A stretch of 64,000 bases of DNA from an uncultured Verrucomicrobiota bacterium (lineage in GTDB: Bacteria > Verrucomicrobiota > Verrucomicrobiia > Limisphaerales > UBA1319). Position 1 is the first letter of the stretch. The number at the start of each line of letters is the position of its first letter. Below the pieces are notes generated by a model that saw only the letters and a program-made list of their open reading frames with translations, did no database searches and was not told the DNA's origin. The translations under genes were made by a program, and so were the position numbers. Positions 1-64,000 of the stretch are shown one piece after another. The stretch lies in contig CAYWIM010000001.1 in NCBI GenBank assembly GCA_964458325.1, forward strand, positions 4,975 through 68,974. Reading direction: 5' to 3'.

Positions 1-486
1 GGGTCACCGCTGTGGTGGACAGTAGCACCAAGTTTAGGCATACCATATGCCACCGTACCCCAGGAAGGATTTTGGGATCCAAATACAGCCAGACAAATGG
101 GAGTTGATAATGTCGTTTGGCAATACGATTTCGCTTTTCCGGCCGGCATGGCATTTCAACAGACCGCAGGCACGGTCTACTGGCTTTCGGTCCAGCGGAT
201 AAACCTTGTCGGGCCGAATGATCCCTCGATATTCGGGTGGAAGACCTCGTTCGAGGAATGGAACGACGATGCGGCCTGGACGGACAGCGTTGGCGATCCC
301 TTACTTGGCGGTCCGCCACTAACGACATTTTGGAATGAGTTGATCATACAGGAGGATTTTACGGGTGCCCCATGGTCCCGCGACATGGCGTTTCAATTGG
401 CCACTGTGCCTGAGCCAGTGACGGTCTCGTTGTTGGCGGGGTTGGGTCTGTTGGGGTTTGGGGCTGTGCGCAGGTTCCGCCGATAA
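1..486 (+). CDS. PEP-CTERM sorting-domain protein (5' end outside window)
   Basis: Frame 1 is open from base 1 with no stop before the listed ATG at 97, so the gene starts upstream. The C-terminus VPEPVTVSLLAGLGLLGFGAVRRFRR has a PEP motif, a hydrophobic helix and an Arg cluster, which is the exosortase-type sorting signal. Confidence 0.8.
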   Translation, partial: GSPLWWTVAPSLGIPYATVPQEGFWDPNTARQMGVDNVVWQYDFAFPAGMAFQQTAGTVYWLSVQRINLVGPNDPSIFGWKTSFEEWNDDAAWTDSVGDPLLGGPPLTTFWNELIIQEDFTGAPWSRDMAFQLATVPEPVTVSLLAGLGLLGFGAVRRFRR

Positions 487-509
487 ATCAGCTCGATCGA
501 GATTTGCGA

Positions 510-540
510 GGGCGCGGCCGGAGCCGCGCCCTTTTGATTT
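510..540 (+). terminator. Rho-independent terminator after the PEP-CTERM gene
   Basis: Perfect 9-bp stem GGGCGCGGC / GCCGCGCCC with loop CGGA, followed by TTTTGATTT, 24 nt after the stop codon. Confidence 0.75.
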
Positions 541-648
541 GAGCTTTTATGGCAGGGCGAGCGCTCCGCACGCGTCGATTGTCCGCAGTGGCGCCGTTGC
601 GCGGTGCGAAAACTTGACTCATTTGGCGCCAATTTTGGGAAGTTCGGT

Positions 649-1539
649 CTAGAGGAGTCCCTGGTAAGCGAGCCAGAGGGCGCGATAGTATTTCATGACG
701 CGGATGGGATCGGAGCTTTCGGGGATCTCGGCCAGGCAATAGCCCTGGAAACCGGATTCATCGAGGCGGTTGAGGAGGCGGCGCCACGGGTAATTCTCGA
801 TGAACAGGTCGCGCATGTGGACCTGGAAGATCCGGTCTTTGACCATGTCGAAATTGGCGTCGAACCCGGCGCCGGCGAGGTCGGAATCGTTCGAGTTCCA
901 GCAAGCGCCGACACTGGGGTGGCTGGCGGTATCGAGGATGGATTTGATATTGGGGAGGAGGGAGGTTTCGGAGCCGTGGACTTCGAGGCGGATCTGGACG
1001 CCGTGGTCCTGGCCGAAGGCGCCGAGCTCGCGGAGGGCGCGGCCGATTTGTTCGAGGGTTTTTTCCTTGGGGACCTCGCGGGGGAGGGCGTTGGGGCGGA
1101 CCTTGACGCCGCCGGCGCCGACGTCTTGGGCGAGGACGATGTATTCCTTGGTGGCATCGATGTCGCGGCGGAGCTTGGCGGGATCAGGCGTGTGATAATC
1201 GAATGCGCTGCCGAGGCTTACGAGCTCGACGGGCGAGTTCTGGAAGGTCTTTTTGATTTCCTGCCGTTCGGCTTTCCCGAGGGCGACCTCGACGCCGTGC
1301 CGGTGCGTGGTCCGGAGCTCGACGCCGGTGAAACCGGAAGCGGAACAATTCTTGATGATGGTGGGGACATCCCAATCCTTGGCGAGGTTATAGGTGACCA
1401 AGCCGAGGCGCATGCGGGATTTGCCTGCGCCGGTTGCGGGGGCGGCGGCAGCGGCGAGCGATTGGCCTGTGGCCAGGGCGCCGAGGGCGCCGAAGGCGGC
1501 GGTGGCGGTCTGGATAAAGAGGCGTCGGTTTGTTTTCAT
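649..1539 (-). CDS. Sugar phosphate isomerase/epimerase (xylose-isomerase-like TIM barrel) with Tat signal
   Basis: ORF 649..1692 was trimmed to the ATG at 1539. MKTNRRLFIQTATAAFGALGALA is a twin-arginine signal. The mature part shows a TIM-barrel pattern (VELRTTHRHG, IRLEVHGSET, QVHMRD, GYCLAEI). The 51 codons upstream are Pro/Ser-rich and look non-coding. Confidence 0.85.
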   Translation of the reverse strand: MKTNRRLFIQTATAAFGALGALATGQSLAAAAAPATGAGKSRMRLGLVTYNLAKDWDVPTIIKNCSASGFTGVELRTTHRHGVEVALGKAERQEIKKTFQNSPVELVSLGSAFDYHTPDPAKLRRDIDATKEYIVLAQDVGAGGVKVRPNALPREVPKEKTLEQIGRALRELGAFGQDHGVQIRLEVHGSETSLLPNIKSILDTASHPSVGACWNSNDSDLAGAGFDANFDMVKDRIFQVHMRDLFIENYPWRRLLNRLDESGFQGYCLAEIPESSDPIRVMKYYRALWLAYQGLL

Positions 1540-1636
1540 GGGATCGGCGATGGGGTTGGAATGTCGTTGTTGTGTTGGGGGACAGGATGGAGGCAGCAGA
1601 CCGATTCCGGCAAGCCGATTCTTGGTGGGGCGGCAA

Positions 1637-4600
1637 TCACCAATCGCAGAGGGACTCGACGGAGGCGGCGGAGCCGTCGCGGAGCCAGCCATCGAGCTGG
1701 GCGGGGTCTTTGAGCTGCTGGCCGCGTTCGCGAGGGACGAGGAGGAACCGGCAATCGACTTCGGGGAGGGCGGTCATATCGCTCCAGAGCTTCTCGAACT
1801 GCGCGACGGGGAAGACGTCTTCCTGGCCATGGCCCCATCGTTTTTTGACCTCCTTGAGCGTGATGTAAGTGGGGATGCGCTGGCCGATCTGGCGGATGGC
1901 GGCGGTGATTTTGTCGGTGTGGTCGAGGTCATCCCGGGTGAGGCCGAAGGCGGCGAGCAAGCGGTCGAGGTCGATCCAGGTGGTCATGGTGTTGTAGCAG
2001 CTGAGGCGGAATTCGTCTTCCTCGCGGGGGAGGGCGAGTCCTTCGACGAGGCGGGGCCGGCCATTGACGCGGGCGAGGCCGCCGCCGCGGTCTTCGAGGC
2101 GGCGGTGGATGACCTCGAATGTGAGGCAAGCATGGGACTGGATATGGAGGCCGAGGAGTGCGGGATCGAGCGAGGCGCCGACGGTATCGATGTTGTGGAG
2201 GAGGAGGTATTGGAGCTGGGGCTGGAGGGCGAGCATGTCGCGGAGCGTGCCATTGCGGAGGAGGTTAGGGACCTCGTAGAAATGGCCGACGGGATGGAGG
2301 CACTGGTGGGGGAGGTTATCGGTGTAATCGTTGCCCTCGCCGGTTTGGCGGGCCCAGTTGACGAGGGCGGCGCGGAGGCTGTCGCGGACCTTTTGGGCTT
2401 GGGCATCGAGCATTTGCTGGGGCATTTCCTCCCAGGCGAATCGGAGGTCGCGGACAGTGGGGATGAGGCGGAGGCCGACGGCGCGGCCGGGCGACAGGCG
2501 CAGGGGGCCGGGGTAGCCGAAGGAGGCGTTTCGCTCGAGGTATTGCTGGATGGGATCGTGGGAGAGGTAGCTGGTGGTGATGAAATGGGGGGGCGGATTG
2601 CCCTGGAGGCGGCCGGTGCGGCGGCTTTTGGCGAGATGGACCTCGAGAAAGGACCGGTGGCGGCCGCCGAGTTTGGCGAAGGGATGGAGGGCCTTGACGA
2701 CACCGGCCCCCTGGGTCCATCGGCTGCCGGCGCCGGCGGCGAGCGTGACGACGGCGGCCCGGCCTTCCTCGAGCGCCTGGCGGCCGATGGCGACGACATC
2801 CGGCGCGGGCGCGCGGGCGCCATCCATGAGATCGTCGGGGGAGGCATCGGCGATGGTGGTGCTGGAGGGGAGCCGGTTTTGGGCAAGACCGATTCGGGCG
2901 GTGCGGAGGTCGGCGCGGATCTGCTCGTGGAGGACGGGGTCGAAGCCGTGGCGTTCGAGCCTCTGGGGCAGGCTTTCGGAGGATGGATCCTGGGTGCGGC
3001 TCTGGGGCAACAGGCGGTCGAAGAGAGCCTGGACCATGCCGCCCAGCTCGGGCCGGGTGCGGCAGAGGGCGCCCAAACGATCCAGCTCGATCCGGCGGAG
3101 GCGGGGGAGGCGATGGGGGTCGGTGCGCAGGAGAGCGGGGACAGTGAGCTCGTAATAGCCGGCTGGCAGGAGGGCGTGGTCGTGCTCCATGAGATCGGCG
3201 AGAGTGCCGTGGTCGTTGACGGCGAAGTCGTAGACGACGGGATCGATGGCGAAGGGCAGGGCGGTATCGAGCTGGGATTTAGTCTGGGCCATGATTTCGG
3301 CCAGGCGCTGCTGGGCGGCGGCGCGGCTGTCGGGATGGAAGAGGAAGCCCATGCCGCCGCCGGACATGCCGCCGAGCATCCAGAAGCCCCAGAACCGATC
3401 CTGGAATTCGGATTGGACGCGCTGGATGAGGGTTTCGGTATAGAGGTTGGAGGCCCAGGGGATGATGGACTGGATGGGGCCGAAGAAATTGCGGGTGGTG
3501 GCGGCGCCGATGGAATGGAGGTCGGACTGGCGCAGGGCCTCGAGCATATGGTCGAGGAGCGCGATGGCCTCCTGGCGGGCCTGCCACTCGGCGGCGGCGC
3601 GGAGGAGGTATTTCTCGGTGACCATCTCGAGGATGGGTCCGACGTTTTGTGCGAGCCCGCCGTGGACAAGGATGAGGCTGTCCTGGAGGCGCTGGCGGGC
3701 GAGAGGCGGGGCGGACTGGTCATCGAGGATGCGGTGGCTGGGGAGGAGGCGGCCGCGGCTGATGCCGAATTCGGGGTCGCCTTCGCGGGCGAGCTCGCCC
3801 TGGATGAGCTTGAAGGCGGGCCAGACGCCGCCCGAGTCCTGCCAGCCGCCGCCGGAGCCGCCCAGCCACTCGCCCAGGATGGCGCGAGCGGCGACGAGGC
3901 GGCGTTCGGATTCGAGCAAGGGGCCCGTGAGCGCATGGGTCTGGCCGGTGGCGCGCATGCAGACGGCGATGAGGGCGGCGAGGAGGGTGGTGGAGACGGC
4001 GAGGCGGGAGCCTTTGGGGATGTTGCGGACGCGGCTCACGATCTCGAGTCCGCGGCCTTCACCCGCGAGGCGGGCGAGGAGTTCGGCCAGGCTCTGGCCG
4101 GAGCCTTCGAGCCCGGGGGGAACGAGGCCGGAGGCGATGACGGCGGCTTTGAGGAGGCCGAGGTAATCGCGGGCGAAATCGAACAGCTCGGCCAGATCGG
4201 CGACATCGATCGATGCGCCCAGGTCGACGCTGGTGAGGCGGAGGAGAGGTTCGGAAATGACGCGCAGACAGGCCTCGACGGGCGGCTGGGGATGCGGATC
4301 GCGTCCGTGGATGCCGAGGTCGATCGAGATGTTGAGGACTCGAGCGCCTTCGGGGTAATCCATTCCCAGGAAGAAGATATCGCTCCAGCCGCTGTGGGAG
4401 AGGTCCATACGAACGGGGGTGCGTTCGCGGAGGATGGGGAAAAGGCCGCTTTGGGGGGAAGGATTGCGGAGCTGGGGATGGATGCGGAGGGGGTGGTCCT
4501 GGGGATGGCCGGTGCGGAACATCCATTGGTTTCCGCGGACGGAGCGGACGCTGCGGCGGACCTGGTTGGCGAGGGTCTGGAATCCGAGGCTATGGTAGGC

Positions 4601-4957
4601 CATGGCGAGGGCGCTGCTGAGGGCGCCGCTGGGGCCCTGGCGGGTTTGGGCAGCCAGGAAGAGCTCGATGGCCTCTTCGAACCGGCGGTGGAGCACGTGT
4701 TCATAGCCTTCGAAGGGGATGAGGCCCTGGCCGGGGATGCCGGGTTTGGAGGGGAGGTGGAACCGGTGGATGGCGTAGAGGAAGAACAGGGCGCGGACCT
4801 GTTCGTAGAGATTGTCGGCGGTTCGGCGGAACTGCTCGAGGCCGGCGCATTCGGACTGGAGGGCGGCGGTGGAGGCGGCCTGGCCGAGGCGATCCAGCGA
4901 TTGGTTGCGGACGGCGGGATCGGTGCTGGTGATGATGCGGACGAGCTGGCAGGTCAT
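1637..4957 (-). CDS. Multidomain sugar-1-kinase (GHMP) / UDP-sugar pyrophosphorylase (UDPGP family) fusion protein, 1106 aa
   Basis: Trimmed from ORF 1637..5461 to ATG 4957 ([14 protein letters not shown]), which overlaps the upstream stop as ATGA. GHMP motifs are [24 protein letters not shown] and [13 protein letters not shown]. The C-terminal ~480 aa carry UDPGP motifs [41 protein letters not shown] and [10 protein letters not shown]. Confidence 0.8.
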
Positions 4958-5844
4958 GGTCGGGAATCGGGGGCGTGAGGGGCCGGGACAGGGAGGGAGG
5001 CATGGCGGAGAGCGAGGATCTCGAGCAGCTGAGCGAGGATCTCGGAGCGGTCGCGGCCTTCGAGGCCGAGCGCCAGCTGAGCGACGAGGAGGCCGTAGGG
5101 GAGGCCGATATCGTAGCGTCTGCCGCGGATTTCGTGGGCCAGGTATTGCTCCTGGCGGCTGAGCTCGGCGAGGGCGGGGGCGAGCTGGATGGGGGATGCG
5201 GGGGGCGGGTGGGATTGGATGAGGCGTTCGAGCAGCTCCATGACGGCGGCGGTCAGGACATGCATGCCGAAGAAGCAGAGGTAATGGCCGTGGCGCAGGC
5301 CGGGCACGATGAGGCTCTGCTCGGCCTGGGTGGGGGTGGGTTTTTCGAGGACGGTCTCGATGGCGTAGAGGCCGGCGGAGCCGGGGAGGAGGCGGCCGCC
5401 GACGGCGCCATAATAGGGGAGCTTGCTTTCGTGGGTGGCCTGGACGGCGGAGACGGCGCACTGGTGCTGGCGGGCGACATCGATCAGCTGCTGGGCGCAG
5501 TTGCGCCGCTCGTGGCTGACGTAGAGGTGGTCGCCGACGAGGAGCAGAAAGGGGTCATGTCCGACGAATTGGCGGGCGCAGTGGACGGCGTGGCCGAAGC
5601 CGAGGGGCGGGTCCTGGGCGATGAAGTGGAGGCGGCCGGCGTGCGCTCCAGCGGCGGCGGCGAAGGAATGTTCCTGGTGGGGAGGCAGGATGAGCGCGAT
5701 CTGATCGATGCCGGCCGCCAGGACCTCTTCGATGATGATCTGGAGGGCGGTCTTGGATTCGCCGTCCCTGTCGACCAAGGTCTGGAGGGGGAGGGTCTGC
5801 TGGTTGCGGCCGGCGGCGGTCACGATGGCTTTCTTGATTTCCAC
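4954..5844 (-). CDS. Sugar-phosphate nucleotidyltransferase (GalU/RmlA-like)
   Basis: [16 protein letters not shown] matches the NTP-transferase loop, with PLGFGHAV and LVGDHLY further in. The ORF's first ATGs lie in low-GC sequence that looks non-coding. GTG 5844 is preceded by AGGAA and fits the family N-terminus. The start is uncertain (5844 vs 5943/5967). Confidence 0.75.
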
Positions 5845-5991
5845 GGTGTTCCTGGGTTGATCCGGTTGAATCGGCCAAAGAATGGGGATGAAATCTGGTT
5901 GACACAAGGGCAAAACGCAATAGCCTGAGCTGTCAATCGCCATGAACATGAAAGCAACCCGACACAAGTCGAGGAAATCCTAATCTGCGCT

Positions 5992-6411
5992 ATGATCAAT
6001 GAATCCTGCTTCCTGGAGATTGCCCGCAGCAGCCTGACACTGGCCGATGCGCGCAAGCTGTCTAAAATCGTCTTCGACGAGTACCGCAAGCATCATTTCC
6101 TTGACCAGGAAGCACATTTCTCGGTCCAGATCAGCTGTTCGGACCAGACGGAATATCAGGGCGACAGTCTCAGCATGTTGGGGGATGACTCGCCGGTGGG
6201 AGACCGGCTGGTGGAAGGGCTGACGATCAAGGCGGACGGGATTGCGCCGGGGCCATGGAAGGTGGACCTGGAGATGGTGCCGGGGGATTCGCCGCACCGC
6301 AACTACGTGCGGATATCGGGGGCTGACAGCGGGTGGGTGCAGAACGTGCTCATCCGGTTTGAAGAGGCGATTGCCTCGCTCAAGCCGGAGGCGCAGTGCA
6401 CCCTGACATAA
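5992..6411 (+). CDS. Hypothetical protein (139 aa, no recognised domain)
   Basis: ATG start and host-like G/C-rich third codon positions throughout. No TM segment or signal peptide. I recognise no family. Confidence 0.5.
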   Translation: MINESCFLEIARSSLTLADARKLSKIVFDEYRKHHFLDQEAHFSVQISCSDQTEYQGDSLSMLGDDSPVGDRLVEGLTIKADGIAPGPWKVDLEMVPGDSPHRNYVRISGADSGWVQNVLIRFEEAIASLKPEAQCTLT

Positions 6412-6449
6412 GGCGGGTGGGGGCGCCGCCATCGAGGGAAGGCTGACGG

Positions 6450-6845
6450 ATGCGCAGGATGTGGGTGACCGTGGTGGCGGCGGGCGCTGTCGCGTGGGCG
6501 GGCTGCGGCCCGGTGCCCAAGCCGGCGCCAGGCGGTGAAGGCACGAACTCGGTTCCGGAGGAGTCGGCGCAGGCGGGGAGCAATCCGTTGACGACGCCGG
6601 TGGATTACGTCGGGGTTGCCGGGCGGGCGCCGCGCACCGCGAGCAAGGTTGTGGATCTGGCTTCCTTGCGGCAGGCGATCCAGGCCTTTCAGGCGGGGGA
6701 GGACCGGTGGCCCAAGGACCTGGGCGAATTGGTGAAGGAGGGTTATCTTCCGCGGATGCCGTCTCCGCCGGCTGGAATGCGATTCATCTACAATCCGCAA
6801 AACGGGCAGGTGGGGGTGGGGCCGGTATCGGCTCCGTCGCCCTGA
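6450..6845 (+). CDS. Putative lipoprotein (131 aa)
   Basis: ATG preceded by GAGGGAAGG. The N-terminus MRRMWVTVVAAGAVAWAGCG is a signal peptide with a Cys in a lipobox-like position. The C-terminal half is Pro-rich. Confidence 0.6.
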   Translation: MRRMWVTVVAAGAVAWAGCGPVPKPAPGGEGTNSVPEESAQAGSNPLTTPVDYVGVAGRAPRTASKVVDLASLRQAIQAFQAGEDRWPKDLGELVKEGYLPRMPSPPAGMRFIYNPQNGQVGVGPVSAPSP

Positions 6846-7029
6846 GGGGCCCCATGCGGGAAAGTCGACTGCTGCCCGGCCGGGGGGCCGCAGGGGCAGG
6901 CATAAACCGCTTGACAGTCGGGGGCGCATCTTTACCTTCGGGCGCGAATGGCTGGGGCAGAGGGGCCGAGCGGCTATCCTTTTCCTTCGGGTCATCGTCA
7001 AACAACCGGATCAATTAGCGAAACGTATT

Positions 7030-7794
7030 ATGAGCAAGTCTTATCAACGATCGCCGATGGCGCCCCGGGTGGCGGCATGGACGGCGGTGTTAGCGGGGGC
7101 GGCCTTTGGGGCCGCGCAGGCCCAGGATGCGGCGACGGCGGAGGCCAAGCCCAAATGGGAGAAGTCAGCCACGCTGGGATTCACGCTGACGCAAGGCAAC
7201 AGCGACACGATGCTGGCGACGGCGACGCTGCTGGGTGCGACGAAGTGGGGCCAGAACGAGCTTTCGCTGGGGGCGGACGGCGCCTACGGGGAGGTGGATG
7301 ACGCTCGGAACACGGCCAGCGCGCACGGTTTTGCGCAGTACAACCGGCTGTTCACCGAGCGGCTGTACGGCTATGCGCGGGCGGACGCGCTGCACGATTC
7401 GATCGCGGACGTGGAATACCGGGTGATGTTGAGTCCGGGCCTGGGGTATTACTTCATCAAGAACGACCGGTGCAAGCTGGCAGGCGAGGTGGGCCCCGGG
7501 TTCATCGCGGAGAAGCTGGGCCACGATGAGGATCAGTATTTCACCCTGAGGGTGGCCGAGCGGTTCGAGTACAAGCTGAGCAAGACGGCGCGGATCTGGC
7601 AATCGCTGGAGTGGATCCCCGAGGTGGGCGATTTCGAGAACTACCTTCTGACGGCGGAGGTGGGCGTCGAGGCGGACATCACTCCGAAGCTGGCGTTGTC
7701 CGTGGTCCTGCGGGACAATTACGACAGCGAGCCGGCCCCTGGAATGAAGGAAAATGACCTCCGGCTCATCAGCGGATTGAAGTATAAGTTCTGA
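7030..7794 (+). CDS. DUF481 (YdiY-like) outer-membrane beta-barrel protein
   Basis: Signal peptide ending AAQAQD, then WEKSATLGFTLTQGNSDT, alternating beta-strand pattern, NYDSEPAPGMKENDLRL and a terminal aromatic (KYKF), as in DUF481 family proteins. Confidence 0.8.
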   Translation: MSKSYQRSPMAPRVAAWTAVLAGAAFGAAQAQDAATAEAKPKWEKSATLGFTLTQGNSDTMLATATLLGATKWGQNELSLGADGAYGEVDDARNTASAHGFAQYNRLFTERLYGYARADALHDSIADVEYRVMLSPGLGYYFIKNDRCKLAGEVGPGFIAEKLGHDEDQYFTLRVAERFEYKLSKTARIWQSLEWIPEVGDFENYLLTAEVGVEADITPKLALSVVLRDNYDSEPAPGMKENDLRLISGLKYKF

Positions 7795-7912
7795 GGCCGG
7801 GCGGAGGCGCGGCAGGGCGCCGCGGCCGCGCGGGGGGGGACGGATCGATATAAGCGGGGGGCCATGCCGCGGGGTGCGGTGTGGCCCTCGATCTTTCAGG
7901 GGGGATTAGCGG

Positions 7913-9451
7913 ATGGAACAGATTGTGATTTTGGATTTCGGGTCGCAGTACACCCAGGTGATTGCGCGACGGATACGAGAGTGCAATGTGTTTTGCCTGA
8001 TCCATCCCTGGGATGTGCGGGCGGCTGAGCTGGCGGCCTTGCGGCCGCGCGGTTTGATCCTGTCGGGCGGTCCGGCGAGCGTCTACGCGCCGGAGGCGCC
8101 GCGGCCGGATCCGGGTATCTTCGGGCTGGGCGTGCCGATCCTGGGGATCTGCTACGGGCTTCAGCTCATCGCGCAGGAGATGCGGGGCAAGGTGGAGCCG
8201 GGGGACAAGCGCGAGTATGGCAAGGGGATGCTGCGGATCGCCGGCCGGGGATGCCCGCTGTTTCGGGGGTTGCCGAGGACCCTGCAAGTATGGAATTCGC
8301 ATGGGGACCGGCTGACGCGGCTGCCGCGCGGGTTCGAGTCGGTGGCGGTGACGGAGAACTCGGATTACGCGGCGATCGAGCACAGGTCCAGGCGGATCTA
8401 CGGCCTGCAGTTCCATCCGGAGGTGGCGCACACGCCGCGCGGTGCGGAGATCCTGGCCAACTTCGTCCACGGGATATGCGGATGCGGCCGGGAGTGGACG
8501 ATGCGGCGGTATGCGGACCAGGCGGTGGAGGAGATCCGCTCGCAAGTGGGATCGGAGCGGGTGATTCTGGGGCTGAGCGGCGGGGTGGATTCGAGCGTAG
8601 CGGCGGCGCTGCTGCATCGGGCGATTGGGGAGCAGCTGACCTGCATTTTCGTGAACAACGGGCTGCTTCGGGCGCGGGAGGAGGAGCTGGTTCAGGAGGT
8701 GTTTGGCCGCCATTTCCAGATCCGGCTGGCGTATGTGGATGCCTCGAGGCGGTTTCTTCGGGGGCTGAAGGGAGTGACCGATCCGGAGCGGAAGCGGAAG
8801 ATCATCGGGAGGACATTCATCGAGGTGTTCCAGGAATCGGCCTCGAGGATTGGGCGGGCGCGGTATCTGGCGCAAGGCACGCTTTATCCGGACGTGATCG
8901 AGTCGGCGCCGATCGGGGGGAATCCGGCGGCGATGATCAAGAGCCACCACAATGTGGGCGGGTTGCCGCGGAGGATGCGGCTGCGGCTGGTGGAGCCGCT
9001 GAAGTGTCTTTTCAAGGACGAGGTGAGGCGGCTGGGGATGGAGCTGGGCCTGCCGCGGGAGATCGTGTATCGGCAGCCGTTTCCGGGGCCCGGGCTGGCA
9101 GTCCGGATTTTGGGAGAGGTGACGCCGGTGCGCCTGGCGATGTTGCGGGAGGCGGATCGGGTGGTCGTGGAGGAGATGAAGTCCAGCGGCTGGTATTACC
9201 GGATCTGGCAGAGCTTCGCCGTGCTGCTGCCGGTGCGAAGCGTGGGGGTGATGGGGGATGAGCGGACCTATCAGTTCACGATCGTGCTGAGGGTAGTGGA
9301 TTCCCGGGACGGGATGACGGCGGACTGGGTCCGGCTTCCCTACGCGTTGCTCGAGCGGCTATCCAACCGGATCATCAACGAGGTCAAGGGGGTGAACCGG
9401 GTTTGCATGGATATATCGAGCAAACCGCCGGCCACGATCGAATGGGAATGA
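7913..9451 (+). CDS. guaA: GMP synthase (glutamine-hydrolysing)
   Basis: Full-length match to the GuaA pattern: GATase region ([30 protein letters not shown]), ATP-PPase loop SGGVDSSV, and C-terminal dimerisation end ([11 protein letters not shown]). Confidence 0.97.
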
Positions 9452-9640
9452 ATGTGTGCAGCGGGAGGAGCGTCCAAATCCAGGAGCCGGCGTGGGGTGG
9501 AGAGCGTCTGGCCGGCGGCTGGGTTTGTGAATCGATCGGGCTTGCCTGATCGCGATGAAGCCCGGTATAAGAGTGGACAAGAGTGAGAGCGTCAACGGGC
9601 GGGATCAACGACAGCCTGCCCCAGTGAGCAGAGAATAGGA

Positions 9641-9982
9641 ATGGTGAACATCATGAAACACCCGCTGAAGATATCTGCATTGGTGCTGGCCCTGGCCGGC
9701 GTGGTGGCGGCTGGCGCCGACGCGAAAGCCAACTGGGAGAAGTACTGCAAGGGCTGCCACGGGGTCGAGGGGAAGGGCGACACCAAGCTCGGTCAGAAGT
9801 TCGAGTGCCGGGATTACAGCGACGCCAAGGTGCAGGCTGCGCTGACCGACGAGAAGATGTTCAAGTCGATCAAGGACGGTCTGACGAAGGGCGGCGAGGT
9901 CCAGATGAAGCCGTACAGCGACAAGCTGACGGATCAGGAGATCAAGGATCTGGTGGCGTTCATTCGGAAGCTGAAGAAATAG
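9641..9982 (+). CDS. Monoheme class I c-type cytochrome, secreted
   Basis: Signal peptide (MKHPLKISALVLALAGVVAAGADA), a single CKGCH heme motif and a distal Met region (VQMKPY). An alternative ATG at 9653 has better SD spacing. Confidence 0.85.
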   Translation: MVNIMKHPLKISALVLALAGVVAAGADAKANWEKYCKGCHGVEGKGDTKLGQKFECRDYSDAKVQAALTDEKMFKSIKDGLTKGGEVQMKPYSDKLTDQEIKDLVAFIRKLKK

Positions 9983-10010
9983 GCGGGGGGCATATCGGGC
10001 GAATGCAGGC

Positions 10011-10045
10011 GGCGGCGAAGGGGGGGATGCGCCGCCTTTTTATTT
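10011..10045 (+). terminator. Rho-independent terminator after the cytochrome c gene
   Basis: Stem GGCGGCG / CGCCGCC with an 11-nt loop, followed by TTTTTATTTT. It lies 29 nt after the stop. Confidence 0.75.
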
Positions 10046-10136
10046 TCTCGTGCTTGGGCGGCCGAAGGAGGGATGGGGCAATTCAGGGCCGCCCAGCTGA
10101 ATTTCCGTATTGTCGGGATCGATTCCTCTCGGTAGG

Positions 10137-11633
10137 ATGGGTTCATTCTGTATGAACAACGATCAGGCACGAGGGGAATCGTCGGGGACGGCTGGTTTTC
10201 ACAACTGGATCAGCCTGGCAGGCGTGGTGCTGGCGGCGGGCGCGTTTTTCAGCTTCCTGTTGCTTTTTGCCATGGACATGAGGGGAGGCTCGTCCAGCCC
10301 GTATCTGGGGATCCTGACCTTTGTGGTGGCGCCGGCATTTTTGATCTGCGGTTTGGCGCTGATGGGGCTGGGCTGGCTATGGAGGTGGCGGCTGGAGCGG
10401 CGGGGGCATCCGGAAGGCAGCCGGTTGCTGGCGATCGACCTGAACCGCCCGAAGGACCGTCGGAACCTGGCGATATTCGCGGTGGGGGCGGCGGTGTTTC
10501 TGCTATGCTCGGCGGTGGGCAGCTACCGGGCCTTTCATTTTTCGGAGTCGGTGGCTTTTTGCGGGCAGACATGCCACACGGTGATGGAGCCGGAGCACGT
10601 GACCTACACGGCATCGTCCCACGCGGAAGTGGCGTGCACGAAATGCCATGTGGGCCCCGGGCCGTCGGGATACATTCGAGCCAAGCTCAACGGGGTGCAC
10701 CAGCTGGTGGCGACCCTGCGAGGCAACTACGAGCGTCCGGTGAAGGTCCCGCCGCATCCATTGCCGTCGGAGGTGACCTGCCAGAAGTGCCATCGGTCGG
10801 ACAGGCAGGTGGGTGACCTGGTTCGGAACTACACGCATTATCTGTCGGACGAGACCAACACGGTGAACACGGTTCGGATGATTTTGAACGTGGGGGGCGG
10901 GGATCCGGCGGAGGGGCCGGTGCGGGGCATTCACTGGCACATGAGCCCTGGCCATCGGATCGAATATATCGCCACCGATGCGCGCCAGCAGGCGATCCCC
11001 TGGGTGCGGCTGACCGCCGCGGACGGCAAGGTGACGGAATTCCGAACGACCAAGTACACAAACGAGCCCGCGGCGGAAATGGTACGGACGATGGACTGCA
11101 ACGATTGCCACAATCGGTCGGCGCACTCGTTTCCGGCGCCGAACGACGCGGTGGACCAGGCGATGGCGGCGGGGCGGATCGACCCGGCGCTGCCCTTTGT
11201 GCGGAGCCATGCGATTGCGGCGCTGACGCAGACCAACGAGACGGTGGCGGAGGGGCTGGAGAAGATTGCGGCGTCGCTGCGGGCGCAGTACACGAACGAA
11301 GCGCGGGTGGCATCGGTGATCGCGCAAGTTCAGAAGATCTACACCAACAGCTTTTTCCCGCGGATGAAGGCGGATTGGCGGGCGTATCCGGATCACATCG
11401 GGCACAAGAACTGGGCGGGATGTTTCCGGTGCCATGACGGGCGGCACCAGACGGCGGACAAGACGCGGAAGCTTGGGGCGAGCGGCTGCAACGACTGCCA
11501 CAAGATCATCGCGCAGGGTCAGGGGGCCGGTCTGGAGAAGGTGGAGTGGGGCGGGATGGCATTCGTGCATCCGGAGCCTTCGAGCGAGGGGGCGGATCCG
11601 GACTGCTTCACGTGCCACACGGGGGGGCCGTAG
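10137..11633 (+). CDS. Membrane-anchored multiheme c-type cytochrome (NapC/NirT-like N-terminus)
   Basis: Two N-terminal hydrophobic helices, six CxxCH motifs (CTKCH, CQKCH, CNDCH, CFRCH, CNDCH, CFTCH) and one CGQTCH (CX3CH). The listed start 10110 is TTG. In-frame ATGs occur at 10137 and 10152, so the start is uncertain. Confidence 0.85.
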   Translation: MGSFCMNNDQARGESSGTAGFHNWISLAGVVLAAGAFFSFLLLFAMDMRGGSSSPYLGILTFVVAPAFLICGLALMGLGWLWRWRLERRGHPEGSRLLAIDLNRPKDRRNLAIFAVGAAVFLLCSAVGSYRAFHFSESVAFCGQTCHTVMEPEHVTYTASSHAEVACTKCHVGPGPSGYIRAKLNGVHQLVATLRGNYERPVKVPPHPLPSEVTCQKCHRSDRQVGDLVRNYTHYLSDETNTVNTVRMILNVGGGDPAEGPVRGIHWHMSPGHRIEYIATDARQQAIPWVRLTAADGKVTEFRTTKYTNEPAAEMVRTMDCNDCHNRSAHSFPAPNDAVDQAMAAGRIDPALPFVRSHAIAALTQTNETVAEGLEKIAASLRAQYTNEARVASVIAQVQKIYTNSFFPRMKADWRAYPDHIGHKNWAGCFRCHDGRHQTADKTRKLGASGCNDCHKIIAQGQGAGLEKVEWGGMAFVHPEPSSEGADPDCFTCHTGGP

Positions 11634-11661
11634 CGCGCAGCCAGAGCCGATTCATCTGGAA

Positions 11662-12840
11662 TCAGATGGGGGCGAGGAACCGTCCGATCGCCCCGAGCGG
11701 CAAGGCTTCCACCCCATCGCCCAAGGGATAGGCGTTCGCGCAACGGCAAATCACAACCCGGCGCTGCACGCTATTCTTCGGCAGCTGGGCGGAGACCAGC
11801 CGCAAAGCGGCGCTGTCGCGGGCATCGGGCAATTCGGTCCACTTCGCCTCCGCGAGCGAGATGCGCCCGGCGTGATGGATCACGAAATCGACCTCGCGCT
11901 GACGTTCGCGCCAGAAGAAGAGTTCCCCGGAGCGAGCGGCATTGACCAGCCCGCGGCGCAACTCCGAGGCCACCACGGTCTCCCAAATCGCGCCGGCCAG
12001 CGGTGAGGCGGCAAGTTCTTCCGCCGTACGGACGCCCAGTAGCGCGCAAAGCAGCCCGCCATCCGCCAGGTACAGCTTGGGCGTCTTCACGAGCGACTTG
12101 GTGCGGTTCGAGAACCACGGCTCGAGCAAGGCCGCCTGCCCCGACGCTTCGAGCACGGATAACCACTGGGCGGCGGTGGGCGGGCTGAGGCCCACGTCCC
12201 GCGCCAAGTCCGCCTTGTTGAGCAATTGGGCCGAGCGCAAGGCCGCTGCCAGCACGAACCGCTCGAAATCGCGCAGGCGGCCAACGTTCAACAACGCTCG
12301 AACATCGCGCTCCAGATAGGTCACCGCGTAGGCGCGATGGAACGCGGCGCCATCGAGGTCCGGGTGCGCGTGCAGCTCCGGAAAACCTCCGCGCACGGCA
12401 AACTCCGTTGGCGTCAACTCCGGTCGCGCGGCGACAGCTTCCGTGTACGAAAGCCCCTCAAGCTGGAACACCTCGGCGCGTCCGGCGAGGGATTCCGACA
12501 CGCCGGCCATGAGCGGGAACAACTGAGAACCGGTGAGCACGAACAGCCCGTTCTCGGTCCGCCGTTCATCCACCGCTGCTTTCAAGTGCCGAAAGAGGCC
12601 CGGCGCGTACTGCACCTCGTCGATGATCACCGGCGGTGTGAAACGTTCGAGGAACTGGGCGGGGTCGCGCTCGGCCAATTCGGCCAGGCTCGGCAGGTCA
12701 AGCGAAACGTACTGGTACGCCGGCAACACCCGGCGCACCAGGCTGGTCTTGCCGACCTGCCGCGCGCCGGTCATCACGACGACCGGCCGCTGCTGCACGG
12801 CGCGGCTCAACGCCGTCTCAAGCAGACGCGGTATCCACAT
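11662..12840 (-). CDS. AAA-type ATPase with DUF4143-like C-terminal domain
   Basis: Walker A MTGARQVGKTSL and Walker B VIIDEVQ. The overall layout matches the widespread AAA_14 + DUF4143 ATP-binding protein family. ATG at 12840. Confidence 0.8.
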   Translation of the reverse strand: MWIPRLLETALSRAVQQRPVVVMTGARQVGKTSLVRRVLPAYQYVSLDLPSLAELAERDPAQFLERFTPPVIIDEVQYAPGLFRHLKAAVDERRTENGLFVLTGSQLFPLMAGVSESLAGRAEVFQLEGLSYTEAVAARPELTPTEFAVRGGFPELHAHPDLDGAAFHRAYAVTYLERDVRALLNVGRLRDFERFVLAAALRSAQLLNKADLARDVGLSPPTAAQWLSVLEASGQAALLEPWFSNRTKSLVKTPKLYLADGGLLCALLGVRTAEELAASPLAGAIWETVVASELRRGLVNAARSGELFFWRERQREVDFVIHHAGRISLAEAKWTELPDARDSAALRLVSAQLPKNSVQRRVVICRCANAYPLGDGVEALPLGAIGRFLAPI

Positions 12841-13181
12841 AGGTTTAAAGTAAATCGCTTACTTGTTTTAAACAAGATCTTATTTGTCGATTGACAACAG
12901 CTCCAGTTGCCTTCGGGTTAAGCCAACGCGGCTCATCGTGTTGGGCGCGAAGAAACGCAAAAAAGCGCTTGCAACAGGGGGAAAAGCCGCTAGCTTGAGC
13001 CTTCGCCCGGGTCGCCGTGTGTGCGGACGGCCCGAGAGGCGAAAGACGAATTGATGCGAACAGGAACCATTCACCCTTCGCGGTGCGGGTTGCGGAGAAG
13101 GTCTCGCGAGCCGTGAAGGTCTTTAGCGGTGCGGGGGCGCCGCGTTCTTCAGATTACGCCCAATCGGGCATTGAGCCTGCT

Positions 13182-14897
13182 ATGCTAACCATGGAAGAAG
13201 CCCTGAAGCAGAGTCTGTTTGGCTTTGCGCCAGGCCAGATTGTCAAGGGAACCATCATCGAGATCCGGCCCAAGGAAGTATTAGTCGACATCGGCTACAA
13301 GAGCGAGGGGGTCGTCTCGGCCAACGAATTCGAGGACATCCAGTCGGCCAAGACGGGCGATCAGATCGACGTGCTGATCGAGAAGCTGGAGGATCGGGAC
13401 GGCAACGTTGTGCTTTCGAAGGAGAAAGCCGAGTTCAAGAAGAACTGGGACAAGATCCTCACGATCTGCAACGAAGGCGGCACGATATCGGGCAAGGTGA
13501 AGGCGGTCGTGAAGGGGGGGCTGATCGTTCACATTGGCGTGGAGGCGTTCCTGCCGGCGTCGCAGGTGGACATTGTGCCGCCGCGGAACCTGGCGGCGTA
13601 TGTGGGGAACACCTACGATTTCAAGGTCGTCAAGATCAACCAGGAGCGGCAGAACATCGTGCTGTCTCGGCGCGAGCTGATCGAGCAGGAGCGCAACGAG
13701 CGTCGGGCGAAGCTGCTGACGGAGATGATGCCGGGCGACATCCGCAAGGGCACGGTGAAGAACATCACGGACTTCGGAGCGTTCATCGACCTGAACGGGA
13801 TCGACGGCCTGCTGCACATCACGGACATGAGCTGGGGGCGGATCAATCATCCATCGGAGCTGCTCAAGGTGGGCCAGGACATCGACGTGGTGGTGCTGGA
13901 CATCAACCGGGAGAAGGAGCGGGTGAGCCTGGGGCTGAAGCAGAAGCTGGCGAATCCCTGGGACCAGATCGAGACCAAATATCCGGTGGGTTCGAGGATC
14001 AAGGGCCGGGTGGTCAACCTGGTGCCGTATGGCGCGTTTGTGGAGCTGGAGCCTGGGGTGGAAGGGCTGGTGCACGTCACGGAGCTCTCGTGGGTTAAGC
14101 GGGTGGCCAAGCCGTCGGACGTGCTCAAGCCGGACCAGGAGATCGAGGCGGCGGTATTGGGGATCAACCGGGAGGAGCAGAAGATTTCGCTGAGCATCCG
14201 CCAGGTGGAAGCCAACCCGTGGGAGATGGTGAGCGAGAAGTACCCGCCGGGCAGCCGGGTCAAGGGGAAGGTGCGGAATCTGACCAGCTACGGGGCGTTT
14301 GTCGAGCTCGAGGACGGCCTGGACGGGATGATCCACGTATCGGACATCTCCTGGACGCGCAAGATCAATCATCCTTCCGAGGTGCTGAAGAAGGGGGAGG
14401 ATGTGGATGCGGTGGTGCTGGAGATTGACAAGGGCAACCAGCGGATTGCGCTGGGGATGAAGCAGGTCAGCCAGGATCCGTGGGAGAACATCGATCAGTA
14501 TTACAAGATTGGCGATTTGATCACGGGCAAGGTGACCAAGCTGGCCAGCTTCGGCGCGTTCGTGGGGCTTCAGCAGGACATCGATGGCCTGGTGCACATT
14601 TCTCAGGTCAGCGAGGATCACGTGGAGAAGATCAAGAACGTGCTGAAGATGGGGCAGGAGGTGACGGCCCGGGTGATCAAGATCGACAAAGGCGAGCGCC
14701 GGATCGGCCTGTCGATCAAGGCGGCCAACTACTCGGCGGAGCAGATCAAGGCGGAGCAGGCGATCCTGGATGCGCTCAAGCCGGGCGAGGATCTCGTGGC
14801 TCTGCAGCATGCATTCGAGGCCGCCGAGGAGGCCCGGCCCGAGGAGCGGGAGGAAGCGCGGAACAAGAGCGAAGACCCGGATTCGGCGGCTCCTTGA
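13182..14897 (+). CDS. rpsA: 30S ribosomal protein S1
   Basis: Six S1 (OB-fold) repeats with recurring G-x-V-x-x-I-x-x-F-G-A-F-V motifs. Trimmed from ORF start 13017 to ATG 13182 (MLTMEEALKQ), which matches typical S1 N-termini. Confidence 0.95.
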   Translation: MLTMEEALKQSLFGFAPGQIVKGTIIEIRPKEVLVDIGYKSEGVVSANEFEDIQSAKTGDQIDVLIEKLEDRDGNVVLSKEKAEFKKNWDKILTICNEGGTISGKVKAVVKGGLIVHIGVEAFLPASQVDIVPPRNLAAYVGNTYDFKVVKINQERQNIVLSRRELIEQERNERRAKLLTEMMPGDIRKGTVKNITDFGAFIDLNGIDGLLHITDMSWGRINHPSELLKVGQDIDVVVLDINREKERVSLGLKQKLANPWDQIETKYPVGSRIKGRVVNLVPYGAFVELEPGVEGLVHVTELSWVKRVAKPSDVLKPDQEIEAAVLGINREEQKISLSIRQVEANPWEMVSEKYPPGSRVKGKVRNLTSYGAFVELEDGLDGMIHVSDISWTRKINHPSEVLKKGEDVDAVVLEIDKGNQRIALGMKQVSQDPWENIDQYYKIGDLITGKVTKLASFGAFVGLQQDIDGLVHISQVSEDHVEKIKNVLKMGQEVTARVIKIDKGERRIGLSIKAANYSAEQIKAEQAILDALKPGEDLVALQHAFEAAEEARPEEREEARNKSEDPDSAAP

Positions 14898-14937
14898 TTT
14901 CGCGGCGTCGATCGCCGGGTCGACCGGCACAGGATGG

Positions 14938-14973
14938 GCGGGAACCTCGCCGAGGGGTTCCCGCATCTTTTTT
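14938..14973 (+). terminator. Rho-independent terminator after rpsA
   Basis: Perfect 9-bp stem GCGGGAACC / GGTTCCCGC with a 9-nt loop, followed by ATCTTTTTT. Confidence 0.8.
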
Positions 14974-15040
14974 AGGTGGATCCGATGGCGTATCAGCGGG
15001 CGCGGGTGGGGGCGGATCGAGGAGGGGGTTCCTGCGGGCG

Positions 15041-16099
15041 ATGCTGCTGGCGGGAGGTTGGGGTGCGATGGGAGGGTGGGGATGCCGCGGGCCGGGGTCC
15101 GCGGAGGCGCGGCTGGAGCGTTTCAGCTACGCGGAGCTGCACATGGGGACCGTGTTTCAGCTGACGCTGTATGCGGCCAGCGAAACGGCAGCCAACCGGG
15201 CATCCGAATCGGCATTCGAACGGATTGCACAGATCGACGCGCGCCTGAGCGATTATCATCCCCGGAGCGAGCTGCGTCTGCTGGAAGCGCACCCGGCGGG
15301 TCAGCCGCTGCGGGTGAGCGAGGATTTATGGGAGGTTGTGCGGTCGGCGCAGGCATTGGCCAGGGCGACCGACGGTGCGTTCGACATCACGGTTCGGCCG
15401 GCGGTGGAGCTGTGGCGGCAGGTCCGGCGAACCCGGCGGTTGCCGGAGCTCGAGCAGGTGGAGAGGGTTCTCCGGCAGGTCGATTACCGTCAGGTCCAAG
15501 TGGGGATCCTCGGGCGGAGCATCACCTTGAAGCGGTCCGGGCTCAGGCTGGATCTGGGGGGCATCGCCAAGGGATATGGCGCCGACCAGGCACTGGGGTC
15601 GCTGCGGCGGGCGGGGATTCGGCGGGCGATGGTGGCAGCCGGCGGCGACATCGCGGCGGGGGATCCGCCGCCCGGGCGTTTCGGATGGCGCATCGGGATC
15701 GACTCGTTGGATGCGGGATCTGAGGGGAGGCGGGCGCGGGTCTGGCTCGAGAACGCGGCCATTTCGACTTCCGGGGACACCGAGCAGTACGTCGAGATCG
15801 GCGGGAAGCGCTACTCGCACATTGTGGATCCGCGGACGGGCTGGGGGCTGGAGCGGCGCACGGGGGTGACCGTGCTGGCGGGGAAGGCGATCCAGACCGA
15901 CAGCCTGGCGACGGCGCTGAGCGTGTTGGGCCCCGAGCGCGGGATGGAATGGATCGGTCGGAAGAGGGGTGTATCGGCGCGCTGGGTGACCCTGGAGGCC
16001 GACGGCGTCCATTTCTGGAGATCGGCGGGATATCCGGCGCCGGGAACCCTCGAGGAGAGCGGCGATTCGGCCATGGACGCGGAAGCGCCGAAGGCGTGA
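15041..16099 (+). CDS. apbE: FAD:protein FMN transferase (ApbE family)
   Basis: ApbE motifs MGTVFQLTLY, FDITV, LDLGGIAKGY, STSGD and HIVDPRTG. ORF 14480..16099 was trimmed to the first ATG after the rpsA terminator, which has AGGAGG upstream. Confidence 0.85.
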   Translation: MLLAGGWGAMGGWGCRGPGSAEARLERFSYAELHMGTVFQLTLYAASETAANRASESAFERIAQIDARLSDYHPRSELRLLEAHPAGQPLRVSEDLWEVVRSAQALARATDGAFDITVRPAVELWRQVRRTRRLPELEQVERVLRQVDYRQVQVGILGRSITLKRSGLRLDLGGIAKGYGADQALGSLRRAGIRRAMVAAGGDIAAGDPPPGRFGWRIGIDSLDAGSEGRRARVWLENAAISTSGDTEQYVEIGGKRYSHIVDPRTGWGLERRTGVTVLAGKAIQTDSLATALSVLGPERGMEWIGRKRGVSARWVTLEADGVHFWRSAGYPAPGTLEESGDSAMDAEAPKA

Positions 16100-16297
16100 C
16101 GGGCGGGCCCGAGCATGGTCGAAGCGAGCGAGGGTTGGCGGGTGCGGGCGGAGAGTTCGATGCGATCGGGTGGGGGGCAAGAAAAACGTTTGGGTTTGGC
16201 CGGAAACTTGCTTAAAGTGATGGCGGAACAGCGTGCGAGGCGAGATGCGGACGGGGACGAGCAACTGGTTTGACATTGTAGCGGCGATCCAGGAAGA

Positions 16298-18058
16298 ATG
16301 GATGGAAATCCGCGCGGGCGACCTGCCGCGCTGAAACAGAGCACTGTGGCAACCAAAGACGATTATTTAGTGGATTTTCTGGTGGACATGGGGGTGGTCA
16401 ACCAGAGCGACCTGGCGCCGGTTCGGACCGAGGCTGATTCGACGGGGGAGGGGGTCGTGGATCTGCTGCTGGCGCGCAATCTGATCAAGCCGGCGGATGT
16501 GACGAGGGCCAAGGCGGCTCAATTCGGGGCGGAGGTGGTCAGCCTGGGTGACATGCGTCTGTCGGACGACGTGATTTCGGCGATCCCGAGGCACATCGCG
16601 AAGCGGTACAAGGTGGTGCCCCTTTACCGGAACAACGGGAGCATCACCGTGGCGCTCAACGATCCGGCCGACCTCGACACGATCGACAGCCTGCACCACT
16701 TGCTGAACCAGGAGATCGAGGTGCGGGTGGCGACCGAGGAGGACATCGACCAGGCGATCAACAAGTATTACGGGTCCTCGGACGACTCGGTCGGGAAGAT
16801 GATCCAAGAGATCACCGAGGGGGAGGTGGACATCGGGCTGGTGGGGGCGAACCTGAAGGAGGCCGATGACGGTTCGGTGGTCGACGCGGACGCACCCATC
16901 ATCAAGCTGGTGAACACGCTGATCGTGGAGGCGTTCAAGGCGCGGGCGTCGGACATCCATCTCGAGCCCCTGGAGAAGCGGTTTCGGGTGCGGTATCGGA
17001 TCGACGGGATGCTGCACGAGATCAAGAGCCCTCCCAAGCGCCTCCAAGCCGCCATCCTCAGCCGCATCAAGATCCAGTCGAACATGTCGATTGCGGAGAG
17101 GCGGATACCGCAGGACGGCCGCATCCAGATGGCGGTGGTGGGGAAGACCATCGACCTGCGTGTTTCCTGTCTGCCCACGACGCACGGCGAGAGCATCGTG
17201 ATGCGTATTTTGGACAAGGAAGGCTTGAAGCTGGGGCTGCCGGAGCTTGGGTTCTTCACGGATGACCAGCAGATCTTCGAGCGTCTGATCGGGCTGCCCG
17301 ACGGCATATTGCTGGTCACCGGACCGACCGGTTCCGGCAAGACCACGACGCTCTACGCGGTGCTCCACTACATCAATCGCCCCGACCGGAAGATCATCAC
17401 CGTCGAGGATCCGGTGGAGTACGTGATGTCGGGCATCAACCAGGTGCACGTGAACGAGACGGTGGGATTGACGTTTGCGGCGGCGCTGCGGTCGATTTTG
17501 CGGCAGGCGCCCAACGTGATCATGGTGGGTGAGATTCGCGACATGGAGACCGCCACGATTGCCATCAACGCGTCGCTGACGGGCCACCTGGTGTTTTCGA
17601 CCTTGCACACGAACGATGCCCCGAGCGCGGTGACGCGGCTGATCGACATCGGGGTGAAGCCGTTCCTGGTGGCGTCGTCGACGCGGGCGCTGATGGCGCA
17701 GCGCCTGGTGCGGCGGGTGTGCCGGCGATGCGGCGCGCCTTACCAGCCAAGCGAGGCGGAGTTGCATTCCCTGCGGGTGGATCCGGCCGATCTGGCCAAG
17801 GCCACCTTTCAGAAGGGCAAGGGGTGCCCGGACTGCAAGAACACAGGCTTCCGGGGCCGGTTTGGGATCTTTGAGATATTCGTGATTGACGACGAGGCAA
17901 GGAAGCTGATTTACGACAAAGTGTCCGCCACGGTGTTGCGGGCGCGGGCGCGGGAGATGGGGATGCGGACGCTGCGGGAGGACGGGACGCGGAAGGTGCT
18001 GGCGGGGCTGACCTCGCCGGAAGAGGTGATCCGGGCCACGATCAGCGATCTCGAGTAG
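16298..18058 (+). CDS. GspE/PilB-family secretion/pilus-assembly ATPase (paralog 1)
   Basis: N-terminal T2SSE_N-like domain, Walker [11 protein letters not shown], Asp and His boxes, and the tetracysteine CRRC...CPDC. Start is ATG 16298; GTG 16346 is possible. Confidence 0.9.
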   Translation: MDGNPRGRPAALKQSTVATKDDYLVDFLVDMGVVNQSDLAPVRTEADSTGEGVVDLLLARNLIKPADVTRAKAAQFGAEVVSLGDMRLSDDVISAIPRHIAKRYKVVPLYRNNGSITVALNDPADLDTIDSLHHLLNQEIEVRVATEEDIDQAINKYYGSSDDSVGKMIQEITEGEVDIGLVGANLKEADDGSVVDADAPIIKLVNTLIVEAFKARASDIHLEPLEKRFRVRYRIDGMLHEIKSPPKRLQAAILSRIKIQSNMSIAERRIPQDGRIQMAVVGKTIDLRVSCLPTTHGESIVMRILDKEGLKLGLPELGFFTDDQQIFERLIGLPDGILLVTGPTGSGKTTTLYAVLHYINRPDRKIITVEDPVEYVMSGINQVHVNETVGLTFAAALRSILRQAPNVIMVGEIRDMETATIAINASLTGHLVFSTLHTNDAPSAVTRLIDIGVKPFLVASSTRALMAQRLVRRVCRRCGAPYQPSEAELHSLRVDPADLAKATFQKGKGCPDCKNTGFRGRFGIFEIFVIDDEARKLIYDKVSATVLRARAREMGMRTLREDGTRKVLAGLTSPEEVIRATISDLE

Positions 18059-18103
18059 CGGGGATTCGCCGGGGCGGGAGTGAGAATGCGAATTTGAGGT
18101 TTT

Positions 18104-19198
18104 ATGTCATATTCGATGTCGGATTTATTGCAGCTGGTGGTGGCGGAGGGGGCCTCGGACCTCCACCTGCGGGTGGGATCGCCGCCGGTGATCCGGGTCC
18201 ACGGCGTGCTGCATCGGGTGGAGGGGCCTTCGCTGAAGCCGGAGAACACCGAGGAGCTCATGCGGAGCATCAGCTCGGAGGATCATATCCAGCAGGTTCG
18301 GGAGCGGGGGGGGGCGGATCTGGGGTTCGCGTTTGGTGATCTGGCCCGGTTCCGGGTGAGCATATTCAAGGAGAAGGGCAACTTCGGCGTGGTGGCGCGG
18401 CAGATCCCGAGCAAGCTGCTGACGATGGAGCAGATCGGGCTGCCGCCGTCGGTGAAGGAGTTGCTCTACAAGCCGCGCGGGCTGGTGCTGGTGACGGGGC
18501 CGACCGGGTCCGGGAAGACGACCACGCTGGCCTCGATGATCGACATCATCAACATGGAGCGGGAAGACGCGCACATCATCACCGTGGAAGATCCGATCGA
18601 GTATTACCACACGCACAAGAAATCCCTGGTGACCCAGCGCGAGGTGAACGTGGATGTTCCGACGTTCTCGGAGGCGCTGCGGCGGGCATTGCGCCAGGAT
18701 CCGGACGTGATTCTGGTCGGCGAGTTGCGGGATCTGGAGACGATGGATGCGGCGATCACGGCGGCGGAGACGGGCCATCTGGTGTTTGGGACTTTGCACA
18801 CGACGGGCGCAGCCAAGACCATCGACCGGCTGGTGAACGCATTTCCGGTGACGCAGCAGGAGCAGATCCGGATTCAGCTTTCGACGGTGCTGCAGGCGGT
18901 GATTTCGCAACTGCTTTTGCCTCGCTGCGACAAGCCGGGGCGCGTGGCGATCTTCGAGGTGATGATCAACACGCCCTCGATCAGCGCGCTGATCCGGGAC
19001 AACAAGACGTTCCGGATCAACTCGGACATCCAGACCGGGGCGAAGTATGGCATGGTCACCCTGGACAGCTTCCTGCTCGAGAAGTATCAGATGGGGCTGA
19101 TATCGCAGGAAGAGGTGATCACCAAGGCCCAGGATCCGACTTCGGTCCTGCACAAGCTGGGAGAGCTGGAGGCGGCCCGGGCCGCTTCGGCAGCGTAG
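18104..19198 (+). CDS. pilT: PilT-type pilus retraction ATPase
   Basis: 364 aa with no N-terminal extension. [16 protein letters not shown], Walker [11 protein letters not shown], and the PilT-specific [20 protein letters not shown] (AIRNLIRE-like) motif. Confidence 0.92.
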
Positions 19199-19224
19199 CG
19201 ATCATGAACGGATGACTTGCCGGT

Positions 19225-20928
19225 ATGCCTGATCTTCAATCCTTCCCGATCCTGACCATCATCCGCGAGCGCGGGTTGGCGGACGACATGCAGCTCGAGG
19301 AGGTCGTGCAGGAGCACGGCCGCTCGGGCAAGCCGGTATCGCAGCTGCTGCAGGATTTCGGGATCATGGACCCGGACACTCAGCTCCAGGTCATCGCGGA
19401 GCATCTGGGCACGGAGGTGGTGGACCTGCGGGGCCGGGAGATCCCGGCGGAGGTGATCCAGGCGGTGACACCGGAGACGGCGCGGATGTATCAATGTCTG
19501 CCGGTGGCGCTGTATGGGGCGACGCTGCAGCTGGCGCTGGCGGACCCGTTGAACCCGGCGGTGATCGACGAGCTGGGGTTCGTCATCGGCAAGGAGATCC
19601 AGGTGGTGGTGGCGGATCCGGGCCTGATCGGGCAGGCGATCGGGCGGTATTACGCGGAGGGATCGAGCTCGGTCACGGACGTCCTGAAGGATCTGGGCGC
19701 CGAGTTCGATTTTGGAAAGGACACCGACGAGGCGGCGAGCGTCCAGCCGGACGCGCTGGAATCGCTGGCGAACGAGACGCCGATCATCAAGTTCGTGAAC
19801 CTGGTTCTGAGCCAGGCGATCCAGGACCGGGCCAGCGACATCCATTTCGAGCCGTTCGAGGACGAGTTCAAGATCCGCTACCGGGTGGACGGCGCGCTGT
19901 ATGAGATGGCGCCTCCGCCCAAGCACCTGGCGCTGCCGGTGACCTCCCGCATCAAGGTCATGGCGAACCTGGACATTGCGGAGAGGCGACTTCCCCAGGA
20001 CGGCCGGATCAGCCTGCACCTTGCGGGGCGGATGGTGGACCTTCGGGTATCGACGCTGCCGACGCAGTTTGGGGAGTCGGTGGTGCTGCGCGTGCTCGAC
20101 CAGAGCGCGATCAAGCTGGAGCTGGAGAGCTTGGGGATGCCCAAGATGATCCTCGATTATATGGTCGAGACCATTCAGATGCCCAACGGCATCGTGATTG
20201 TGACCGGCCCGACGGGCTGCGGCAAGACCACCACGCTCTACTCCTGTCTGCGCAGGGTGAACTCGATCGATTCGAAGCTGCTGACGGTCGAGGATCCGGT
20301 CGAGTACGACATCGAGGGGATCATGCAGGTTCCGGTGCACGAGGCGGTGGGGATGACGTTCAGCAAGGCGCTGCGGTCGTTCCTGCGGCAGGATCCGGAC
20401 ATCATCATGGTGGGGGAGATGCGCGATCTGGAGACCTCGCAGATTGCGATTCAGGCGTCGCTGACGGGGCATCTGGTGCTGAGCACGCTGCACACGAACG
20501 ACTCGAGCGGGGCGGTGACGCGAATGATCGACATGGGGGTCGAGCCGTTTCTGGTCTCCTCGACCCTGATGGCGGTGCTGGCACAGCGGTTGGTCCGGAC
20601 GGTCTGCAAGAAATGCCGGACGCCCTTCGAGCCGACCGAGCACCAGCTGTCGCTGCTGAACCTGTCGCCGCACGACATTGGCGACAAGGTGTTCTACTAC
20701 GGCCGCGGCTGCTCGATGTGCAACGACACGGGCTATCGCGGCCGGAAAGGCATCTTCGAGCTTCTGGGCATCGTAGACGCCGTCCGGGTCCTGATCAACG
20801 AGCGGGCCCCGACGCTGGTCCTGCGCCAGAAGGCGATCGAGCTCGGGATGGTCACCTTGCGGGAGGACGGATTGCGGGCGATATTCGACGGAGAGACCAC
20901 GATCGAAGAGATATTGAAATACACCTGA
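19225..20928 (+). CDS. GspE/PilB-family secretion/pilus-assembly ATPase (paralog 2)
   Basis: T2SSE_N-like N-terminus, Walker [11 protein letters not shown] and tetracysteine CKKC...CSMC. Clearly diverged from paralog 1. Confidence 0.9.
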
Positions 20929-20941
20929 TCCGAGGTTGGCT

Positions 20942-22261
20942 ATGCCGAAGTTCAATTACGTGGCGATGGATTCCCGCGGGAAGGAGACCAAGGGCACGCT
21001 CGAAGTGACCAGCCAGAGCGAGGCCATTGGGCGGCTGAAGGAGATGGGTTTTTTCCCGACCAAGGTGGTCGAGGCCGACAAGGTCAAGGAGAAGCCCGCC
21101 CGGAAATCAGGCCAGCCGGCCGAGAAAGGCAAGGGCAAGGGCGGCTTCAACATCAATCTCAATTTCAAGATTCCATTCCTGGGCGGCCGGGTCAAGAGCA
21201 AGGTCCTGGTCACCTTCACGCGCCAGCTGGCGACGCTGGTGGATGCGGGGCTGCCTTTGCTGCGGGGGCTCCGGGTGCTCGAGAAGCAGGAAAAGACGCC
21301 TGCGCTCAAGGGGATCATCGGGCAATTGGCGACGGCGGTCGAGGGGGGCAGCACCTTTTCGGAGGCGCTGGCGCAGCATCCGAAGGTGTTCAACCGGCTG
21401 TTCGTCAGCATGGTCAAGGCCGGAGAGATGGGCGGCGTGCTCGAGGTGGTGCTGAACCGCTTGTCGGAGTTCATGGAGAAGGCGCAGAAGATCAAGGGCA
21501 AGGTGGTCGCCGCCATGTTCTATCCGGTGTCGGTGCTGACGGTGGCGGTGGTGATCCTGGCGGTGCTGCTGATCTACGTGGTGCCCAAGTTCGAGGAAAT
21601 TTTCCGCGACATGCTCGAGGGGGCCGAACTGCCCGGGTTCACCCAATTTGTCCTCATGATCAGCCGCCAGGTGAAAGACAACTTCCTGGTGACGGCCGCC
21701 TGCGTGATCGGCGTCGTCATTTTCTTCAAGCTCATCGTGAGGACCAAGATCGGACGCAAGCTGTTCGATCGCTTCAAGCTGCTGGTTCCCGCGATTGGCC
21801 CGGTCATCAGCAAGGTGGCGATCTCCCGGTTCACGCGGACGCTGGGGACGCTGGTGAGTTCGGGCGTTCCGATTTTGCAGGCGCTGACGATCGTCAAGGA
21901 GACATCAGGCAACGTCATCATCGGGCAGGCGGTGTCGGATGTTCATGAAAGTGTCAAGGAAGGCGAAACGATCACGGCGCCACTCGAGGCGGCGAACGTG
22001 TTTCCGCCCATGGTGATCAGCATGGTCGATGTCGGTGAGCAGACCGGTGCCCTGCCGGAGATGCTGATGAAGATCGCTGACAATTATGACGAGGAGGTCG
22101 ACAATGCGGTGTCGGCGATGACGTCGCTATTGGAGCCCATCATGATCGTCTTTCTGGCGGTGATTGTGGGCAGCATTGTGATTGCGCTGTTCATGCCGCT
22201 GGTGGTTCTGATGGATCGGATGGGACAAGCTGGCGACGAGAACCGGAAGAGCGGAGATTAA
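20942..22261 (+). CDS. PilC/GspF-family inner-membrane platform protein
   Basis: Two T2SSF repeats and three TM helices, with the typical N-terminus MPKFNYVAMDSRGKE. The listed start 20936 is TTG. ATG 20942 has GAGG 6 nt upstream. Confidence 0.9.
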   Translation: MPKFNYVAMDSRGKETKGTLEVTSQSEAIGRLKEMGFFPTKVVEADKVKEKPARKSGQPAEKGKGKGGFNINLNFKIPFLGGRVKSKVLVTFTRQLATLVDAGLPLLRGLRVLEKQEKTPALKGIIGQLATAVEGGSTFSEALAQHPKVFNRLFVSMVKAGEMGGVLEVVLNRLSEFMEKAQKIKGKVVAAMFYPVSVLTVAVVILAVLLIYVVPKFEEIFRDMLEGAELPGFTQFVLMISRQVKDNFLVTAACVIGVVIFFKLIVRTKIGRKLFDRFKLLVPAIGPVISKVAISRFTRTLGTLVSSGVPILQALTIVKETSGNVIIGQAVSDVHESVKEGETITAPLEAANVFPPMVISMVDVGEQTGALPEMLMKIADNYDEEVDNAVSAMTSLLEPIMIVFLAVIVGSIVIALFMPLVVLMDRMGQAGDENRKSGD

Positions 22262-22312
22262 CGGTAAAGTCGGCGCTCGAACTTAAAAAAGTCGATTACC
22301 TCGTTTTTGCAT

Positions 22313-22342
22313 TTGACAATTCACCTGTGTATCGCGTAAATA
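22313..22342 (+). promoter_or_regulatory. Candidate sigma70-type promoter for brnT/brnA
   Basis: TTGACA (22313-22318), then 17-18 nt, then GTAAAT/TAAATA, in a low-GC gap 43 nt upstream of the brnT ATG. The -10 element is weak. Confidence 0.3.
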
Positions 22343-22384
22343 CTTTGTAGTTACATTGCATGGGCGATTGATATACGAGCTGGT

Positions 22385-22672
22385 ATGGAGTTCGACTGGT
22401 TGAATCCGCCCTTTGAAATGGACAGTTCTTTGTCACCGAGGGATATCGAAGAATCGTTCGAGGATCCCTTTGCGGTGCGGTTGTTGCCGGATTCGTCCCG
22501 GTTCTCGGTCCAGGCGCGGTATTTCAACTTGGGCAAGTCGGCCTCGGGTTTGGGGATTATCAGTGTGTATCGGACCAACGGGAGGCAGATCCGAGTGATT
22601 CACGCGCGCGCCTTTGTGCCGGAAGAACAATTTTTCTACCAACGCAAGGCGAGTCAGATGTTATCGCGATGA
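22385..22672 (+). CDS. brnT: BrnT-like (DUF497) type II toxin
   Basis: FDW near the N-terminus, IEESFEDPFAV, and C-terminal IRVIHARAFVPEEQFFY, which parallels the family pattern IRIISAR-x-A-x-x-x-E-x-x-x-Y. Low-GC codon usage relative to neighbours. Confidence 0.7.
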   Translation: MEFDWLNPPFEMDSSLSPRDIEESFEDPFAVRLLPDSSRFSVQARYFNLGKSASGLGIISVYRTNGRQIRVIHARAFVPEEQFFYQRKASQMLSR

Positions 22673-22944
22673 ATGCGGTGGGCAGCTGGGAAGAGATTCC
22701 GCTCTTCGACAGCGAGGAGGCGGAGGCGGCCTTTTGGGCCGAGAACCGTCCGGATCTGCGGCTGATGGAGATGGCGGTGGCGGCGGGGTCGGAGAACACG
22801 GAATCGGTGACCATCACGCTTCGGATGGATCCGCGGATGCTGGCGCGGATCAAGCGTCTGGCGCGGAGCCGGTACCTGAACTATCAGAGCATGATCAAGC
22901 AATGGCTCAGCGAGAGGCTGGAGCAGGAATTCCGGGATCGCTGA
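22669..22944 (+). CDS. brnA: BrnA-like (CopG/RHH) antitoxin
   Basis: ATGA overlap with brnT. FDSEEAEAAFWAENRPD, then an RHH-like segment ITLRMDPRMLARIKRLARSRYLNYQSMIKQWLSERLEQE, as in BrnA antitoxins. Confidence 0.7.
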   Translation: MNAVGSWEEIPLFDSEEAEAAFWAENRPDLRLMEMAVAAGSENTESVTITLRMDPRMLARIKRLARSRYLNYQSMIKQWLSERLEQEFRDR

Positions 22945-22992
22945 CGGTGGGGGGCGCATCGATGGCGCCGTGTGACGAGGCAATGGATTGAA

Positions 22993-23688
22993 ATGAAAAC
23001 GACGGATCCAGTTCCGAGTGGTCTCTTGTGCGGCGGGAGATTGGCGGCGGCCTTGGCGGGGCCGGCGCCGAAGGAATCCAAGGGGTTCACCTTGATCGAG
23101 CTGCTGACGGTGATGTCGATCATCGCGCTGGTGGCGGGGCTGGTGGTGGGGCTGGCGCCGGCGGCGTCGCGATCGATGAAGCTCAAGCGCGCGCAAGGGG
23201 ATCTGCGGCAGCTGGCGTCGGCAATCGAGGAGTTCAAGCAGCAGTATGGGTTTTATCCGCCGGACAATCGGGATCCGGCGACGCAACGGAACGCGGATCC
23301 GGCGATCAACCCTCTGTATTACGAGCTGACGGGGGTTTTGTTCAACGAGGGGGCGAAGACCTACCAATCGCCCGAGCGGCCCACGACGCTCACGGCGGCG
23401 GCCGTCGAGCAGGTGTTTCGGGTCAAGGGATTCCTGAATGCGGCCTCGAGCGTGCAGGGGACGCGCAACTTCTTCCGGGGGGGCCGGATGCCGGCGGTGG
23501 AACAGGTGACCGTGGGGGCTCAGAAGGTGGATGTTTTCGTGGCGCCGGTGCGGGGGGTGGCCGGACCGACTCAGGCCAATCCATGGCGATACGTGTCGTC
23601 CTCGCCCACCAACAATTCGAGCACCTTCGATCTGTGGGCGGAGGTGGTGATTGGCAAGGATGTGACGATTGTGAGCAACTGGGATTGA
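22993..23688 (+). CDS. Prepilin-type N-terminal cleavage/methylation protein (pseudopilin 1)
   Basis: KG|FTLIELLTVMSIIALVAGLVVG is the class III signal, with Glu at +5. The listed start 22972 is GTG. ATG 22993 gives a 31-aa leader. Confidence 0.75.
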   Translation: MKTTDPVPSGLLCGGRLAAALAGPAPKESKGFTLIELLTVMSIIALVAGLVVGLAPAASRSMKLKRAQGDLRQLASAIEEFKQQYGFYPPDNRDPATQRNADPAINPLYYELTGVLFNEGAKTYQSPERPTTLTAAAVEQVFRVKGFLNAASSVQGTRNFFRGGRMPAVEQVTVGAQKVDVFVAPVRGVAGPTQANPWRYVSSSPTNNSSTFDLWAEVVIGKDVTIVSNWD

Positions 23689-24492
23689 ATGGCGGCGAAC
23701 AGCAAACCATCACTTGTTATGAGGAGTCTAGGAGCTTCGGGGAATCGGAACGGGACCGGCGGTTTCACGCTGATCGAGCTGCTGACGGTGATCAGCATCA
23801 TCGGCGTGCTGGCGGGCATGCTGCTGCCGGTGCTGGCGCGCGCCAAGCGGCAGGCGAAGATCAGCCAGGTCAAGGTGGACATCAGCAACTTCGCCAATGC
23901 CATCAGCTCGTATTACAGCACCTACAACCGGTATCCAACATCGAGCAACGTGGCCAACTCGGTCGCGGGGAAGGCAAACACGCCGGACTTTACGTTCGGT
24001 ACTGACGGAGTGAATAGAAATCCGCCGCTGCCAATAATTCGCAATGAGTTCGGCAATGGCTTCAACGCCAACAACGCGGAAGTGATCGCCATTTTGCGGG
24101 ACATGGAGGCCTACGGAAACGGGACGCGCACCGTCAATTTTGGCCATGCGAAGAATCCGCAAAAGATCAACTTCTTGAGCGCGAAGGACGTGAGCGACGC
24201 GCGGCTGCCGGGGGTAGGGCCGGACGGTGTTTACCGGGACACGTGGGGCAATCCGTTTATCGTCTCGATGGACATGAACTACGACGATCGCTGCCGGGAT
24301 TCGTTTTATCGGCGGGGGTCGGTATCGGGGCAGGGGACCAGCGGGTTGATCAAGGCGGATGCGGGCAACAATGACAGCTACGAGGCGCGGATGCCGGTGA
24401 TGGTATGGTCGCTGGGGCCGGACGGGATGGCCGATCCGGGAGTGCCGGCGAACGCGGGGGCGAACAAAGACAACGTATTGAGCTGGAAATAG
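23689..24492 (+). CDS. GspG-like pseudopilin (pseudopilin 2)
   Basis: GG|FTLIELLTVISIIGVLAGMLLPVLARAK, with C-terminal WGNPF and SLGPDG motifs typical of GspG-type major pseudopilins. An alternative ATG lies at 23719. Confidence 0.8.
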   Translation: MAANSKPSLVMRSLGASGNRNGTGGFTLIELLTVISIIGVLAGMLLPVLARAKRQAKISQVKVDISNFANAISSYYSTYNRYPTSSNVANSVAGKANTPDFTFGTDGVNRNPPLPIIRNEFGNGFNANNAEVIAILRDMEAYGNGTRTVNFGHAKNPQKINFLSAKDVSDARLPGVGPDGVYRDTWGNPFIVSMDMNYDDRCRDSFYRRGSVSGQGTSGLIKADAGNNDSYEARMPVMVWSLGPDGMADPGVPANAGANKDNVLSWK

Positions 24493-24549
24493 GCTGTGAA
24501 AACCTTCGAGGTCCAGAAGAGGGCATGCCGGAGCGGGCCGGGGAAGGTC

Positions 24550-25296
24550 ATGGGTGGGCGGCGGGCCTTCACCCTGCTCGAGCTGCTGGTGGTGCTGGGG
24601 ATCCTGGGTCTGCTGGCGGGGCTGGCGCTGCCGGCGCTCAAGGGGCTTGGGCAGTCAAATACGATGGCGACGGCGAGCCGCCAACTGCTGGACGATCTGG
24701 CCCTGGCGCGCCTGGCGGCGATCAGCCAGCGCACCACGGTCTACATGGCCTTTGTCCCGCCGAACGCGGGGGCGCATCTGTCGGCGGGGCTGACGGAGCC
24801 GCAGCGCCGGCAGCTGACGAACCTGCTGGGGGGGATCCACACGAGCTACGCGCTGCTGGCCAAGCGGAGCGTGGGCGACCAGCCTGGACGGGAGTCTCCG
24901 CGATACATCACCGAATGGAGGCGGTTGCCGGAGGGGGTGTTTATCGCCACCAACGAGTTCGCGTATTTGGGGGCGGCGAGCTGGAACCTCTTTGCCAATC
25001 CGACCAACCGGCCGCTGGCCTATGAGGTGCTGCCGTTTCCGACGGCATCGAGCCCGACGATGCCGCTGCCCTGCGTGGTGTTCAACTCCCAGGGCCAGCT
25101 GGCGCGCGGGGTGGACGAGTTCATCACGCTGGCTCGGGGGAGCATCTTCTATCCGAAGGATGCGAGCGGGGCTTATGTGCCGGGCGCGCCGGATGTGCGC
25201 GAGGTGCCTCCGGGCAATTCGACCAACCTATTCAACCGGGTCTACGTCAACTGGCTGACGGGCCGCGCCCGGGTGATCAAGCCGGAAATCCAATGA
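24550..25296 (+). CDS. Prepilin-type protein, GspH/FimT-like (pseudopilin 3)
   Basis: MGGRRA|FTLLELLVVLGILGLLAGLALPALKG. Position -1 is Ala, not Gly. The listed start 24496 is GTG. ATG 24550 has GGGAAGG just upstream. Confidence 0.75.
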   Translation: MGGRRAFTLLELLVVLGILGLLAGLALPALKGLGQSNTMATASRQLLDDLALARLAAISQRTTVYMAFVPPNAGAHLSAGLTEPQRRQLTNLLGGIHTSYALLAKRSVGDQPGRESPRYITEWRRLPEGVFIATNEFAYLGAASWNLFANPTNRPLAYEVLPFPTASSPTMPLPCVVFNSQGQLARGVDEFITLARGSIFYPKDASGAYVPGAPDVREVPPGNSTNLFNRVYVNWLTGRARVIKPEIQ

Positions 25297-26081
25297 ACCT
25301 GCCACGGATTGGACCTGATGGATCGACGGGCCGGGGCCGCGCGCCGCGCGTCTGCCGCTCGGGATTCACGATGATCGAGATCGCGCTCTGTCTGGCGATC
25401 ATCGGTTTCGCCCTGGTGGCGATCATCGGCATCCTGCCGACGGGATTGCAGGTGCAGAAAGACAACCGGGACGACACCATCGTGAACCAGGACGGGACCT
25501 ATTTTTTAGAGGCGATCCGGCAGGGGGCGGCCCGGCTGGATCACCTGGCCAACTACGTGGACGAGATCAGCGTGGTGACGAGCAATTTCACAGGAGGAAT
25601 CTTCACATATAGCGTCACCAACATAACCAACGGCGCGCAGATCATAGGAATGCTCAGCACTCCCAAGTATCAATCGATCAACGGCGTGCCGAGCGTGAAC
25701 ACCGTGACCGCGAAGGTCCGCTCGATGAGCGGTGCGGCGGTGAATGCCGTCTCGAGCGAATTTGCGTTCAGCTACCTGTTGCGTTCCGAGGTGGTGCCCT
25801 ACTCGGCGTTCGCCACGAACTCGGTCTTCACGAACCATGCGGCGGCCAATCTGCCGCCGGAGGCGGTGGCGGAGCGGCTCGAGCTGAAGGCGCGGGCGGA
25901 TCAGCTGCACACGAACCTGTTCGAGGTGCGGCTGACCCTGCGCTGGCCGGTGTTCGGCGCGCCGGGCAACTGGCGAACGGGCGGCAACCAGCAGGTCTTC
26001 AGGACCCTGGTGACGGGGAAGCTCATGCAGGCGGTGGGAGAGCCGTTGTATTTCTTTGCGCCGGCCATCTACGGAAACTGA
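25293..26081 (+). CDS. Prepilin-type protein (pseudopilin 4)
   Basis: ATGA overlap with the upstream gene. RSG|FTMIEIALCLAIIGFALVAIIGILPTGL. From memory, this resembles the Verru_Chthon cassette B/C type N-terminus. Confidence 0.75.
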   Translation: MNLPRIGPDGSTGRGRAPRVCRSGFTMIEIALCLAIIGFALVAIIGILPTGLQVQKDNRDDTIVNQDGTYFLEAIRQGAARLDHLANYVDEISVVTSNFTGGIFTYSVTNITNGAQIIGMLSTPKYQSINGVPSVNTVTAKVRSMSGAAVNAVSSEFAFSYLLRSEVVPYSAFATNSVFTNHAAANLPPEAVAERLELKARADQLHTNLFEVRLTLRWPVFGAPGNWRTGGNQQVFRTLVTGKLMQAVGEPLYFFAPAIYGN

Positions 26082-26088
26082 TGCCGTC

Positions 26089-27048
26089 ATGAACATGCAA
26101 TTCGAACGTGGGCCGATCCGCCGCTGGCGGGCGGCGGGCTTTTCTCTGGTCGAGGTGTTGGTGGTGGTGGGGCTGCTGGTGATGATCGTGTATGCATTGA
26201 TCAGCGTATTCGATCGGACGCAGAGAGCGCTGCTGAGCTCGACGGCGCAGGTGGACGTGCTCGAGCCGGGGCGGGCGGCGCTGGATCTGGTGGGGCGCGA
26301 TTTAGAGGAGATGGCGCCGACGGGCCTGGCTCAAGGCACGAACCTGCTGGCCCTGATCAGCTATCCGGCCGGGGGCCGCCCCTTGCTTTGCCAGGACCTG
26401 AGCGACGGCAGCCGGCGCACCAATTTCCTCGAGGAAGTGTTCTTCATGGTCCGGTCGAACAATTTCTGGCTGGCCAAGGGCTTTTTCGTGGCGTCGCCGA
26501 CCAATCCGACGATGCGGGTGACCAATGGGATCGGAACCTTGTATCGGTTCCTGTCGGTGACGCGGGTGACTTCGAGCTGGCTGGACACGAACTGGATGTT
26601 CGAGCTGCGCCGGCAGTATCTGATCCGGACCAACGCGAATCCGGTGGCGGACGGGGTGATTCATTTTCAGATCCAGCCTTACGACCGGTTCGGGGTGCCA
26701 TTTCAGTTTGGGCGGGCGGATCTGGACACGAACTATTTCGTGGCGCATTACAACGCGGCGTATCAGGCGGTGTCGGTGCCGTCGGCCTTTCCGAACTGGG
26801 GGATCACCAACGTGGTGCTGCACCAGGCGGCGAGGGCGGGCACGAACGACATCTGGGCGACCGAGAGCTTTTTCCTGGGGGATGCGCTTCCGGCGAGCGT
26901 CGATCTGGAGCTGGCGCTGGTGGAGCCGCAGGTGGTCGACCGGTATCGGGCGATCCCCTATCCCGCCAGCCTCGAGTATCTGGAGCGGCAGGCGGGCGCG
27001 GTGCACTTGTTTAAACGGCGGATACCCATTCGCAACACTCAGCCATGA
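26089..27048 (+). CDS. Prepilin-type protein, GspJ/PilW-like (pseudopilin 5)
   Basis: MNMQFERGPIRRWRAAG|FSLVEVLVVVGLLVMIV. The listed start 26056 is TTG inside the previous gene. ATG 26089 follows that gene's stop. Confidence 0.7.
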   Translation: MNMQFERGPIRRWRAAGFSLVEVLVVVGLLVMIVYALISVFDRTQRALLSSTAQVDVLEPGRAALDLVGRDLEEMAPTGLAQGTNLLALISYPAGGRPLLCQDLSDGSRRTNFLEEVFFMVRSNNFWLAKGFFVASPTNPTMRVTNGIGTLYRFLSVTRVTSSWLDTNWMFELRRQYLIRTNANPVADGVIHFQIQPYDRFGVPFQFGRADLDTNYFVAHYNAAYQAVSVPSAFPNWGITNVVLHQAARAGTNDIWATESFFLGDALPASVDLELALVEPQVVDRYRAIPYPASLEYLERQAGAVHLFKRRIPIRNTQP

Positions 27049-30000
27049 ATCGTTCCGCACAACGCGGTGTCGCACTGGTGGTGACCCTGATCATGCTGTC
27101 GGTGGTGACCTTCATGACCGTGGCCTTTCTGGCGCTGAGCCGGCGCGAGCGGGCGTCCGTGACGGTGACAACGGATCAGGCGACGGCGTCGCGGATGGCG
27201 GACATTGCCGTGGCGCAGGCGCAGGCGGAGATCGTGTCTCGGATCCTGGCGCGGTCCAACGCATTCCAGTTCGATTTCCTGGTGTCGACCAGCTATTATC
27301 AGCCGGCCGGGTTCAGCCCTGGCGTGGCCCATCCGGAGAACGTGCATTACGAGCGGCGGGCCGACGGCAACATGCTGACCGAGATCGACCGGATCCAAAA
27401 CATCGCCAATCTTCAGTATCACGCCCGGCCGCCGGTCTACATTCGCACGAACAGCAACCTGTCGGCGCCGCTGGATTTCCGGTTCTATCTGGATTTCAAC
27501 CGCAACGGGTGGTTCGAGACGAACGGGCCGGGGCTCGAGCTGGACGCGCAGGGCCGGCCGATCGCGGGGCTCTCGAACTTTTTCGTGGGCGATCCGGAGT
27601 GGCGGGGGATTCTCGAGCGCCCGGAGCTGCCGCATTCCTCGAGCAATCGTTTTGTGGGGCGGCTGACGTATCTGGTTTTGCCGCTGGGGAAGGCCCTCGA
27701 TTTCAACTACATTCACAACCAGGCCAAGCGTCCGATCAATCCGGCCGCGGACGGTTTTGCGCGCAACCAGGGGCCGGGGACATGGGAGATCAACCTGGCG
27801 GCCTTTCTGCGGGCGCTGAATACGAACCAATGGGACTACCTGTATCGGCCTGCGTTGAACCAGGTGAGCGGCGGCGCGGCCTTCTCGAACGCGACGGACA
27901 TCCTCCGCTATCGATACACGAACGATTACCGGGGGCTGGCCAGCGTGGCGAGCTTGTTCGGCCCGATGGGCGCGGTCGAGCACGCCTTGGATTTCGTGGA
28001 CGGCTACAGCGACGGCCCGCGCCAGACCAACACGTTCCCGCTGCTGATCGACAACGACATGCCCGACCGGCCGTGGCCGGGCAGCGACAACCCGCGTCTG
28101 TATGGGGATGTGCAGGAGCTGCTGGATCCGTTTAAGACCTCGATTGATTTTACCAACCGGCTGATGACCACGTTCAACCGGGTCAACCGGCTGACTTCCT
28201 ATGACCGGTACACGCTCTACCGGCTATTGGCGCAGATGGGCCTGGACAGCGATCCGGAGTGGTCCGACAAGATCCACCTGAACTACCGGAACGATCCGGG
28301 ATTCACCCCGACGAATTTCGCGGCATGGCCGCCCCTGGCGTTCTTCACGAACGCGGCGGACCGGCTGCTGCGCCGGCAGCTGGGGCTGAGCCTGACCAAC
28401 ATCCCGCTCTATCCGACCAACTTTTATTCGGCGCCGGTGCACCAGCTGCTGCAGATGGCCGCAAACATCTACGATGCCACAACCAACCGGGTGTGGAACG
28501 GTTCGACCAACCTTCCGAGCGTGTTTCGTCCGGTGTTCATGTATGATGGCACGAACGTGTTCATCAGCGGGTATGTGGAGGCGACGAACACGTTTTTCAC
28601 GAACACATGGCTGGACCTGAACCTGGCGGCGCATCGGAACCTGCTGGTGGAAAACAACGGCGTGTTGCGGTCCAACGTCAATCTATTCGGCGTGCCCGTC
28701 GTGATTGGCGCCAAGAAGGGGTATCCGAACTTCAACGAGTTCTCGCTGCAGACGGCGGTGCTGGTTTCGCGGAAGCTGGAGGTGCGCAAGCCGGCCCCCA
28801 TCGCGCGGCCCAACCAGACCAACCAGCTCTACGTCATGGGGATATCGAACGTGTTCGGCCTCGAGGCATGGAATTCCTACACGCAGACCTATGCGCGTCC
28901 GATCATCCTCCGGGTGACGAACGTGTTCACCCTGACGCTGCTGACCAACGGCGTTCCATTCAACCGCTGGAGCAACGTGGTGAGCATGGCGACCAATGTG
29001 CCGGCGGGGACGTGGGCGGGGCAGGATTTCCGGCTGCCTTTGCACACGAATGTGATCACGCTGTCGAACGCGGCCTACAGCGCCCGGCTGGGGCGGTTTC
29101 TTCCCAACACGGTATTCGAGGTCAACACCAATTATGATGTGCCGCAGTGGGAGCTGGGGATCACCAATCGGCTGCAGTATGTCGCGCTGGATCCGGCCAG
29201 CGCCCGGGTGATCGATTTCGTCAACCTGGAGAACCTGACGGCGGGGATCGACATCACAGCCGAGCTGATTGGCAACCAGTCGATGCTCGGGGGGGGCGAG
29301 CCTTCGCAGGCAGGCAGCTTCTGGCTCACCAACCGTCTGGGGGGCGGTCTGCAGGGGGTGACGATCGGCGTGCTGAACCAGATCAACGAATCGCTGGGCC
29401 AATCCGGCGCGACGAATAACGCGCTGTGGCAGGAGTACAGCCAGGATCCCGTGTCCGGCTTCACCAAGGAGAAAGCCATCGAGCTGTTCCGCGTCTTCGT
29501 GGGCCTGGGGCCGCGGAATCCGGCGCGCTATCCGCTGGTGCAGATGCAGACCGAGCTGGGGAACAGCACTTCGCGCCAGGCGCCCTACTCGCCGGTCCGC
29601 AAGCTCTACATGAACTCGACCTGGCAGGTGAACGACCCGCTGGTGCACTACACGTGGGAGGATCTGCTCGACCTCGAGCGGACCAACAACATCCAATACG
29701 CGATCCCGCCGACGAGCACGCCGACCAACTCGAACCTGGGAGCGGTCAACCGCCGCTACCGGCCCTGGGGGGGGAACCCGAACATCTCGAGCGACACCAA
29801 CGCATACAACACGGCCCTGAAGGACCCGATGGTGCGGCAGTCGGACGATTGGGATTTCCCGACCAACAAGTTTCCGAACGTGGGATGGCTGGGCCGCGTG
29901 CACCGGGGGACGCCCTGGCAGACGGTGTATCTGAAGTCATCGGTCGCGGAGAGCAACGCGTGGTTTTTCTGGTCCATCAATCCGCTGTCGCATCCGACCA

Positions 30001-30617
30001 ACGACTGGCGCCTGTTCGATCTGTTCACGACGGCGCCTCATCCCAACGCCAGCCGCGGCCAGCTCTCCGTGAATCAGACGAACCTCGCGGCGTGGGCGGC
30101 GGTGCTGGGCGGCGTGTCGGTCGTGAGCAATGCGCCGGCGTCGGGTTTTCGGTCGAATGTCCTGACGGAGCTGTTCATCGAGCCGGACTCCGATGCGGTC
30201 CGGACGATGGTCCAAGACATCATGAACGCTCGGAGGATGCGTCCGAGCGGTTCATTCGACGCGGTGGGCCAGGTGCTGGCTGCGCCGGCGTTATCGGTGG
30301 CTTCCCCGTATTTGAATCGGGGGGATGCGAACCTGCCGGACGCCGCGGTGGAGCGGATCCCGCAGCAGATCATGTCGCTGCTGAAGCTGGGCGAGCCGCG
30401 GGTGGCGGTCTACGTGTTTGGGCAGGCGCTGAGGCCGGCCGACCGCTCGCTGGTGGTGGCGCCGGGCCAGCCTTATCATCTGCTCTGCACGAATTACCAG
30501 ATTACCGCCGAGGTCGCCGCCAAGCACGTGCTGCGGTTCGAGTATGGGCCGGTCTCGACCAACGTGACTCGGGTTCAAGTGATCCCCGAACGGTACCAAT
30601 TTCTGTCGAACGAGTGA
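27045..30617 (+). CDS. Giant GspK/PilX-like pseudopilin-associated protein, 1190 aa
   Basis: ATGA overlap with pseudopilin 5. The N-terminus RGVALVVTLIMLSVVTFMTVAFLALSRRE is a GspK/PilX-type uncleaved hydrophobic anchor without Glu5. The rest is a large beta-rich domain I do not recognise. Confidence 0.7.
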   Translation: MNRSAQRGVALVVTLIMLSVVTFMTVAFLALSRRERASVTVTTDQATASRMADIAVAQAQAEIVSRILARSNAFQFDFLVSTSYYQPAGFSPGVAHPENVHYERRADGNMLTEIDRIQNIANLQYHARPPVYIRTNSNLSAPLDFRFYLDFNRNGWFETNGPGLELDAQGRPIAGLSNFFVGDPEWRGILERPELPHSSSNRFVGRLTYLVLPLGKALDFNYIHNQAKRPINPAADGFARNQGPGTWEINLAAFLRALNTNQWDYLYRPALNQVSGGAAFSNATDILRYRYTNDYRGLASVASLFGPMGAVEHALDFVDGYSDGPRQTNTFPLLIDNDMPDRPWPGSDNPRLYGDVQELLDPFKTSIDFTNRLMTTFNRVNRLTSYDRYTLYRLLAQMGLDSDPEWSDKIHLNYRNDPGFTPTNFAAWPPLAFFTNAADRLLRRQLGLSLTNIPLYPTNFYSAPVHQLLQMAANIYDATTNRVWNGSTNLPSVFRPVFMYDGTNVFISGYVEATNTFFTNTWLDLNLAAHRNLLVENNGVLRSNVNLFGVPVVIGAKKGYPNFNEFSLQTAVLVSRKLEVRKPAPIARPNQTNQLYVMGISNVFGLEAWNSYTQTYARPIILRVTNVFTLTLLTNGVPFNRWSNVVSMATNVPAGTWAGQDFRLPLHTNVITLSNAAYSARLGRFLPNTVFEVNTNYDVPQWELGITNRLQYVALDPASARVIDFVNLENLTAGIDITAELIGNQSMLGGGEPSQAGSFWLTNRLGGGLQGVTIGVLNQINESLGQSGATNNALWQEYSQDPVSGFTKEKAIELFRVFVGLGPRNPARYPLVQMQTELGNSTSRQAPYSPVRKLYMNSTWQVNDPLVHYTWEDLLDLERTNNIQYAIPPTSTPTNSNLGAVNRRYRPWGGNPNISSDTNAYNTALKDPMVRQSDDWDFPTNKFPNVGWLGRVHRGTPWQTVYLKSSVAESNAWFFWSINPLSHPTNDWRLFDLFTTAPHPNASRGQLSVNQTNLAAWAAVLGGVSVVSNAPASGFRSNVLTELFIEPDSDAVRTMVQDIMNARRMRPSGSFDAVGQVLAAPALSVASPYLNRGDANLPDAAVERIPQQIMSLLKLGEPRVAVYVFGQALRPADRSLVVAPGQPYHLLCTNYQITAEVAAKHVLRFEYGPVSTNVTRVQVIPERYQFLSNE

Positions 30618-30632
30618 TATCTTCCGCCGCCT

Positions 30633-33600
30633 ATGAGCCGTTCCAACCACATCCGATCGATCGCGCTGCTGGTGGGGCTGTCGGCCGCCGGCCTGGCCTG
30701 GTGGCTCTCCACGCGCCCCCCGGGTAGCGACCGGCTGAACGCCGGCTCGGAACCCATCCGCACCGGATCCCAATTCGCCGCGGATTCCGCCGCATCGGCG
30801 AGCGCAGACGTTGCGTCGCGCCTGCTGACGCCGCCATCCATGGCCCATGCGCCGACGTCGGCCGTGCACGCGGCCGCCGGTCCGGATGCGGGGGCGGATC
30901 GTTACCGGATTCGGAACACAGCGCAGCCGCTGCGGGAGCTGGCGCGGCTGGAGACCGCCTTGCTGCTTCGGAACGCGTGGATTGATACGGCGGCGCCGGG
31001 ATCGGTGGACGTGCCGGCGCACCTGCGGGCCGGGGAAGGCGCCGCCAGCTACCTGGTCCAGGCTCGAGGCGCCATCGACGCCGCCTTCCGGCGGCAGCTG
31101 GATGAAGCCGGGGCTCGAATCGTCTCCTACATCCCGCACAATGCGTATCTGGTTCGCGTGGATGCCTCGGGCGCGCGCCGTCTATCGGGGATGGATCGGA
31201 CGCAAGCCGTGCTGCCGTTCGATCCGTATTACAAACTCGAGCCGGAGCTGTTGTCCTGGGCGGTGAACGGGCGTTCCCTGCCGGAAGCGACTCAGCTCGA
31301 GCTGGTGCTGTTCGAGGATGCGGCGGAGGCGGGGATGGCGGCGTTGCGCGACCTGGGAATCGAGCCAGGCGAACGGGTCCGGACGCCCTTCGGCCCGCGG
31401 GTGACGGTGGAGCCGCCGGTGGCGGGTTGGCTGGCGGTGGTCCGCCTGGACGCGGTGCAGACCGTCGAGGTCCGCCGCTCGCGCGCGTGGGCGAACGACT
31501 TGATTCGGCCGAGGCTGGGGATGGCGCCGGATCCGGCGGCCACCACGAACTATCTGGGCCTGACCGGGACCAACGTGCTGGTGAGCATCAACGATTCGGG
31601 CATTGACGCGGCGCATCCGGATCTGGCCGGCCGCGTGCGTGCGCCGAGTCCGGCCAGCCTGATCGACCGGGTCGGGCATGGGACTCACGTGGCGGGCACG
31701 ATTGCCGGCAGCGGCGCCCAGTCGGCGACCGTAACCAATGCGATCGGCTCGCCGACCAATGCGAACTTCCGGGGCATGGCGCCGGCGGCCACCCTGTTCA
31801 TCCTGCCGGTCGACCTGACGGCAGGCCCGCAGAGCTCGGACCCGTATCTGCAGGAATCCGCGGCACGGACGAACGCATTCATCTCGAACAACAGCTGGAA
31901 CTACACGGGGGTATTCGAATATGACTCCTCGGCGGCCAGCTACGACGCGGCGACGCGCGATGCGCTGCCTGGGGAGCCGGGATCGCAGCCGGTGCTGTTC
32001 GTCTGGGCGGCCGGCAATGAAGGGACGGGGAGTATGGATGGCAGCGGCGGGCAGCCGGATACGATCCTTTCTCCGGCGACCGCCAAGAACGTGATCACCG
32101 TGGGCGCGCTGGATCATTATCGGCAGATCACCAACGAAGTGGCTTCGACCGGGGCCGATGGCCTGACAAGCACGAATCAGCCGTTTCTGGCGAGCACGGA
32201 CAGCGCGACCCAAGTGGCGCCGTTTTCGGGCCGGGGCAACGTGGGCATCGGACTGGAGGGCGAGTTTGGCCGGTTCAAGCCTGACGTGGTCGCTCCGGGG
32301 GCGTTCGTGGTGTCGATGCGATCGAAGGATTACGCGCCGGATCCGGATCCGGAGGCGCCGCTGACGACTCGATACGAGAACCAGCAGGTGGCGCCGGCAG
32401 CGCTGGTCAACTATTACATCTTGGTTCCCGAGAACGCGAATCGGGTCGAGATCGGGCTGGAGTTGCCGGGGGGCGGTTCCAGCGCCCGCCCCGGTCTCCC
32501 TATTTTCGTGCGCCAGAATGATTTCGCGGGGCCGGACAACTACGACCTGATCGACATCGACCAAGTGACTTTATCGCCCGCCAACGGGCTTGAACCCGGC
32601 CACTGGTATTTCAGCGTAGGCAACTATGGGACGGACTGGGTGAACTATATCGCGGTCGTGACGGTGTGGGTGTCGCAGGGAGATGAGGGCCGGGACGCTG
32701 TGCTCGAGGAGATGGATGCCGGCCTGGCGCCGTATTATCGGTACAACTCCGGCACGAGCCAGGCGGCGCCTGCGGTTTCGGGGATGCTGGCGCTGATGAA
32801 GGAGTTTTTCGAGCAGCGTCTGCCCGCCAGCCTGCGCCACGCGAACAGCCCAGCCCTGATGAAGGCGCTGTTGATCAACGGATCCAGATCGACCGATCCC
32901 CGCTACGATCTCTCCCCGAAACAAACCCTGAATGCCCAAGGGTGGGGGGTTGTGAATCTGACGAACTCGCTTCCGGCGTCGGTGATGAGCGGCGGGGACG
33001 CGAGCCAGGCGCCCCTGCAGTATGTCGACCAGAGCCCGACCAACGCGGTGGCCACGGGCCAGAGCCGCGCCTGGCAGCTGGCGCTGACCTCCGACGCGCA
33101 GAACCTTCCGCTTCGGGTCACGCTGGTGTGGACCGATCCCCCCGGCAATCCGAGCGCGGGCATCAAGCTGGTCAACGACCTGGACCTGATGGTGTCCGAA
33201 GGGACGAATCGGATCTATTTCGGGAACGACATCGCGGTGGAGAGCGATTACAACCAGGCCTTCGACACGACGAACAGCCTTGTGCCTTCGGATTTCGTGA
33301 ACAACATCGAGAACGTCTTTGTGCGGGAGCCGCTGGCCACCAACTACACCATCCGCGTCCTCGGCCGCCGCGTCAACGTCAACGCCGTGACCGAGCATCC
33401 GGACGATGTTGTGCAGGATTTCGCGCTGGTGGTGTCGGTGGGCAACCTCGAGCTGACCAACGCATTCACCCTGGCGCCGATGGATGAGGAGTTCGAGCGG
33501 CATCCGCTGGTGAGCCTGACCAACGGCATTCCGCTGTTGGATCAGCGAGTCGGGGCGAACTCGCCGCTGATCGGCTGGCCCCTGGGCGCGACCAACCAGT

Positions 33601-36600
33601 GGAATTTCTATGTCTTCACCAACCTGGTGGATACCAACTCGGCTGTCGTGCTGACCAACGGGACCAACGTGGCGTTCATCACGTTCACCCCGCCGAACCT
33701 GTCCAGGCCGAGGCAGCGCGAGGCGGACATTGACCTTTACGTGTCGAAGAATCCGGCGCTGACCAACCTCGATGCGGGGGTGGTGGCCGCTGCCGACCGT
33801 GCCACGAAGCGCGGAGGCACCGAGGTGATCGCTTACACCAACGCCGCGCTGGGAGATATCTTTTACATCGGGGTGAAGTCCGAGGACCAGCAGGCCGCCG
33901 AATTCGACATGGTGGTTCTTTCCTCCGACCAGCCGTTCGATGAGGAGCAGGACGGCAACCGGATCCTGCATGGGATGCCGGTGAACGTCCCGATCCCGGA
34001 TGGCTCGCCCGACGAACCGAAAGCCGCGCTGATGTTCGCGGTGGGTCTGGTGCCGTTCGACATCGGGCGCGTCGTGGTGACCAACGTGATCGCGCATGAG
34101 AACCTGGGCGATCTGGTGGGCAATCTCAGCCATGACTCGTCGTATGTGATCCTGAACAACCACTCCCTCAATTCCGGCAACCTCGGGGGCACCAACGTCT
34201 TCATCTACGACGATGCCAACCAGGGGGATGTCTTTTTCAGCCAGCCCACCGACGGGCCGGGCAGCCTGGGCGATTTCATCGGCGGCAGCTCGGCGGGGGT
34301 TTGGATTCTGACCATGGTGGACGATGCGCTGACCGCGACCGGGATGGTGGCGAACCTCGAGATCCGCGTCGAGCCCAGCAGCGCGCTCGACGGCCTGCTC
34401 GGCACCGTCGAGGCGAACAGCTTCGATTACTACTACGTCGATGTCCCGGTCGAGGCCACCAACCTCACCGTCACGGTGTGGGACATGGATCCGTCGGCGC
34501 CGCTGGATGTCTACGTGCGGCGCGGCGATTACCCGACCTTGAACGACTACGACAAGAAGGCGGGGATCGAGCCGCCGACGGGGACGCTGGCCCTGGGCTT
34601 GCTGGACGCGCCGCCGCTGCGGCCCGGACGATACCACATCGGCGTTTTCAATCCCAATCCATTCCCGGTCACCTACCGGATCAACACCGAGCTCGAATAC
34701 AATCTGTCGGGCAACTTCCTCCAGACCTTCCAGCCCACCAACCTTCCGCCGGCTCTGGCGGACGACGCATTGACCCGGGTGACCAACACGGTCCCGGTGG
34801 ATCTGCAGATCGTCGACGTGCGAGTCGGGCTGCGCATCGATCATCCTCGAGTGTCGGATCTGAGCCTGCATCTGGTCAGCCCGGAGGGGACGCGGCTGCT
34901 GCTGGTGGAGAATCGAGGCCAACCGGATGGCGATTCCATCGGCGTCTCGACCACCAACGGGCTGCTGACCTACCTGACCTTGACCGAGAACACGAACCTG
35001 ACGACGATGCCCATCAAGTTCGGGCAGGCGCCATTCGTGAACACTCTCAACCGGCAGCTTCTATTCACGAACGATTGGGAGGGCGTGGCGCCGGGCGATT
35101 ACCTGGCCGGGGCCCTGGGGCTGGAGGGATGGGCGGTCCAGACCAATTCCGTCACGGTCGCCAGCGATCCGGCCGAGGCATTGCAGGGGACGAACGTGCT
35201 CGCGCTGGGCCGAGGGGCGATCGGCCGTTCGATCGCCGTGCAGCCGGGGCGGCTCTATGCGCTGGATTTCGCGCACCGGCGCGCGCCGCATCTGACCAAT
35301 CTGGTGGCCTGGTGGCTGGCGGAAGACAATGCCGAGGATGGGGCCGGCGATCTGGATGGGCGGTTCATCGGCCGATCGGTCTACCGGGCCGGGATGGCGG
35401 GCCGCGCGTTCGATTTCGATGGGATCAACGATCTGGTCAGCATCCCGCGGTCTTCGGTTCTGTCCAGCCGCAGCTTCACGCTCGAGGCGTGGATCCATCC
35501 CGACGACACCGATGTGCCGCGTCCGCTGATCGAGTTCAACGACGGCATCAACCGGGCGGGCCTGCATCTGTGGATCAACCTGGCTGCGGATCGGACCAAC
35601 GGCAGCCCGGGGGCGGTTCATCTGAACGTGCGGGACGCGGCCGGGGTGCCTCACATTCTGGTGACGCCGCCCGGCATTCTGATCTCGAACCAGTGGACGC
35701 ACGTGGCGGCGACATTCGACCAGGCGACCTTCCAGGCGGCGATTTACGTCAACGGCACCAACGCGCTGGCGGGGGGCGTCCCGGTAGTATTGCCGCTGAA
35801 CACGCCGCGGACGGCGGAGGCGCTCTGGCTGGGCTATCGTCCCGCCAGCAGCGCGGATGGGATGGCGGGGCGCCGATTTGCGGGCGGCATGGACGAAGTG
35901 GGTCTGTTCAACCGCGCCCTGACCGAGGCCGAGGTGGCCTCGATCGTCCAGGCAGGGCCCTCGGGCAAATGCGGCCTCGCCGCTCCGCCCGATGCCTGCC
36001 CGGTGAGCGGCACGGTTCTGATCCCCGGCTTGGCCACGAACACGTTTGCGGGCGGCGACCTGTGGGCGACCAACCGGCTCGAGTTCGTCGCCAACGGCAC
36101 TCGGGCCGACCTCGTCGTGTATGGAAACGAGTCTGGTTTGTGGCTGGATGGCTTCTGGCTGGAAGAGATCCAGAGCGACAGCTTCTATCTGCCCGAGGAA
36201 TCGATGACGGTGCTTCGCGATGAATACAGCCTGGGAGATTGGATCCTGGAGATCCGCGACACGCGAGCGGGGCCGGAGCCGGCCCAGGCGCCGCGGATCA
36301 TCGATTGGCGGCTGCAATTCATCCTGGCGACGCCCGGCCAGACTGCCGTGGGCCTGACCAACGGCCTGCCCTACACCGATGTCGTGAGCGGCTCGGAAAT
36401 CCGGTTCTTCTACGTGGACGTCCCGCGGGCGGCCCGGTTCGCCACGAACGAGCTGTCCGGCGCCGGCGATCTGATCCTGCTGGGCGATCGGCGAGGGCTG
36501 CCTTCGGGGGATCCGCTCTATGACGAGTATTACGTGGACCAGCTCGGCTTCGGCATGGGCGAGTATCTGCTGCTGAGCACGAACCGTCCGCCGAGCGCCC

Positions 36601-39317
36601 CGCTCCAGCCCGGGCAGCGCTATTACCTGGGCGTCCAGAACAGCAATCCCAACCAGACCAACGTCTTTACCATTCGCGTCACGTTCGACCAGGTGGACAT
36701 CTTCCTGCCGCAGGTTCCTGTGTTGACCAACGGCATCCCGGTGACCGCCACGATCACCAACGGCGCGGGGCTGAATTACTATCAGTACAACGTCTCGACG
36801 AACGCCGGCGCGGTTCTGTTCGAGCTGTTCCCGGTCAATGGCGACGCGAACCTGGTGGTGAGGAAGGGGGAGCTGGTTGCGGATCCGCTGCCGACGCTGA
36901 CCCGGAACGACTATCGCAGCATGAATCCGGGCACCAACACCGACCAGGTGATCGTCCTGACCAACTCGATCCCGGTTCCGCTTACGCCAGGGATTTGGTA
37001 TCTGGGCGTCGCCAACTTCGAGACGTTCCCGGTGACCTACCGGCTGATGGCCACCGAAACCCCCATGCCGCCCGTCCACATTATCACGCTCACCAATGCG
37101 ATCCCGCTGGATTATCGGGTCAACCCGGGGACGATCACGAATTTCTTCCATTTCCCGATCACGCGGACCAACGAGACCGCTCGGTTCCAGCTCTACAACT
37201 TGAGCGGTGCGGCCGATCTGCTGCTGGCATTCGAGCGGCTGCCGTATATCAACGATCGCGATGCGGGCGGGTTCCTGCCGGGCCGGCAGCCGGAGCTGAT
37301 CATCATCAGCACCAACCCGATTCCGCCGGTGGTGACGACGCCGATCCCGTTCAGCGGACCGCCCGTGGTGGTCAGCAACCAGCTCTGCCTGGCCTGGGAC
37401 ACGGTCCCCGGATTCAATTATGTGGTGGTGGGCCGGACGAACATCACCGATCCAGCCTGGGACACCGTCTCGCCTCTGCTCACCGCGGACCAGACCTCGA
37501 TGACGTTCTGCCTGGATATGCCCAGTCCATACAGCTTTTTCCTGGTGATCCAGACCACGTTCAACGGGATCAATCTGAGCCTGCCGCAGCTCAATGGGAA
37601 CTGGTATCTCGCGGTGGTGAACCGGGAAAGCGCGCCGATCGACTTCACGATTCGTGCGACGGTGGTTCCGCCGATGATCCAGCTGGAGAACGGCGTGGCG
37701 GTGGAGGGCAGGATGGAGGGGGGGCCGGACTGGCAGTACTTTACTTATGACGTCACGAGCGATGCCACGGCGGTCATGTTCGAGGCCGTGCCTGTCCTCG
37801 GAGACATTGGCCTGTATGCGCGCCGGGAATTGCCGGGCGAAACGGAGCCGTGGCCGACGACGGCGCAGTTCGATGTCGAGAGCAACCAGCCCCGAGCCAA
37901 TCCGGAGCAGATCATCCTGATGACGAATTCGGTTCCGGTCGCACTCGAGCCCGGCCGATGGCACCTGGGGGTCTACAATCCGAACAGCGCGCCCGTGGGC
38001 TTTTGGATCCGGGCGTCGGAATTCACGTTTCCGCTGCCTTCGATCCAGCCGCTGACGAATTTCGTGGCGGTCACCAACCAAATCTCGGTGGCATCCGAAC
38101 CGCAATACTACTCGTTTGCGGTGACGAGCAATGCGGTGCAGGTGTTGTTCGAGACCTTGGGCGCCGACGGGAACGTGGATCTGTATGTGCGCCGGGGCCT
38201 GCCATTGCCGGGGCCCGGCCTGGCCGATTACGCGGGCACCAACTCCGGCGCGGCCGCCGAGCAAATCCTGGTGCTGCCGGATTCGATCCCTGTGGCGCTT
38301 GCCCCCGGCCAATGGTACCTGGCGATCACGAACGCCGATGCGCAGTTGGTGAGCTACGCCGTTCGGGCTTCCGAAGTGACGGCGAATGTCATCACGATCA
38401 CCAACGGAGTTGATTTCACGGGCGTTGTGGGATCGCCGGGCGCGCCGGTCGAGTTCTATCACTTCCGGATCGCGGAGACGAATGCGGCTGCCGCATTCAC
38501 GTTGGAGGATCTGAGTGGGAATGCCGATCTGCTGCTGCGCCAGTGGGATTTCCCGTTCGGCACAAATTATCATCTGGGCAGCTTTGCGGCTTCGACGAAC
38601 GCGGAGGTCATGATTCTGCGGACGAATATCTGGATCCAATCCTATGCTGCCGATTCGATCCAGGGGTCTTGTCTGGAGTGGGGTTCGCTGGCGGGGATTG
38701 AGTATCAGGTTCAAGGGCGCACGAACCTGACCGATCCGGTTTGGGTCGATCTGTCGCCGCGGCTGACTGCGGGGGGGCCGATCACCCGCTACTGCGTCGA
38801 TCCGACCAACGGCTGCCAGTTCTTCCGGGTGGCCGAGCATTGGACCAATCGCCCGGTGCGCGTGCAACCCAATCTCAACGGGGATTGGTATCTGCTGGTG
38901 ACGCCGCAGGATACGGGTCCCATCCAATTCAAGCTGCGAGGGGTGGTCCGGCCGCCGATGGAATCGGTGGCTGGGGGCGCCCCGCTGACCGGCCAGGTGG
39001 TTTCCGCCGGCGGCTGGCGCTATTTCGAGTACGTGGCAGGCGGCGGCCTCGCCCAAGTGCGATTCGAGGCGGCGCCGGCGGCCGATGACATCCGGCTTTT
39101 CGTTCGGTATGGGACGCCCGGCTCGTTCGAGCCCTGGCCCTTGGAGACGCGGTTCGATTACATGAGCGACATGCCTGGGCCGGTCATGGAAGCCGTCCAG
39201 ATCGATTCCGATTCGGCGCCGGCGCCGCTGGCGTCGGGCCCGTGGTATCTGGGTGTGCAGTCCGTGGGGGCCCGCGACGCCACGTTCACCCTCGAGGTGG
39301 TCGAGACCGGCCCATGA
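30633..39317 (+). CDS. Giant secreted subtilisin-like (S8) serine protease with P-domain, LamG-like domain and multiple PPC-like repeats, 2894 aa
   Basis: Signal peptide and two I9-like propeptide segments. Triad motifs are NDSGID (D at 31593), HGTHVAG (H at 31677) and SGTSQAAP (S at 32757). Also a P-domain (RVSDLSLHLVSPEGTRLLLVENRG), LamG-like (FTLEAWIHPDD, GGMDEVGLFNRAL), and >=8 PPC-like units (Y-x-F-x-V ... GD-x-DLYVR ... WYL-x-V). Confidence 0.9.
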   Translation: MSRSNHIRSIALLVGLSAAGLAWWLSTRPPGSDRLNAGSEPIRTGSQFAADSAASASADVASRLLTPPSMAHAPTSAVHAAAGPDAGADRYRIRNTAQPLRELARLETALLLRNAWIDTAAPGSVDVPAHLRAGEGAASYLVQARGAIDAAFRRQLDEAGARIVSYIPHNAYLVRVDASGARRLSGMDRTQAVLPFDPYYKLEPELLSWAVNGRSLPEATQLELVLFEDAAEAGMAALRDLGIEPGERVRTPFGPRVTVEPPVAGWLAVVRLDAVQTVEVRRSRAWANDLIRPRLGMAPDPAATTNYLGLTGTNVLVSINDSGIDAAHPDLAGRVRAPSPASLIDRVGHGTHVAGTIAGSGAQSATVTNAIGSPTNANFRGMAPAATLFILPVDLTAGPQSSDPYLQESAARTNAFISNNSWNYTGVFEYDSSAASYDAATRDALPGEPGSQPVLFVWAAGNEGTGSMDGSGGQPDTILSPATAKNVITVGALDHYRQITNEVASTGADGLTSTNQPFLASTDSATQVAPFSGRGNVGIGLEGEFGRFKPDVVAPGAFVVSMRSKDYAPDPDPEAPLTTRYENQQVAPAALVNYYILVPENANRVEIGLELPGGGSSARPGLPIFVRQNDFAGPDNYDLIDIDQVTLSPANGLEPGHWYFSVGNYGTDWVNYIAVVTVWVSQGDEGRDAVLEEMDAGLAPYYRYNSGTSQAAPAVSGMLALMKEFFEQRLPASLRHANSPALMKALLINGSRSTDPRYDLSPKQTLNAQGWGVVNLTNSLPASVMSGGDASQAPLQYVDQSPTNAVATGQSRAWQLALTSDAQNLPLRVTLVWTDPPGNPSAGIKLVNDLDLMVSEGTNRIYFGNDIAVESDYNQAFDTTNSLVPSDFVNNIENVFVREPLATNYTIRVLGRRVNVNAVTEHPDDVVQDFALVVSVGNLELTNAFTLAPMDEEFERHPLVSLTNGIPLLDQRVGANSPLIGWPLGATNQWNFYVFTNLVDTNSAVVLTNGTNVAFITFTPPNLSRPRQREADIDLYVSKNPALTNLDAGVVAAADRATKRGGTEVIAYTNAALGDIFYIGVKSEDQQAAEFDMVVLSSDQPFDEEQDGNRILHGMPVNVPIPDGSPDEPKAALMFAVGLVPFDIGRVVVTNVIAHENLGDLVGNLSHDSSYVILNNHSLNSGNLGGTNVFIYDDANQGDVFFSQPTDGPGSLGDFIGGSSAGVWILTMVDDALTATGMVANLEIRVEPSSALDGLLGTVEANSFDYYYVDVPVEATNLTVTVWDMDPSAPLDVYVRRGDYPTLNDYDKKAGIEPPTGTLALGLLDAPPLRPGRYHIGVFNPNPFPVTYRINTELEYNLSGNFLQTFQPTNLPPALADDALTRVTNTVPVDLQIVDVRVGLRIDHPRVSDLSLHLVSPEGTRLLLVENRGQPDGDSIGVSTTNGLLTYLTLTENTNLTTMPIKFGQAPFVNTLNRQLLFTNDWEGVAPGDYLAGALGLEGWAVQTNSVTVASDPAEALQGTNVLALGRGAIGRSIAVQPGRLYALDFAHRRAPHLTNLVAWWLAEDNAEDGAGDLDGRFIGRSVYRAGMAGRAFDFDGINDLVSIPRSSVLSSRSFTLEAWIHPDDTDVPRPLIEFNDGINRAGLHLWINLAADRTNGSPGAVHLNVRDAAGVPHILVTPPGILISNQWTHVAATFDQATFQAAIYVNGTNALAGGVPVVLPLNTPRTAEALWLGYRPASSADGMAGRRFAGGMDEVGLFNRALTEAEVASIVQAGPSGKCGLAAPPDACPVSGTVLIPGLATNTFAGGDLWATNRLEFVANGTRADLVVYGNESGLWLDGFWLEEIQSDSFYLPEESMTVLRDEYSLGDWILEIRDTRAGPEPAQAPRIIDWRLQFILATPGQTAVGLTNGLPYTDVVSGSEIRFFYVDVPRAARFATNELSGAGDLILLGDRRGLPSGDPLYDEYYVDQLGFGMGEYLLLSTNRPPSAPLQPGQRYYLGVQNSNPNQTNVFTIRVTFDQVDIFLPQVPVLTNGIPVTATITNGAGLNYYQYNVSTNAGAVLFELFPVNGDANLVVRKGELVADPLPTLTRNDYRSMNPGTNTDQVIVLTNSIPVPLTPGIWYLGVANFETFPVTYRLMATETPMPPVHIITLTNAIPLDYRVNPGTITNFFHFPITRTNETARFQLYNLSGAADLLLAFERLPYINDRDAGGFLPGRQPELIIISTNPIPPVVTTPIPFSGPPVVVSNQLCLAWDTVPGFNYVVVGRTNITDPAWDTVSPLLTADQTSMTFCLDMPSPYSFFLVIQTTFNGINLSLPQLNGNWYLAVVNRESAPIDFTIRATVVPPMIQLENGVAVEGRMEGGPDWQYFTYDVTSDATAVMFEAVPVLGDIGLYARRELPGETEPWPTTAQFDVESNQPRANPEQIILMTNSVPVALEPGRWHLGVYNPNSAPVGFWIRASEFTFPLPSIQPLTNFVAVTNQISVASEPQYYSFAVTSNAVQVLFETLGADGNVDLYVRRGLPLPGPGLADYAGTNSGAAAEQILVLPDSIPVALAPGQWYLAITNADAQLVSYAVRASEVTANVITITNGVDFTGVVGSPGAPVEFYHFRIAETNAAAAFTLEDLSGNADLLLRQWDFPFGTNYHLGSFAASTNAEVMILRTNIWIQSYAADSIQGSCLEWGSLAGIEYQVQGRTNLTDPVWVDLSPRLTAGGPITRYCVDPTNGCQFFRVAEHWTNRPVRVQPNLNGDWYLLVTPQDTGPIQFKLRGVVRPPMESVAGGAPLTGQVVSAGGWRYFEYVAGGGLAQVRFEAAPAADDIRLFVRYGTPGSFEPWPLETRFDYMSDMPGPVMEAVQIDSDSAPAPLASGPWYLGVQSVGARDATFTLEVVETGP

Positions 39318-40252
39318 CCCGGATTTTGGTTCTCGCCCTCAACCCCGCCGTCGATGTCGAGTGGACGGTATCGGGCGTGGGCTGGGATGAGAAGAACACG
39401 ATCGAAGCCGAACGCCGCTGGGCGGGAGGCAAAGGAGTCAACGTTGCGCGGTGGCTGCGGGCGGCGGGCGTCTCCGCCGAGCTGCTGGTTCCGATGGGCG
39501 GGTCTTCCGGGCGGGAGCTGGGGCGGCACCTGCGGGCCGAAGGCCTCCCGTTTCGGCCCTTCCGGCTGAGCCAGGAGACGCGGATCGATTACATCGTTAC
39601 GACACCGACAGGCCGCCAGCTCCGATTCAATCCGCGCGGGCCGGTCATTCGGCCGGAAGAACAGCGCGCATTGTTCGAGAGGATCGAGCGCCGGTTTCCG
39701 CGCCGGGGGATCGTGGTGTTGTCGGGCAGCCTGCCGCGCGGTCTTCCCGCAACGGTCTATGGGGAGCTGGCCGGGCGCGCCCGGGAACGGGGAGGGATGG
39801 CGCTGGTGGACAGCGACGGTCCGGTATTTGCGGCGGCGGTGAAGGCGCGTCCATTTCTGCTCAAGCCCAACGAGCACGAGCTGCGGCAGTGGGCGGGAGG
39901 GAGGGTGGGGACGGAATCGGCGCTGCGGGGGGCGGCGGCGGAGCTTTCGGCGGCGACGGGCGGGTGGGTTCTGCTAACGCGAGGACCGCGGCCCGCGTGG
40001 CTGATCCACCACGATGTGGATCGGTGGTGGACCGCGGCGCCGCCTCCGGTTCGAATCCAAAACAGCGTGGGGGCGGGGGATGCGGTATTGGCGTCGGTTG
40101 CGGCTCAGATCGCACAGGGGAACGGACCGGCCGAGTGGCTTCGCTGGGGGATGGCGGCGGGGGCGGTGGCGGCTCAGAGGCCGGGCGGGCATAGGCCCTC
40201 CTGGTCGGAGGTGGCTCGGCTTGCCGGACGGGTCCGCGCGGTCGGGAGATGA
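39314..40252 (+). CDS. PfkB-family sugar kinase (1-phosphofructokinase/tagatose-6-P kinase-like)
   Basis: MTRILVLALNPAVDVEW, GGKGVNVA, and C-terminal NSVGAGDAVLA (the ribokinase/PfkB signature). ATG 39314 overlaps the protease stop as ATGA. Confidence 0.85.
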   Translation: MTRILVLALNPAVDVEWTVSGVGWDEKNTIEAERRWAGGKGVNVARWLRAAGVSAELLVPMGGSSGRELGRHLRAEGLPFRPFRLSQETRIDYIVTTPTGRQLRFNPRGPVIRPEEQRALFERIERRFPRRGIVVLSGSLPRGLPATVYGELAGRARERGGMALVDSDGPVFAAAVKARPFLLKPNEHELRQWAGGRVGTESALRGAAAELSAATGGWVLLTRGPRPAWLIHHDVDRWWTAAPPPVRIQNSVGAGDAVLASVAAQIAQGNGPAEWLRWGMAAGAVAAQRPGGHRPSWSEVARLAGRVRAVGR

Positions 40253-40258
40253 CGGTGT

Positions 40259-41710
40259 TCAGGGCGCCCATTGTGTTGCGCCTTGTCTGACCTCGGGCTC
40301 GAATCGCCAGGCCCAGGTGGGGTAGTAGAGGTTGCCGCCCCGCCACTCGACCTCGCCTCGCTGGAAATCGACGGTCTCGGATCGGAAGAAGGTTTTGGCG
40401 GGATACAGGGGCTGGCCGAAATCATGGTTCACGACGAGGCGCAGGCTGTCGAGGTTGCCGCAGTAGAACCAGCGGCGGCGTTCATCGGTCACGGGGAGCA
40501 AGCCGTGGGAGACATCGACCGGAAGCCACCCGTACGGCTCGAGATAGATGGCGCACCAGTCGTGCATGTTCCAGTTCCGTCCGGTGGTCCAGCCCGACTC
40601 CCATCGGGCGGGAATCCCCGACAGGCGGCAGAGGGACATGAACAGCATGGTCTGAATGCCGCAGTCACCCCAGCGATGCTGCAGGACGTATTCGGTCAGG
40701 GACGGGATGGTGGAGTATTCGCGTGCGGAGGCCCAGGGGATGTTGTCGCTGATCCAGGCGAAATAGCGTTTGGCTTTGAGCCAAGGATTGGATTCGCCGC
40801 CGGCAATGGCGGTGGCGAGCGCGCGCAGCTCGGGGGTGAAAACGATGTGGGGCGGCCGTTCGCCCATATGCGGCGATGCCTCCGGGTGATGGGGATCGGG
40901 CAGCCGAACACGCGCGGGATCGATCGGGCGGTAGCAGCCGTGCACGGTGTATTCGAAGACGGTTTCGAAGGTGGTGGGCAGACCCTGGCGGGCGTTTTGT
41001 TCCAGGTAGAGCGTCGAGTGGGCTGATTCAGCGCCGCTGGTGATCGATCGGGAGGGGTGGGCCGTGACGAGCCGGAGGTTGCGCTGGCGGGTGGTCTCGC
41101 GCGGGAATGGCAGCCATGCCCGGATGACCTCGCCGGGCGGCGTCATGTCTGGCTTCACCGTCAGGACATACCGGACCCGCACACGGTAGGGATCGCCGAG
41201 GATTTGTCCCGTGCGTCCGTAGGCCGCGATGAGGGCATCGATGTTGTCGGACACGGCGTCGAGCAAGCCTGGGCCTGGAGGGTGGCGGTCCGCATGCAAC
41301 TGGCGGGCCTCGGGATGGACGCGGAAGAGATTGGCCGCGGCTTTTTGGAAGTAGAAACGGCTGCCATCGATCCACCGGGACTCGAGCGCCCCGTCGGCCT
41401 CCCACCGCGCGATCGATTCGGCGGCGGCATCGGGCAGGATGGCGCAGATATCGGCGAGGACCTGGTCGCGTGTTCGAGAGAAATCGAGGCGGATGCGGTC
41501 CATTCGTTCGCGTTCGAAGAGGAATGCCTGGCGCGTCGGGAAGTCGAGGTCGGATCGTTCGAGTTGGCGGCTGATGAATCTCTGAGCTGTGATCCAGCGG
41601 CCCTCTTCGACGGCGCGGCTCACCTCGTCGGCTGGATTTGCCGGCAGGACGGCAGCCAGCAGCCGGGCGATGATGATCCAAACAATTGGACTTGGAACGG
41701 AACGAATCAT
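40259..41710 (-). CDS. Secreted transglutaminase-like domain protein
   Basis: N-terminal hydrophobic signal and a transglutaminase core Cys-His-Asp (RWGDCGIQTMLFMSLCRLSGIPAR ... HDWCAIY ... PVD). Confidence 0.85.
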   Translation of the reverse strand: MIRSVPSPIVWIIIARLLAAVLPANPADEVSRAVEEGRWITAQRFISRQLERSDLDFPTRQAFLFERERMDRIRLDFSRTRDQVLADICAILPDAAAESIARWEADGALESRWIDGSRFYFQKAAANLFRVHPEARQLHADRHPPGPGLLDAVSDNIDALIAAYGRTGQILGDPYRVRVRYVLTVKPDMTPPGEVIRAWLPFPRETTRQRNLRLVTAHPSRSITSGAESAHSTLYLEQNARQGLPTTFETVFEYTVHGCYRPIDPARVRLPDPHHPEASPHMGERPPHIVFTPELRALATAIAGGESNPWLKAKRYFAWISDNIPWASAREYSTIPSLTEYVLQHRWGDCGIQTMLFMSLCRLSGIPARWESGWTTGRNWNMHDWCAIYLEPYGWLPVDVSHGLLPVTDERRRWFYCGNLDSLRLVVNHDFGQPLYPAKTFFRSETVDFQRGEVEWRGGNLYYPTWAWRFEPEVRQGATQWAP

Positions 41711-41910
41711 GCTTCAAGAATAGCGGATTGGGGAGCGGATGGCGAGCTTTTGGCGCGGCGGGTGTTGGGGAGTGGCGGGGCCGGCGCAGTGGCGAGCTCA
41801 GATGGGGATGGAGAGCGCCACCCGTGCGAGATGGCAAGCGAGGGCGTCCGGGGCGCCCGCGGGGGGTGGGGAACGATTTTCCCGCCGTACAGAAGGGTTG
41901 AACGCTGTCG

Positions 41911-41939
41911 TTGACACTGGGGCGGCAGGTGATTATTGT
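41911..41939 (+). promoter_or_regulatory. Candidate sigma70-type promoter
   Basis: TTGACA (41911-41916), a 17-nt spacer, then TATTGT (41934-41939), 30 nt upstream of ATG 41970. Confidence 0.35.
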
Positions 41940-41969
41940 GGCAAAAATTTAACGAAGATACAGGTTACG

Positions 41970-42719
41970 ATGCTTTTACGAATCGCACTCATCTTGGCCA
42001 TTATCGCCGGGCTGGCGGCGGCGGGGATCAGCCATTTCATGGTCGATCCCAAGATAAAAAATCTGACCACCGAGCTGGGCGACACGAAGGACACGCTGGA
42101 CCGGACTCAGAAATCGGAGGCCAAGTTCCGGAAGGAGTCGCAGCAGCTGCGGATCGATCTGGACGATACCAGCAAGATTCTCGATGTGGCGACAAACGAG
42201 CTGGCGCGGGTCTCGGCCAGGGCGATCCAGCAGGAGCAGCGGGCGAACCGGGCGGCGGCCGAGCTTGAAACCACGACCAAGGAGCGCAACCTGGCCCAGG
42301 CAGAGCTGGCATCGTGGCGCGCCACCGGCCTGAGCCCGGACCAGATCAAAGGCGTGGTGGACGATCTGAAGGTGGCGAATGAGAAGATCGATGTTTACGA
42401 GGAGGAGAAGGACGTCCTCGCCCGGAACAACAAGAAGCTGAGCATGGAGCTGGCGAAGGTGCTGCGTCCCAACGTCGATCCGGAGATGCAGCCGATGACG
42501 GGGAAAGTGGTGGCGGTGGATGGCAAGTGGAACTTCGTGGTGGTGGATATCGGTTCGGAGCAGGGAGCGGTGGAGCGTGGCGTCCTGCTGGTCAACCGGG
42601 ATGGAAAGCTGGTGGGCAAAGTCCGCTTGACCTCGGTCGAGCGCAACCGGAGCGTGGCGAACATCATTCCGGAATGGAAGCAAGCGGAGCTCATGGAAGG
42701 CGACCAAGTGTTGTATTAG
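41970..42719 (+). CDS. Membrane-anchored coiled-coil protein (249 aa), function unknown
   Basis: Trimmed from ORF 41739 to ATG 41970 (MLLRIALILAIIAGLAAAGI is the TM anchor). A long heptad-like Glu/Lys/Leu-rich region is followed by a C-terminal beta domain (GKVVAVDGKWNFVVVDIGSEQG...GKVRLTSV). Confidence 0.6.
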   Translation: MLLRIALILAIIAGLAAAGISHFMVDPKIKNLTTELGDTKDTLDRTQKSEAKFRKESQQLRIDLDDTSKILDVATNELARVSARAIQQEQRANRAAAELETTTKERNLAQAELASWRATGLSPDQIKGVVDDLKVANEKIDVYEEEKDVLARNNKKLSMELAKVLRPNVDPEMQPMTGKVVAVDGKWNFVVVDIGSEQGAVERGVLLVNRDGKLVGKVRLTSVERNRSVANIIPEWKQAELMEGDQVLY

Positions 42720-42746
42720 CGGGTGGCATCTCAGGCATCGGACCTC

Positions 42747-42923
42747 ATGCGTGCGCATCGAACGAGCTGGAGCCGCTGGGCGGCGTTGGTTTTGCTGGCA
42801 GTGGTGGTGGCCGGATTGAGCGGATGCGGGACGACGGAGCCCGAGAATGCTTCTTCTCGTCCTTGGAACACGCCGAGGTCGTGGGAGTACGGTTTTCCGG
42901 GGGCGCCTTACGACAGGCGGTGA
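42747..42923 (+). CDS. Small lipoprotein (58 aa)
   Basis: MRAHRTSWSRWAALVLLAVVVAGLSGC has a signal peptide and the lipobox L-S-G-C. The listed start 42723 is GTG; ATG is at 42747. Confidence 0.55.
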   Translation: MRAHRTSWSRWAALVLLAVVVAGLSGCGTTEPENASSRPWNTPRSWEYGFPGAPYDRR

Positions 42924-42950
42924 GGAGGGTGGCTGGGGCGCGTCAGGCCC

Positions 42951-44516
42951 TTACTTGGCGAACTCGATGCAGCGGGTTTCGCGGACCACAGTGACGCGGA
43001 TTTGGCCGGGGTATTGGAGTTCTTCTTCGATCTTGTGGGCGAGGCTGCGTGCGAGGAGGAATGCCTGATCGTCGCTGACCCGATCGGGTTGGACCATGAC
43101 GCGCAGCTCGCGGCCGGCTTGGACGGCGAAGCACTTCTCGACGCCCGGGAACGAAAGGCCGATTCGCTCGAGGTTTTCCAGCCGCTTGAGGTATGTGGCC
43201 ATGGTTTCGGACCGAGCCCCGGGGCGCGAAGCGCTAATGGCATCGGCGGCGCTGACGAGGCTGCCGATGGCGAAGCGGCAGGGCGCCTCGCCGTGGTGGG
43301 AGGCGACGCTGCTGACGACGGCTTCGGACTCGCCGTGGCGTTTCAGGAACTCGGCGCCGATGATGGCGTGGGCGCCCTCGATCTCGTGGTTGAGCGCCTT
43401 GCCGATATCGTGGAGCAATCCAGCCCGTTTAGCCGTGAGGACATCGAACTGCAGTTCGGCGGCCATCAGGCCAGCGAGATGGGCGACCTCGACCGAGTGA
43501 TCGAGGTTGTTCTGGGCATAGCTGTGGCGGAACCGGAGCCTGCCGAGGACCTGGACGATTTCGTGGGCCAGGGGGGGCAGGCCGGCCTTGAAAACCGCCT
43601 CCTCGCCGCCGCGCAAGATGGCATCGTCAGTTTCCTGGGCGACCCTGCCGACGACTTCCTCGATGCGGGTCGGGTGGATGCGTCCATCCAGGATGAGCCG
43701 CTGCATGGCTTCGCGGGCGATTTCGCGGCGCACGGGGTCGAACGAGGAGAGGACGACGGCATTGGGCGTATCGTCGATGAGGACCGTGACGCCGGTGGCG
43801 GATTCGAAGGCGCGGATGTTGCGGCCTTCGCGGCCGATGATCTTGCCTTTGATTTCCTCGTTGGGGAGGGTGACGGTGGCGGTGGTGGTTTCGAAGGAGT
43901 GTTCTCCGGCGTAGCGTTGGATGGCGAGGCCGATGATCTTTCGGGCCTCATCCTCGGCGCGCTGGCGGGCGTCATCGAGGACATGTCGGGCGAGGTCGCC
44001 GGCGTCGCGGAGGCTCTCCTGCTCGACCTCCTTGAGGAGCAGCTCCCGCGCCTCGGTATCGGAAATGTGAGCGAGATGGGAGAGCTGCTCCCTGCGCTGT
44101 TGGATCAGCCGGTCCAGCTCGGCCCGGTCTCGGGCCAGCTCGTTTTCCTGGAGGGCCAGGCGCTGCTGCTGGGCCAGGGCCATTTGTTCCTGCTGGACCA
44201 ACCCTTCGAGCTGCTGGTTGATGAGCAGGTCGCGCTGGTTGAGGCGCTGGTCCAGCTCGTTGAGCTCCTGACGGCGCCGGGCGTGATCCTCTTCGAGGGT
44301 GCGGCTGCGGCGAAGGAACTCCTCGTTGGCGGCGAACTGGGCGTCGCGCGCGACGGCGGCGCACTGCTGGCGGGTGGTTTCGGCCAGGCTTTCCTTCTCC
44401 CGCTCCCAGTCGAGGCGGAGCGACCGCTCGCGGCGGCGATGGATCCAATAGCCCAGCCCGGCCCCCAGAATGAGGCCCAATGCGGCGATCAAGAAATCTT
44501 GCAGGGACCCGTTCAT
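42951..44516 (-). CDS. rny: Ribonuclease Y
   Basis: N-terminal TM helix, coiled coil, KH domain (GKIIGREGRNIRAFE) and HD domain (HSVEVAHLAG...LLHDIGK). Trimmed to ATG 44516, which overlaps the upstream stop as ATGA. Confidence 0.93.
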   Translation of the reverse strand: MNGSLQDFLIAALGLILGAGLGYWIHRRRERSLRLDWEREKESLAETTRQQCAAVARDAQFAANEEFLRRSRTLEEDHARRRQELNELDQRLNQRDLLINQQLEGLVQQEQMALAQQQRLALQENELARDRAELDRLIQQRREQLSHLAHISDTEARELLLKEVEQESLRDAGDLARHVLDDARQRAEDEARKIIGLAIQRYAGEHSFETTTATVTLPNEEIKGKIIGREGRNIRAFESATGVTVLIDDTPNAVVLSSFDPVRREIAREAMQRLILDGRIHPTRIEEVVGRVAQETDDAILRGGEEAVFKAGLPPLAHEIVQVLGRLRFRHSYAQNNLDHSVEVAHLAGLMAAELQFDVLTAKRAGLLHDIGKALNHEIEGAHAIIGAEFLKRHGESEAVVSSVASHHGEAPCRFAIGSLVSAADAISASRPGARSETMATYLKRLENLERIGLSFPGVEKCFAVQAGRELRVMVQPDRVSDDQAFLLARSLAHKIEEELQYPGQIRVTVVRETRCIEFAK

Positions 44517-45100
44517 GTTGGATTCGAGCTCGGGCGAACCGGCATCCACCCGCTGGGGGTGACGATACCATCCATCCCGATGTCTCGAGGGCTTGTCGGC
44601 ACGGCGGCGACGATCTGACAAGCAAAGGCCACACCGCAATTCCAGCCGGAGATCTCGGCCAGGAGCCGATCGTAATATCCCCGGCCATGCCCAAGCCTTC
44701 GGCCGGACACATCGAATGCTACACCCGGAACTAGGATGAAGTCAAGTTGCTTTAGGGTGCCGGCGGGGCAGGCGGCGACGGGTTCGCGGATTCCCCATTT
44801 CCCCGGCTGGAGGTCGGCCTCGGGATTTCGGAGAAGGGCGGGCTCGTAGCGGTCATCCGCGGCCACGTAGCGCGGCAGAAAGACTTCCAGGCCCTCGTCC
44901 AGAGCTCCGGCGATCAAAGGCCAGATGTCGGGTTCGCGCGCCATTGGAGCGAAGGCCAGGATGGTTCGGGAACGGCGCCAGCGATCGGATTCGAGAATTC
45001 GTTGGCGGATTTGGGTGGAAGCCGCGGAGAGTGCCGCGGGAGACTCGGTGTGGAGCGCGGCCAGGACCGCGCGCCGGAGTTGCTGTTTGGCCATGGGCAT
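44513..45100 (-). CDS. 5-formyltetrahydrofolate cyclo-ligase
   Basis: Family motifs ILAFAPMAREPD, GKWGIREP, DFILVPGVAFDVSGRRLGHGRGYYDR. The listed start 45109 is TTG. In-frame ATGs are at 45100 and 45094. Confidence 0.85.
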   Translation of the reverse strand: MPMAKQQLRRAVLAALHTESPAALSAASTQIRQRILESDRWRRSRTILAFAPMAREPDIWPLIAGALDEGLEVFLPRYVAADDRYEPALLRNPEADLQPGKWGIREPVAACPAGTLKQLDFILVPGVAFDVSGRRLGHGRGYYDRLLAEISGWNCGVAFACQIVAAVPTSPRDIGMDGIVTPSGWMPVRPSSNPT

Positions 45101-45122
45101 CGTTGGCAAGGGCTGGAGCGGG

Positions 45123-46520
45123 CTAGGCCGGGGGTGAGGGAGGCGGATGGGCGGGCGGAACGCGGCTGGCGCCTGCGGCTTCCTCCTTCATGGATCGCCA
45201 TTTTTCGAGGCGTTCCTTGATCTTTTTTTCGACGCCCTGGTCCGTGGGCTGGTAGAACGAGCGGAGAGCGCCCAGGTAATCCTGGGGGACGAAGTGGCCG
45301 GGGTAATCGTGGGCGTATCGGTAACTCTGGCCGTGGCCGAGGCGGGCCGCGCCGGCGTAATGGGCGTCCCGGAGGTGTTCGGGCACGGGAAGGGATCGCC
45401 CGGAGCGGACTTCGCCGAGGGCGGCGTCGATGGCGGCGATGGCGGAGTTGCTTTTGGAGGCGGTCGCGAGGTAGATGGCGGCCTCCGCCAGGGGGATGCG
45501 CGCCTCGGGCCATCCGATGAACTCGGCGGCGTCGCAGGCAGTTTGGGCCAGGACCAGAGCCATGGGATCCGCCAGGCCGATGTCTTCTGCGGCGCAGATG
45601 ACCATCCGGCGGGCGATAAAGCGGGGGTCTTCGCCGGCATGGATCATCTTGGCCAGCCAGTAGAGTGCGGCATCGGGATCGCTGCCGCGCATGGACTTGA
45701 TGAAGGCGGAGATGGTGTCGTAATGGGCATCCCCATCGGCGTCGTAGACGACGGCCTTGTGTTGGATGGACTGCTCGGCGGCCTGGAGGTCGATGCGAAT
45801 GGTCCCATCGGATTGGGGCGGGGTGGTGAGGGCGCCGATTTCGAGCGCGTTGAGGGCTTTGCGGGCGTCTCCGTCGGCCACGCGGGCGAGGTGCCGGAGG
45901 GCGTCCGGATCGGCCTGGATCCTCAGATGCCCAAGCCCGCGTTCCGGGTCGTCGAGGGCGCGCTGGAGGACGGCCAGGAGCTCATCCTCGGCCAGCGGCC
46001 GCAGCTCGAAGATCTGCGATCGGGATACCAGCGGGGCGTTGACGAAGAAGCACGGGTTATGCGTCGTGGCCCCGATGAGGCGCACGACACCGCGTTCGAC
46101 GTCGGGCAGCAGGACGTCCTGCTGCGCCTTGTTGAAGCGATGGATTTCGTCGATGAAGAGGATGGTGGCGCGGCCGGCGTTGGCGCGGCGATGAGCGGCC
46201 GCAGCCAGGACGCGGCGCATGTCGGCGACATTGGACTCGACGCCGCTGAGCGGCTCGAAGTGGGAGCGGGTGTGGCGCGCGATGATCTGGCCGAGGCTGG
46301 TTTTTCCGGTTCCGGGCGGGCCATAGAAGATGAGCGACTGGATCCGATCGGCTTCGATGGCGCGGCGGAGGAGATGGCCCGGGGCGAGCAGGTGTGTTTG
46401 GCCCACAAAATCCTCGAGGGTGCGCGGGCGCATTCTGGCGGCGAGCGGGGCTGGCGGCGCGGATTGTCCCGCATCGCCAGCCTCGTCCGGCATGGTTCGA
46501 AAAAGGTCTTCGGACTGCAT
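45123..46520 (-). CDS. rarA: Replication-associated recombination protein A
   Basis: MRPRTLEDFVGQ, Walker A GPPGTGKTS, FIDEIHRFNK, GATTHNP, and the MgsA C-terminal domain. The listed start 46556 is TTG. ATG 46520 (MQSEDLF) fits the family N-terminus. Confidence 0.93.
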   Translation of the reverse strand: MQSEDLFRTMPDEAGDAGQSAPPAPLAARMRPRTLEDFVGQTHLLAPGHLLRRAIEADRIQSLIFYGPPGTGKTSLGQIIARHTRSHFEPLSGVESNVADMRRVLAAAAHRRANAGRATILFIDEIHRFNKAQQDVLLPDVERGVVRLIGATTHNPCFFVNAPLVSRSQIFELRPLAEDELLAVLQRALDDPERGLGHLRIQADPDALRHLARVADGDARKALNALEIGALTTPPQSDGTIRIDLQAAEQSIQHKAVVYDADGDAHYDTISAFIKSMRGSDPDAALYWLAKMIHAGEDPRFIARRMVICAAEDIGLADPMALVLAQTACDAAEFIGWPEARIPLAEAAIYLATASKSNSAIAAIDAALGEVRSGRSLPVPEHLRDAHYAGAARLGHGQSYRYAHDYPGHFVPQDYLGALRSFYQPTDQGVEKKIKERLEKWRSMKEEAAGASRVPPAHPPPSPPA

Positions 46521-46946
46521 CGACGAGTGCGGATCCACCGCCCCAATGGCGGACAATCCAATGCCGTCAATATTTCACAGCCGGGGGAAGAGACAAGAGG
46601 GGAAATAAAAACCCCGCCGTAATGCCGTGGGTAACAGTTCCTCTGAACTGATAAGAAACAGGTGGAACCCGCAGGGCGGCTTTCGATGTCCAGTCAAGGC
46701 ATATCGGCTGCCACCACATTCAAGGCTCCGTATATTCGAGCTTACGGTTCAAGGACATTGTTTCGTTTCACGAACATGGCAGGGTTAAAATCCAATGAAT
46801 CTGCTCCGTCTCAAAGAACCGCTGACGTTCCAGCCTCGGCCGGGGCGCCCGCTGATCACGACACAGAACATACAGTGTCTGTGGTGAATGACTCAAGAAA
46901 AATCGTCTCGAGACGACAAATTCGATGGTTGGGAAAAGGTCGGTAT

Positions 46947-46964
46947 GCGGCAGGGGTCTGCCGC
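46947..46964 (-). terminator. Possible terminator hairpin after the surface-protein gene
   Basis: GCGGCAG-GGGT-CTGCCGC, a perfect 7-bp stem 35 nt past the TAA at 46999-47001. On the minus strand a TTTT run follows only after 9 nt, so it is not classical. Confidence 0.3.
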
Positions 46965-46998
46965 GGTCCGAGGCGATGAATGATTGGACGGACGCTGG

Positions 46999-49900
46999 TT
47001 ATTTCCAGACCACCGCGCGATAGAATTGCTGGCCGGCGGCCGGAGCGATCGGCAGCGGAACCGAATGGGCAGGGGCATTGAGCTCGATATCCTGCACCGT
47101 AACCCAATTCACGAGGTCCTCAGAGCCCTGGATCCGGCAATGGTATCCAGCCTGGCCATGGACAGTGAAATCGAATTGGGCGCTGCTCGTGCGAGTGAAT
47201 TCAACCCGGGGGGGTTGGGGATCGTCATTGAGGATGACAACGCGTGTGGTATGGATCGAGCCGACAGCTGCGCCGGCGGGGGCGCCGTCGGCGAGGTCGA
47301 GGCTCAGCTCCATCGGTTCGTCGGGTTCGAACTTGCCATCCGAGAGGATGGGCACGGTGATCAGCCGCAGCTGGTTGCCGTCCGAGAACAGAACGGAGAT
47401 GGGCTGGATATGGTAATCGACGCCGGGGGTGGCGCCGCCATCGACAGGCGTGGGGGTGACAATGAGTTCGACCTCCCCGCTGGTGCCGCCGGAGCGAGTG
47501 ATGGCGATCGCCTTGCAGCAGAGGCTGTCTTCAAAGATGGCGTGCTCGGCCTCGCTGAAAGCGAACGTGCCGACGGCATCATTGTCGACGATCTGGAGGG
47601 ATGCGGCTGTGATGGCGCCCAACGATGCCCCGCTCGAATCGTCCGGCGAGAAAGACAGCGTGAGGCTCAATGACTCGGGGCCTTCAGCCAGGCTGTCATC
47701 CCGAACGATGTCAGCCAAGCTGACTGAGCGGCTGATCTCATGGTCGGACAGGAGCACGTCGATCGAGGCGGCGCTGTAATCGCCATCGGCCAGCCGTGCG
47801 GTGCCATCGCTAAGGGCAATCCGCAGGCGGACTGGGCCATGGTTGCCCTGGTGCCGGGTGACGGTGATTGCCTGGACGGAGACGCCGTTTTCGAGGACCG
47901 AATAGTGATCGTGGCTGAAGGCGACGATGCCCGGCGGCTGTTCGGCGCCTGTGAGGTTGCCGACGGGCGCCTGAGCGATGGCTTGGTCGAGCGCATGGCA
48001 GGTTTGGGCAGCCACGACTTCGTCAATCACCACGGCTCCCGATCCCGCCTGCTCGAGCTGTTCGGCAGCCTGGCCCTGGGCAATCCACTGGACTTGGCTG
48101 ATGGCGGCGGCGGCGTCCAAGGCGCCCTCAGCCTCGGCGACCAACTGGTCTTTCGCCTGGTTGAGCGCAGCGATCACTTGGGCTGCGCCTTGTTGCACGG
48201 CGGGATCGATGGTTGCCTGCACGACCGACGCCGTCTGCTGAATGACGGTCTCGACCACCTGGGTGTCGCTCAGGTCCATGGCGGAATTGGTCTGCACTGC
48301 GCTGGCGATTTGGGCCATCACCTGGCGGGCGAGGTCGGCTTGGGATGCATCTGGGGTGGATTGCCCAAGCAGGGCGGTGATCTGAACAACGGTGTCCTGC
48401 ACCTTGGCGGCCGCCTGAAGAACGGGAGCGGCAGCCGTGTCGTTGGCAGTCGCGGCTGCCAGCGGATCAAACTCCATTAACTGGACTTCAGGTGGGAGCC
48501 CCAAGGCCGCTTCAAGCTGTGTCTCGGCCTGAGCCAGCGACAGGGATTCATCCCTCCGGGCCAGTTCGTTCAGCAGCGCCGTCAAAGGCGTGATCACAGT
48601 CGCGGTGGGCGGAGCTGACAAGGACGTTTCCAGAGGCAGACCCGTCGAAATATCGACGCCGCCTTGAAGAACCAGCTGGCCTTCCTCGAGATCAAGCTCG
48701 CCGTTTTGATTGGCATCGAACTTGGCGACGACCACCTTGAGGTCGAATCGCCCAGCATCATCGGTCGTTGTCGAGGGTTCTCCTCCATCGAGCTTGCTGT
48801 TCAGATTCGCGTCAAAGAAGACCGTGCTGCCGGCCATGTAACCATCCAGGCCGCGTCCGGAGAACATCGCAGCGGGGTTGATCGTAAGCACGGCGATTTC
48901 GCTCGTTGCATCCCCTGCCTCGTTCGAAATGAAAACAGAGTAATCACCGGCATCGGAAAGAGCGGTCTCCGCGAGAATCAGTGACACGCCATTGGCGCCT
49001 GGGATGTTCGTGCCATTGAATTGCCATTGGTAAACGAACGGCTCTGATCCGGCAGCCGTAACGGAGAATGTCGCGGAATCCCCTTCATCGACCGTCAGGC
49101 TGGCCGGCTGGCTGAGGACCGACGGGGGTTCGCCGTCTTCGAACACAATCACCGTGAACGACGTGCTGGCGGTGGCGGCGGGAGATCCGCTGTCGGTGAC
49201 CCGGACGGTGAACGTGTTGGTGGATGGGCCTTGGGCCTCGCTGGGCGTCCACTGGATGAGGCCGGTGGCCGAGTCGATCGTGGCCGTGGGCGGTGCGGCT
49301 TCCAGGCTGTAGGTCAGCGTCTGGGCTGGGAGATCGGCGTCGGATCCGGCGGCGGTCCACTGGAGCAGAGCGCCTTCATCGCCCTGCTGGTCGGCGATGG
49401 CGGCCAGGGAGGGGGCCTGGTTGACTTCGGCGACGACGACCGTGAAGGAGGCGCTGGCGGTGGCGGCGGGAGATCCGCTGTCGGTGACCCGGACGGTGAA
49501 CGTGTTGGTGGATGGGCCTTGGGCCTCGCTGGGCGTCCACTGGATGAGGCCGGTGGTCGAGTTGATCGTGGCGGTGGGCGGCGCGGTTTGCAGGCTGTAG
49601 GTCAGGGTCTGGGCTGGCTGATCCGGATCAGTGGCTATAGCCTGGAGGGACCATGCCGTTGATTCGACGATATTCGTTTTCGAGATCAAGCTGATCGTGG
49701 GCGGGCTGTTGACCGAAAGTTGGGCGACGGCACTGTTGGTGGATCCAGCGGGATTCGAGACAACAGCCTGGTATTGGCCCGACTGGGCTTTTTGGACATT
49801 GAGAAGAGTTAGAGTTGAATTCGTTTTTCCGGGCATGGCCGATCCGTTGAAAAACCATTGATAAGTGAGGGGAACCGAACCGGATGCAGTGACGCTGAAG

Positions 49901-50844
49901 GTGACATTCGAGGATGCAAGCGTGCTCTGGCTGGCGGGTTGCTTGGTGATTGCCACGGGAATCCAGACTGTGAGGCTCGCGGGCGCGCTATCCACGAAAC
50001 CGCCGGAATTGCTGACGCGAACCGAATAGCTGCCGGCCTGGGAAGCTTGGACCGAGGAGAGGACGAGGCTCGCATTGGTCTGGCCAGCCAAGGGGGAACT
50101 ATTCCAGAGCCACTGGTAGAAAAGGGGAGCCGTCCCGCTGGCTGCAACACTGAATGTGATGGTATTACCGGCGATGGCGATTTGGGATTGCGGCGGTGTC
50201 AGGATGGACGGCGAGACAATCTCCCGAAGAACGAGCGACTCTGGAATGAGAAGCGGGACGCCCTGAGCGGGGAGAGAATTCGCCGATCCAAATCGCGCTT
50301 TGAACCCCTAAACCTCGTCTTGTGCAAGTCGTTGATATTCAAGCCAAGCGTTTGGAGGTTCATGGGGAGGGGGGGTGGTGCGGATAAAATTGCCGGTCGC
50401 TTGGGTGAAGATGGGCGAAAGAGCCTTGAGGGGGGCGGATTCGAAGGTTTCAGCCCCCTTCCAGATGCGGACCTGGAACTGGCCGGTCGAATAGCCAGTC
50501 AAATTGGTCATCAGCCCCACCAATCCCTCGAAATAGCCTTCGAAAACAAGGTTGAACCGTGTTGCACCGTAGGCATTGGGGATGGGCAGCATCGTGCCGC
50601 CGACCGGCCCGCCCCAGACCTCGACATAGACATCCGATCCGCTGGCATACACTCCGGGTTCCAGGAGGTAAAAGGGCCTGTCTGGAAGGAAATTGTTCAG
50701 ATCGATCGTGGCCTCGCCCCGGATCGAGGACGCGCAGGTCATCCAAGCGCACACAACCAGCGCAACAGCTGCGAACTGGCGCGAAAGCCGCCGGAGAATA
50801 TGGGTTTCACCGACACTGCAAGACACGCTGGTGCTCATGTTCAT
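46999..50844 (-). pseudogene. Large Ig-like / cadherin-like / Calx-beta surface protein, reading frame interrupted by one in-frame TAG (50308-50310)
   Basis: ORF 50308..50844 (signal peptide plus unknown domain) and ORF 46999..50091 are in the same frame. The 72 codons between TAG and the listed TTG have no stop and encode the first half of an Ig domain (ITFSVAASGTAPLFYQWLWNSSPLAGQTNASL). Downstream are Ig I-set-like repeats, cadherin-like repeats and two Calx-beta domains. Confidence 0.7.
49151..49618 (-). repeat. Tandem 288-bp (96-aa) duplication inside the surface-protein gene
   Basis: 49165-49268 is identical to 49453-49556 (104 bp), with similar flanks. It encodes LTYSL-x-x-APPTATI-x-S-x-TGLIQWTPSEAQGPSTNTFTVRVTDSGSPAATAS twice. 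Confidence 0.85.
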
Positions 50845-50862
50845 CCTGATGCTGCTCGGGGT

Positions 50863-50891
50863 TTGACGACAATGGTAGTAGGCTATCTAAT
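50863..50891 (+). promoter_or_regulatory. Candidate sigma70-type promoter for the gspF-D operon
   Basis: TTGACG (50863-50868), a 17-nt spacer, then TCTAAT (50886-50891); each hexamer is 5/6 to consensus. It overlaps the AT-rich inverted repeat TCTAAT-N9-ATTAGA and lies ~195 nt upstream of ATG 51087. Confidence 0.4.
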
Positions 50892-51086
50892 TATTATCTG
50901 ATTAGATGGCGGCACGCTCTCGAAATTCCGTGCCGATGTCAAACCAATTAGCTGTGGCCGTGCGGAGCGGGCGGAGCCTGTGCTTGATCCCGAGGGAGTT
51001 CCGTGTAGATAATCATCGGGTGATCCGCAAGACCTACCGGATTCGGGGTCGCCTGAATCGCGGCGGTTTTTCGGCAGGGGTTGACC

Positions 51087-52292
51087 ATGGCTGAATATCA
51101 ATATCAGGCCCAGAACGCCAAAGGCGAGCGCGTGACGGGGACGGTGACGGCGGACAACGAGGCGGGGGCGCTGCGATGGCTGGATGAGCACGAGCTGTTC
51201 CCGATTTCGGTCGCCGACATGTCGATGGGCAGCCGGCGCAGGCGCCGCGGGCGGCGCCGGGTCCCGATGCGCGACGTGGGGGTTTTTTACGGCCAGCTGG
51301 GGGATCTGATCGGGTCGGGCGTGCCGCTGTTGCGGGCGTTGGATTCGCTGATCCGATCGACCGTGAACGCGCGGTTGGCCGATGTAATCAAGGAAGTGCG
51401 GGCGGACGTGGCGGATGGCGATTCCTTGACGGAGGCGATGCGGCGGCATGGGAGCGTCTTTCCGCCGCTGCACACGGCGATGGTCCAGGCGGGCGAGCGG
51501 GCCAGCTTTCTGGAGGACGTGTTCCAGAACCTGTCGGCTTTTCTCGAGCGTCTGGATGAGCTGCGCAGCAAGGTCACGGGCGCGCTGATCTACCCGGTGC
51601 TGCTGACGACGGTGGGGGTGGCGGTGATGGTGGGGGCGCTGGTGTTGTTCGTGCCGCGGTTCGAGCCGTTGCTCGAGGGGGTGCCGCAAATGTTGCCGAC
51701 GCGGCTTTTATTTGCGCTGAGCCATGGGGTGAGGGGGTATTTTCCCCTGATGCTGGCGGCGCTGGGCTTTGGGGCATGGCTGCTGTGGTCGGCGTGGAGG
51801 AGCGATGCGGGCCAGCGCTGGATCGAGCGCTGGCGGCTTAAGGTCCCGGTGCTGGGCGTGGCTCTGCGGATGGTGGCCATCACCCGATTCTGCCGGATTT
51901 TGGGCACCATGCTGACCAACGGAGTGCCTCTGCTGCAGTCCTTGGCGATCAGCAAGGATGCCACCGGATCCCCATTGCTGGCGGACCGGATCGCCGAGGC
52001 GGCCGAGAATGTGCGGGCCGGCAAGCCGCTGACCGATCCCCTGCGGCGCGGAGGGCTCTTCCCGGACCAGGTCATCGCCATGATCAGCGTCGCCGAAGAA
52101 TCCAATCAGCTCGAGAAAGTGCTGCTGCACATCGCCGACACCGTCGAGCACCGCACCAATCAGCAGGTGGACCAGGCGATGCGATTGCTCGAGCCGCTGA
52201 TCCTTTGTGTGGTGGCGGCCGGGATCGGGTTCATGGCGCTGGGGCTGCTGCTGCCCATCTTCACGATGGCCAGCTCGCTTGGAATGAAGTAA
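51087..52292 (+). CDS. gspF: Type II secretion system platform protein GspF
   Basis: Two T2SSF repeats, three TM helices and the N-terminus MAEYQYQAQNAKGERVTG. The listed start 51081 is TTG; ATG is at 51087. Confidence 0.9.
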   Translation: MAEYQYQAQNAKGERVTGTVTADNEAGALRWLDEHELFPISVADMSMGSRRRRRGRRRVPMRDVGVFYGQLGDLIGSGVPLLRALDSLIRSTVNARLADVIKEVRADVADGDSLTEAMRRHGSVFPPLHTAMVQAGERASFLEDVFQNLSAFLERLDELRSKVTGALIYPVLLTTVGVAVMVGALVLFVPRFEPLLEGVPQMLPTRLLFALSHGVRGYFPLMLAALGFGAWLLWSAWRSDAGQRWIERWRLKVPVLGVALRMVAITRFCRILGTMLTNGVPLLQSLAISKDATGSPLLADRIAEAAENVRAGKPLTDPLRRGGLFPDQVIAMISVAEESNQLEKVLLHIADTVEHRTNQQVDQAMRLLEPLILCVVAAGIGFMALGLLLPIFTMASSLGMK

Positions 52293-52362
52293 ATGCCTAT
52301 GGAATTCGGTAACCTGCAACCGGTTGCGCACGTCTGATCAAGAAACGGGCGTCCGATGCGGA

Positions 52363-52391
52363 TTGACAATGTCGATCCGATCGAATTGAAT
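52363..52391 (+). promoter_or_regulatory. Candidate internal promoter upstream of gspG
   Basis: TTGACA (52363-52368), a 17-nt spacer, then TTGAAT (52386-52391), in the 149-nt low-GC gap between gspF and gspG. A 12-bp palindrome GCAACCGGTTGC lies at 52315-52326. Confidence 0.35.
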
Positions 52392-52441
52392 GGAGATGTT
52401 GTGCGTCTATTGGATTGAACGGGAATGATTTAAAATCAAAT

Positions 52442-52960
52442 ATGCGTTTGCATGGTTTGGCGCGGCAGTTGTCAGCAAGGCGATCATCGGGGTTCACGCT
52501 GATCGAGGTGCTGCTGGTTATTGTGATTATCCTGATGCTGGCGGGTGCGCTGGTGGTGTTTGTGCTGCCCCAAAGGAAGGGAGCGGAGCGGAACACGACC
52601 ATGCTGCTGCTGACCCAGGTGCAGGCGGCGCTGGACACCTATCGGCTGAACGTCGGGCAGTATCCGACGGAAGACCAGGGCGGGCTGGGTGCGCTGCTGG
52701 TGAAGCCGACCTTCGAGAATGAGCGGATGGGGGAGAAATGGCAGGGGCCTTACCTGAAGCCCGGAACGCGGATCGAGGACGCCTGGGGCAACCCTTTGCG
52801 CTACGAGTTGGTCGACAAGACCCTGGCGACGGACACCGCCACGCCGGATTACAAGCTCTATTCGGTGGGGCCGGACAGCCAGCCGGACACCGAGGATGAC
52901 GTGAAGCTCTACGACGAATCGGAGTCCAACCAGGATTCCACGACGGTGTTGAATCCGTGA
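52442..52960 (+). CDS. gspG: Major pseudopilin GspG
   Basis: MRLHGLARQLSARRSSG|FTLIEVLLVIVIILMLAG, then YRLNVGQYPTEDQGGLGALL, AWGNPLRY and YSVGPDSQPDTEDD, matching the GspG pattern. The listed start 52415 is TTG. Confidence 0.9.
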   Translation: MRLHGLARQLSARRSSGFTLIEVLLVIVIILMLAGALVVFVLPQRKGAERNTTMLLLTQVQAALDTYRLNVGQYPTEDQGGLGALLVKPTFENERMGEKWQGPYLKPGTRIEDAWGNPLRYELVDKTLATDTATPDYKLYSVGPDSQPDTEDDVKLYDESESNQDSTTVLNP

Positions 52961-52980
52961 CCGGGACGGATCGAGAGCGA

Positions 52981-53670
52981 ATGCGAACCACTGGATCAGC
53001 GGGGCGACGGAGCGCAAGCAGCGGTTTCAGCTTGTTCGAGCTGCTGCTGGTGGCCTCGCTGCTGACCCTGTTTTTTGGGGCGGCGGTCTACACCTTGCAG
53101 CCCAGCCGGGGGGCGGCGCGCTTCGAGGACGGCGCATTGCGGTTCGAAGGCATGCTTCGGCTGGCTCGGGCGGAGGCGGCCAACTCGGGCAAACGGGTCC
53201 GGGTGGCATTCAGCCCGGATGAACAGCCAACGACCAATCAGTTCAGCCAGGTCAAACTGACGTGGGAGCCCGACCCGGTGGAAGGGCCGGACGTGTTCGA
53301 GGATCTGCCGAGGTATCGCTGGGATATCGAGCAATTGAACGAGGCCATCGGGATCGAGTCCGTGAACCGGATTGGTGAATGGCTTGGCGAAGGGATCCCG
53401 GAGAGCGCTGGAGCCGCCGAAGAGCTGTTGGCCGACGAGGAAAACCGCGGGCTCGAAGCCCCGCCGATCACATTCAATCCGGATGGTTCGAGCGACTCGG
53501 CCGAAGTGATTCTGGCGGCCCGGGATTCGGACGAGGCCCGGCGAGTCACGGTTCGCATCGTCGGGCTGACCGGAGCGATCTCGAGTGTCTGGCAATCCGA
53601 AGAGGCTGCGATGTGGACGGCGGAGGAGACGGCCGCCTCTGCGGGAGCGGTTTCGGCCGAGGCCGAATGA
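52981..53670 (+). CDS. GspH-like minor pseudopilin
   Basis: MRTTGSAGRRSASSG|FSLFELLLVASLLTLFFG. An alternative GTG 52957 overlaps the gspG stop (GTGA). Confidence 0.65.
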   Translation: MRTTGSAGRRSASSGFSLFELLLVASLLTLFFGAAVYTLQPSRGAARFEDGALRFEGMLRLARAEAANSGKRVRVAFSPDEQPTTNQFSQVKLTWEPDPVEGPDVFEDLPRYRWDIEQLNEAIGIESVNRIGEWLGEGIPESAGAAEELLADEENRGLEAPPITFNPDGSSDSAEVILAARDSDEARRVTVRIVGLTGAISSVWQSEEAAMWTAEETAASAGAVSAEAE

Positions 53671-53719
53671 GGGTGCGCTGGCCGGGATGGGTCCCAATCG
53701 GAATTTGATCTTCCCTGGC

Positions 53720-54295
53720 ATGCGCGACGCGGATCCAGGGTGGAATTCTCCGAGCCAGGATTTGCGCCTTCGATTCCTGAACCGCGGAGCGATCTCCTTC
53801 CCAGAGCTGTCCTGCGGCAGCCGCCACGGAAACGCGGCGGAAGGCGGGGGCTCTTCTGCATCCGCGCGCGGTGGATGCCATTGGCGTTCGGGACGGGAAG
53901 GATCGGTATTGCTCGAAGTGGTATTGGCGTTGGCTTTGTTTGTGGCGGCGGCCGCGGTGATTGGCGGAGCGTTGCATTATTCGCTTTTGGAAGTCGAGCG
54001 ATTGCGGCTGAACGTTCACGCGGGCAACCTGGCGGTGACGGTCATGTCGGAGCTGCAGCTGGGGCTGCGATCGATCGAGACGGCCAGCCCGGAGACATTC
54101 GAGCCGCCGTTCGAAATGTGGAGCTTCGAGATCGATGTGGAACCGGCGGATGCCGCCCTGGAGCTGGAATATCCGCTGCGCCGGATCGAGGTGGCGATCC
54201 GGCATGTGGAGCGGCCGGTGGTGCGCCGGCTCGTGCGCTGGCTTCCCCTGCAATCCGATCCCGGTCCCGCCGCGCCAGCATCGACCATCCGGTAA
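53720..54295 (+). CDS. GspI-like minor pseudopilin with unusually long leader
   Basis: Mature-type N-terminus REG|SVLLEVVLALALFVAAAAVIGG, with Glu at +5. In-frame starts exist only at ATG 53687, ATG 53720 and TTG 53762, giving a 46-71 aa leader. The start is uncertain. Confidence 0.6.
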   Translation: MRDADPGWNSPSQDLRLRFLNRGAISFPELSCGSRHGNAAEGGGSSASARGGCHWRSGREGSVLLEVVLALALFVAAAAVIGGALHYSLLEVERLRLNVHAGNLAVTVMSELQLGLRSIETASPETFEPPFEMWSFEIDVEPADAALELEYPLRRIEVAIRHVERPVVRRLVRWLPLQSDPGPAAPASTIR

Positions 54296-54296
54296 A

Positions 54297-55097
54297 ATGC
54301 ATCTCCAGGTTTCCAGGCGCAGTGCGGCAAGCGGGTTCACCTTGATCGAGGTCGTGTTGGCACTGGCCATCGCGGCGGGGATGCTGACGGTGGTGCTGTT
54401 CTTTTATGCGAAGGCGGAACGGCTGCGAAACGACTTGCTGCGGGAAGCATCCCGGGTCTCGGCAGCTCGGTTGATCCTGGATCGGCTGACGGCGGAATTG
54501 AACACGGCGCAAGGATGCCGGGCCTTCCCGGAGGGTCTGCGGGGCGAAAGCGGCCAGATCCAATTCGCCCGTCCGGATCTTCCGGTTTTGGCATCGGGAT
54601 CCAATCCGATGTCGGAGGCGCCGGGGTCTGCGCCGTCGGTTTTCCGGCGGATGACATACGGTTTGGGGGGCGGTGGAGTGGCGCGCACCGAGGAGCAGAT
54701 GGCCGGGCCCGATCCCGTCCCCTCCGCCGTCGATTCGGGAGCGGAGCCGGGCGACTTCGCGACGAACGAGACCAACGAATGGACGATGGGACAAACCGAG
54801 GACAAGGCGGCGGCGCCGCGGTTGGAGCTGGTGGTCGATCCGTTGCGTTTCGCCCGGTTTCGATATTGGGATGGCCAGGGATGGATGGATATGTGGAACG
54901 GGCCTGCGCCTCCGGCGGCGGTGGAGATCGTGTTGGGGGGAGAGCCGTTGCCGGAGGGATTGACGCCCGAGGAATACCCCTATGAATACTATCGGCGGAT
55001 CGTCTATTTGCCAGGGCATCGCATGGGGCTGACCGAGACGGAAGGCGCTCCGGATCCGGAATCGACCTCCGAGGAACCGCAGGGAGGCGCGCCGTGA
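54297..55097 (+). CDS. GspJ-like minor pseudopilin
   Basis: MHLQVSRRSAASG|FTLIEVVLALAIAAGMLTVVLFF. The ATG lies 1 nt after the gspI-like stop. Trimmed from ORF start 54135. Confidence 0.65.
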   Translation: MHLQVSRRSAASGFTLIEVVLALAIAAGMLTVVLFFYAKAERLRNDLLREASRVSAARLILDRLTAELNTAQGCRAFPEGLRGESGQIQFARPDLPVLASGSNPMSEAPGSAPSVFRRMTYGLGGGGVARTEEQMAGPDPVPSAVDSGAEPGDFATNETNEWTMGQTEDKAAAPRLELVVDPLRFARFRYWDGQGWMDMWNGPAPPAAVEIVLGGEPLPEGLTPEEYPYEYYRRIVYLPGHRMGLTETEGAPDPESTSEEPQGGAP

Positions 55098-56512
55098 TGC
55101 GGACGATCCAGGATAAAAGATCCACGCCGGCGGGGGGCGGGTTTGTGCTTCTGCTGGTCCTGGTGGTGGTCATGCTGGCGTCGATGGTGGCGGTGAGCTT
55201 GATGTTCCTGTTGGGGGCGGAGAAGACGGCCTCGGCGACAGGTTGGGAAGGGGAGCAGGCGTGGGCGGTGGCGCTGACAGGGTTGGACCGGGCGATCCAG
55301 GTGGCGCGGCGATCCGCGCGGGAGGAAGCGGCCTGGCGGGACAATCCGGCTGAATTCCGGGATCAACTGGTGCATGAAGATGGATTGCAGCGTTGGTTCT
55401 TCACGGTCTACTCGCCTGGAGACGATGAGAGCGGCTGGGTTCGATTCGGGTTGACCGATGAAGCGTCCAAACTCAACATTCTGCGCTCGAGTCCGGCCAT
55501 GCTCGATGCTTTATCGGGCATGAGGATGGAGGGGGGCGAGGGATGGAACGGGGCGTCGCCGGCCCCCGCGACGGGGGAGGAAGGCCGGGGGTCTGGATCC
55601 CGGTCGGGGATGGCGACGAACGAGTTGGCGGGAGCCGGCGGGCACTGGTCGTGCGCGGACGAATACCTGCAAAGCTCCGGGGTGAGCGCCCTGGCCTGGT
55701 ACGGTGAGGACGCGAACTTCAACGGCCGATTGGACGCAAACGAAAACGATGGCGAGACGCAGTGGCCGCCGGACAACCAGGACAGCCGGCTGGACCGAGG
55801 GCTGCGACAGGACCTGACCGTGCACAGCTACGATGTCAATGAGGATGGATCGGGCCAGCCCCGCATCCGCCTGAACGATCCGCAAGCCGACTGGGCTGCG
55901 GCCGGGCTGCCGGCGAGCGTCGGGGATTACGTCGCAGCCATGGGGCGGGCGGGGCAGTCGATCGAGCATCCCGCCGATCTCCTCGAAGCGGAGGGCACGT
56001 TTCCCGCCGCGCGCGGCTCCGGCCAGGAGACCGTGCGCGCAGGTGTCGGGAAAGACGAATTGCCGGCTCTGTTGGATCGTTGCACGGTGTCGGACCAGGA
56101 GCGTCTGGAAGGGCTGATCAACGTGAACACGGCGCCGGCGGCCGTGTTGCGGACTCTTCCGGGGGTGGATGAGGCGCTGGCGGAGGCCATCGTGGCGCGG
56201 CGATCGAACCTGAGCCAGGAGGATCGGGGGACGATCGCCTGGCTGTATCAGGAAGGGCTGATGAACGCAGACCAATTCAAGGGGGTGGCTCCGCTGCTGA
56301 CCACGCGCAGCCTGCAGTTCCACTGTTACGTTGCGGGTTTCAATCGGCCGGGCCGCCGCCATCGAATCCTCGAAGCGATCTTCGATGTGGCGCCGGAGGC
56401 GCCGCGGGTGGTGTTCTTGCGGGATGTGACGCGATCGGGGCTCCCGCTGAATCTGGCGGGGGATGAGCCGGAGACCGTTGCCTGGAGTCCAGGCGGGGGG
56501 GGATCGCGATGA
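55097..56512 (+). CDS. gspK: GspK-like minor pseudopilin
   Basis: Uncleaved hydrophobic N-terminus GGGFVLLLVLVVVMLASMVAVSL and a C-terminal helix-hairpin-helix segment INVNTAPAAVLRTLPGVDEALAEAIVARR typical of GspK. ATG 55097 overlaps the gspJ-like stop (gTGATG). Confidence 0.75.
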   Translation: MRTIQDKRSTPAGGGFVLLLVLVVVMLASMVAVSLMFLLGAEKTASATGWEGEQAWAVALTGLDRAIQVARRSAREEAAWRDNPAEFRDQLVHEDGLQRWFFTVYSPGDDESGWVRFGLTDEASKLNILRSSPAMLDALSGMRMEGGEGWNGASPAPATGEEGRGSGSRSGMATNELAGAGGHWSCADEYLQSSGVSALAWYGEDANFNGRLDANENDGETQWPPDNQDSRLDRGLRQDLTVHSYDVNEDGSGQPRIRLNDPQADWAAAGLPASVGDYVAAMGRAGQSIEHPADLLEAEGTFPAARGSGQETVRAGVGKDELPALLDRCTVSDQERLEGLINVNTAPAAVLRTLPGVDEALAEAIVARRSNLSQEDRGTIAWLYQEGLMNADQFKGVAPLLTTRSLQFHCYVAGFNRPGRRHRILEAIFDVAPEAPRVVFLRDVTRSGLPLNLAGDEPETVAWSPGGGGSR

Positions 56513-58560
56513 GCGTCTTCCTCCTGGGATCCGGGCTGTGGGGCGAGGTCCGGCGGTGCGGCCGGCGCGGCGCTTGGTGGCGGTGGCAGCGGACGGTGTC
56601 CACGGCCGTGGTGGTCGAGGATCGCGATTTGCACCTGGCGCAGGCGGGCCGGCGCGGCGGCCAATCCGATCTGTTGCGGCTGGAGCATCGAATCCTGGCT
56701 TCGCCTGTGCGCCCTCTGGTCACCGATCCGGAGGCGGCGGGGAAGGAATTGGCGGAGTCATTGCGGCGGATGAAGCTGGATCGCGGGCTGGTGGCCCTGG
56801 CGGTTCCGCGCGAGCTGGCGGTTTTCAGGAGCCTGTGGTTGCCGATGCCGGAACGGGAAGAGGAATTGGCCGCCATGGTCCATTTCCAGATCCACAAGGA
56901 TCTTCCCTTTCGACCCGAGGACGCCGTGATCGATTTTTTCCCGTTGCCGGCGCTGGCGAAGGCGGGCGGGCCCCCGGCACCGGCAGGGGGGGCGGTGGGC
57001 GATGGCGCACGGGGGGAGGCGGAGGGGGCGAGCGTCGAGGTTTTCGCGGCCGTGGTGAAGCGGGAAGTGATCGCATGGTTCGAGAAAATGGCGGCGGCGG
57101 CGGGGGTTCGGCTGGCGGCCTTGGGCCTGGAATCGGCGGCTCACGCGAGAGCGCTGGCGGGACTGGACGATGCATCCGACGGAGGCGCGACGGCCTTGGT
57201 TCGGCTGCGGTCCCGAGAGGTGTTGATCGAGGTGTTTCAGGGGCCGGTTCTGCGCTTCAGCAAACTGGCGACGCTTTCGGGCGGGAGCGAAGCCACGGCG
57301 GAACCCGTGAGGGCTTCAGCCAATGGATCGGAGACGGCGACCGATTCAACCTGGGGGCCTGCGGTTCGGACTGAGATTATCCGGGGATTGCACGGGTACG
57401 AGGGTGTGCCAGGCCATCCGCCGATCCGCTGTGTCTTCGTGACTGGCCGCACCGGGGGTGAGGCGGAGGTGATGGCCGAGCTGACGGCTCGGCATGGGCT
57501 GCCGGCTCGAATGCTGGATGAGGATTTGCTGCGGCGGCAATGCCCGCTGGCGGCCGGGATCCATCCCGAGGGTTTGGGTGCAGCCGGGCTGGCGTGGGGG
57601 ATGTTGGACGATGCGGGATTGCCGCTGGATTTCCTGCATCCGCGCCGGCCGGCGGCGGGCCGGCGGAGCCGGGCATGGACGCGGTGGCTGCTGGCGGCCC
57701 TGATCGGCGCGTCCCTGGTGGGCGTGTGGGGAGTGCGCTCGCACGGCCTCGACCAGCGCCGGAGCATTCAGGACCAACTGCGGATGCAGGTCGAGCAGGG
57801 CGAAAAGAGCCGGCCGCTTTTCCGGGAAACGCGCCTGAAAGCGCGCGTCGTCGAGGGCTGGTTGAACGAACGGCGGCAGTGGCTGGATTCCTGCGCGCAT
57901 CTGAGCTCGCTGTTGCCAGGCGCAGGGGATTTGTACATCACGTCCCTATCCACCGGCACGAAGGGGACGATCTATCTGGCGGTGCGGGCGCGATCCGGGG
58001 ATCTCCTGGCTCAACTGGACCGGCAATTGCGGGCGGCGGGTTATGACTTGAAGCCGCTGGCGGTCACCCCCAGCGCCGACCCTCACGGATACGGCTTCCA
58101 GACCACCGTGGAACTGAAGCTGCCCGAGAAGTTTGAGGTCAACGTCGCCGATCTCCGAGCGCCGGATCGCCCCGCCGATGACGCATCCTTGGATGCGGCG
58201 GCGGCTCGAGCGCGTTCGGCGCAAGGGCCGCAGCGGGCCCAGCCGAACCAGGCGCCCGCGGAACCGCCTGGCGCGCGGATCCGCTCGGGTCCGGAGCCGC
58301 AGCGGCCGTCGAGCGCCTCGCCTTCGGAACCGTCTGGCGCGCGGATGCGTTCGGATCCGGAGCCGCAGCGGCCGTCGAACCAGCCGTCCGCGGAACCGCC
58401 TGGCGCGCGGATGCGCTCGGGTCCGGAGCCGCAGCGGCCGTCGAACGCCTCGCCTCCGGAACCGTCCGGGGGTCGTCCGCGCATGGGGCCGGGGCAGCGG
58501 GGGGCGTCGAATGGGCCGGCGGGTGAGGAGGCGCGCCCCTGGAGGAGGGCCAGGCAATGA
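56509..58560 (+). CDS. GspL-like assembly protein: PilM-like cytoplasmic domain + TM + PilN-like periplasmic domain + Pro-rich repeat tail (683 aa)
   Basis: ATGA overlap with gspK. PilM-like LAVPRELAVFRSLWLPMPEREEELAAMVHFQIHKDLPFRPEDAVIDFFPL, a single TM WLLAALIGASLVGVWGV, a PilN-like coiled coil plus ferredoxin-like segment, then a 22-aa Pro/Arg/Ser repeat tail. Confidence 0.7.
   Translation: MSVFLLGSGLWGEVRRCGRRGAWWRWQRTVSTAVVVEDRDLHLAQAGRRGGQSDLLRLEHRILASPVRPLVTDPEAAGKELAESLRRMKLDRGLVALAVPRELAVFRSLWLPMPEREEELAAMVHFQIHKDLPFRPEDAVIDFFPLPALAKAGGPPAPAGGAVGDGARGEAEGASVEVFAAVVKREVIAWFEKMAAAAGVRLAALGLESAAHARALAGLDDASDGGATALVRLRSREVLIEVFQGPVLRFSKLATLSGGSEATAEPVRASANGSETATDSTWGPAVRTEIIRGLHGYEGVPGHPPIRCVFVTGRTGGEAEVMAELTARHGLPARMLDEDLLRRQCPLAAGIHPEGLGAAGLAWGMLDDAGLPLDFLHPRRPAAGRRSRAWTRWLLAALIGASLVGVWGVRSHGLDQRRSIQDQLRMQVEQGEKSRPLFRETRLKARVVEGWLNERRQWLDSCAHLSSLLPGAGDLYITSLSTGTKGTIYLAVRARSGDLLAQLDRQLRAAGYDLKPLAVTPSADPHGYGFQTTVELKLPEKFEVNVADLRAPDRPADDASLDAAAARARSAQGPQRAQPNQAPAEPPGARIRSGPEPQRPSSASPSEPSGARMRSDPEPQRPSNQPSAEPPGARMRSGPEPQRPSNASPPEPSGGRPRMGPGQRGASNGPAGEEARPWRRARQ
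58261..58480 (+). repeat. 66-bp (22-aa) tandem repeat, about 3.3 copies, in the gspL-like 3' end
   Basis: Units start at 58261, 58327, 58393 and 58459 (the last partial). They encode EPPGARIRSGPEPQRPSSASPS / EPSGARMRSDPEPQRPSNQPSA / EPPGARMRSGPEPQRPSNASPP / EPSGGRPRMGP. Confidence 0.9.
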
Positions 58561-59558
58561 ACCGGCGCGAAAAGACATTGGCGATGGCGGTGGGATGTCT
58601 GGGGGTGGCGTTGGCGTTGGTTTGGCTGTTCCATTGGCTGGTGGTTAAGCCCTGGCGCGACGCCGATCGCCAGACCGCCAGCTTGCGGGATCGTCTGCAG
58701 CAGGTCGCGGAAGAGCGGCAGGCATTCTTCACGGCCCAGCGCTACCTCGAGGGAGTGGTCACTAACACCTTCCATTCGGATCCCGAAGTGGCGGCCGCTA
58801 CGGCCGGGAAACTCCTCACGGACCTGATTTCCCAGCTCGGATTGTCCGACGCTCAATTCACCCGGATCCCATCCGGACCGCGGCGTCTGCGAGGCGCCCA
58901 GGAGGTCGGGTGGACGGTCCAGGGCGAAGGGCCGATGGCGCGGATCGTCGACCTGTTGTTCTCTTTGGAGAAGGGCAGCCTGGTTCATCGGATCGACAAC
59001 CTGGTGCTCACGGCGGCGGATCGGCCGGGGCGGGTCAAGGCCCGTTTCCGCTATCTGACCCTGGTGGTGGATCCGCCGCCGGCCGCCATTCCTCTGGATC
59101 CGGCGCCCGAAGTGGCGATGGACCGGTCCGCGCGGGGCCGGTACGATCTCATCGTCGATCGGGATCTATGGCGGCCTTACATTCGGCGGGCGGTGGCCGC
59201 ATCGGAGCCGTCGGCTCCTCGATCGATGTCGCCCCCATCAACGGATTCGGGGCCGAGACTGAACCTGTTGAAGGTGGTGTCGCTGTCCGAGTGGCGGGGT
59301 GTGCCCGAGGTGCACATCTGCGACACAACGTCGATGCGGATCCAGCGGTATCATCCGGGTGACGAGCTGGCCGGGGCCCGGGTTGTGATGATTGATTACC
59401 GGCGGCGTCCGCGTTCGGACAAGCCGGATCTGTGGTCGGCCAGCCGAGTGATCCTGCGCTGGGGGAGCGAGTATTGGGCCGTCGAACACGGTCAAACCCT
59501 GGCTGATAAACATCTGCTTTCGCCCGGCGATTTGCCGCCGGACATGCCGGAATCTTGA
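58557..59558 (+). CDS. GspM/PilO-like protein fused to a PilP/GspC-HR-like C-terminal domain (333 aa)
   Basis: ATGA overlap with the gspL-like gene. N-terminal TM plus coiled coil plus PilO/GspM-like fold (GPMARIVDLLFSLEKGSLVHRIDNLVL). The C-terminal LKVVSLSEWRGVPEVHICDTTSMRIQRYHPGDELAGARVVMIDYR...RVILRWGSEYWAV matches the PilP/GspC HR beta-sandwich pattern. Confidence 0.6.
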   Translation: MNRREKTLAMAVGCLGVALALVWLFHWLVVKPWRDADRQTASLRDRLQQVAEERQAFFTAQRYLEGVVTNTFHSDPEVAAATAGKLLTDLISQLGLSDAQFTRIPSGPRRLRGAQEVGWTVQGEGPMARIVDLLFSLEKGSLVHRIDNLVLTAADRPGRVKARFRYLTLVVDPPPAAIPLDPAPEVAMDRSARGRYDLIVDRDLWRPYIRRAVAASEPSAPRSMSPPSTDSGPRLNLLKVVSLSEWRGVPEVHICDTTSMRIQRYHPGDELAGARVVMIDYRRRPRSDKPDLWSASRVILRWGSEYWAVEHGQTLADKHLLSPGDLPPDMPES

Positions 59559-59572
59559 ACGGTCATTGGCTT

Positions 59573-62500
59573 ATGAACAACGCGACATGGATATTGCTGG
59601 TGACGCTCCTGGTCCTGCACGGTGACGGACCGGTGGCGGCGGCTGAGGCGGCGGCGGAGAGCGGCGCAATCGCAACGCCGTCCCCGGCGGTCGTGGCCGC
59701 GGCCACGAACGCGCTCGCATCGGCCAGCGGCAGCCAGACCAACCTGGCGGCAGCGGCTAGCGGCAGCCAGACCAACCTGGCGGCAGCGGCCAGTGGGAGC
59801 CAGACGAACCTGGCGGCAGCGGCCAGTGGGAGCCAGACGAATCTGGCGGCAGTGGCCAGTGGGAGCCAAACGAACCTAGCGGTTTCTCTGGATGCAGCGA
59901 AGCCATCCGCTTCGTCGCGCGACATCCGTTTCCAGTTCGACGGCATACCTTACACGGACGTGGTGACGCGGTTCGCGCAGATGGTGAACAAGCCGTTGCT
60001 GGGAGATTTGAAGATCGACGGTACGCTGCAGTTTATCGATCCGCAGCCGTATACTTACAGCGAGGCGCTGGAGACACTGAACTTGATCCTGGCCACCAAG
60101 GGGATGATCCTGGTCGAGACGGGGCGCTATCTGCGGCTGGTGCCCATGAAGGAGCTGGCCCAGATGCCGCTCAAGATATTCCGGGGGCTGGATCGGACGG
60201 GGGAGACCTCGCCTGGCGAGGTGGTGACGGTGGTGCTTTCCCTGCAGAACCTCGAGGCGCAGGAGGTCTCGCAGACCATCACGCCCATGCTTTCGAGCGC
60301 CGGCTCGGTGGCGCCGCTCTCTCGCGGTCGCGGGGTGATCATCACCGACCAGCTGGGCAACATCCGCCGGATCCGCGATCTGCTTGCGGAGGTGGACACG
60401 GCGTCGCCGGTGCAGCGGCAGATGCGGACCTACACCCTGCTGCACTCTTCGGGGGCGGTGGTCTCGGACCTGATCAACAAGACATTTGGCCAGGCGACGG
60501 CCCCCAAGCGGGTCGAGTTCAACCAGCAATCGCGGCGGTACGAGGTGCTGCCGCCCGACCCCAGCGATTACGTGACGGCCATATTCGACGAGGCATCGCG
60601 GACGATGGTGCTGTATGGGCCGGCGGAGCGGGTCGATCTGGCCGAGAGCCTGATCAAGCGATTCGAGGATGAGGCCGGCTCGAAGGCGGGCGAGGTGCGC
60701 GTCTACCAGTCGCAGTCGATTCCGGCGGCGGATCTGGCGCGGCTGGTGCGCCAGGCGGTTCCGGGCGTGGCGGCCGAGAATGAATCGGGCAGCTCGGCGG
60801 CGACGAAGGCGCGGGTCATCGCGGATCCCGTGTCCAACCGGATCATCGTGACCGCGCCTGTGGCGGGGCAGCTGGACGCCATCGAAGCCCTGATCAAGCG
60901 GCTGGACGTGGGCAGCGACGGCGCCTTTCGGCAGCTGCGCACGCTGGCGCTCAAGCACACGTCGGCCACCGCCATGGCCAGCATGATCAGCCAGCTGTTC
61001 GCCCGTCAATATCGTGTGGAAGATCCTCATCAGCGCGTCATGGTCGCGGCGGCGCCGGACGATCGCACGCTGCTGATCGACGCCACAGGCACGACCTTCG
61101 ACAAGATCGAGGAGATGGTGCGGGGCCTGGATGTCGAGTCGGCGCGCGGCAGCTACGAGGTGCGAACCTACCGGCTGACCGGCTCGAACGCGGGCGAGCT
61201 GGCGCAGACGCTGGGCCGGCTGTATTCCGACCGCCAGGACCGCCGCCGGTTCGAGGAGAGCGGCGGGCTGTCGCCCCGGTTCGAGGCGGACACGGGGGCG
61301 AACGTCCTGATTGTGGCGGCGCCTCGAGTACATTTCGAGGCGATCGAAAAGCTGATCGAGGAGCTCCGCGCCCCCGCCGAGGTGGCGCAGGAAATCCGCA
61401 CCTTTCGCCTGCAGCACACGAGCGCGGAGCAGATGGCGTCCGTGCTCGAGAGCTTGCTGCGGGGCGAGCGCGGGATGAGCGGCTATCGATCCTATCAGCC
61501 ATACTATCCCCGATCCGGATCGGAGGTGGGGCGATTGCGGGTGATGGCGGCTCCGGGGGCCAACGCGGTTGTGGTTCAGGGGGCGCCGGAGAAACTGACG
61601 CAGGCCGAGGCCCTCATCCGCGAACTCGATCGCGCGGATGCCGCCGCAAGCCTCGAGGTGCGGACCTACCGGCTGACCGGCTCGAACGCGGGCGAGCTGG
61701 CCCAGACCCTGGCCCGGCTCTTCGGCGAGCGGCAGGGGCAGCGCCGGGCCGAGCCGGGAGCGATGGCGCCGCGGTTCGAGGCCGACACGGGCGCCAACGC
61801 GCTGATCGTGGCGGCGCAGCGCGAGCAGTTCGTGACGATCGAGAAGCTCATCGAGGAGCTGCGCACGCCGGCGGTGGTGACGAACGAGATCCGGACCTTC
61901 CGCCTGCGTCACACCACGGCTGATCAGCTGACGCCGGTGCTCGAGACGATGCTGCGCGGCGATGGCCGGTCCTATTCGGGCTATCGGTCGTACTACCCGC
62001 AGTATTCGTCCTACGGATCCCGGGGAGGAAGCGATGCGACCGGGTTGCGGATCAGCGGGGTGCCGGGAGCCAACGTCGTGGTGATTCAGGGGGCGCCGGA
62101 GAAACTGACGCAGGCCGAGGCGTTGATCCAGGCGCTGGATCAGCCTGAGAGCGCGACGAGCCTCGAGGTGCGGACCTACCGGCTGACCGGCTCGAATGCG
62201 GGCGAGCTGGCCCAGACCCTGGCCCGGCTTTTTGGCGAGCGGCAGGGGCAGCGCCGGGCCGAGCCGGGAGCGATGGCGCCGCGGTTCGAGGCCGACACAG
62301 GCGCCAACGCGCTGATCGTGGCGGCGCAGCGCGAGCAGTTCGAGGGGATCGAAAAGCTGATCGAGGAGCTCCGCGCGCCGGCGGTGGTGACGAATGAGAT
62401 CCGGACCTTCCGCCTGCGGCACACCACGGCCGACCAGGTGACGCCGGTGCTCGAGACGATGCTGCGCGGCGATGGCCGGTCCTATTCAGGCTATCGGTCG

Positions 62501-64000
62501 TATTCCTCGCCCTATGGCTATTCGCCCTACGGATCGCGAGGAGGGAGCGATACGACTGGGTTGCGGATCAGCGGGGTGCCGGGCGCCAACGTCGTGGTGA
62601 TTCAGGGGCCGTCCGAGAAACTGACGCAGGCCGAGGCGTTGATCCAGGCGCTGGATCAGCCCGAAAGCGCGACGAGCCTCGAGGTGCGGACTTACCGGCT
62701 GAGCGGATCGAACGCGGCCGAGCTGGCGCAGTCCCTGGCCCGGCTTTTTGGCGAGCGGCAGGGGCAGCGCCGGGCCGAGCCGGGAGCGATGGCGCCGCGG
62801 TTCGAGGCCGACACGGGCGCCAACGCGCTGATCGTGGCGGCGCAGCGCGAGCAGTTCGAGACGATCGAGAAGCTCATCGAGGAGCTGCGCGCGCCGGCGG
62901 TGACGGCCAACGAGATCCGGACCTTCCGCCTGCGGCACACCACAGCCGACCAGCTGACGCCGGTGCTCGAGGCGATGCTGCGCAGCGATGGACGGTCCTA
63001 TTCGGGGTATCGGCCGTATTCCTCGCCGTATGGCTACTCGCCCTACGGATCGCGGGGAGGAAGCGATGCCAGCGGGCTCCGGATCAGCAGCGTGCCCGGA
63101 TCCAACGCCGTGGTGGTTCAGGGTCCGTCCGAGAAACTGGCGCAGGCCGAGGCGCTGATCCAGGCGCTGGATCAGCCCGAGAGCGCATCGAGCTTCGAGG
63201 TGCGGACGTATCGGCTGACGAGCTCGAGCGCGGGTGATCTGGCGCAGTCCCTGGCGCGCCTGTTCAGCGAGCGGCAGGGGCAGCGGCGGGACGAGTCCAG
63301 GCTGCTGGCGCCGCGGTTCGAGGCGGACATGGGGGCCAACGCGCTGATCGTGGCGGCCGCGCGGGAGCAGTTCGAGGGGATCGAAAAGCTGATCGAGGAG
63401 CTCCGCGCGCAGAGCGAGGCGGCGGTCGAGATGCGCACGTTTCATCTGCAGTACACGACCGCCGATCAGATGACGATGGTGCTCGAGACGATGCTGCGCA
63501 GCGATGGCCGGTCGTCGTCGGGATATCGTCCTTATTACTCGCCGTATGGGGGTTTCCGGGGCGGGGGCGGCGATGCGACCGGGCTGCGGATCAGCGGGGT
63601 ATCGGGCGCCAACGCTGTGGTGGTTCAGGGCCCGCCCGCCAAGGTGGCGCAGGCCGAAGCCCTGGTCCGGGACCTGGACCGGCCGGATTCCGACCAGGCC
63701 ACAACCCTTCAAACCGTTCAGCTCAGGAGGGCGCAGGCCGAGCCGCTGTCCGAAGCGATCGCGCGGATTCTGAGCGGGCGGGCGCCGCCGAACCAGCCGC
63801 GCCGGGTGCAGGTCAGCGCCGTGCCGGGGTCGAACAGCCTGCTGGTGGATGGGCCGCCGGCCGAGGTGAAGGAAGTGATCCAGATCATCCGCCAGCTCGA
63901 CGAGGAGAGCGTGGATGGCGGCATCGAGATCCGGGTCTACCAGCTCGAGAATGGCGAGGCGCGCGAGCTGTCGCGCGTGGTCAGCGAGCTGCTGCAGAGC
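59573..64000 (+). CDS. gspD: Secretin (GspD/PilQ family), N-terminal 1476 codons; 3' end outside window
   Basis: Not in the ORF track because it has no stop in the window. I translated it by hand from ATG 59573. It has a signal peptide MNNATWILLVTLLVLHG, an N0-like domain (IRFQFDGIPYTDVVTRFAQMVNKPLL...GRYLRLVP), then >=16 Secretin_N-like modules ending in ...LI-x-x-LD. The frame is open through 64000. Confidence 0.85.
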   Translation, partial: MNNATWILLVTLLVLHGDGPVAAAEAAAESGAIATPSPAVVAAATNALASASGSQTNLAAAASGSQTNLAAAASGSQTNLAAAASGSQTNLAAVASGSQTNLAVSLDAAKPSASSRDIRFQFDGIPYTDVVTRFAQMVNKPLLGDLKIDGTLQFIDPQPYTYSEALETLNLILATKGMILVETGRYLRLVPMKELAQMPLKIFRGLDRTGETSPGEVVTVVLSLQNLEAQEVSQTITPMLSSAGSVAPLSRGRGVIITDQLGNIRRIRDLLAEVDTASPVQRQMRTYTLLHSSGAVVSDLINKTFGQATAPKRVEFNQQSRRYEVLPPDPSDYVTAIFDEASRTMVLYGPAERVDLAESLIKRFEDEAGSKAGEVRVYQSQSIPAADLARLVRQAVPGVAAENESGSSAATKARVIADPVSNRIIVTAPVAGQLDAIEALIKRLDVGSDGAFRQLRTLALKHTSATAMASMISQLFARQYRVEDPHQRVMVAAAPDDRTLLIDATGTTFDKIEEMVRGLDVESARGSYEVRTYRLTGSNAGELAQTLGRLYSDRQDRRRFEESGGLSPRFEADTGANVLIVAAPRVHFEAIEKLIEELRAPAEVAQEIRTFRLQHTSAEQMASVLESLLRGERGMSGYRSYQPYYPRSGSEVGRLRVMAAPGANAVVVQGAPEKLTQAEALIRELDRADAAASLEVRTYRLTGSNAGELAQTLARLFGERQGQRRAEPGAMAPRFEADTGANALIVAAQREQFVTIEKLIEELRTPAVVTNEIRTFRLRHTTADQLTPVLETMLRGDGRSYSGYRSYYPQYSSYGSRGGSDATGLRISGVPGANVVVIQGAPEKLTQAEALIQALDQPESATSLEVRTYRLTGSNAGELAQTLARLFGERQGQRRAEPGAMAPRFEADTGANALIVAAQREQFEGIEKLIEELRAPAVVTNEIRTFRLRHTTADQVTPVLETMLRGDGRSYSGYRSYSSPYGYSPYGSRGGSDTTGLRISGVPGANVVVIQGPSEKLTQAEALIQALDQPESATSLEVRTYRLSGSNAAELAQSLARLFGERQGQRRAEPGAMAPRFEADTGANALIVAAQREQFETIEKLIEELRAPAVTANEIRTFRLRHTTADQLTPVLEAMLRSDGRSYSGYRPYSSPYGYSPYGSRGGSDASGLRISSVPGSNAVVVQGPSEKLAQAEALIQALDQPESASSFEVRTYRLTSSSAGDLAQSLARLFSERQGQRRDESRLLAPRFEADMGANALIVAAAREQFEGIEKLIEELRAQSEAAVEMRTFHLQYTTADQMTMVLETMLRSDGRSSSGYRPYYSPYGGFRGGGGDATGLRISGVSGANAVVVQGPPAKVAQAEALVRDLDRPDSDQATTLQTVQLRRAQAEPLSEAIARILSGRAPPNQPRRVQVSAVPGSNSLLVDGPPAEVKEVIQIIRQLDEESVDGGIEIRVYQLENGEARELSRVVSELLQS
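59723..59887 (+). repeat. 33-bp (11-aa) tandem repeat x5 near the secretin N-terminus
   Basis: Five head-to-tail units starting at 59723, 59756, 59789, 59822 and 59855. They encode ASGSQTNLAAA x4 and then a degenerate fifth unit (ASGSQTNLAVS). Confidence 0.95.
61151..63700 (+). repeat. ~510-bp (~170-aa) tandem repeat x5 encoding paired secretin N-domain modules
   Basis: Unit starts (S-x-EVRTYRL) at 61151, 61649, 62159, 62675 and 63191, giving periods of 498/510/516/516 bp. Copies 2-4 are nearly identical at the DNA level. The periodic antisense ORFs in the track (61168, 61666, 62176, 62692, 63172) mirror the same period. Confidence 0.95.

Follow-up and report, generated by a model that had tools for sequence, protein, structure and literature searches.

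Type IVa pilus systems, such as those of Myxococcus xanthus and Pseudomonas aeruginosa, have a pilB-pilT-pilC motor cluster and a fimU-pilVWX-pilY1 operon, in which the minor pilins are followed by PilY1 and in which the pilin PilX, like GspK of the type II secretion system (T2SS), lacks Glu5. To our knowledge, the classical T2SS has no retraction ATPase, and the surface machinery of the Verrucomicrobiota, a phylum abundant in soil, freshwater and gut, is almost unstudied. In Acinetobacter baylyi, according to a review (PMC11656802), phylogenetically distinct PilB and TfpB serve one pilus machine together with PilT.

Here we analyze a cassette of genes within a stretch of 64,000 nucleotides (the window) from an uncultured Verrucomicrobiota bacterium. 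The gene set is real and type IV pilus-like, a variant of the type IV filament system, and is described neither by any curated family model nor in the papers found by a literature search. By comparing the cassette with related loci and with family models, we arrive, with moderate confidence, at the view that it is a filament system specific to the Verrucomicrobiota, composed of a motor module and a fibre module. With type IVa pili it shares a clustered extension ATPase, PilT and PilC, class III signal peptides, and a four-member minor-pilin set that ends in a Glu5-less member and is followed by a large non-pilin with an ordinary signal peptide. It differs from them in its second extension ATPase, located between pilT and pilC; in having no pilMNOPQ or pilD nearby; in its PilX-position pilin of 1190 residues without a PDB match; in its 2894-aa subtilase, found where the PilY1 beta-propeller protein sits; in the BrnT/BrnA-like pair that heads its pilin operon; and in ATPases that do not reach the PilB equivalog cut-off.

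Extent, gene order and modules of the cassette

The cassette consists of 13 genes, all on the forward strand between 16298 and 39317 (Table 1), in the order ATPase 1, PilT, ATPase 2, PilC, BrnT, BrnA, pilin 1, pilin 2, H, I, J, K and S8, with -4 to 123 nt between consecutive genes. The initial annotation had described two ATPases around PilT, then PilC, a gene pair and six prepilin-type genes, and this content and order are confirmed, as are its ATGA overlaps at 25293 and 27045, to which we add a third at 22669. Its boundary holds in part: the genes from 16298 to 30617 are as described, but the conserved unit continues to 39317 through the S8 protease gene. Synteny comparison recovered the complete order from ATPase 1 to S8 in other Verrucomicrobiota genomes, and the cassette is found in several hundred species-level genomes of the phylum. 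The locus is made up of two separable modules: of 45 loci, 26 have the motor and fibre blocks side by side and 19 have them apart, and the complete chromosome OY760937.1 has the fibre block at 1.07 Mb and, standing alone, the motor block at 4.69 Mb.

Table 1. Coordinates and sequence features of the cassette (window positions).
Feature	Position	Strand	Evidence
ATPase 1, PilB/GspE type	16298..18058	+	586-aa ORF; Pfam T2SSE 450 bits and MshEN
PilT retraction ATPase	18104..19198	+	TIGR01420 446 bits, cut-off 319.1
ATPase 2, paralogue of ATPase 1	19225..20928	+	T2SSE 450 bits and MshEN
PilC/GspF platform protein	20936..22261	+	Pfam T2SSF twice, 221.7 bits
Sigma-70-type promoter	22313..22342	+	TTGACA 22313-22318, 18-nt spacer, TAAATA 22337-22342
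Operator-like conserved segment	22336-22380	+	Tandem TGTA-N2-TACA units
BrnT-like small protein, 95 aa	22385..22672	+	Pfam BrnT_toxin 19.9 bits
CopG/BrnA-like ribbon-helix-helix protein, 91 aa	22669..22944	+	PF12441 CopG_antitoxin 41.6 bits
Pilin 1, candidate major subunit	22972..23688	+	G↓FTLIELL; N_methyl 30.6 bits, above gathering score; ~200 mature residues
Pilin 2, candidate major subunit	23689..24492	+	G↓FTLIELL; N_methyl 26.4 bits, above gathering score; ~243 mature residues
Minor pilin, GspH/FimU position	24496..25296	+	A↓FTLLE; N_methyl above gathering score
Minor pilin, GspI/PilV position	25293..26081	+	G↓FTMIE; weak PilV and TIGR02598 matches, ~18 bits
Minor pilin, GspJ/PilW position	26089..27048	+	G↓FSLVE; weak TIGR02599 and ComGE matches
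Giant minor pilin, GspK/PilX position, 1190 aa	27045..30617	+	G↓VALVV, no Glu5
Giant secreted S8 subtilase, 2894 aa	30633..39317	+	Peptidase_S8 131.5 bits, Laminin_G_3 79 bits

Pfam scans bore out the earlier statement that no secretin, PilMNOP or prepilin peptidase of the A24 family lies within 16298-30617. GspC, L, M and D were likewise found neither in 16298-39317 nor in the cassettes of the relatives examined, in none of which does the cassette contain a secretin, PilMNOP/GspLM or an A24 peptidase. An A24 peptidase is absent from the window as a whole, as judged by Pfam scans of every ORF with coding-type GC3 and by tblastn with E. coli GspO, and the only secretin of the window, from 59558 onward, belongs to a T2SS locus. 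Since the secretin, the alignment genes and the A24 peptidase are absent from the cassette, a complete machine is not demonstrated; the prepilin peptidase, the alignment proteins and the outer-membrane channel must be encoded elsewhere.

The motor module

The two ATPases that flank pilT are paralogues, 46% identical, and form sister groups (83% bootstrap, neighbour-joining). Walker A, Asp box, Walker B, His box and tetracysteine motif are intact in both, and judged by these motifs both extension-type ATPases look catalytically competent. Orthologues of ATPase 1, 76-87% identical to it, are about 570 aa long, and its real start possibly lies some 15 codons downstream; ATPase 2 is 63-83% identical to its orthologues and is always followed by PilC within 7-20 nt. 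Neither ATPase reaches the cut-off of an equivalog model: on the GspE model (TIGR02533) they score 627.4 and 621.2 bits, just under 630.25, and on the PilB model (TIGR02538) 624.9 and 610.9 bits, with a cut-off of 675.65. Their best matches among PDB sequences are PilB of Geobacter and Myxococcus, while in a neighbour-joining tree of the catalytic domains, built with few references, both join the GspE-type references and not the PilB-type ones with 90% bootstrap support.

PilT, in contrast to its two neighbours, passes its equivalog cut-off, has intact motifs and is 69-90% identical to its orthologues, in agreement with its first identification as a genuine retraction ATPase; its presence suggests that the fibre is most likely both extended and retracted. 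The platform protein scores 406 (Myxococcus-type) and 365 bits on PilC equivalog models, against 700, and 399.9 bits on the GspF model, against 424. The motor module combines a retraction ATPase and a platform protein with two hexameric ATPases of the extension type that are paralogues, and a single PilC most likely serves both of the latter, in parallel to PilB and TfpB of A. baylyi. The likeness to that pair lies in the presence of two predicted extension ATPases and PilT; the cassette ATPases are not TfpB orthologues, however (468.5 and 442 bits on the TfpB equivalog NF053534, cut-off 850), and they are each other's nearest relatives, flanking pilT in one operon.

The fibre module

The fibre module carries a conserved promoter of its own and opens with the BrnT/BrnA-like pair. 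A promoter resembling TTGAC[AT]-N15-20-TAAATA is present in 52 of 57 loci, and the operator-like segment shows at least 80% column conservation across GTAAATACA.TGTA..ACA; the motif occurs once in the window (0 expected by chance), and the region 22313..22384 has no Rfam family match. The BrnT-like protein, found in 57 of 57 related loci and with 29 invariant columns, scores below the gathering score of BrnT_toxin (34.5), yet all 17 orthologues compared match this family and no other (best E 6.7e-6); searched by profile, the PDB sequences gave no match. The BrnA-like protein, whose gene starts within that of its partner at the 22669 overlap, exceeds the PF12441 gathering score of 28, as expected of a CopG/BrnA-type antitoxin, is 64-84% identical to its orthologues and has the conserved core SVTITLR.DPRML.RIKRLAR.R.LNYQSMIKQWLSER.

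The pair had at first been noted as a toxin-antitoxin (TA) pair between PilC and the prepilin-type genes. It is not an insertion that interrupts the locus but a fixed and highly conserved member of the cassette: each of the 57 related loci that extend sufficiently far upstream has it, with identities of 60-84%, above those of the pilins, and it always accompanies the pilins. As in BrnT/BrnA type II TA systems, the toxin gene leads and overlaps its partner by 4 nt, the ribbon-helix-helix antitoxin is above the Pfam threshold, a BrnT-like fold signature occurs in all orthologues, and the repeat-bearing promoter fits autoregulation. Unlike such systems, the pair keeps one place in the pilin operon, conserved by vertical descent across at least 57 species-level genomes; it is better conserved than the neighbouring genes, has a sub-threshold BrnT_toxin match and shows no sign of mobility. 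The ribbon-helix-helix partner most likely binds the TGTA-N2-TACA repeats, which overlap the -10 element, and would in this way control the operon.

After the pair come two large major-type pilins and then a predicted four-member initiation and tip set, H, I, J and K. PF07963 (N_methyl) is above its gathering score in three of the six genes, five have a G/A↓F..E processing motif, and the sixth has G↓VALVV. Pilin 1 (alternative ATG start at 22993) is 27-43% identical to its orthologues and pilin 2 35-57%; on the GspG model TIGR01710 they score 34.2 (N-terminus only) and 49.2 bits, below the cut-off of 88.85. The H-position pilin matches GspH at 31.7 bits, below cut-off and at the N-terminus only, and the J-position pilin has an alternative TTG start at 26056 and orthologue identities of 26-40%; which pilin takes the H, I or J position was judged only from gene order and weak N-terminal matches.

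The giant pilin represents a large family of its own, confined to the Verrucomicrobiota: searches yielded at least 1803 homologues, and 2699 clusters (50% identity) at E<=1e-3, all those that carry a name coming from this phylum, and the family lies outside all Pfam and NCBIfam models. No Pfam domain was found in the protein, and its matches to GspK and to TIGR02600 are weak and limited to the N-terminus. An AlphaFold2 model (mean pLDDT 85.7, pTM 0.79) has an N-terminal helix of 67 residues, and the PDB gave no match either to the fold of this model or by profile. With no Glu5 and a globular domain of about 1100 residues, the K-position member should cap the fibre.

The last gene encodes the subtilase, with PPC, P-domain and LamG_3 modules, many repeats and an N-terminal signal-like segment. 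All 57 orthologues keep its catalytic D/H/S triad unchanged, and in every one of the 64 loci that have 3 kb or more of sequence there, the giant pilin is followed by an S8-like gene. The protease gene occupies the position of PilY1 in type IVa pilus operons, and its product may ride on the fibre tip or be a substrate that the fibre exports.

Relation to secretion systems and proposed role

A secretion role fits equally well with the grouping of the ATPases with GspE and with the GspG-like N-termini of the pilins. The cassette could then be a dedicated T2SS-like exporter, in which a short periplasmic pseudopilus tipped by H-I-J-K drives the co-encoded giant S8 protease out via a secretin, with PilT resetting the piston, a scheme that we consider doubtful. 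For it speak the 90% bootstraps, GspE scores that are at least as high as the PilB scores and only 3-9 bits short of the GspE cut-off, pilin N-termini that match the GspG and GspH models, the H-I-J-K order with a Glu5-less K, which is the tip arrangement of a T2SS, and a final gene that always encodes a secreted protease. A GspF-like platform is a further trait in common with the T2SS. Yet the cassette has two ATPases and a PilT that is conserved in the module, lacks GspC, L, M and D in every relative examined, and has major-type subunits 1.5-2 times the size of GspG that score 34 and 49 bits where the GspG model demands 88.85. There is, moreover, a separate T2SS in the same window at 51-64 kb, with the order GspF-G-H-(I)-J-K-L-M and a giant secretin that continues past the window's edge, and its GspG (gene at 52415) passes the same model at 95.5 bits. 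Both the mixture of pilus and T2SS features in the cassette and the lack of an ATPase in this second locus had been noted initially and are borne out. That one cassette ATPase became the motor of this ATPase-less T2SS is improbable, in our judgement, for all that the window holds two assembly ATPases and two platform genes (20936 and 51081, whose products are only ~29% identical). The lack of gspE upstream of gspF is confined to this species and a 96%-identical contig (L082), and no remnant of the gene lies upstream of 51081; relatives with 51-75% GspF identity (L083-L085, L089, L090, L092, L093) have gspE directly upstream. Against a takeover, the dual-ATPase module is also kept in relatives that retain a third, T2SS-linked gspE in a distinct gspE-gspF pair (L016 and L093 of one assembly, and L096), a co-occurrence seen in metagenome-assembled genomes and for one genome judged by accession-number proximity. 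This persistence indicates that the module is intrinsic to the pilus motor and weakens the idea that the two ATPases reflect sharing with the ATPase-less locus. ATPases linked to the T2SS in relatives reach 623 and 652.7 bits on TIGR02533. Neither cassette ATPase is an orthologue of that gspE clade, to which they are 40-46% identical (64-67% within it), with bootstraps of 13% and 0%; the missing gspE may also sit beyond the 64-kb window.

The last four pilin genes had further been likened to the Verru_Chthon cassette (proteins D, B, C and A). The likeness holds for the phylum, for the analogous architecture, a run of four prepilin-like genes of which the last encodes a very large protein (about 1200-1300 aa; 1190 aa here, 1296 model positions there), and for the four models being among the matches in the order D, B, C, A. 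Membership fails on the HMM searches by which the initial annotation had proposed to refute it: protein D (TIGR02596) matches 24496-25296 at 38.1 bits over model positions 1-62 of 196 (cut-off 70), protein B (TIGR02598) 25293-26081 at 18.1 bits over 1-30 of 151 (51.4), protein C (TIGR02599) 26056-27048 at 23.1 bits over 1-58 of 361 (256.5) and protein A (TIGR02600) 27045-30617 at 18.6 bits over 1-56 of 1296 (332.3). All four scores are thus far below the curated cut-offs and confined to 30-62 N-terminal positions, the generic prepilin helix, so that the four genes are not members; none of 36 diverse giant-pilin relatives comes near the TIGR02600 cut-off (best E 1.8e-7; nine also match GspK equally weakly), and the 1190-aa family is distinct. 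A copy of the Verru_Chthon cassette is therefore very hard to credit, and the curated models miss this more widespread cassette.

Returning to the reading of the cassette as a filament system of its own, we tentatively picture, as one possibility among several, a retractable pilus with two cooperating motors, whose giant-pilin tip would present or deliver an active subtilase: a grappling fibre armed with a protease, with which Limisphaerales/Pedosphaera-type Verrucomicrobiota would forage on polymers or make contact with cells, with a domesticated toxin-antitoxin pair as operon regulator. The cassette would be a second natural case of two extension ATPases per pilus motor, here as tandem paralogues that flank pilT. 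A toxin-antitoxin-type pair as a core operon component bears on the domestication of such modules, and the predicted tip pilin of 1190 residues has a confident structural model with nothing alike in the PDB. In these genomes a giant protease, predicted from its sequence to be active, is genetically locked to a pilus tip set.

Gene content of the pilus-like cassette and of its surroundings

The cassette consists of thirteen plus-strand genes at 16298-39317, with intergenic gaps of -4 to 123 nt, in which a motor block (ATPase 1, PilT, ATPase 2 and PilC) is followed by a fibre block of a BrnT/BrnA-like pair, six pilins and a giant S8 protease. HMM searches, N-terminus readings, gene overlaps and Pfam scans agree, and thereby confirm what the initial annotation had observed at this locus. 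All six genes 3' of the BrnT/BrnA-like pair have prepilin-type N-termini: five read G/A↓F(T/S)(L/M)(I/L/V)E, and the sixth, of 1190 residues, reads G↓VALVV and has no Glu5, as is characteristic of the GspK and PilX classes. Minor pilins were assigned to H, I and J by their position. The ATGA overlaps claimed at 25293 and 27045 are both real, and an additional one at 22669 couples the BrnT-like and BrnA-like genes. Secretin and PilM/N/O/P, whose absence had been claimed for 16298-30617, are missing from 16298-39317, where GspC/L/M were not found either (Pfam scan of all open reading frames whose third-position GC marks them as coding), and no A24 prepilin peptidase was found in the whole window by Pfam or by tblastn with E. 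coli GspO. A terminator scan of 15900-23100 gave a count not above expectation.

Features of the window, with the evidence for each
Feature	Position	Strand	Evidence or remark
1274-aa protein	1637-5461	-	partial UDPGP domain only
NrfH/NapC-like cytochrome c	10110-11633	+	multihaem
DUF4143/AAA_14 ATPase	11662-12840	-	
ATPase 1, PilB/GspE type	16298-18058	+	Pfam T2SSE 450 bits, and MshEN
PilT	18104-19198	+	TIGR01420 446 bits (cut-off 319)
ATPase 2, PilB/GspE type	19225-20928	+	HMM scan
Platform protein PilC/GspF	20936-22261	+	HMM scan
-35 TTGACA	22313-22318		conserved in cross-species alignment
-10 TAAATA	22337-22342		inside conserved GTAAATACA.TGTA..ACATTGCATGGGCGATT.AT.TACAA
BrnT-like small gene	22385-22672	+	
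CopG/BrnA-like ribbon-helix-helix protein	22669-22944	+	PF12441 41.6 bits, passes threshold
Giant pilin, K position	27045-30617	+	1190 aa
S8 protease	30633-39317	+	signal-like N-terminus, Peptidase_S8, PPC, P-domain, LamG_3, many repeats
PfkB-family sugar kinase	39242-40252	+	immediately 3' of the S8 gene
6S RNA gene	46607-46788	-	Rfam RF00013 69.4 bits (gathering 46.4), full-length
~1030-aa protein	46999-50091	-	Ig_3, I-set, He_PIG, Calx-beta
GspF	51081-52292	+	T2SS locus
GspG	52415-52960	+	95.5 bits, passes equivalog cut-off of 88.85
GspH, J-like gene, GspK			T2SS locus, in this order
GspL-position 683-aa protein	56509-58560	+	weak PilM-like N-terminus: TIGR01175 29.5 bits, Pfam PilM_2 E 0.017
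GspM			follows the GspL-position gene
Giant secretin	59558-64000, off window end	+	1480 residues with an N0 domain and 15 or more Secretin_N repeats

The window also holds a 6S RNA gene, and its UDPGP protein, cytochrome c and DUF4143 ATPase are unrelated to the pilus cassette.

The last four pilin genes had been likened to the Verru_Chthon cassette of TIGRFAM, and the D, B, C and A models (TIGR02596, TIGR02598, TIGR02599 and TIGR02600) do match them in exactly that order. All four scores nevertheless lie below cut-off (D 38.1 against 70, B 18.1 against 51.4, C 23.1 against 256.5, A 18.6 against 332.3), and each match spans just the first 30-62 model positions, equivalent to the generic prepilin helix; membership is therefore rejected on cut-offs and model coverage. 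A diverse set of 36 giant-pilin relatives was scanned with TIGR02600 and GspK models: weak N-terminal matches to TIGR02600 appeared in 18 (best E 1.8e-7) and equally weak GspK matches in nine, and none of the 36 approached the TIGR02600 cut-off. The resemblance to Verru_Chthon is thus one of architecture and phylum only.

Conserved order, a putative regulatory pair and a giant pilin

A tblastn search of the window's proteins against 80 genome loci shows that the full gene order recurs: ATPase 1, PilT, ATPase 2, PilC, BrnT-like, BrnA-like, pilin 1, pilin 2, H, I, J, K and S8. The two blocks are separable: of 45 informative loci, 26 have the motor block next to the fibre block and 19 lack it on that flank, and on the complete chromosome OY760937.1 the four motor genes stand alone at 4.69 Mb, with the fibre block at 1.07 Mb. 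Carriers also include the complete genome OW818681.1 and a metagenome-assembled genome of Limisphaera (L063). A giant S8 protease gene follows the giant pilin in every locus with at least 3 kb of downstream sequence (64/64), and all 57 orthologues have an unchanged Asp/His/Ser triad, with the oxyanion Asn kept in 54. The PfkB neighbour recurs 3' of S8 in at least 11 related loci (44-51% identical), and could reflect either a conserved neighbourhood or a functional link.

A reading of the toxin-antitoxin pair as an insertion in the cassette is contradicted by its fixed position and its conservation: it lies immediately 5' of pilin 1 in all 57 loci that reach far enough upstream, remains with the pilins when the motor block is elsewhere, and is 60-84% identical across loci (pilins 27-58%, giant pilin 37-51%). 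BrnT_toxin is the sole Pfam family matched, below threshold, in 17 of 17 BrnT-like orthologues tested, and a profile of the BrnT-like protein searched against PDB sequences did not match solved BrnT.

Alignment of the 130 nt 5' of the BrnT-like gene across the 57 loci reveals a -35/-10 layout in 52 of them, with a spacer of 17-18 nt between TTGACA and TAAATA; the conserved stretch around the -10 ends shortly 5' of the BrnT-like start codon. Two tandem TGTA-N2-TACA units of about 11 nt overlap the -10 and the expected start site, and the motif occurs once in the window (0 expected by chance). No Rfam family matched the element, nor did a simple search for inverted repeats over 22240-23000 detect any 5' of the BrnT-like gene; the operator-like element surfaced only through the cross-species comparison. 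Typical operators of ribbon-helix-helix repressors are short tandem palindromes at one-turn spacing. These sequence patterns lead us to infer that the fibre operon may be regulated via this putative operator by the BrnA-like protein, alone or together with its BrnT-like partner.

Homologues of the giant pilin number at least 1803 in a word-indexed search, and an exhaustive search returned 2699 clusters (50% identity) at E<=1e-3, 1401 of them at E<=1e-30; when single genomes per GTDB species were scanned for its pattern, at least 579 giant-pilin stretches were confirmed. The best 150 of the 2699 clusters are full-length close relatives (1150-1450 aa, 43-57% identical) with no precomputed Pfam domain and no bridge to TIGR02600 among them, and their named sources are all Verrucomicrobiota (Limisphaerales, Verrucomicrobiales and Pedosphaera). 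A first structure model, built on 18 sequences, had a poor pLDDT of 50.7; an AlphaFold2 model from 61 sequences (mean pLDDT 85.7, pTM 0.79) starts with a pilin-like helix of 67 residues, after which come large domains of beta-rich and mixed character. Foldseek of this model against the PDB gave no match with E under 0.02, TM scores stayed under 0.1, and a sequence profile matched no PDB sequence. On the homologue, model and PDB searches together, the giant pilin is a lineage-specific subunit in the GspK/PilX position, without a match in the PDB.

Two cassette ATPases and the type II secretion locus

ATPases 1 and 2 are 46% identical over 558 residues, and both retain the Walker A, Asp box, Walker B, His box and tetracysteine motifs. 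Over the whole sequence, the best solved-structure match of both is PilB of Geobacter and Myxococcus; curated GspE and PilB models score the two nearly equally, all just under cut-off. A neighbour-joining tree (319 catalytic-domain columns, 200 bootstrap replicates) was built from the locus orthologues, E. coli GspE and HofB, Vibrio GspE, and Myxococcus and Geobacter PilB, the Vibrio, Myxococcus and Geobacter sequences being rebuilt from PDB alignments. It makes the two ATPases sisters (83%) and groups them jointly with GspE-type proteins rather than PilB (90%), placements that are indicative only because the method is simple and the sampling thin.

A type II secretion system (T2SS) occupies 51-64 kb, and family scans bear out the claim that it lacks an ATPase. 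Its 683-aa GspL-position gene may be a fusion, since the corresponding locus of a relative, L090, holds separate genes of 341, 288 and 324 aa there. The Secretin_N repeats of the giant secretin total 541 bits in Pfam, and its C-terminal secretin domain lies beyond the window end; orthologues in the relatives' contigs L082 and L090 end early likewise. A periplasmic stack of such length is unusual. Just upstream of the locus and divergent from it lies the ~1030-aa protein, which may be cell-surface or secreted; a related fragment is also found 5' of gspF in L082.

A metagenome scan with the GspF of this locus returned four loci. A 554-556-aa ATPase is encoded directly 5' of the gspF orthologue in seven relatives' loci (L083, L085, L089, L090, L092, L093 and L094), and L084 starts inside such a gene; GspF identity to the window spans 51-75% among relatives with an upstream gspE, with L092 at 75%. 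Only two sequences lack the gene at this position, the window and a contig of 96% identity, L082; 50308-51080, 5' of the window's gspF, holds no gspE remnant. The T2SS-linked ATPases form one group (64-67% identical mutually, 40-46% to either window ATPase), and bootstrap support for a cassette ATPase joining it is 13% for one and 0% for the other. Among metagenome-assembled genomes, GCA_024233305.1 carries the fibre cassette (L016) alongside a separate gspE-gspF pair (L093); GCA_024233215.1 carries the complete cassette, both ATPases included (L096), and, judged from adjacent accession numbers, the same pair. The L093 pair (JACKPV010000036.1, 8323-11203) stands alone, with no pseudopilin or secretin genes 3' of it, so this clade has scattered T2SS genes as well.

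A relocated T2SS gspE is thus rejected as the general origin of a cassette ATPase, as the proteins are not orthologous and relatives retain all three. Because relatives with a separate gspE-gspF pair keep the cassette with its non-orthologous ATPases, the dual-ATPase arrangement is intrinsic to the pilus motor module and no by-product of sharing. It is possible that in this species one cassette ATPase took over the T2SS, although gspE may equally lie outside the window.

A proposed filament machine

The cassette most likely encodes a type IV filament machine akin to T4aP. Its main rival, a T2SS-like exporter dedicated to the S8 protease, would fit the GspE-side placement of the ATPases in the tree and the GspG-like pilin N-termini, but against it stand the PilT of the cassette, its large major subunits and the fact that the window has a separate T2SS. 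In the proposed filament machine, two extension motors and PilT would work on a single PilC platform, with a shaft built of the two large major-type pilins. There is precedent in Thermus for two pilus types from one machine (PMC13039148), and in the PilB and TfpB of Acinetobacter baylyi for two extension motors on one machine (PMC11656802, section 11). The cassette ATPases are not TfpB orthologues (468 and 442 bits against a TfpB cut-off of 850). The four-member minor set would prime assembly and finish at the tip, where the giant subunit lacking Glu5 would be the outermost, and the subtilase would be either carried by the tip complex or exported by the fibre. In T4aP systems, the PilY1 gene sits last in the fimU-pilVWX-pilY1 operon; here the S8 subtilase gene occupies its slot.

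Literature searches found no paper on this cassette, on Verru_Chthon or on Limisphaerales pili, and the giant pilin falls outside all Pfam and NCBIfam models. Each component of the cassette is of a known kind, and it is their combination that has not been described: tandem paralogous extension ATPases on either side of pilT, an operator-like conserved element followed by a toxin-antitoxin-type pair at a fixed place, and a giant putative tip pilin without a PDB match together with an obligatory giant protease.

What the first reader, a model, noticed from the sequence alone, without database searches (positions are those of the whole stretch)
61151..63700. Secretin with a five-fold tandem expansion of a double N-domain unit (>=16 periplasmic ring modules)
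The + frame from ATG 59573 stays open to base 64000, which is 1476 codons. After a signal peptide, an N0-like domain and four Secretin_N-like modules comes a ~170-aa unit made of two such modules. The first reads EVRTYRLTGSNAGELAQTLARLF...FEADTGANALIVAA...IEKLIEELR and the second EIRTFRLRHTTADQ...LRISGVPGANVVVIQG...AEALIQALD. This unit is repeated five times head to tail. Copies 2-4 agree at most nucleotide positions, including synonymous sites, which suggests recent duplication or gene conversion. At least two more N-modules follow, and the pore-forming C-domain has not begun at the window end. Model GspD/PilQ proteins have 3-4 N-modules, so this secretin should form a much longer periplasmic conduit. 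Every second module also carries a length-variable Tyr/Ser/Gly/Pro-rich loop (e.g. RSYSGYRSYYPQYSSYGSRGGSD).
Basis: partly seen in the sequence, partly recalled or inferred. Interest (0 to 1): 0.78.

Follow-up and report, generated by a model that had tools for sequence, protein, structure and literature searches.

The report
Giant many-ringed type II secretin
This is the first 1,476 codons of a gene for an outer-membrane secretion channel (a secretin) whose periplasmic part has 16 or more ring-forming modules in the window and 34 in the full-length orthologue, against 4-6 in any studied secretin; it belongs to a large, apparently undescribed class in Verrucomicrobia and Planctomycetes with up to 75 modules.

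Summary
The + frame from 59573 is open to 64000. It encodes a signal peptide, an N0 domain, 15 complete Secretin_N modules and one module cut by the window end. A ~170-aa two-module unit is repeated five times (61157-63703).

The array is not an assembly artefact: six independent assemblies of ~90%-identical relatives keep five units at the same spacing. Units 2-4 are 90-93% identical and show genome-specific mosaic tracts, so gene conversion is ongoing. The gene is under purifying selection (dN/dS 0.17).

The missing C-terminus is seen in a collinear orthologue (L001/P0027, 3,443 aa): 34 N-modules joined by 2-6-residue linkers, then a canonical secretin pore domain. The gene ends a conserved T2SS-like operon (GspF-G-H-I-J-K, PilM/L-like, M-like, D).

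The five-fold expansion is a minor part of the story. Relatives without it already have 21-33 modules. A profile search of 1.84 billion proteins found 116 apparently complete secretins with 27-57 modules, and two with 75 (6,800-6,900 aa), all from PVC metagenomes. The largest characterised secretin, Thermus PilQ, has six rings.

That the modules stack into a ~100-nm periplasmic conduit is an untested inference. I found no literature on this class.

The parts
59573..64000 (+). 5' 4.4 kb (1,476 codons) of a giant GspD-type secretin gene, cut off by the window end
   Evidence: Open frame. Secretin_N x15, E=1e-166. TIGR02517 GspD 463 bits, above the 351 cutoff. The collinear full-length orthologue L001/P0027 is 3,443 aa with a PF00263 pore domain. 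dN/dS against L001 is 0.17.
59573..59644 (+). Probable signal peptide (MNNATWILLVTLLVLHGDGPVAAA)
   Evidence: Read from the sequence: hydrophobic core followed by Ala-rich cleavage-like region. No predictor was run.
59717..59882 (+). 33-nt tandem repeat x5 encoding an AAAASGSQTNL linker between the signal peptide and N0
   Evidence: TRF: period 33, 5.0 copies, 91% matches (family D5). L001 has a diverged SQTN-repeat version. This region is the least constrained, dN/dS 0.45.
59933..60202 (+). N0 domain (about aa 121-210)
   Evidence: PF21305 GspD N0 hits aa 128-185 at 24.0 bits, just under the 27 cutoff. TIGR02517 profile positions 2-271 align to aa 121-410. My N0 HMM finds the same domain in 129 of 150 giant homologues.
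60227..61147 (+). Four non-repeated Secretin_N modules (aa 219-280, 284-370, 374-450, 455-525)
   Evidence: Own iterated module HMM, i-Evalues 4e-9 to 8e-19. dN/dS 0.08 for aa 121-528.
61157..61654 (+). Repeat unit 1 (two modules, 166 aa). An old copy.
   Evidence: 70-73% nucleotide identity to units 2-5 but 89.8% to L001 unit 1.
61655..62164 (+). Repeat unit 2 (170 aa)
   Evidence: 93.3% nucleotide identity to unit 3 and 91.2% to L001 unit 2.
62165..62680 (+). Repeat unit 3 (172 aa), a mosaic of unit-2-like and unit-4-like tracts
   Evidence: Closest to unit 2 in most 75-nt blocks, but closest to unit 4 in the loop block 301-375. Only 88.4% identical to its positional orthologue in L001. The AF2 model has two beta-alpha-beta-beta-alpha modules.
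62681..63196 (+). Repeat unit 4 (172 aa)
   Evidence: 90.2-90.3% identical to units 2 and 3, and 90.3% to L001 unit 4.
63197..63703 (+). Repeat unit 5 (169 aa). An old copy.
   Evidence: 77% identical to units 2-4 but 92.5% to L001 unit 5.
62468..62560 (+). Tyr/Ser/Gly/Arg-rich loop of unit 3 (GDGRSYSGYRSYSSPYGYSPYGSRGGSDTTG), between helix 1 and strand 2 of the second module. Equivalent loops lie at 61463-61531, 61958-62044, 62984-63076 and 63500-63583.
   Evidence: Coordinates, composition. Predicted disordered, pLDDT below 50 at unit residues 104-130. A compositionally similar R/Y/W/G/S loop sits at the same position in the single-copy unit of relatives.
63707..64000 (+). Two further N-modules after the array (aa 1379-1448 complete; aa 1452-1476 cut by the window end)
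   Evidence: Module HMM. In L001 a further 18 modules and the pore domain follow.
51081..52292 (+). GspF/PilC-type platform protein, first gene of the operon
   Evidence: PF00482 T2SSF, E=6e-57, two stretches. Conserved upstream of the giant secretin in relatives.
52415..52960 (+). Major pseudopilin GspG
   Evidence: PF08334 T2SSG E=2e-18, plus N_methyl.
52957..53670 (+). Minor pseudopilin GspH
   Evidence: PF12019 GspH, E=1e-7.
53870..54295 (+). Probable minor pseudopilin (GspI-like). The start codon is uncertain.
   Evidence: Weak TIGR01707 gspI hit, E=1e-3, below cutoff. The hydrophobic segment GSVLLEVVLALALF looks prepilin-like.
54135..55097 (+). Minor pseudopilin, GspJ-like by position. 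The true start is probably internal.
   Evidence: N_methyl motif at aa 63-81, SGFTLIEVV.
55094..56512 (+). GspK-like minor pseudopilin
   Evidence: PF03934 T2SSK, 27.0 bits against a 24.2 cutoff.
56509..58560 (+). 683-aa PilM/GspL-like protein with a hydrophobic segment around aa 400-420 and a Pro-rich repeat tail
   Evidence: Weak TIGR01175 pilM hit at aa 70-144, E=4e-7. Sequence features. Conserved in the same position in all relatives.
58557..59558 (+). GspM-like protein (333 aa) with an extra C-terminal domain of about 140 aa
   Evidence: NF040576 GspM 49.8 bits (cutoff 60) at aa 7-163. PF10741 T2SSM_b weak. Conserved immediately upstream of the secretin in 11 of the 12 loci; in L006 about 7 kb intervenes.

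Best explanation
SHOWN
- The region is the 5' part of the outer-membrane secretin gene of a T2SS-like (type IV filament superfamily) operon. The host is an uncultured Verrucomicrobiota bacterium, with relatives labelled Limisphaerales.
- The protein has a signal peptide, a repetitive linker, an N0 domain, and then an uninterrupted string of Secretin_N (beta-alpha-beta-beta-alpha) modules joined by 2-6-residue linkers.
- 15 complete modules and one cut module lie in the window. The full-length orthologue has 34, followed by a canonical secretin pore domain (3,443 aa, 371 kDa).
- Ten of the window's modules come from a two-module unit amplified five-fold. The five copies predate the split from the nearest sequenced relative. 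The middle three are kept similar by gene conversion or unequal crossing-over. The whole array is under purifying selection.

INFERRED
- Like all studied secretins, the protein assembles into a 12-16-mer. Each module layer forms a ring, and the rings stack coaxially under the pore.
- At 3-4 nm per ring this gives about 50-65 nm for the part visible in the window and roughly 105-140 nm for the whole protein. The N0 ring at the far end would dock on the inner-membrane platform (the GspM-like and PilM/L-like proteins encoded just upstream).
- Pseudopilus-driven export would then run through a protected tube across an unusually wide or variable periplasm, as is proposed for PVC bacteria.
- Tandem duplication of 2-, 4- or 6-module blocks is how the tube length changes between lineages.
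- The amplified unit is the one carrying a disordered Tyr/Arg/Gly/Ser-rich loop, so this lineage has five consecutive rings decorated with it. The loop's role (lumenal filter, inter-ring or cell-wall contact) is unknown.
For: - Identity: Pfam Secretin_N x15 in the window. In the orthologue, x32 plus Secretin PF00263 at aa 3211-3376.
- NCBIfam GspD equivalog is above its cutoff in both. In the orthologue one stretch covers profile positions 126-592 of 600.
- Fold: the AF2 model of one unit gives two beta-alpha-beta-beta-alpha modules. Its best PDB matches are XcpQ, GspD, ExeD, EpsD and InvG periplasmic domains, probability 1.0.
- Contiguity: linkers of 2-6 residues between all 34 modules and no large gaps.
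- Orthology and copy number: L001 8526-14092 aligns end to end with window 58422-64000 at 90%. Five units sit at identical spacing in five assemblies.
- Concerted evolution.
- Constraint: dN/dS 0.17 overall and 0.15 in the array.
- Operon: GspF, G, H, I-like, J-like, K, PilM/L-like and M-like run directly upstream and are conserved in nearly all 12 related loci.
- Class: 116 complete secretins with 27-57 modules, and two with 75. Independent block duplications of period 2, 4 and 6 occur in different lineages.
- Enlarged periplasm proposed for Planctomycetes and Verrucomicrobia: PMC3422733.
Against: - The window itself does not contain the pore domain. Secretin identity for this exact gene rests on a relative with ~90% nucleotide and 91% amino-acid identity.
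- N0 scores just below Pfam's cutoff.
- No oligomer model, no expression data and no imaging are available. Ring stacking and the ~100-nm length are extrapolations from 4-6-ring secretins.
- The width of the periplasm in these uncultured bacteria is unknown, and 100-250 nm is far beyond ordinary periplasms.
- The inner-membrane partners are not correspondingly elongated.
- There is no GspE ATPase, GspC or prepilin peptidase in the operon. E-type ATPases lie 30 kb upstream.
- The AF2 model is of only moderate confidence (pLDDT 70.9).
Confidence: 0.65

Rival explanations
1. The N-module string does not form one long closed tube. It is a flexible or partly folded-back periplasmic appendage, such as a multi-layered vestibule, a spacer or tether that tolerates variable membrane distance, or a scaffold binding cell wall or partner proteins. 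Only the pore-proximal few modules would form rings.
For: The lengths implied by linear stacking (105-140 nm here, over 225 nm for 75-module members) exceed any measured ordinary periplasm. The inner-membrane partners are not elongated. In solved secretins the distal N0 and N1 rings are often poorly ordered (my own knowledge, not checked here). Many modules carry long, probably disordered insertions: module lengths run up to 122 aa in L001, and the loop has pLDDT below 50.
Against: Linkers of only 2-6 residues between modules leave little freedom to fold back. Every module keeps the ring-forming fold under purifying selection (dN/dS 0.08-0.15). N0, the platform-docking domain, is retained at the far end in 129 of 150 giant homologues, which makes sense if that end reaches the inner membrane. 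Thermus PilQ shows that extra modules do form extra rings.
Confidence: 0.25
2. It is functionally a pilus or fibre secretin (PilQ-like), or a polymer or slime nozzle, rather than a protein-secreting T2SS channel.
For: The PilQ model TIGR02515 also exceeds its cutoff on the full-length orthologue (466.9 against 284). The L-like gene hits PilM weakly. The window holds a separate cluster with two PilB/GspE ATPases, PilT and PilC but no secretin of its own. T2SS-family secretins have been implicated in slime secretion (PMC12475490).
Against: The GspD model scores far higher (1,191 bits) and aligns through the pore domain. The window fragment fails the PilQ cutoff (129.8 against 284). No AMIN domain was found. 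The operon has the T2SS-type set GspG, H, I-like, J-like, K and M-like. All these scores are inflated by the repeated modules, so this discrimination is soft.
Confidence: 0.15
3. The five-fold array is an assembly artefact, with the repeat copy number inflated or collapsed.
For: ~510-nt repeats at 90-93% identity are hard for short-read assemblers. One relative's contig breaks inside the array (P0188). In another lineage (L005) two 4-module copies are 100% identical, which could be a recent duplication or an artefact.
Against: L001 and four further independent assemblies have exactly five units at the same spacing. The units in the window differ from each other by 7-30% and each has its own orthologue. 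The frame stays open with dN/dS 0.15.
Confidence: 0.03
4. The gene is a decaying or non-functional giant ORF, a pseudogene or runaway repeat expansion.
For: None specific. Two nanopore MAG relatives have the gene split by apparent frameshifts (L003, L004).
Against: dN/dS is 0.08-0.17. The frame is intact over 3,443 codons in several assemblies. The operon is conserved. More than 100 complete homologues exist across two phyla. The frameshifts are in nanopore assemblies and are probably sequencing errors; in P0014 the sequence turns to nonsense after aa ~880.
Confidence: 0.02

Closest known systems
T2SS secretin GspD (PulD, EpsD, XcpQ; TIGR02517; for example PDB 5WQ7, 5WQ8, 6HCG)
   Same: N0 domain, Secretin_N modules with beta-alpha-beta-beta-alpha fold, and a C-terminal PF00263 pore domain in the orthologue. 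It is the last gene of an operon with GspF, G, H, I, J, K, L and M homologues. It scores best against the GspD model.
   Different: GspD has N0 plus three modules in about 650 aa. This protein has N0 plus 34 modules in 3,443 aa in the orthologue, and at least 16 in the window. No solved secretin chain exceeds 761 aa. No GspC, GspE or GspO lies in the operon. A Tyr/Arg/Gly/Ser-rich disordered loop is present on five modules.
Thermus thermophilus PilQ, the multi-ring T4P and DNA-uptake secretin (PMC5745081)
   Same: Extra N-modules beyond the usual four form extra stacked rings. The authors link this to spanning a wide periplasm. That is the functional logic proposed here.
   Different: Thermus has six rings, 757 aa and 350 A. 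Here there are about 35 rings' worth of modules, and up to 75 in the class. Thermus PilQ serves a type IVa pilus. Here the context is T2SS-like, and the module number changes by recent tandem block duplication.
Uncharacterised 'secretin N-terminal domain-containing protein' and 'type II secretion system protein D' entries from Verrucomicrobiota and Planctomycetota MAGs (for example HOX03795.1 at 3,443 aa, MFP4104932.1 at 4,756 aa, OQB85541.1 at 6,805 aa)
   Same: The same architecture, and for HOX03795.1 the same five-unit array at 91% amino-acid identity. The window's gene is a member of this group.
   Different: These are automatic annotations only. I found no paper that describes or interprets them. 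The five-fold two-module array is specific to the window/L001 lineage. Other lineages have 4- or 6-module block duplications or none.
T3SS secretin InvG/SctC and ring-building-motif proteins
   Same: The same N-module fold and the principle of stacked oligomeric rings. Structural matches to InvG have probability 0.99-1.0.
   Different: There is no T3SS context. SctC has N0, N1 and N3 only. The SctC model scores lower than the GspD model.

Membership tests
Secretin superfamily | C-terminal secretin pore domain (PF00263) | not testable with these tools
   The window ends before the C-terminus. Tested by proxy: the collinear orthologue L001/P0027 (~90% nucleotide identity) has PF00263 at aa 3211-3376, 169 bits, E=7.5e-50. 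130 of 150 giant homologues have a pore domain by my own HMM.
Secretin superfamily | Periplasmic Secretin_N (PF03958) modules with beta-alpha-beta-beta-alpha fold | tested here: met
   15 stretches, E=1e-166. AF2 secondary structure is E-H-E-E-H twice. Foldseek top hits are secretin N-domains.
Secretin superfamily | Sec signal peptide and periplasmic N-terminus | tested here: inconclusive
   An N-terminal hydrophobic stretch followed by an Ala-rich region is visible. No signal-peptide predictor was available.
Secretin superfamily | Assembly into a 12-16-mer ring channel in the outer membrane | not testable with these tools
   Needs multimer prediction or experiment.
T2SS secretin GspD (TIGR02517 equivalog) | Score above the curated cutoff | tested here: met
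   463.1 bits against 351.35 for the window fragment, and 1,191 bits for the orthologue. Caveat: the score is inflated by many module matches (9 and 21 stretches). The PilQ and SctC models also pass on the full-length protein.
T2SS secretin GspD (TIGR02517 equivalog) | GspD-type N0 domain (PF21305) | tested here: inconclusive
   24.0 bits against a gathering score of 27, at aa 128-185. It is supported by the TIGR02517 alignment of profile positions 2-271 to aa 121-410.
T2SS secretin GspD (TIGR02517 equivalog) | Encoded with T2SS pseudopilins (GspG, H, I, J, K) and platform proteins (GspF, L, M) | tested here: met
   GspF, G, H and K pass the Pfam cutoffs. I-like, J-like, M-like and PilM/L-like matches are weak. 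The order is conserved in nearly all 12 related loci.
T2SS secretin GspD (TIGR02517 equivalog) | GspC (HR domain partner of N0), GspE ATPase and GspO in the same locus | tested here: not met
   None lies between 50 and 64 kb. Two GspE/PilB-type ATPases lie at 16.3-20.9 kb in another cluster. The extra C-terminal domain of the GspM-like protein could substitute for GspC, but this was not tested.
T2SS secretin GspD (TIGR02517 equivalog) | N0 plus three N-modules (N1-N3) | tested here: not met
   At least 16 modules in the window and 34 in the orthologue. This is the respect in which it is a variant.
T4P secretin PilQ (TIGR02515) | Score above cutoff, and AMIN domain(s) at the N-terminus | tested here: not met
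   The window fragment scores 129.8 against 284.35. There is no AMIN hit. The full-length orthologue does pass (466.9) but far below the GspD score.

The most novel reading that the evidence does not exclude
In PVC bacteria the number of secretin N-modules is an evolvable molecular ruler. Stacks of 20-75 rings would build trans-periplasmic tubes of about 60 to over 200 nm, letting a T2SS work across the enlarged, variable periplasm ('paryphoplasm') of Verrucomicrobia and Planctomycetes. Tube length would be retuned by tandem block duplication and gene conversion. In the window's lineage, the block chosen for amplification carries a disordered Tyr/Arg/Gly/Ser-rich loop. Five consecutive rings of 12-15 such loops could form a cohesive, low-complexity meshwork acting as a lumenal selectivity filter or plug, or as an external collar binding the cell wall. 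No secretin is known to have such a feature.
Probability: 0.2. Interest if true: 0.9.

Novelty: new variant of a known kind. Interest (0 to 1): 0.72.

Why it matters
**Scale.** Secretins are among the best-studied bacterial outer-membrane machines. Every structural and mechanistic model assumes a short vestibule of 3-6 rings that meets the inner-membrane platform across a periplasm of about 25-35 nm. A secretin with 34 contiguous ring modules, in a class of more than 100 sequence clusters reaching 75 modules and about 6,900 aa, is 5-12 times beyond the largest characterised example.

**What it would mean if the modules stack as in known secretins.**
- These would be 5-11 MDa tubes of 100 nm or more, among the largest bacterial envelope machines.
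- They would be a direct, countable genomic readout of envelope geometry in PVC bacteria, whose cell plan has been debated for decades.
- They raise concrete mechanistic questions: how a pseudopilus piston works over 100 nm, where substrates enter, and how such a tube crosses peptidoglycan.

**Evolution.** The family is a clean natural example of length evolution by tandem domain-block duplication with concerted evolution.

**What tempers it.** The sequences are already in public databases under automatic names. Everything about the assembled structure is inferred. No cultured carrier was identified here.

Tried and rejected
- **TRF.** It did not report the array because its period limit is 500 nt. 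The repeat finder and my own scripts were used instead.
- **Assembly artefact.** Rejected after finding the same five-unit array in L001 and four other assemblies.
- **Source genome.** I looked for the window's own genome in order to extend the contig. The best matches are about 90% identical relatives, and none is identical. The true 3' end of this exact gene was not seen.
- **Spurious Pfam hits.** The KH_SLS1_1, KH_1, Ank_2, NIPSNAP and beta-lactamase 'hits' are cross-matches of the small alpha/beta module or the low-complexity loop. They were disregarded.
- **Antisense ORFs.** The long ORFs at 59876-62422 and 62486-63712 on the minus strand are high-GC artefacts. GC3, HMM hits and dN/dS all support the + frame.
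- **GspE next to the operon.** Searched for and absent. ATPases were found 30 kb upstream.
- **Loop orientation.** I tried to learn from the structural literature whether an insertion between helix 1 and strand 2 points into the lumen. The paper consulted did not say, so the orientation is left open.
- **Literature.** Searches for giant or multi-N-domain secretins in PVC bacteria found nothing relevant. Several were confounded by 'secreting' matching 'secretin'. The giant-gene preprint 10.1101/2023.11.21.568195 concerns other proteins next to T2SS-like loci.
- **Homologue search.** A search with the full 3,443-aa orthologue timed out. The C-terminal third worked but named only MAGs.
Full report

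Yes. The + frame from ATG 59573 is open to base 64000, which is 1,476 codons. Third-position GC is 0.87 in that frame, against 0.69 and 0.50 in the other two.

Pfam scores the product as Secretin_N with E=1e-166 and 15 separately significant stretches. A GspD-type N0 match at aa 128-185 falls just under threshold, at 24.0 against 27 bits. The NCBIfam GspD equivalog TIGR02517 passes its cutoff, at 463 against 351 bits.

I built a module HMM from the repeat and iterated it on the window protein and its relatives. It places 15 complete modules at aa 219-1448 and a sixteenth (aa 1452-1476) cut by the window end. Linkers between modules are 2-4 residues.

The five units start at nt 61157, 61655, 62165, 62681 and 63197, and the array ends at 63703. 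TRF missed it only because the ~510-nt period exceeds its 500-nt limit.

**2. Is the array genuine, and how old is it?**

A scan of GTDB species representatives with the non-repetitive N-terminal part returned 12 loci. L001 is contig JAKLFB010000025.1 of Verrucomicrobia MAG RA.bin147. It is collinear with the window at 88-90% nucleotide identity, and L001 8526-14092 aligns with window 58422-64000 without a length change. It has the same five units. Its 90%-identity protein cluster contains four more independent assemblies with five units at identical spacing. One further contig breaks inside the array. The array is therefore not an assembly artefact.

Codon-level comparison shows two kinds of unit:
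- Units 1 and 5 are old. They are 68-79% identical to the other units, with dS 0.5-1.1, and they pair with their orthologues at 89.8% and 92.5%.
- Units 2-4 are 90-93% identical within each genome, with dS 0.17-0.23 in the window and up to 0.32 in L001. That is as high as or higher than the identity to their positional orthologues (88.4-91.2%, dS 0.24-0.36).

Block-wise comparison shows different mosaics in the two genomes.
- L001 unit 3 is identical to its unit 4 over nt 1-75 and 151-225, but matches unit 2 over nt 301-519.
- Window unit 3 follows unit 2 except in the loop block, where it follows unit 4.
- The loop indel variant SSPYGYSPY is in units 3 and 4 of the window, but only in unit 4 of L001.

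So five copies predate the split of the two genomes, and conversion or unequal exchange has continued since. The array is constrained (dN/dS 0.15). The whole fragment gives 0.17, and the N0-proximal part 0.08.

**3. What lies beyond the window?**

The L001 orthologue (= P0027) reads on to a stop at 3,443 aa, or 371 kDa. Pfam finds 32 Secretin_N stretches and one complete Secretin pore domain at aa 3211-3376, at 169 bits. My HMM finds 34 modules with 2-6-residue linkers and a 296-aa tail. The GspD model aligns in one stretch from profile position 126 to 592 of 600 across the last modules and the pore. The window's own 3' end was not available.

**4. Context**

The secretin is the last gene of a + strand operon:

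| Gene | Coordinates |
|---|---|
| GspF | 51081-52292 |
| GspG | 52415-52960 |
| GspH | 52957-53670 |
| GspI-like ORF | about 53870-54295 |
| Prepilin-type protein, GspJ-like by position | 54135-55097 |
| GspK | 55094-56512 |
| 683-aa PilM/GspL-like protein with a hydrophobic segment and a Pro-rich repeat tail | 56509-58560 |
| 333-aa GspM-like protein with an extra C-terminal domain | 58557-59558 |

The order is conserved upstream of the giant secretin in nearly all related loci; in L006 about 7 kb separates the M-like gene from the secretin. There is no GspE, GspC or prepilin peptidase in the operon. Two PilB/GspE-type ATPases, a PilT, a second PilC/GspF and further pseudopilins form another cluster at 16.3-26.1 kb.

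**5. The bigger picture: a class of giant secretins**

The five-fold array is not why this protein is long. Relatives without any recent internal duplication already have 33 modules (L008, L009, L010 and L012, at about 3,220 aa). A second group has 21-24 modules (P0001-P0008, at 2,290-2,560 aa).

Other lineages have independent block duplications with other periods:
- a four-module block x3 in L005, with two copies 99-100% identical module for module;
- a four-module block x2 in L006 and x3 in P0012;
- a six-module block x2 in L002;
- a four-module period in the 75-module proteins.

I searched a profile of the window's own modules against 1.84 billion representative proteins. There were 12,562 hits at E<=1e-3 and 1,077 at E<=1e-30. 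The best 150 are 1,821-5,532 aa with 20-60 matched stretches. Of these, 116 have N0 near the N-terminus and a pore domain at the C-terminus, so they look complete. These have 27-57 modules, with a median of 40.

Cluster members reach 6,805 and 6,885 aa, with 75 contiguous modules. Every name attached to these proteins is a MAG of Verrucomicrobiota or Planctomycetota/Phycisphaerae, apart from a few probably mis-binned labels. The annotation is automatic: 'secretin N-terminal domain-containing protein' or 'type II secretion system protein D'. Shorter complete forms of 1,500-2,000 aa also occur on long Planctomycetota contigs.

**6. Comparison with what is known**

No solved secretin chain is longer than 761 aa. 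[quoted passage not shown] The complex is 350 A long, and the authors tie the rings to spanning a wide periplasm (PMC5745081). Planctomycetes and some Verrucomicrobia have been proposed to possess an enlarged periplasm, the former 'paryphoplasm' (PMC3422733).

Seven literature searches found no description of secretins with tens of N-modules. The library covers only open-access papers and bioRxiv, so this is absence of evidence within that scope.

**7. Structure of the unit**

AF2 was run on unit 3 with a 16-sequence alignment. It gives two beta-alpha-beta-beta-alpha modules, at mean pLDDT 70.9. Residues 104-130, the Tyr/Ser/Gly/Arg-rich loop between helix 1 and strand 2 of the second module, are predicted disordered. 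The best PDB matches are the periplasmic domains of XcpQ, ExeD, EpsD, GspD and InvG. TM-scores are low, probably because the predicted angle between the two modules differs.

The same two-module unit occurs once in most relatives. There too the loop is rich in Arg, Tyr or Trp, Gly and Ser, for example RRYRGVSYGNYG, SQRWRGSRGWRGGSGS and RYGYSSYRYYGSSRSNR. So the window's lineage amplified one particular loop-bearing module pair.

**8. Mechanism**

Shown:
- a GspD-type secretin gene in a T2SS-like operon;
- an uninterrupted, selectively maintained string of N-modules;
- a five-copy array undergoing concerted evolution.

Inferred from the behaviour of all studied secretins:
- a 12-16-mer assembly in which each module layer forms a ring;
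- with 2-6-residue linkers, the rings should stack coaxially;
- I assume 3-4 nm per ring. The upper value follows Thermus PilQ, which is 350 A for the pore plus six rings. The lower value is GspD-like and comes from my own knowledge;
- on that basis the window-encoded part would be about 50-65 nm and the full protein about 105-140 nm, at roughly 5-6 MDa for 13-15 subunits;
- the N0 domain at the far end is where known secretins dock on the inner-membrane platform.

Speculative:
- the length matches an enlarged periplasm;
- module number acts as an evolvable ruler;
- the loops form a filter or a collar.

The main rival is that the string does not form a continuous tube. I give that 0.25. T4P-type or nozzle-type use of the channel is possible, at 0.15. 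Artefact and pseudogene readings are essentially excluded.

**9. Verdict**

It is also less singular, being one mid-sized member of a large PVC-wide class.

I rate it a new variant of a known kind. The fold, the family and the operon are familiar. The architecture is far outside anything characterised, and within the literature I could search it is undescribed. Interest is 0.72.

Noticed in passing
window 16298-26081 (+): A second type IV filament gene cluster. It holds a PilB/GspE-like ATPase (16298-18058), a PilT-like ATPase (18104-19198), a second PilB/GspE-like ATPase (19225-20928), PilC/GspF (20936-22261) and prepilin-type proteins (24496-25296, 25293-26081). It has no secretin of its own. 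One of its ATPases may serve the GspF-to-GspD operon 30 kb downstream, which lacks one.
   Followed up: partly
window 27045-39317 (+): Directly after that cluster come a 1,190-aa ORF with no Pfam match and a 2,894-aa protein with subtilase S8, P-domain, PPC and LamG domains. These are possible large secreted or surface substrates. The arrangement recalls the giant genes next to T2SS-like loci reported for Omnitrophota (10.1101/2023.11.21.568195).
   Followed up: no
window 59717-59882 (+): A 33-nt tandem repeat x5 (91% matches) encodes AAAASGSQTNL repeats in the secretin's linker between the signal peptide and N0. L001 has a diverged SQTN-repeat version. It is the least constrained part of the gene (dN/dS 0.45).
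   Followed up: partly
window about 58276-58518 (+), C-terminus of the 683-aa PilM/GspL-like protein: Pro/Arg/Ser-rich repeats of about 19 aa (EPPGARxRSGPEPQRPSxxSP, about 4 copies) form the periplasmic tail of the L-like protein. They could be an extended linker reaching toward the secretin N0.
   Followed up: no
window about 59124-59555 (+), C-terminal ~140 aa of the GspM-like protein: There is an extra domain after the GspM-like part, with no family match. By position it could be a GspC/PilP-like HR domain that binds secretin N0, which would explain the absence of a separate GspC. Not tested.
   Followed up: no
L005 (CAZODO010000003.1), secretin modules 16-19 versus 20-23: Two four-module blocks are 99-100% identical at protein level inside a secretin of more than 47 modules whose ORF runs off the locus. 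This is either a very recent duplication or an assembly duplication.
   Followed up: no
L003 and L004 (MFD03726 MAGs; proteins P0014, P0212, P0004, P0222): The giant secretin gene is split into pieces of about 970 aa and 1,000-1,800 aa. In P0014 the sequence turns to nonsense after aa ~880, which suggests frameshift errors in these assemblies rather than real split genes.
   Followed up: partly
P0190 (OQB85541.1, Planctomycetes bacterium ADurb.Bin126) and P0195: These are the largest secretins seen: 6,805 and 6,885 aa, with N0, 75 contiguous N-modules and a pore domain. They have tandem block duplications of 4-module period.
   Followed up: partly
cluster of P0027: HRZ46703.1, HRZ92689.1, HRZ92226.1: Near-identical copies of the Verrucomicrobiota giant secretin are labelled 'Candidatus Paceibacterota bacterium'. 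CPR bacteria are not expected to have an outer membrane (my own knowledge), so the label is probably a binning or taxonomy error.
   Followed up: no
whole window: GC skew is positive across the window (+0.1 to +0.3 for most of it, near zero at about 28-38 kb) at 59-69% GC, and nearly all large genes are on the + strand. This suggests one replichore with strong strand bias.
   Followed up: no
window 46999-50091 (-): A 1,030-aa protein with Ig-like, He_PIG and Calx-beta domains lies on the minus strand, immediately upstream of the T2SS-like operon and divergent from it. It is conserved next to the operon in L001.
   Followed up: no
window 59876-62422 (-) and 62486-63712 (-): Long antisense ORFs of 848 and 408 aa overlap the secretin gene. 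They are most likely high-GC artefacts, since the coding evidence supports only the + frame.
   Followed up: yes
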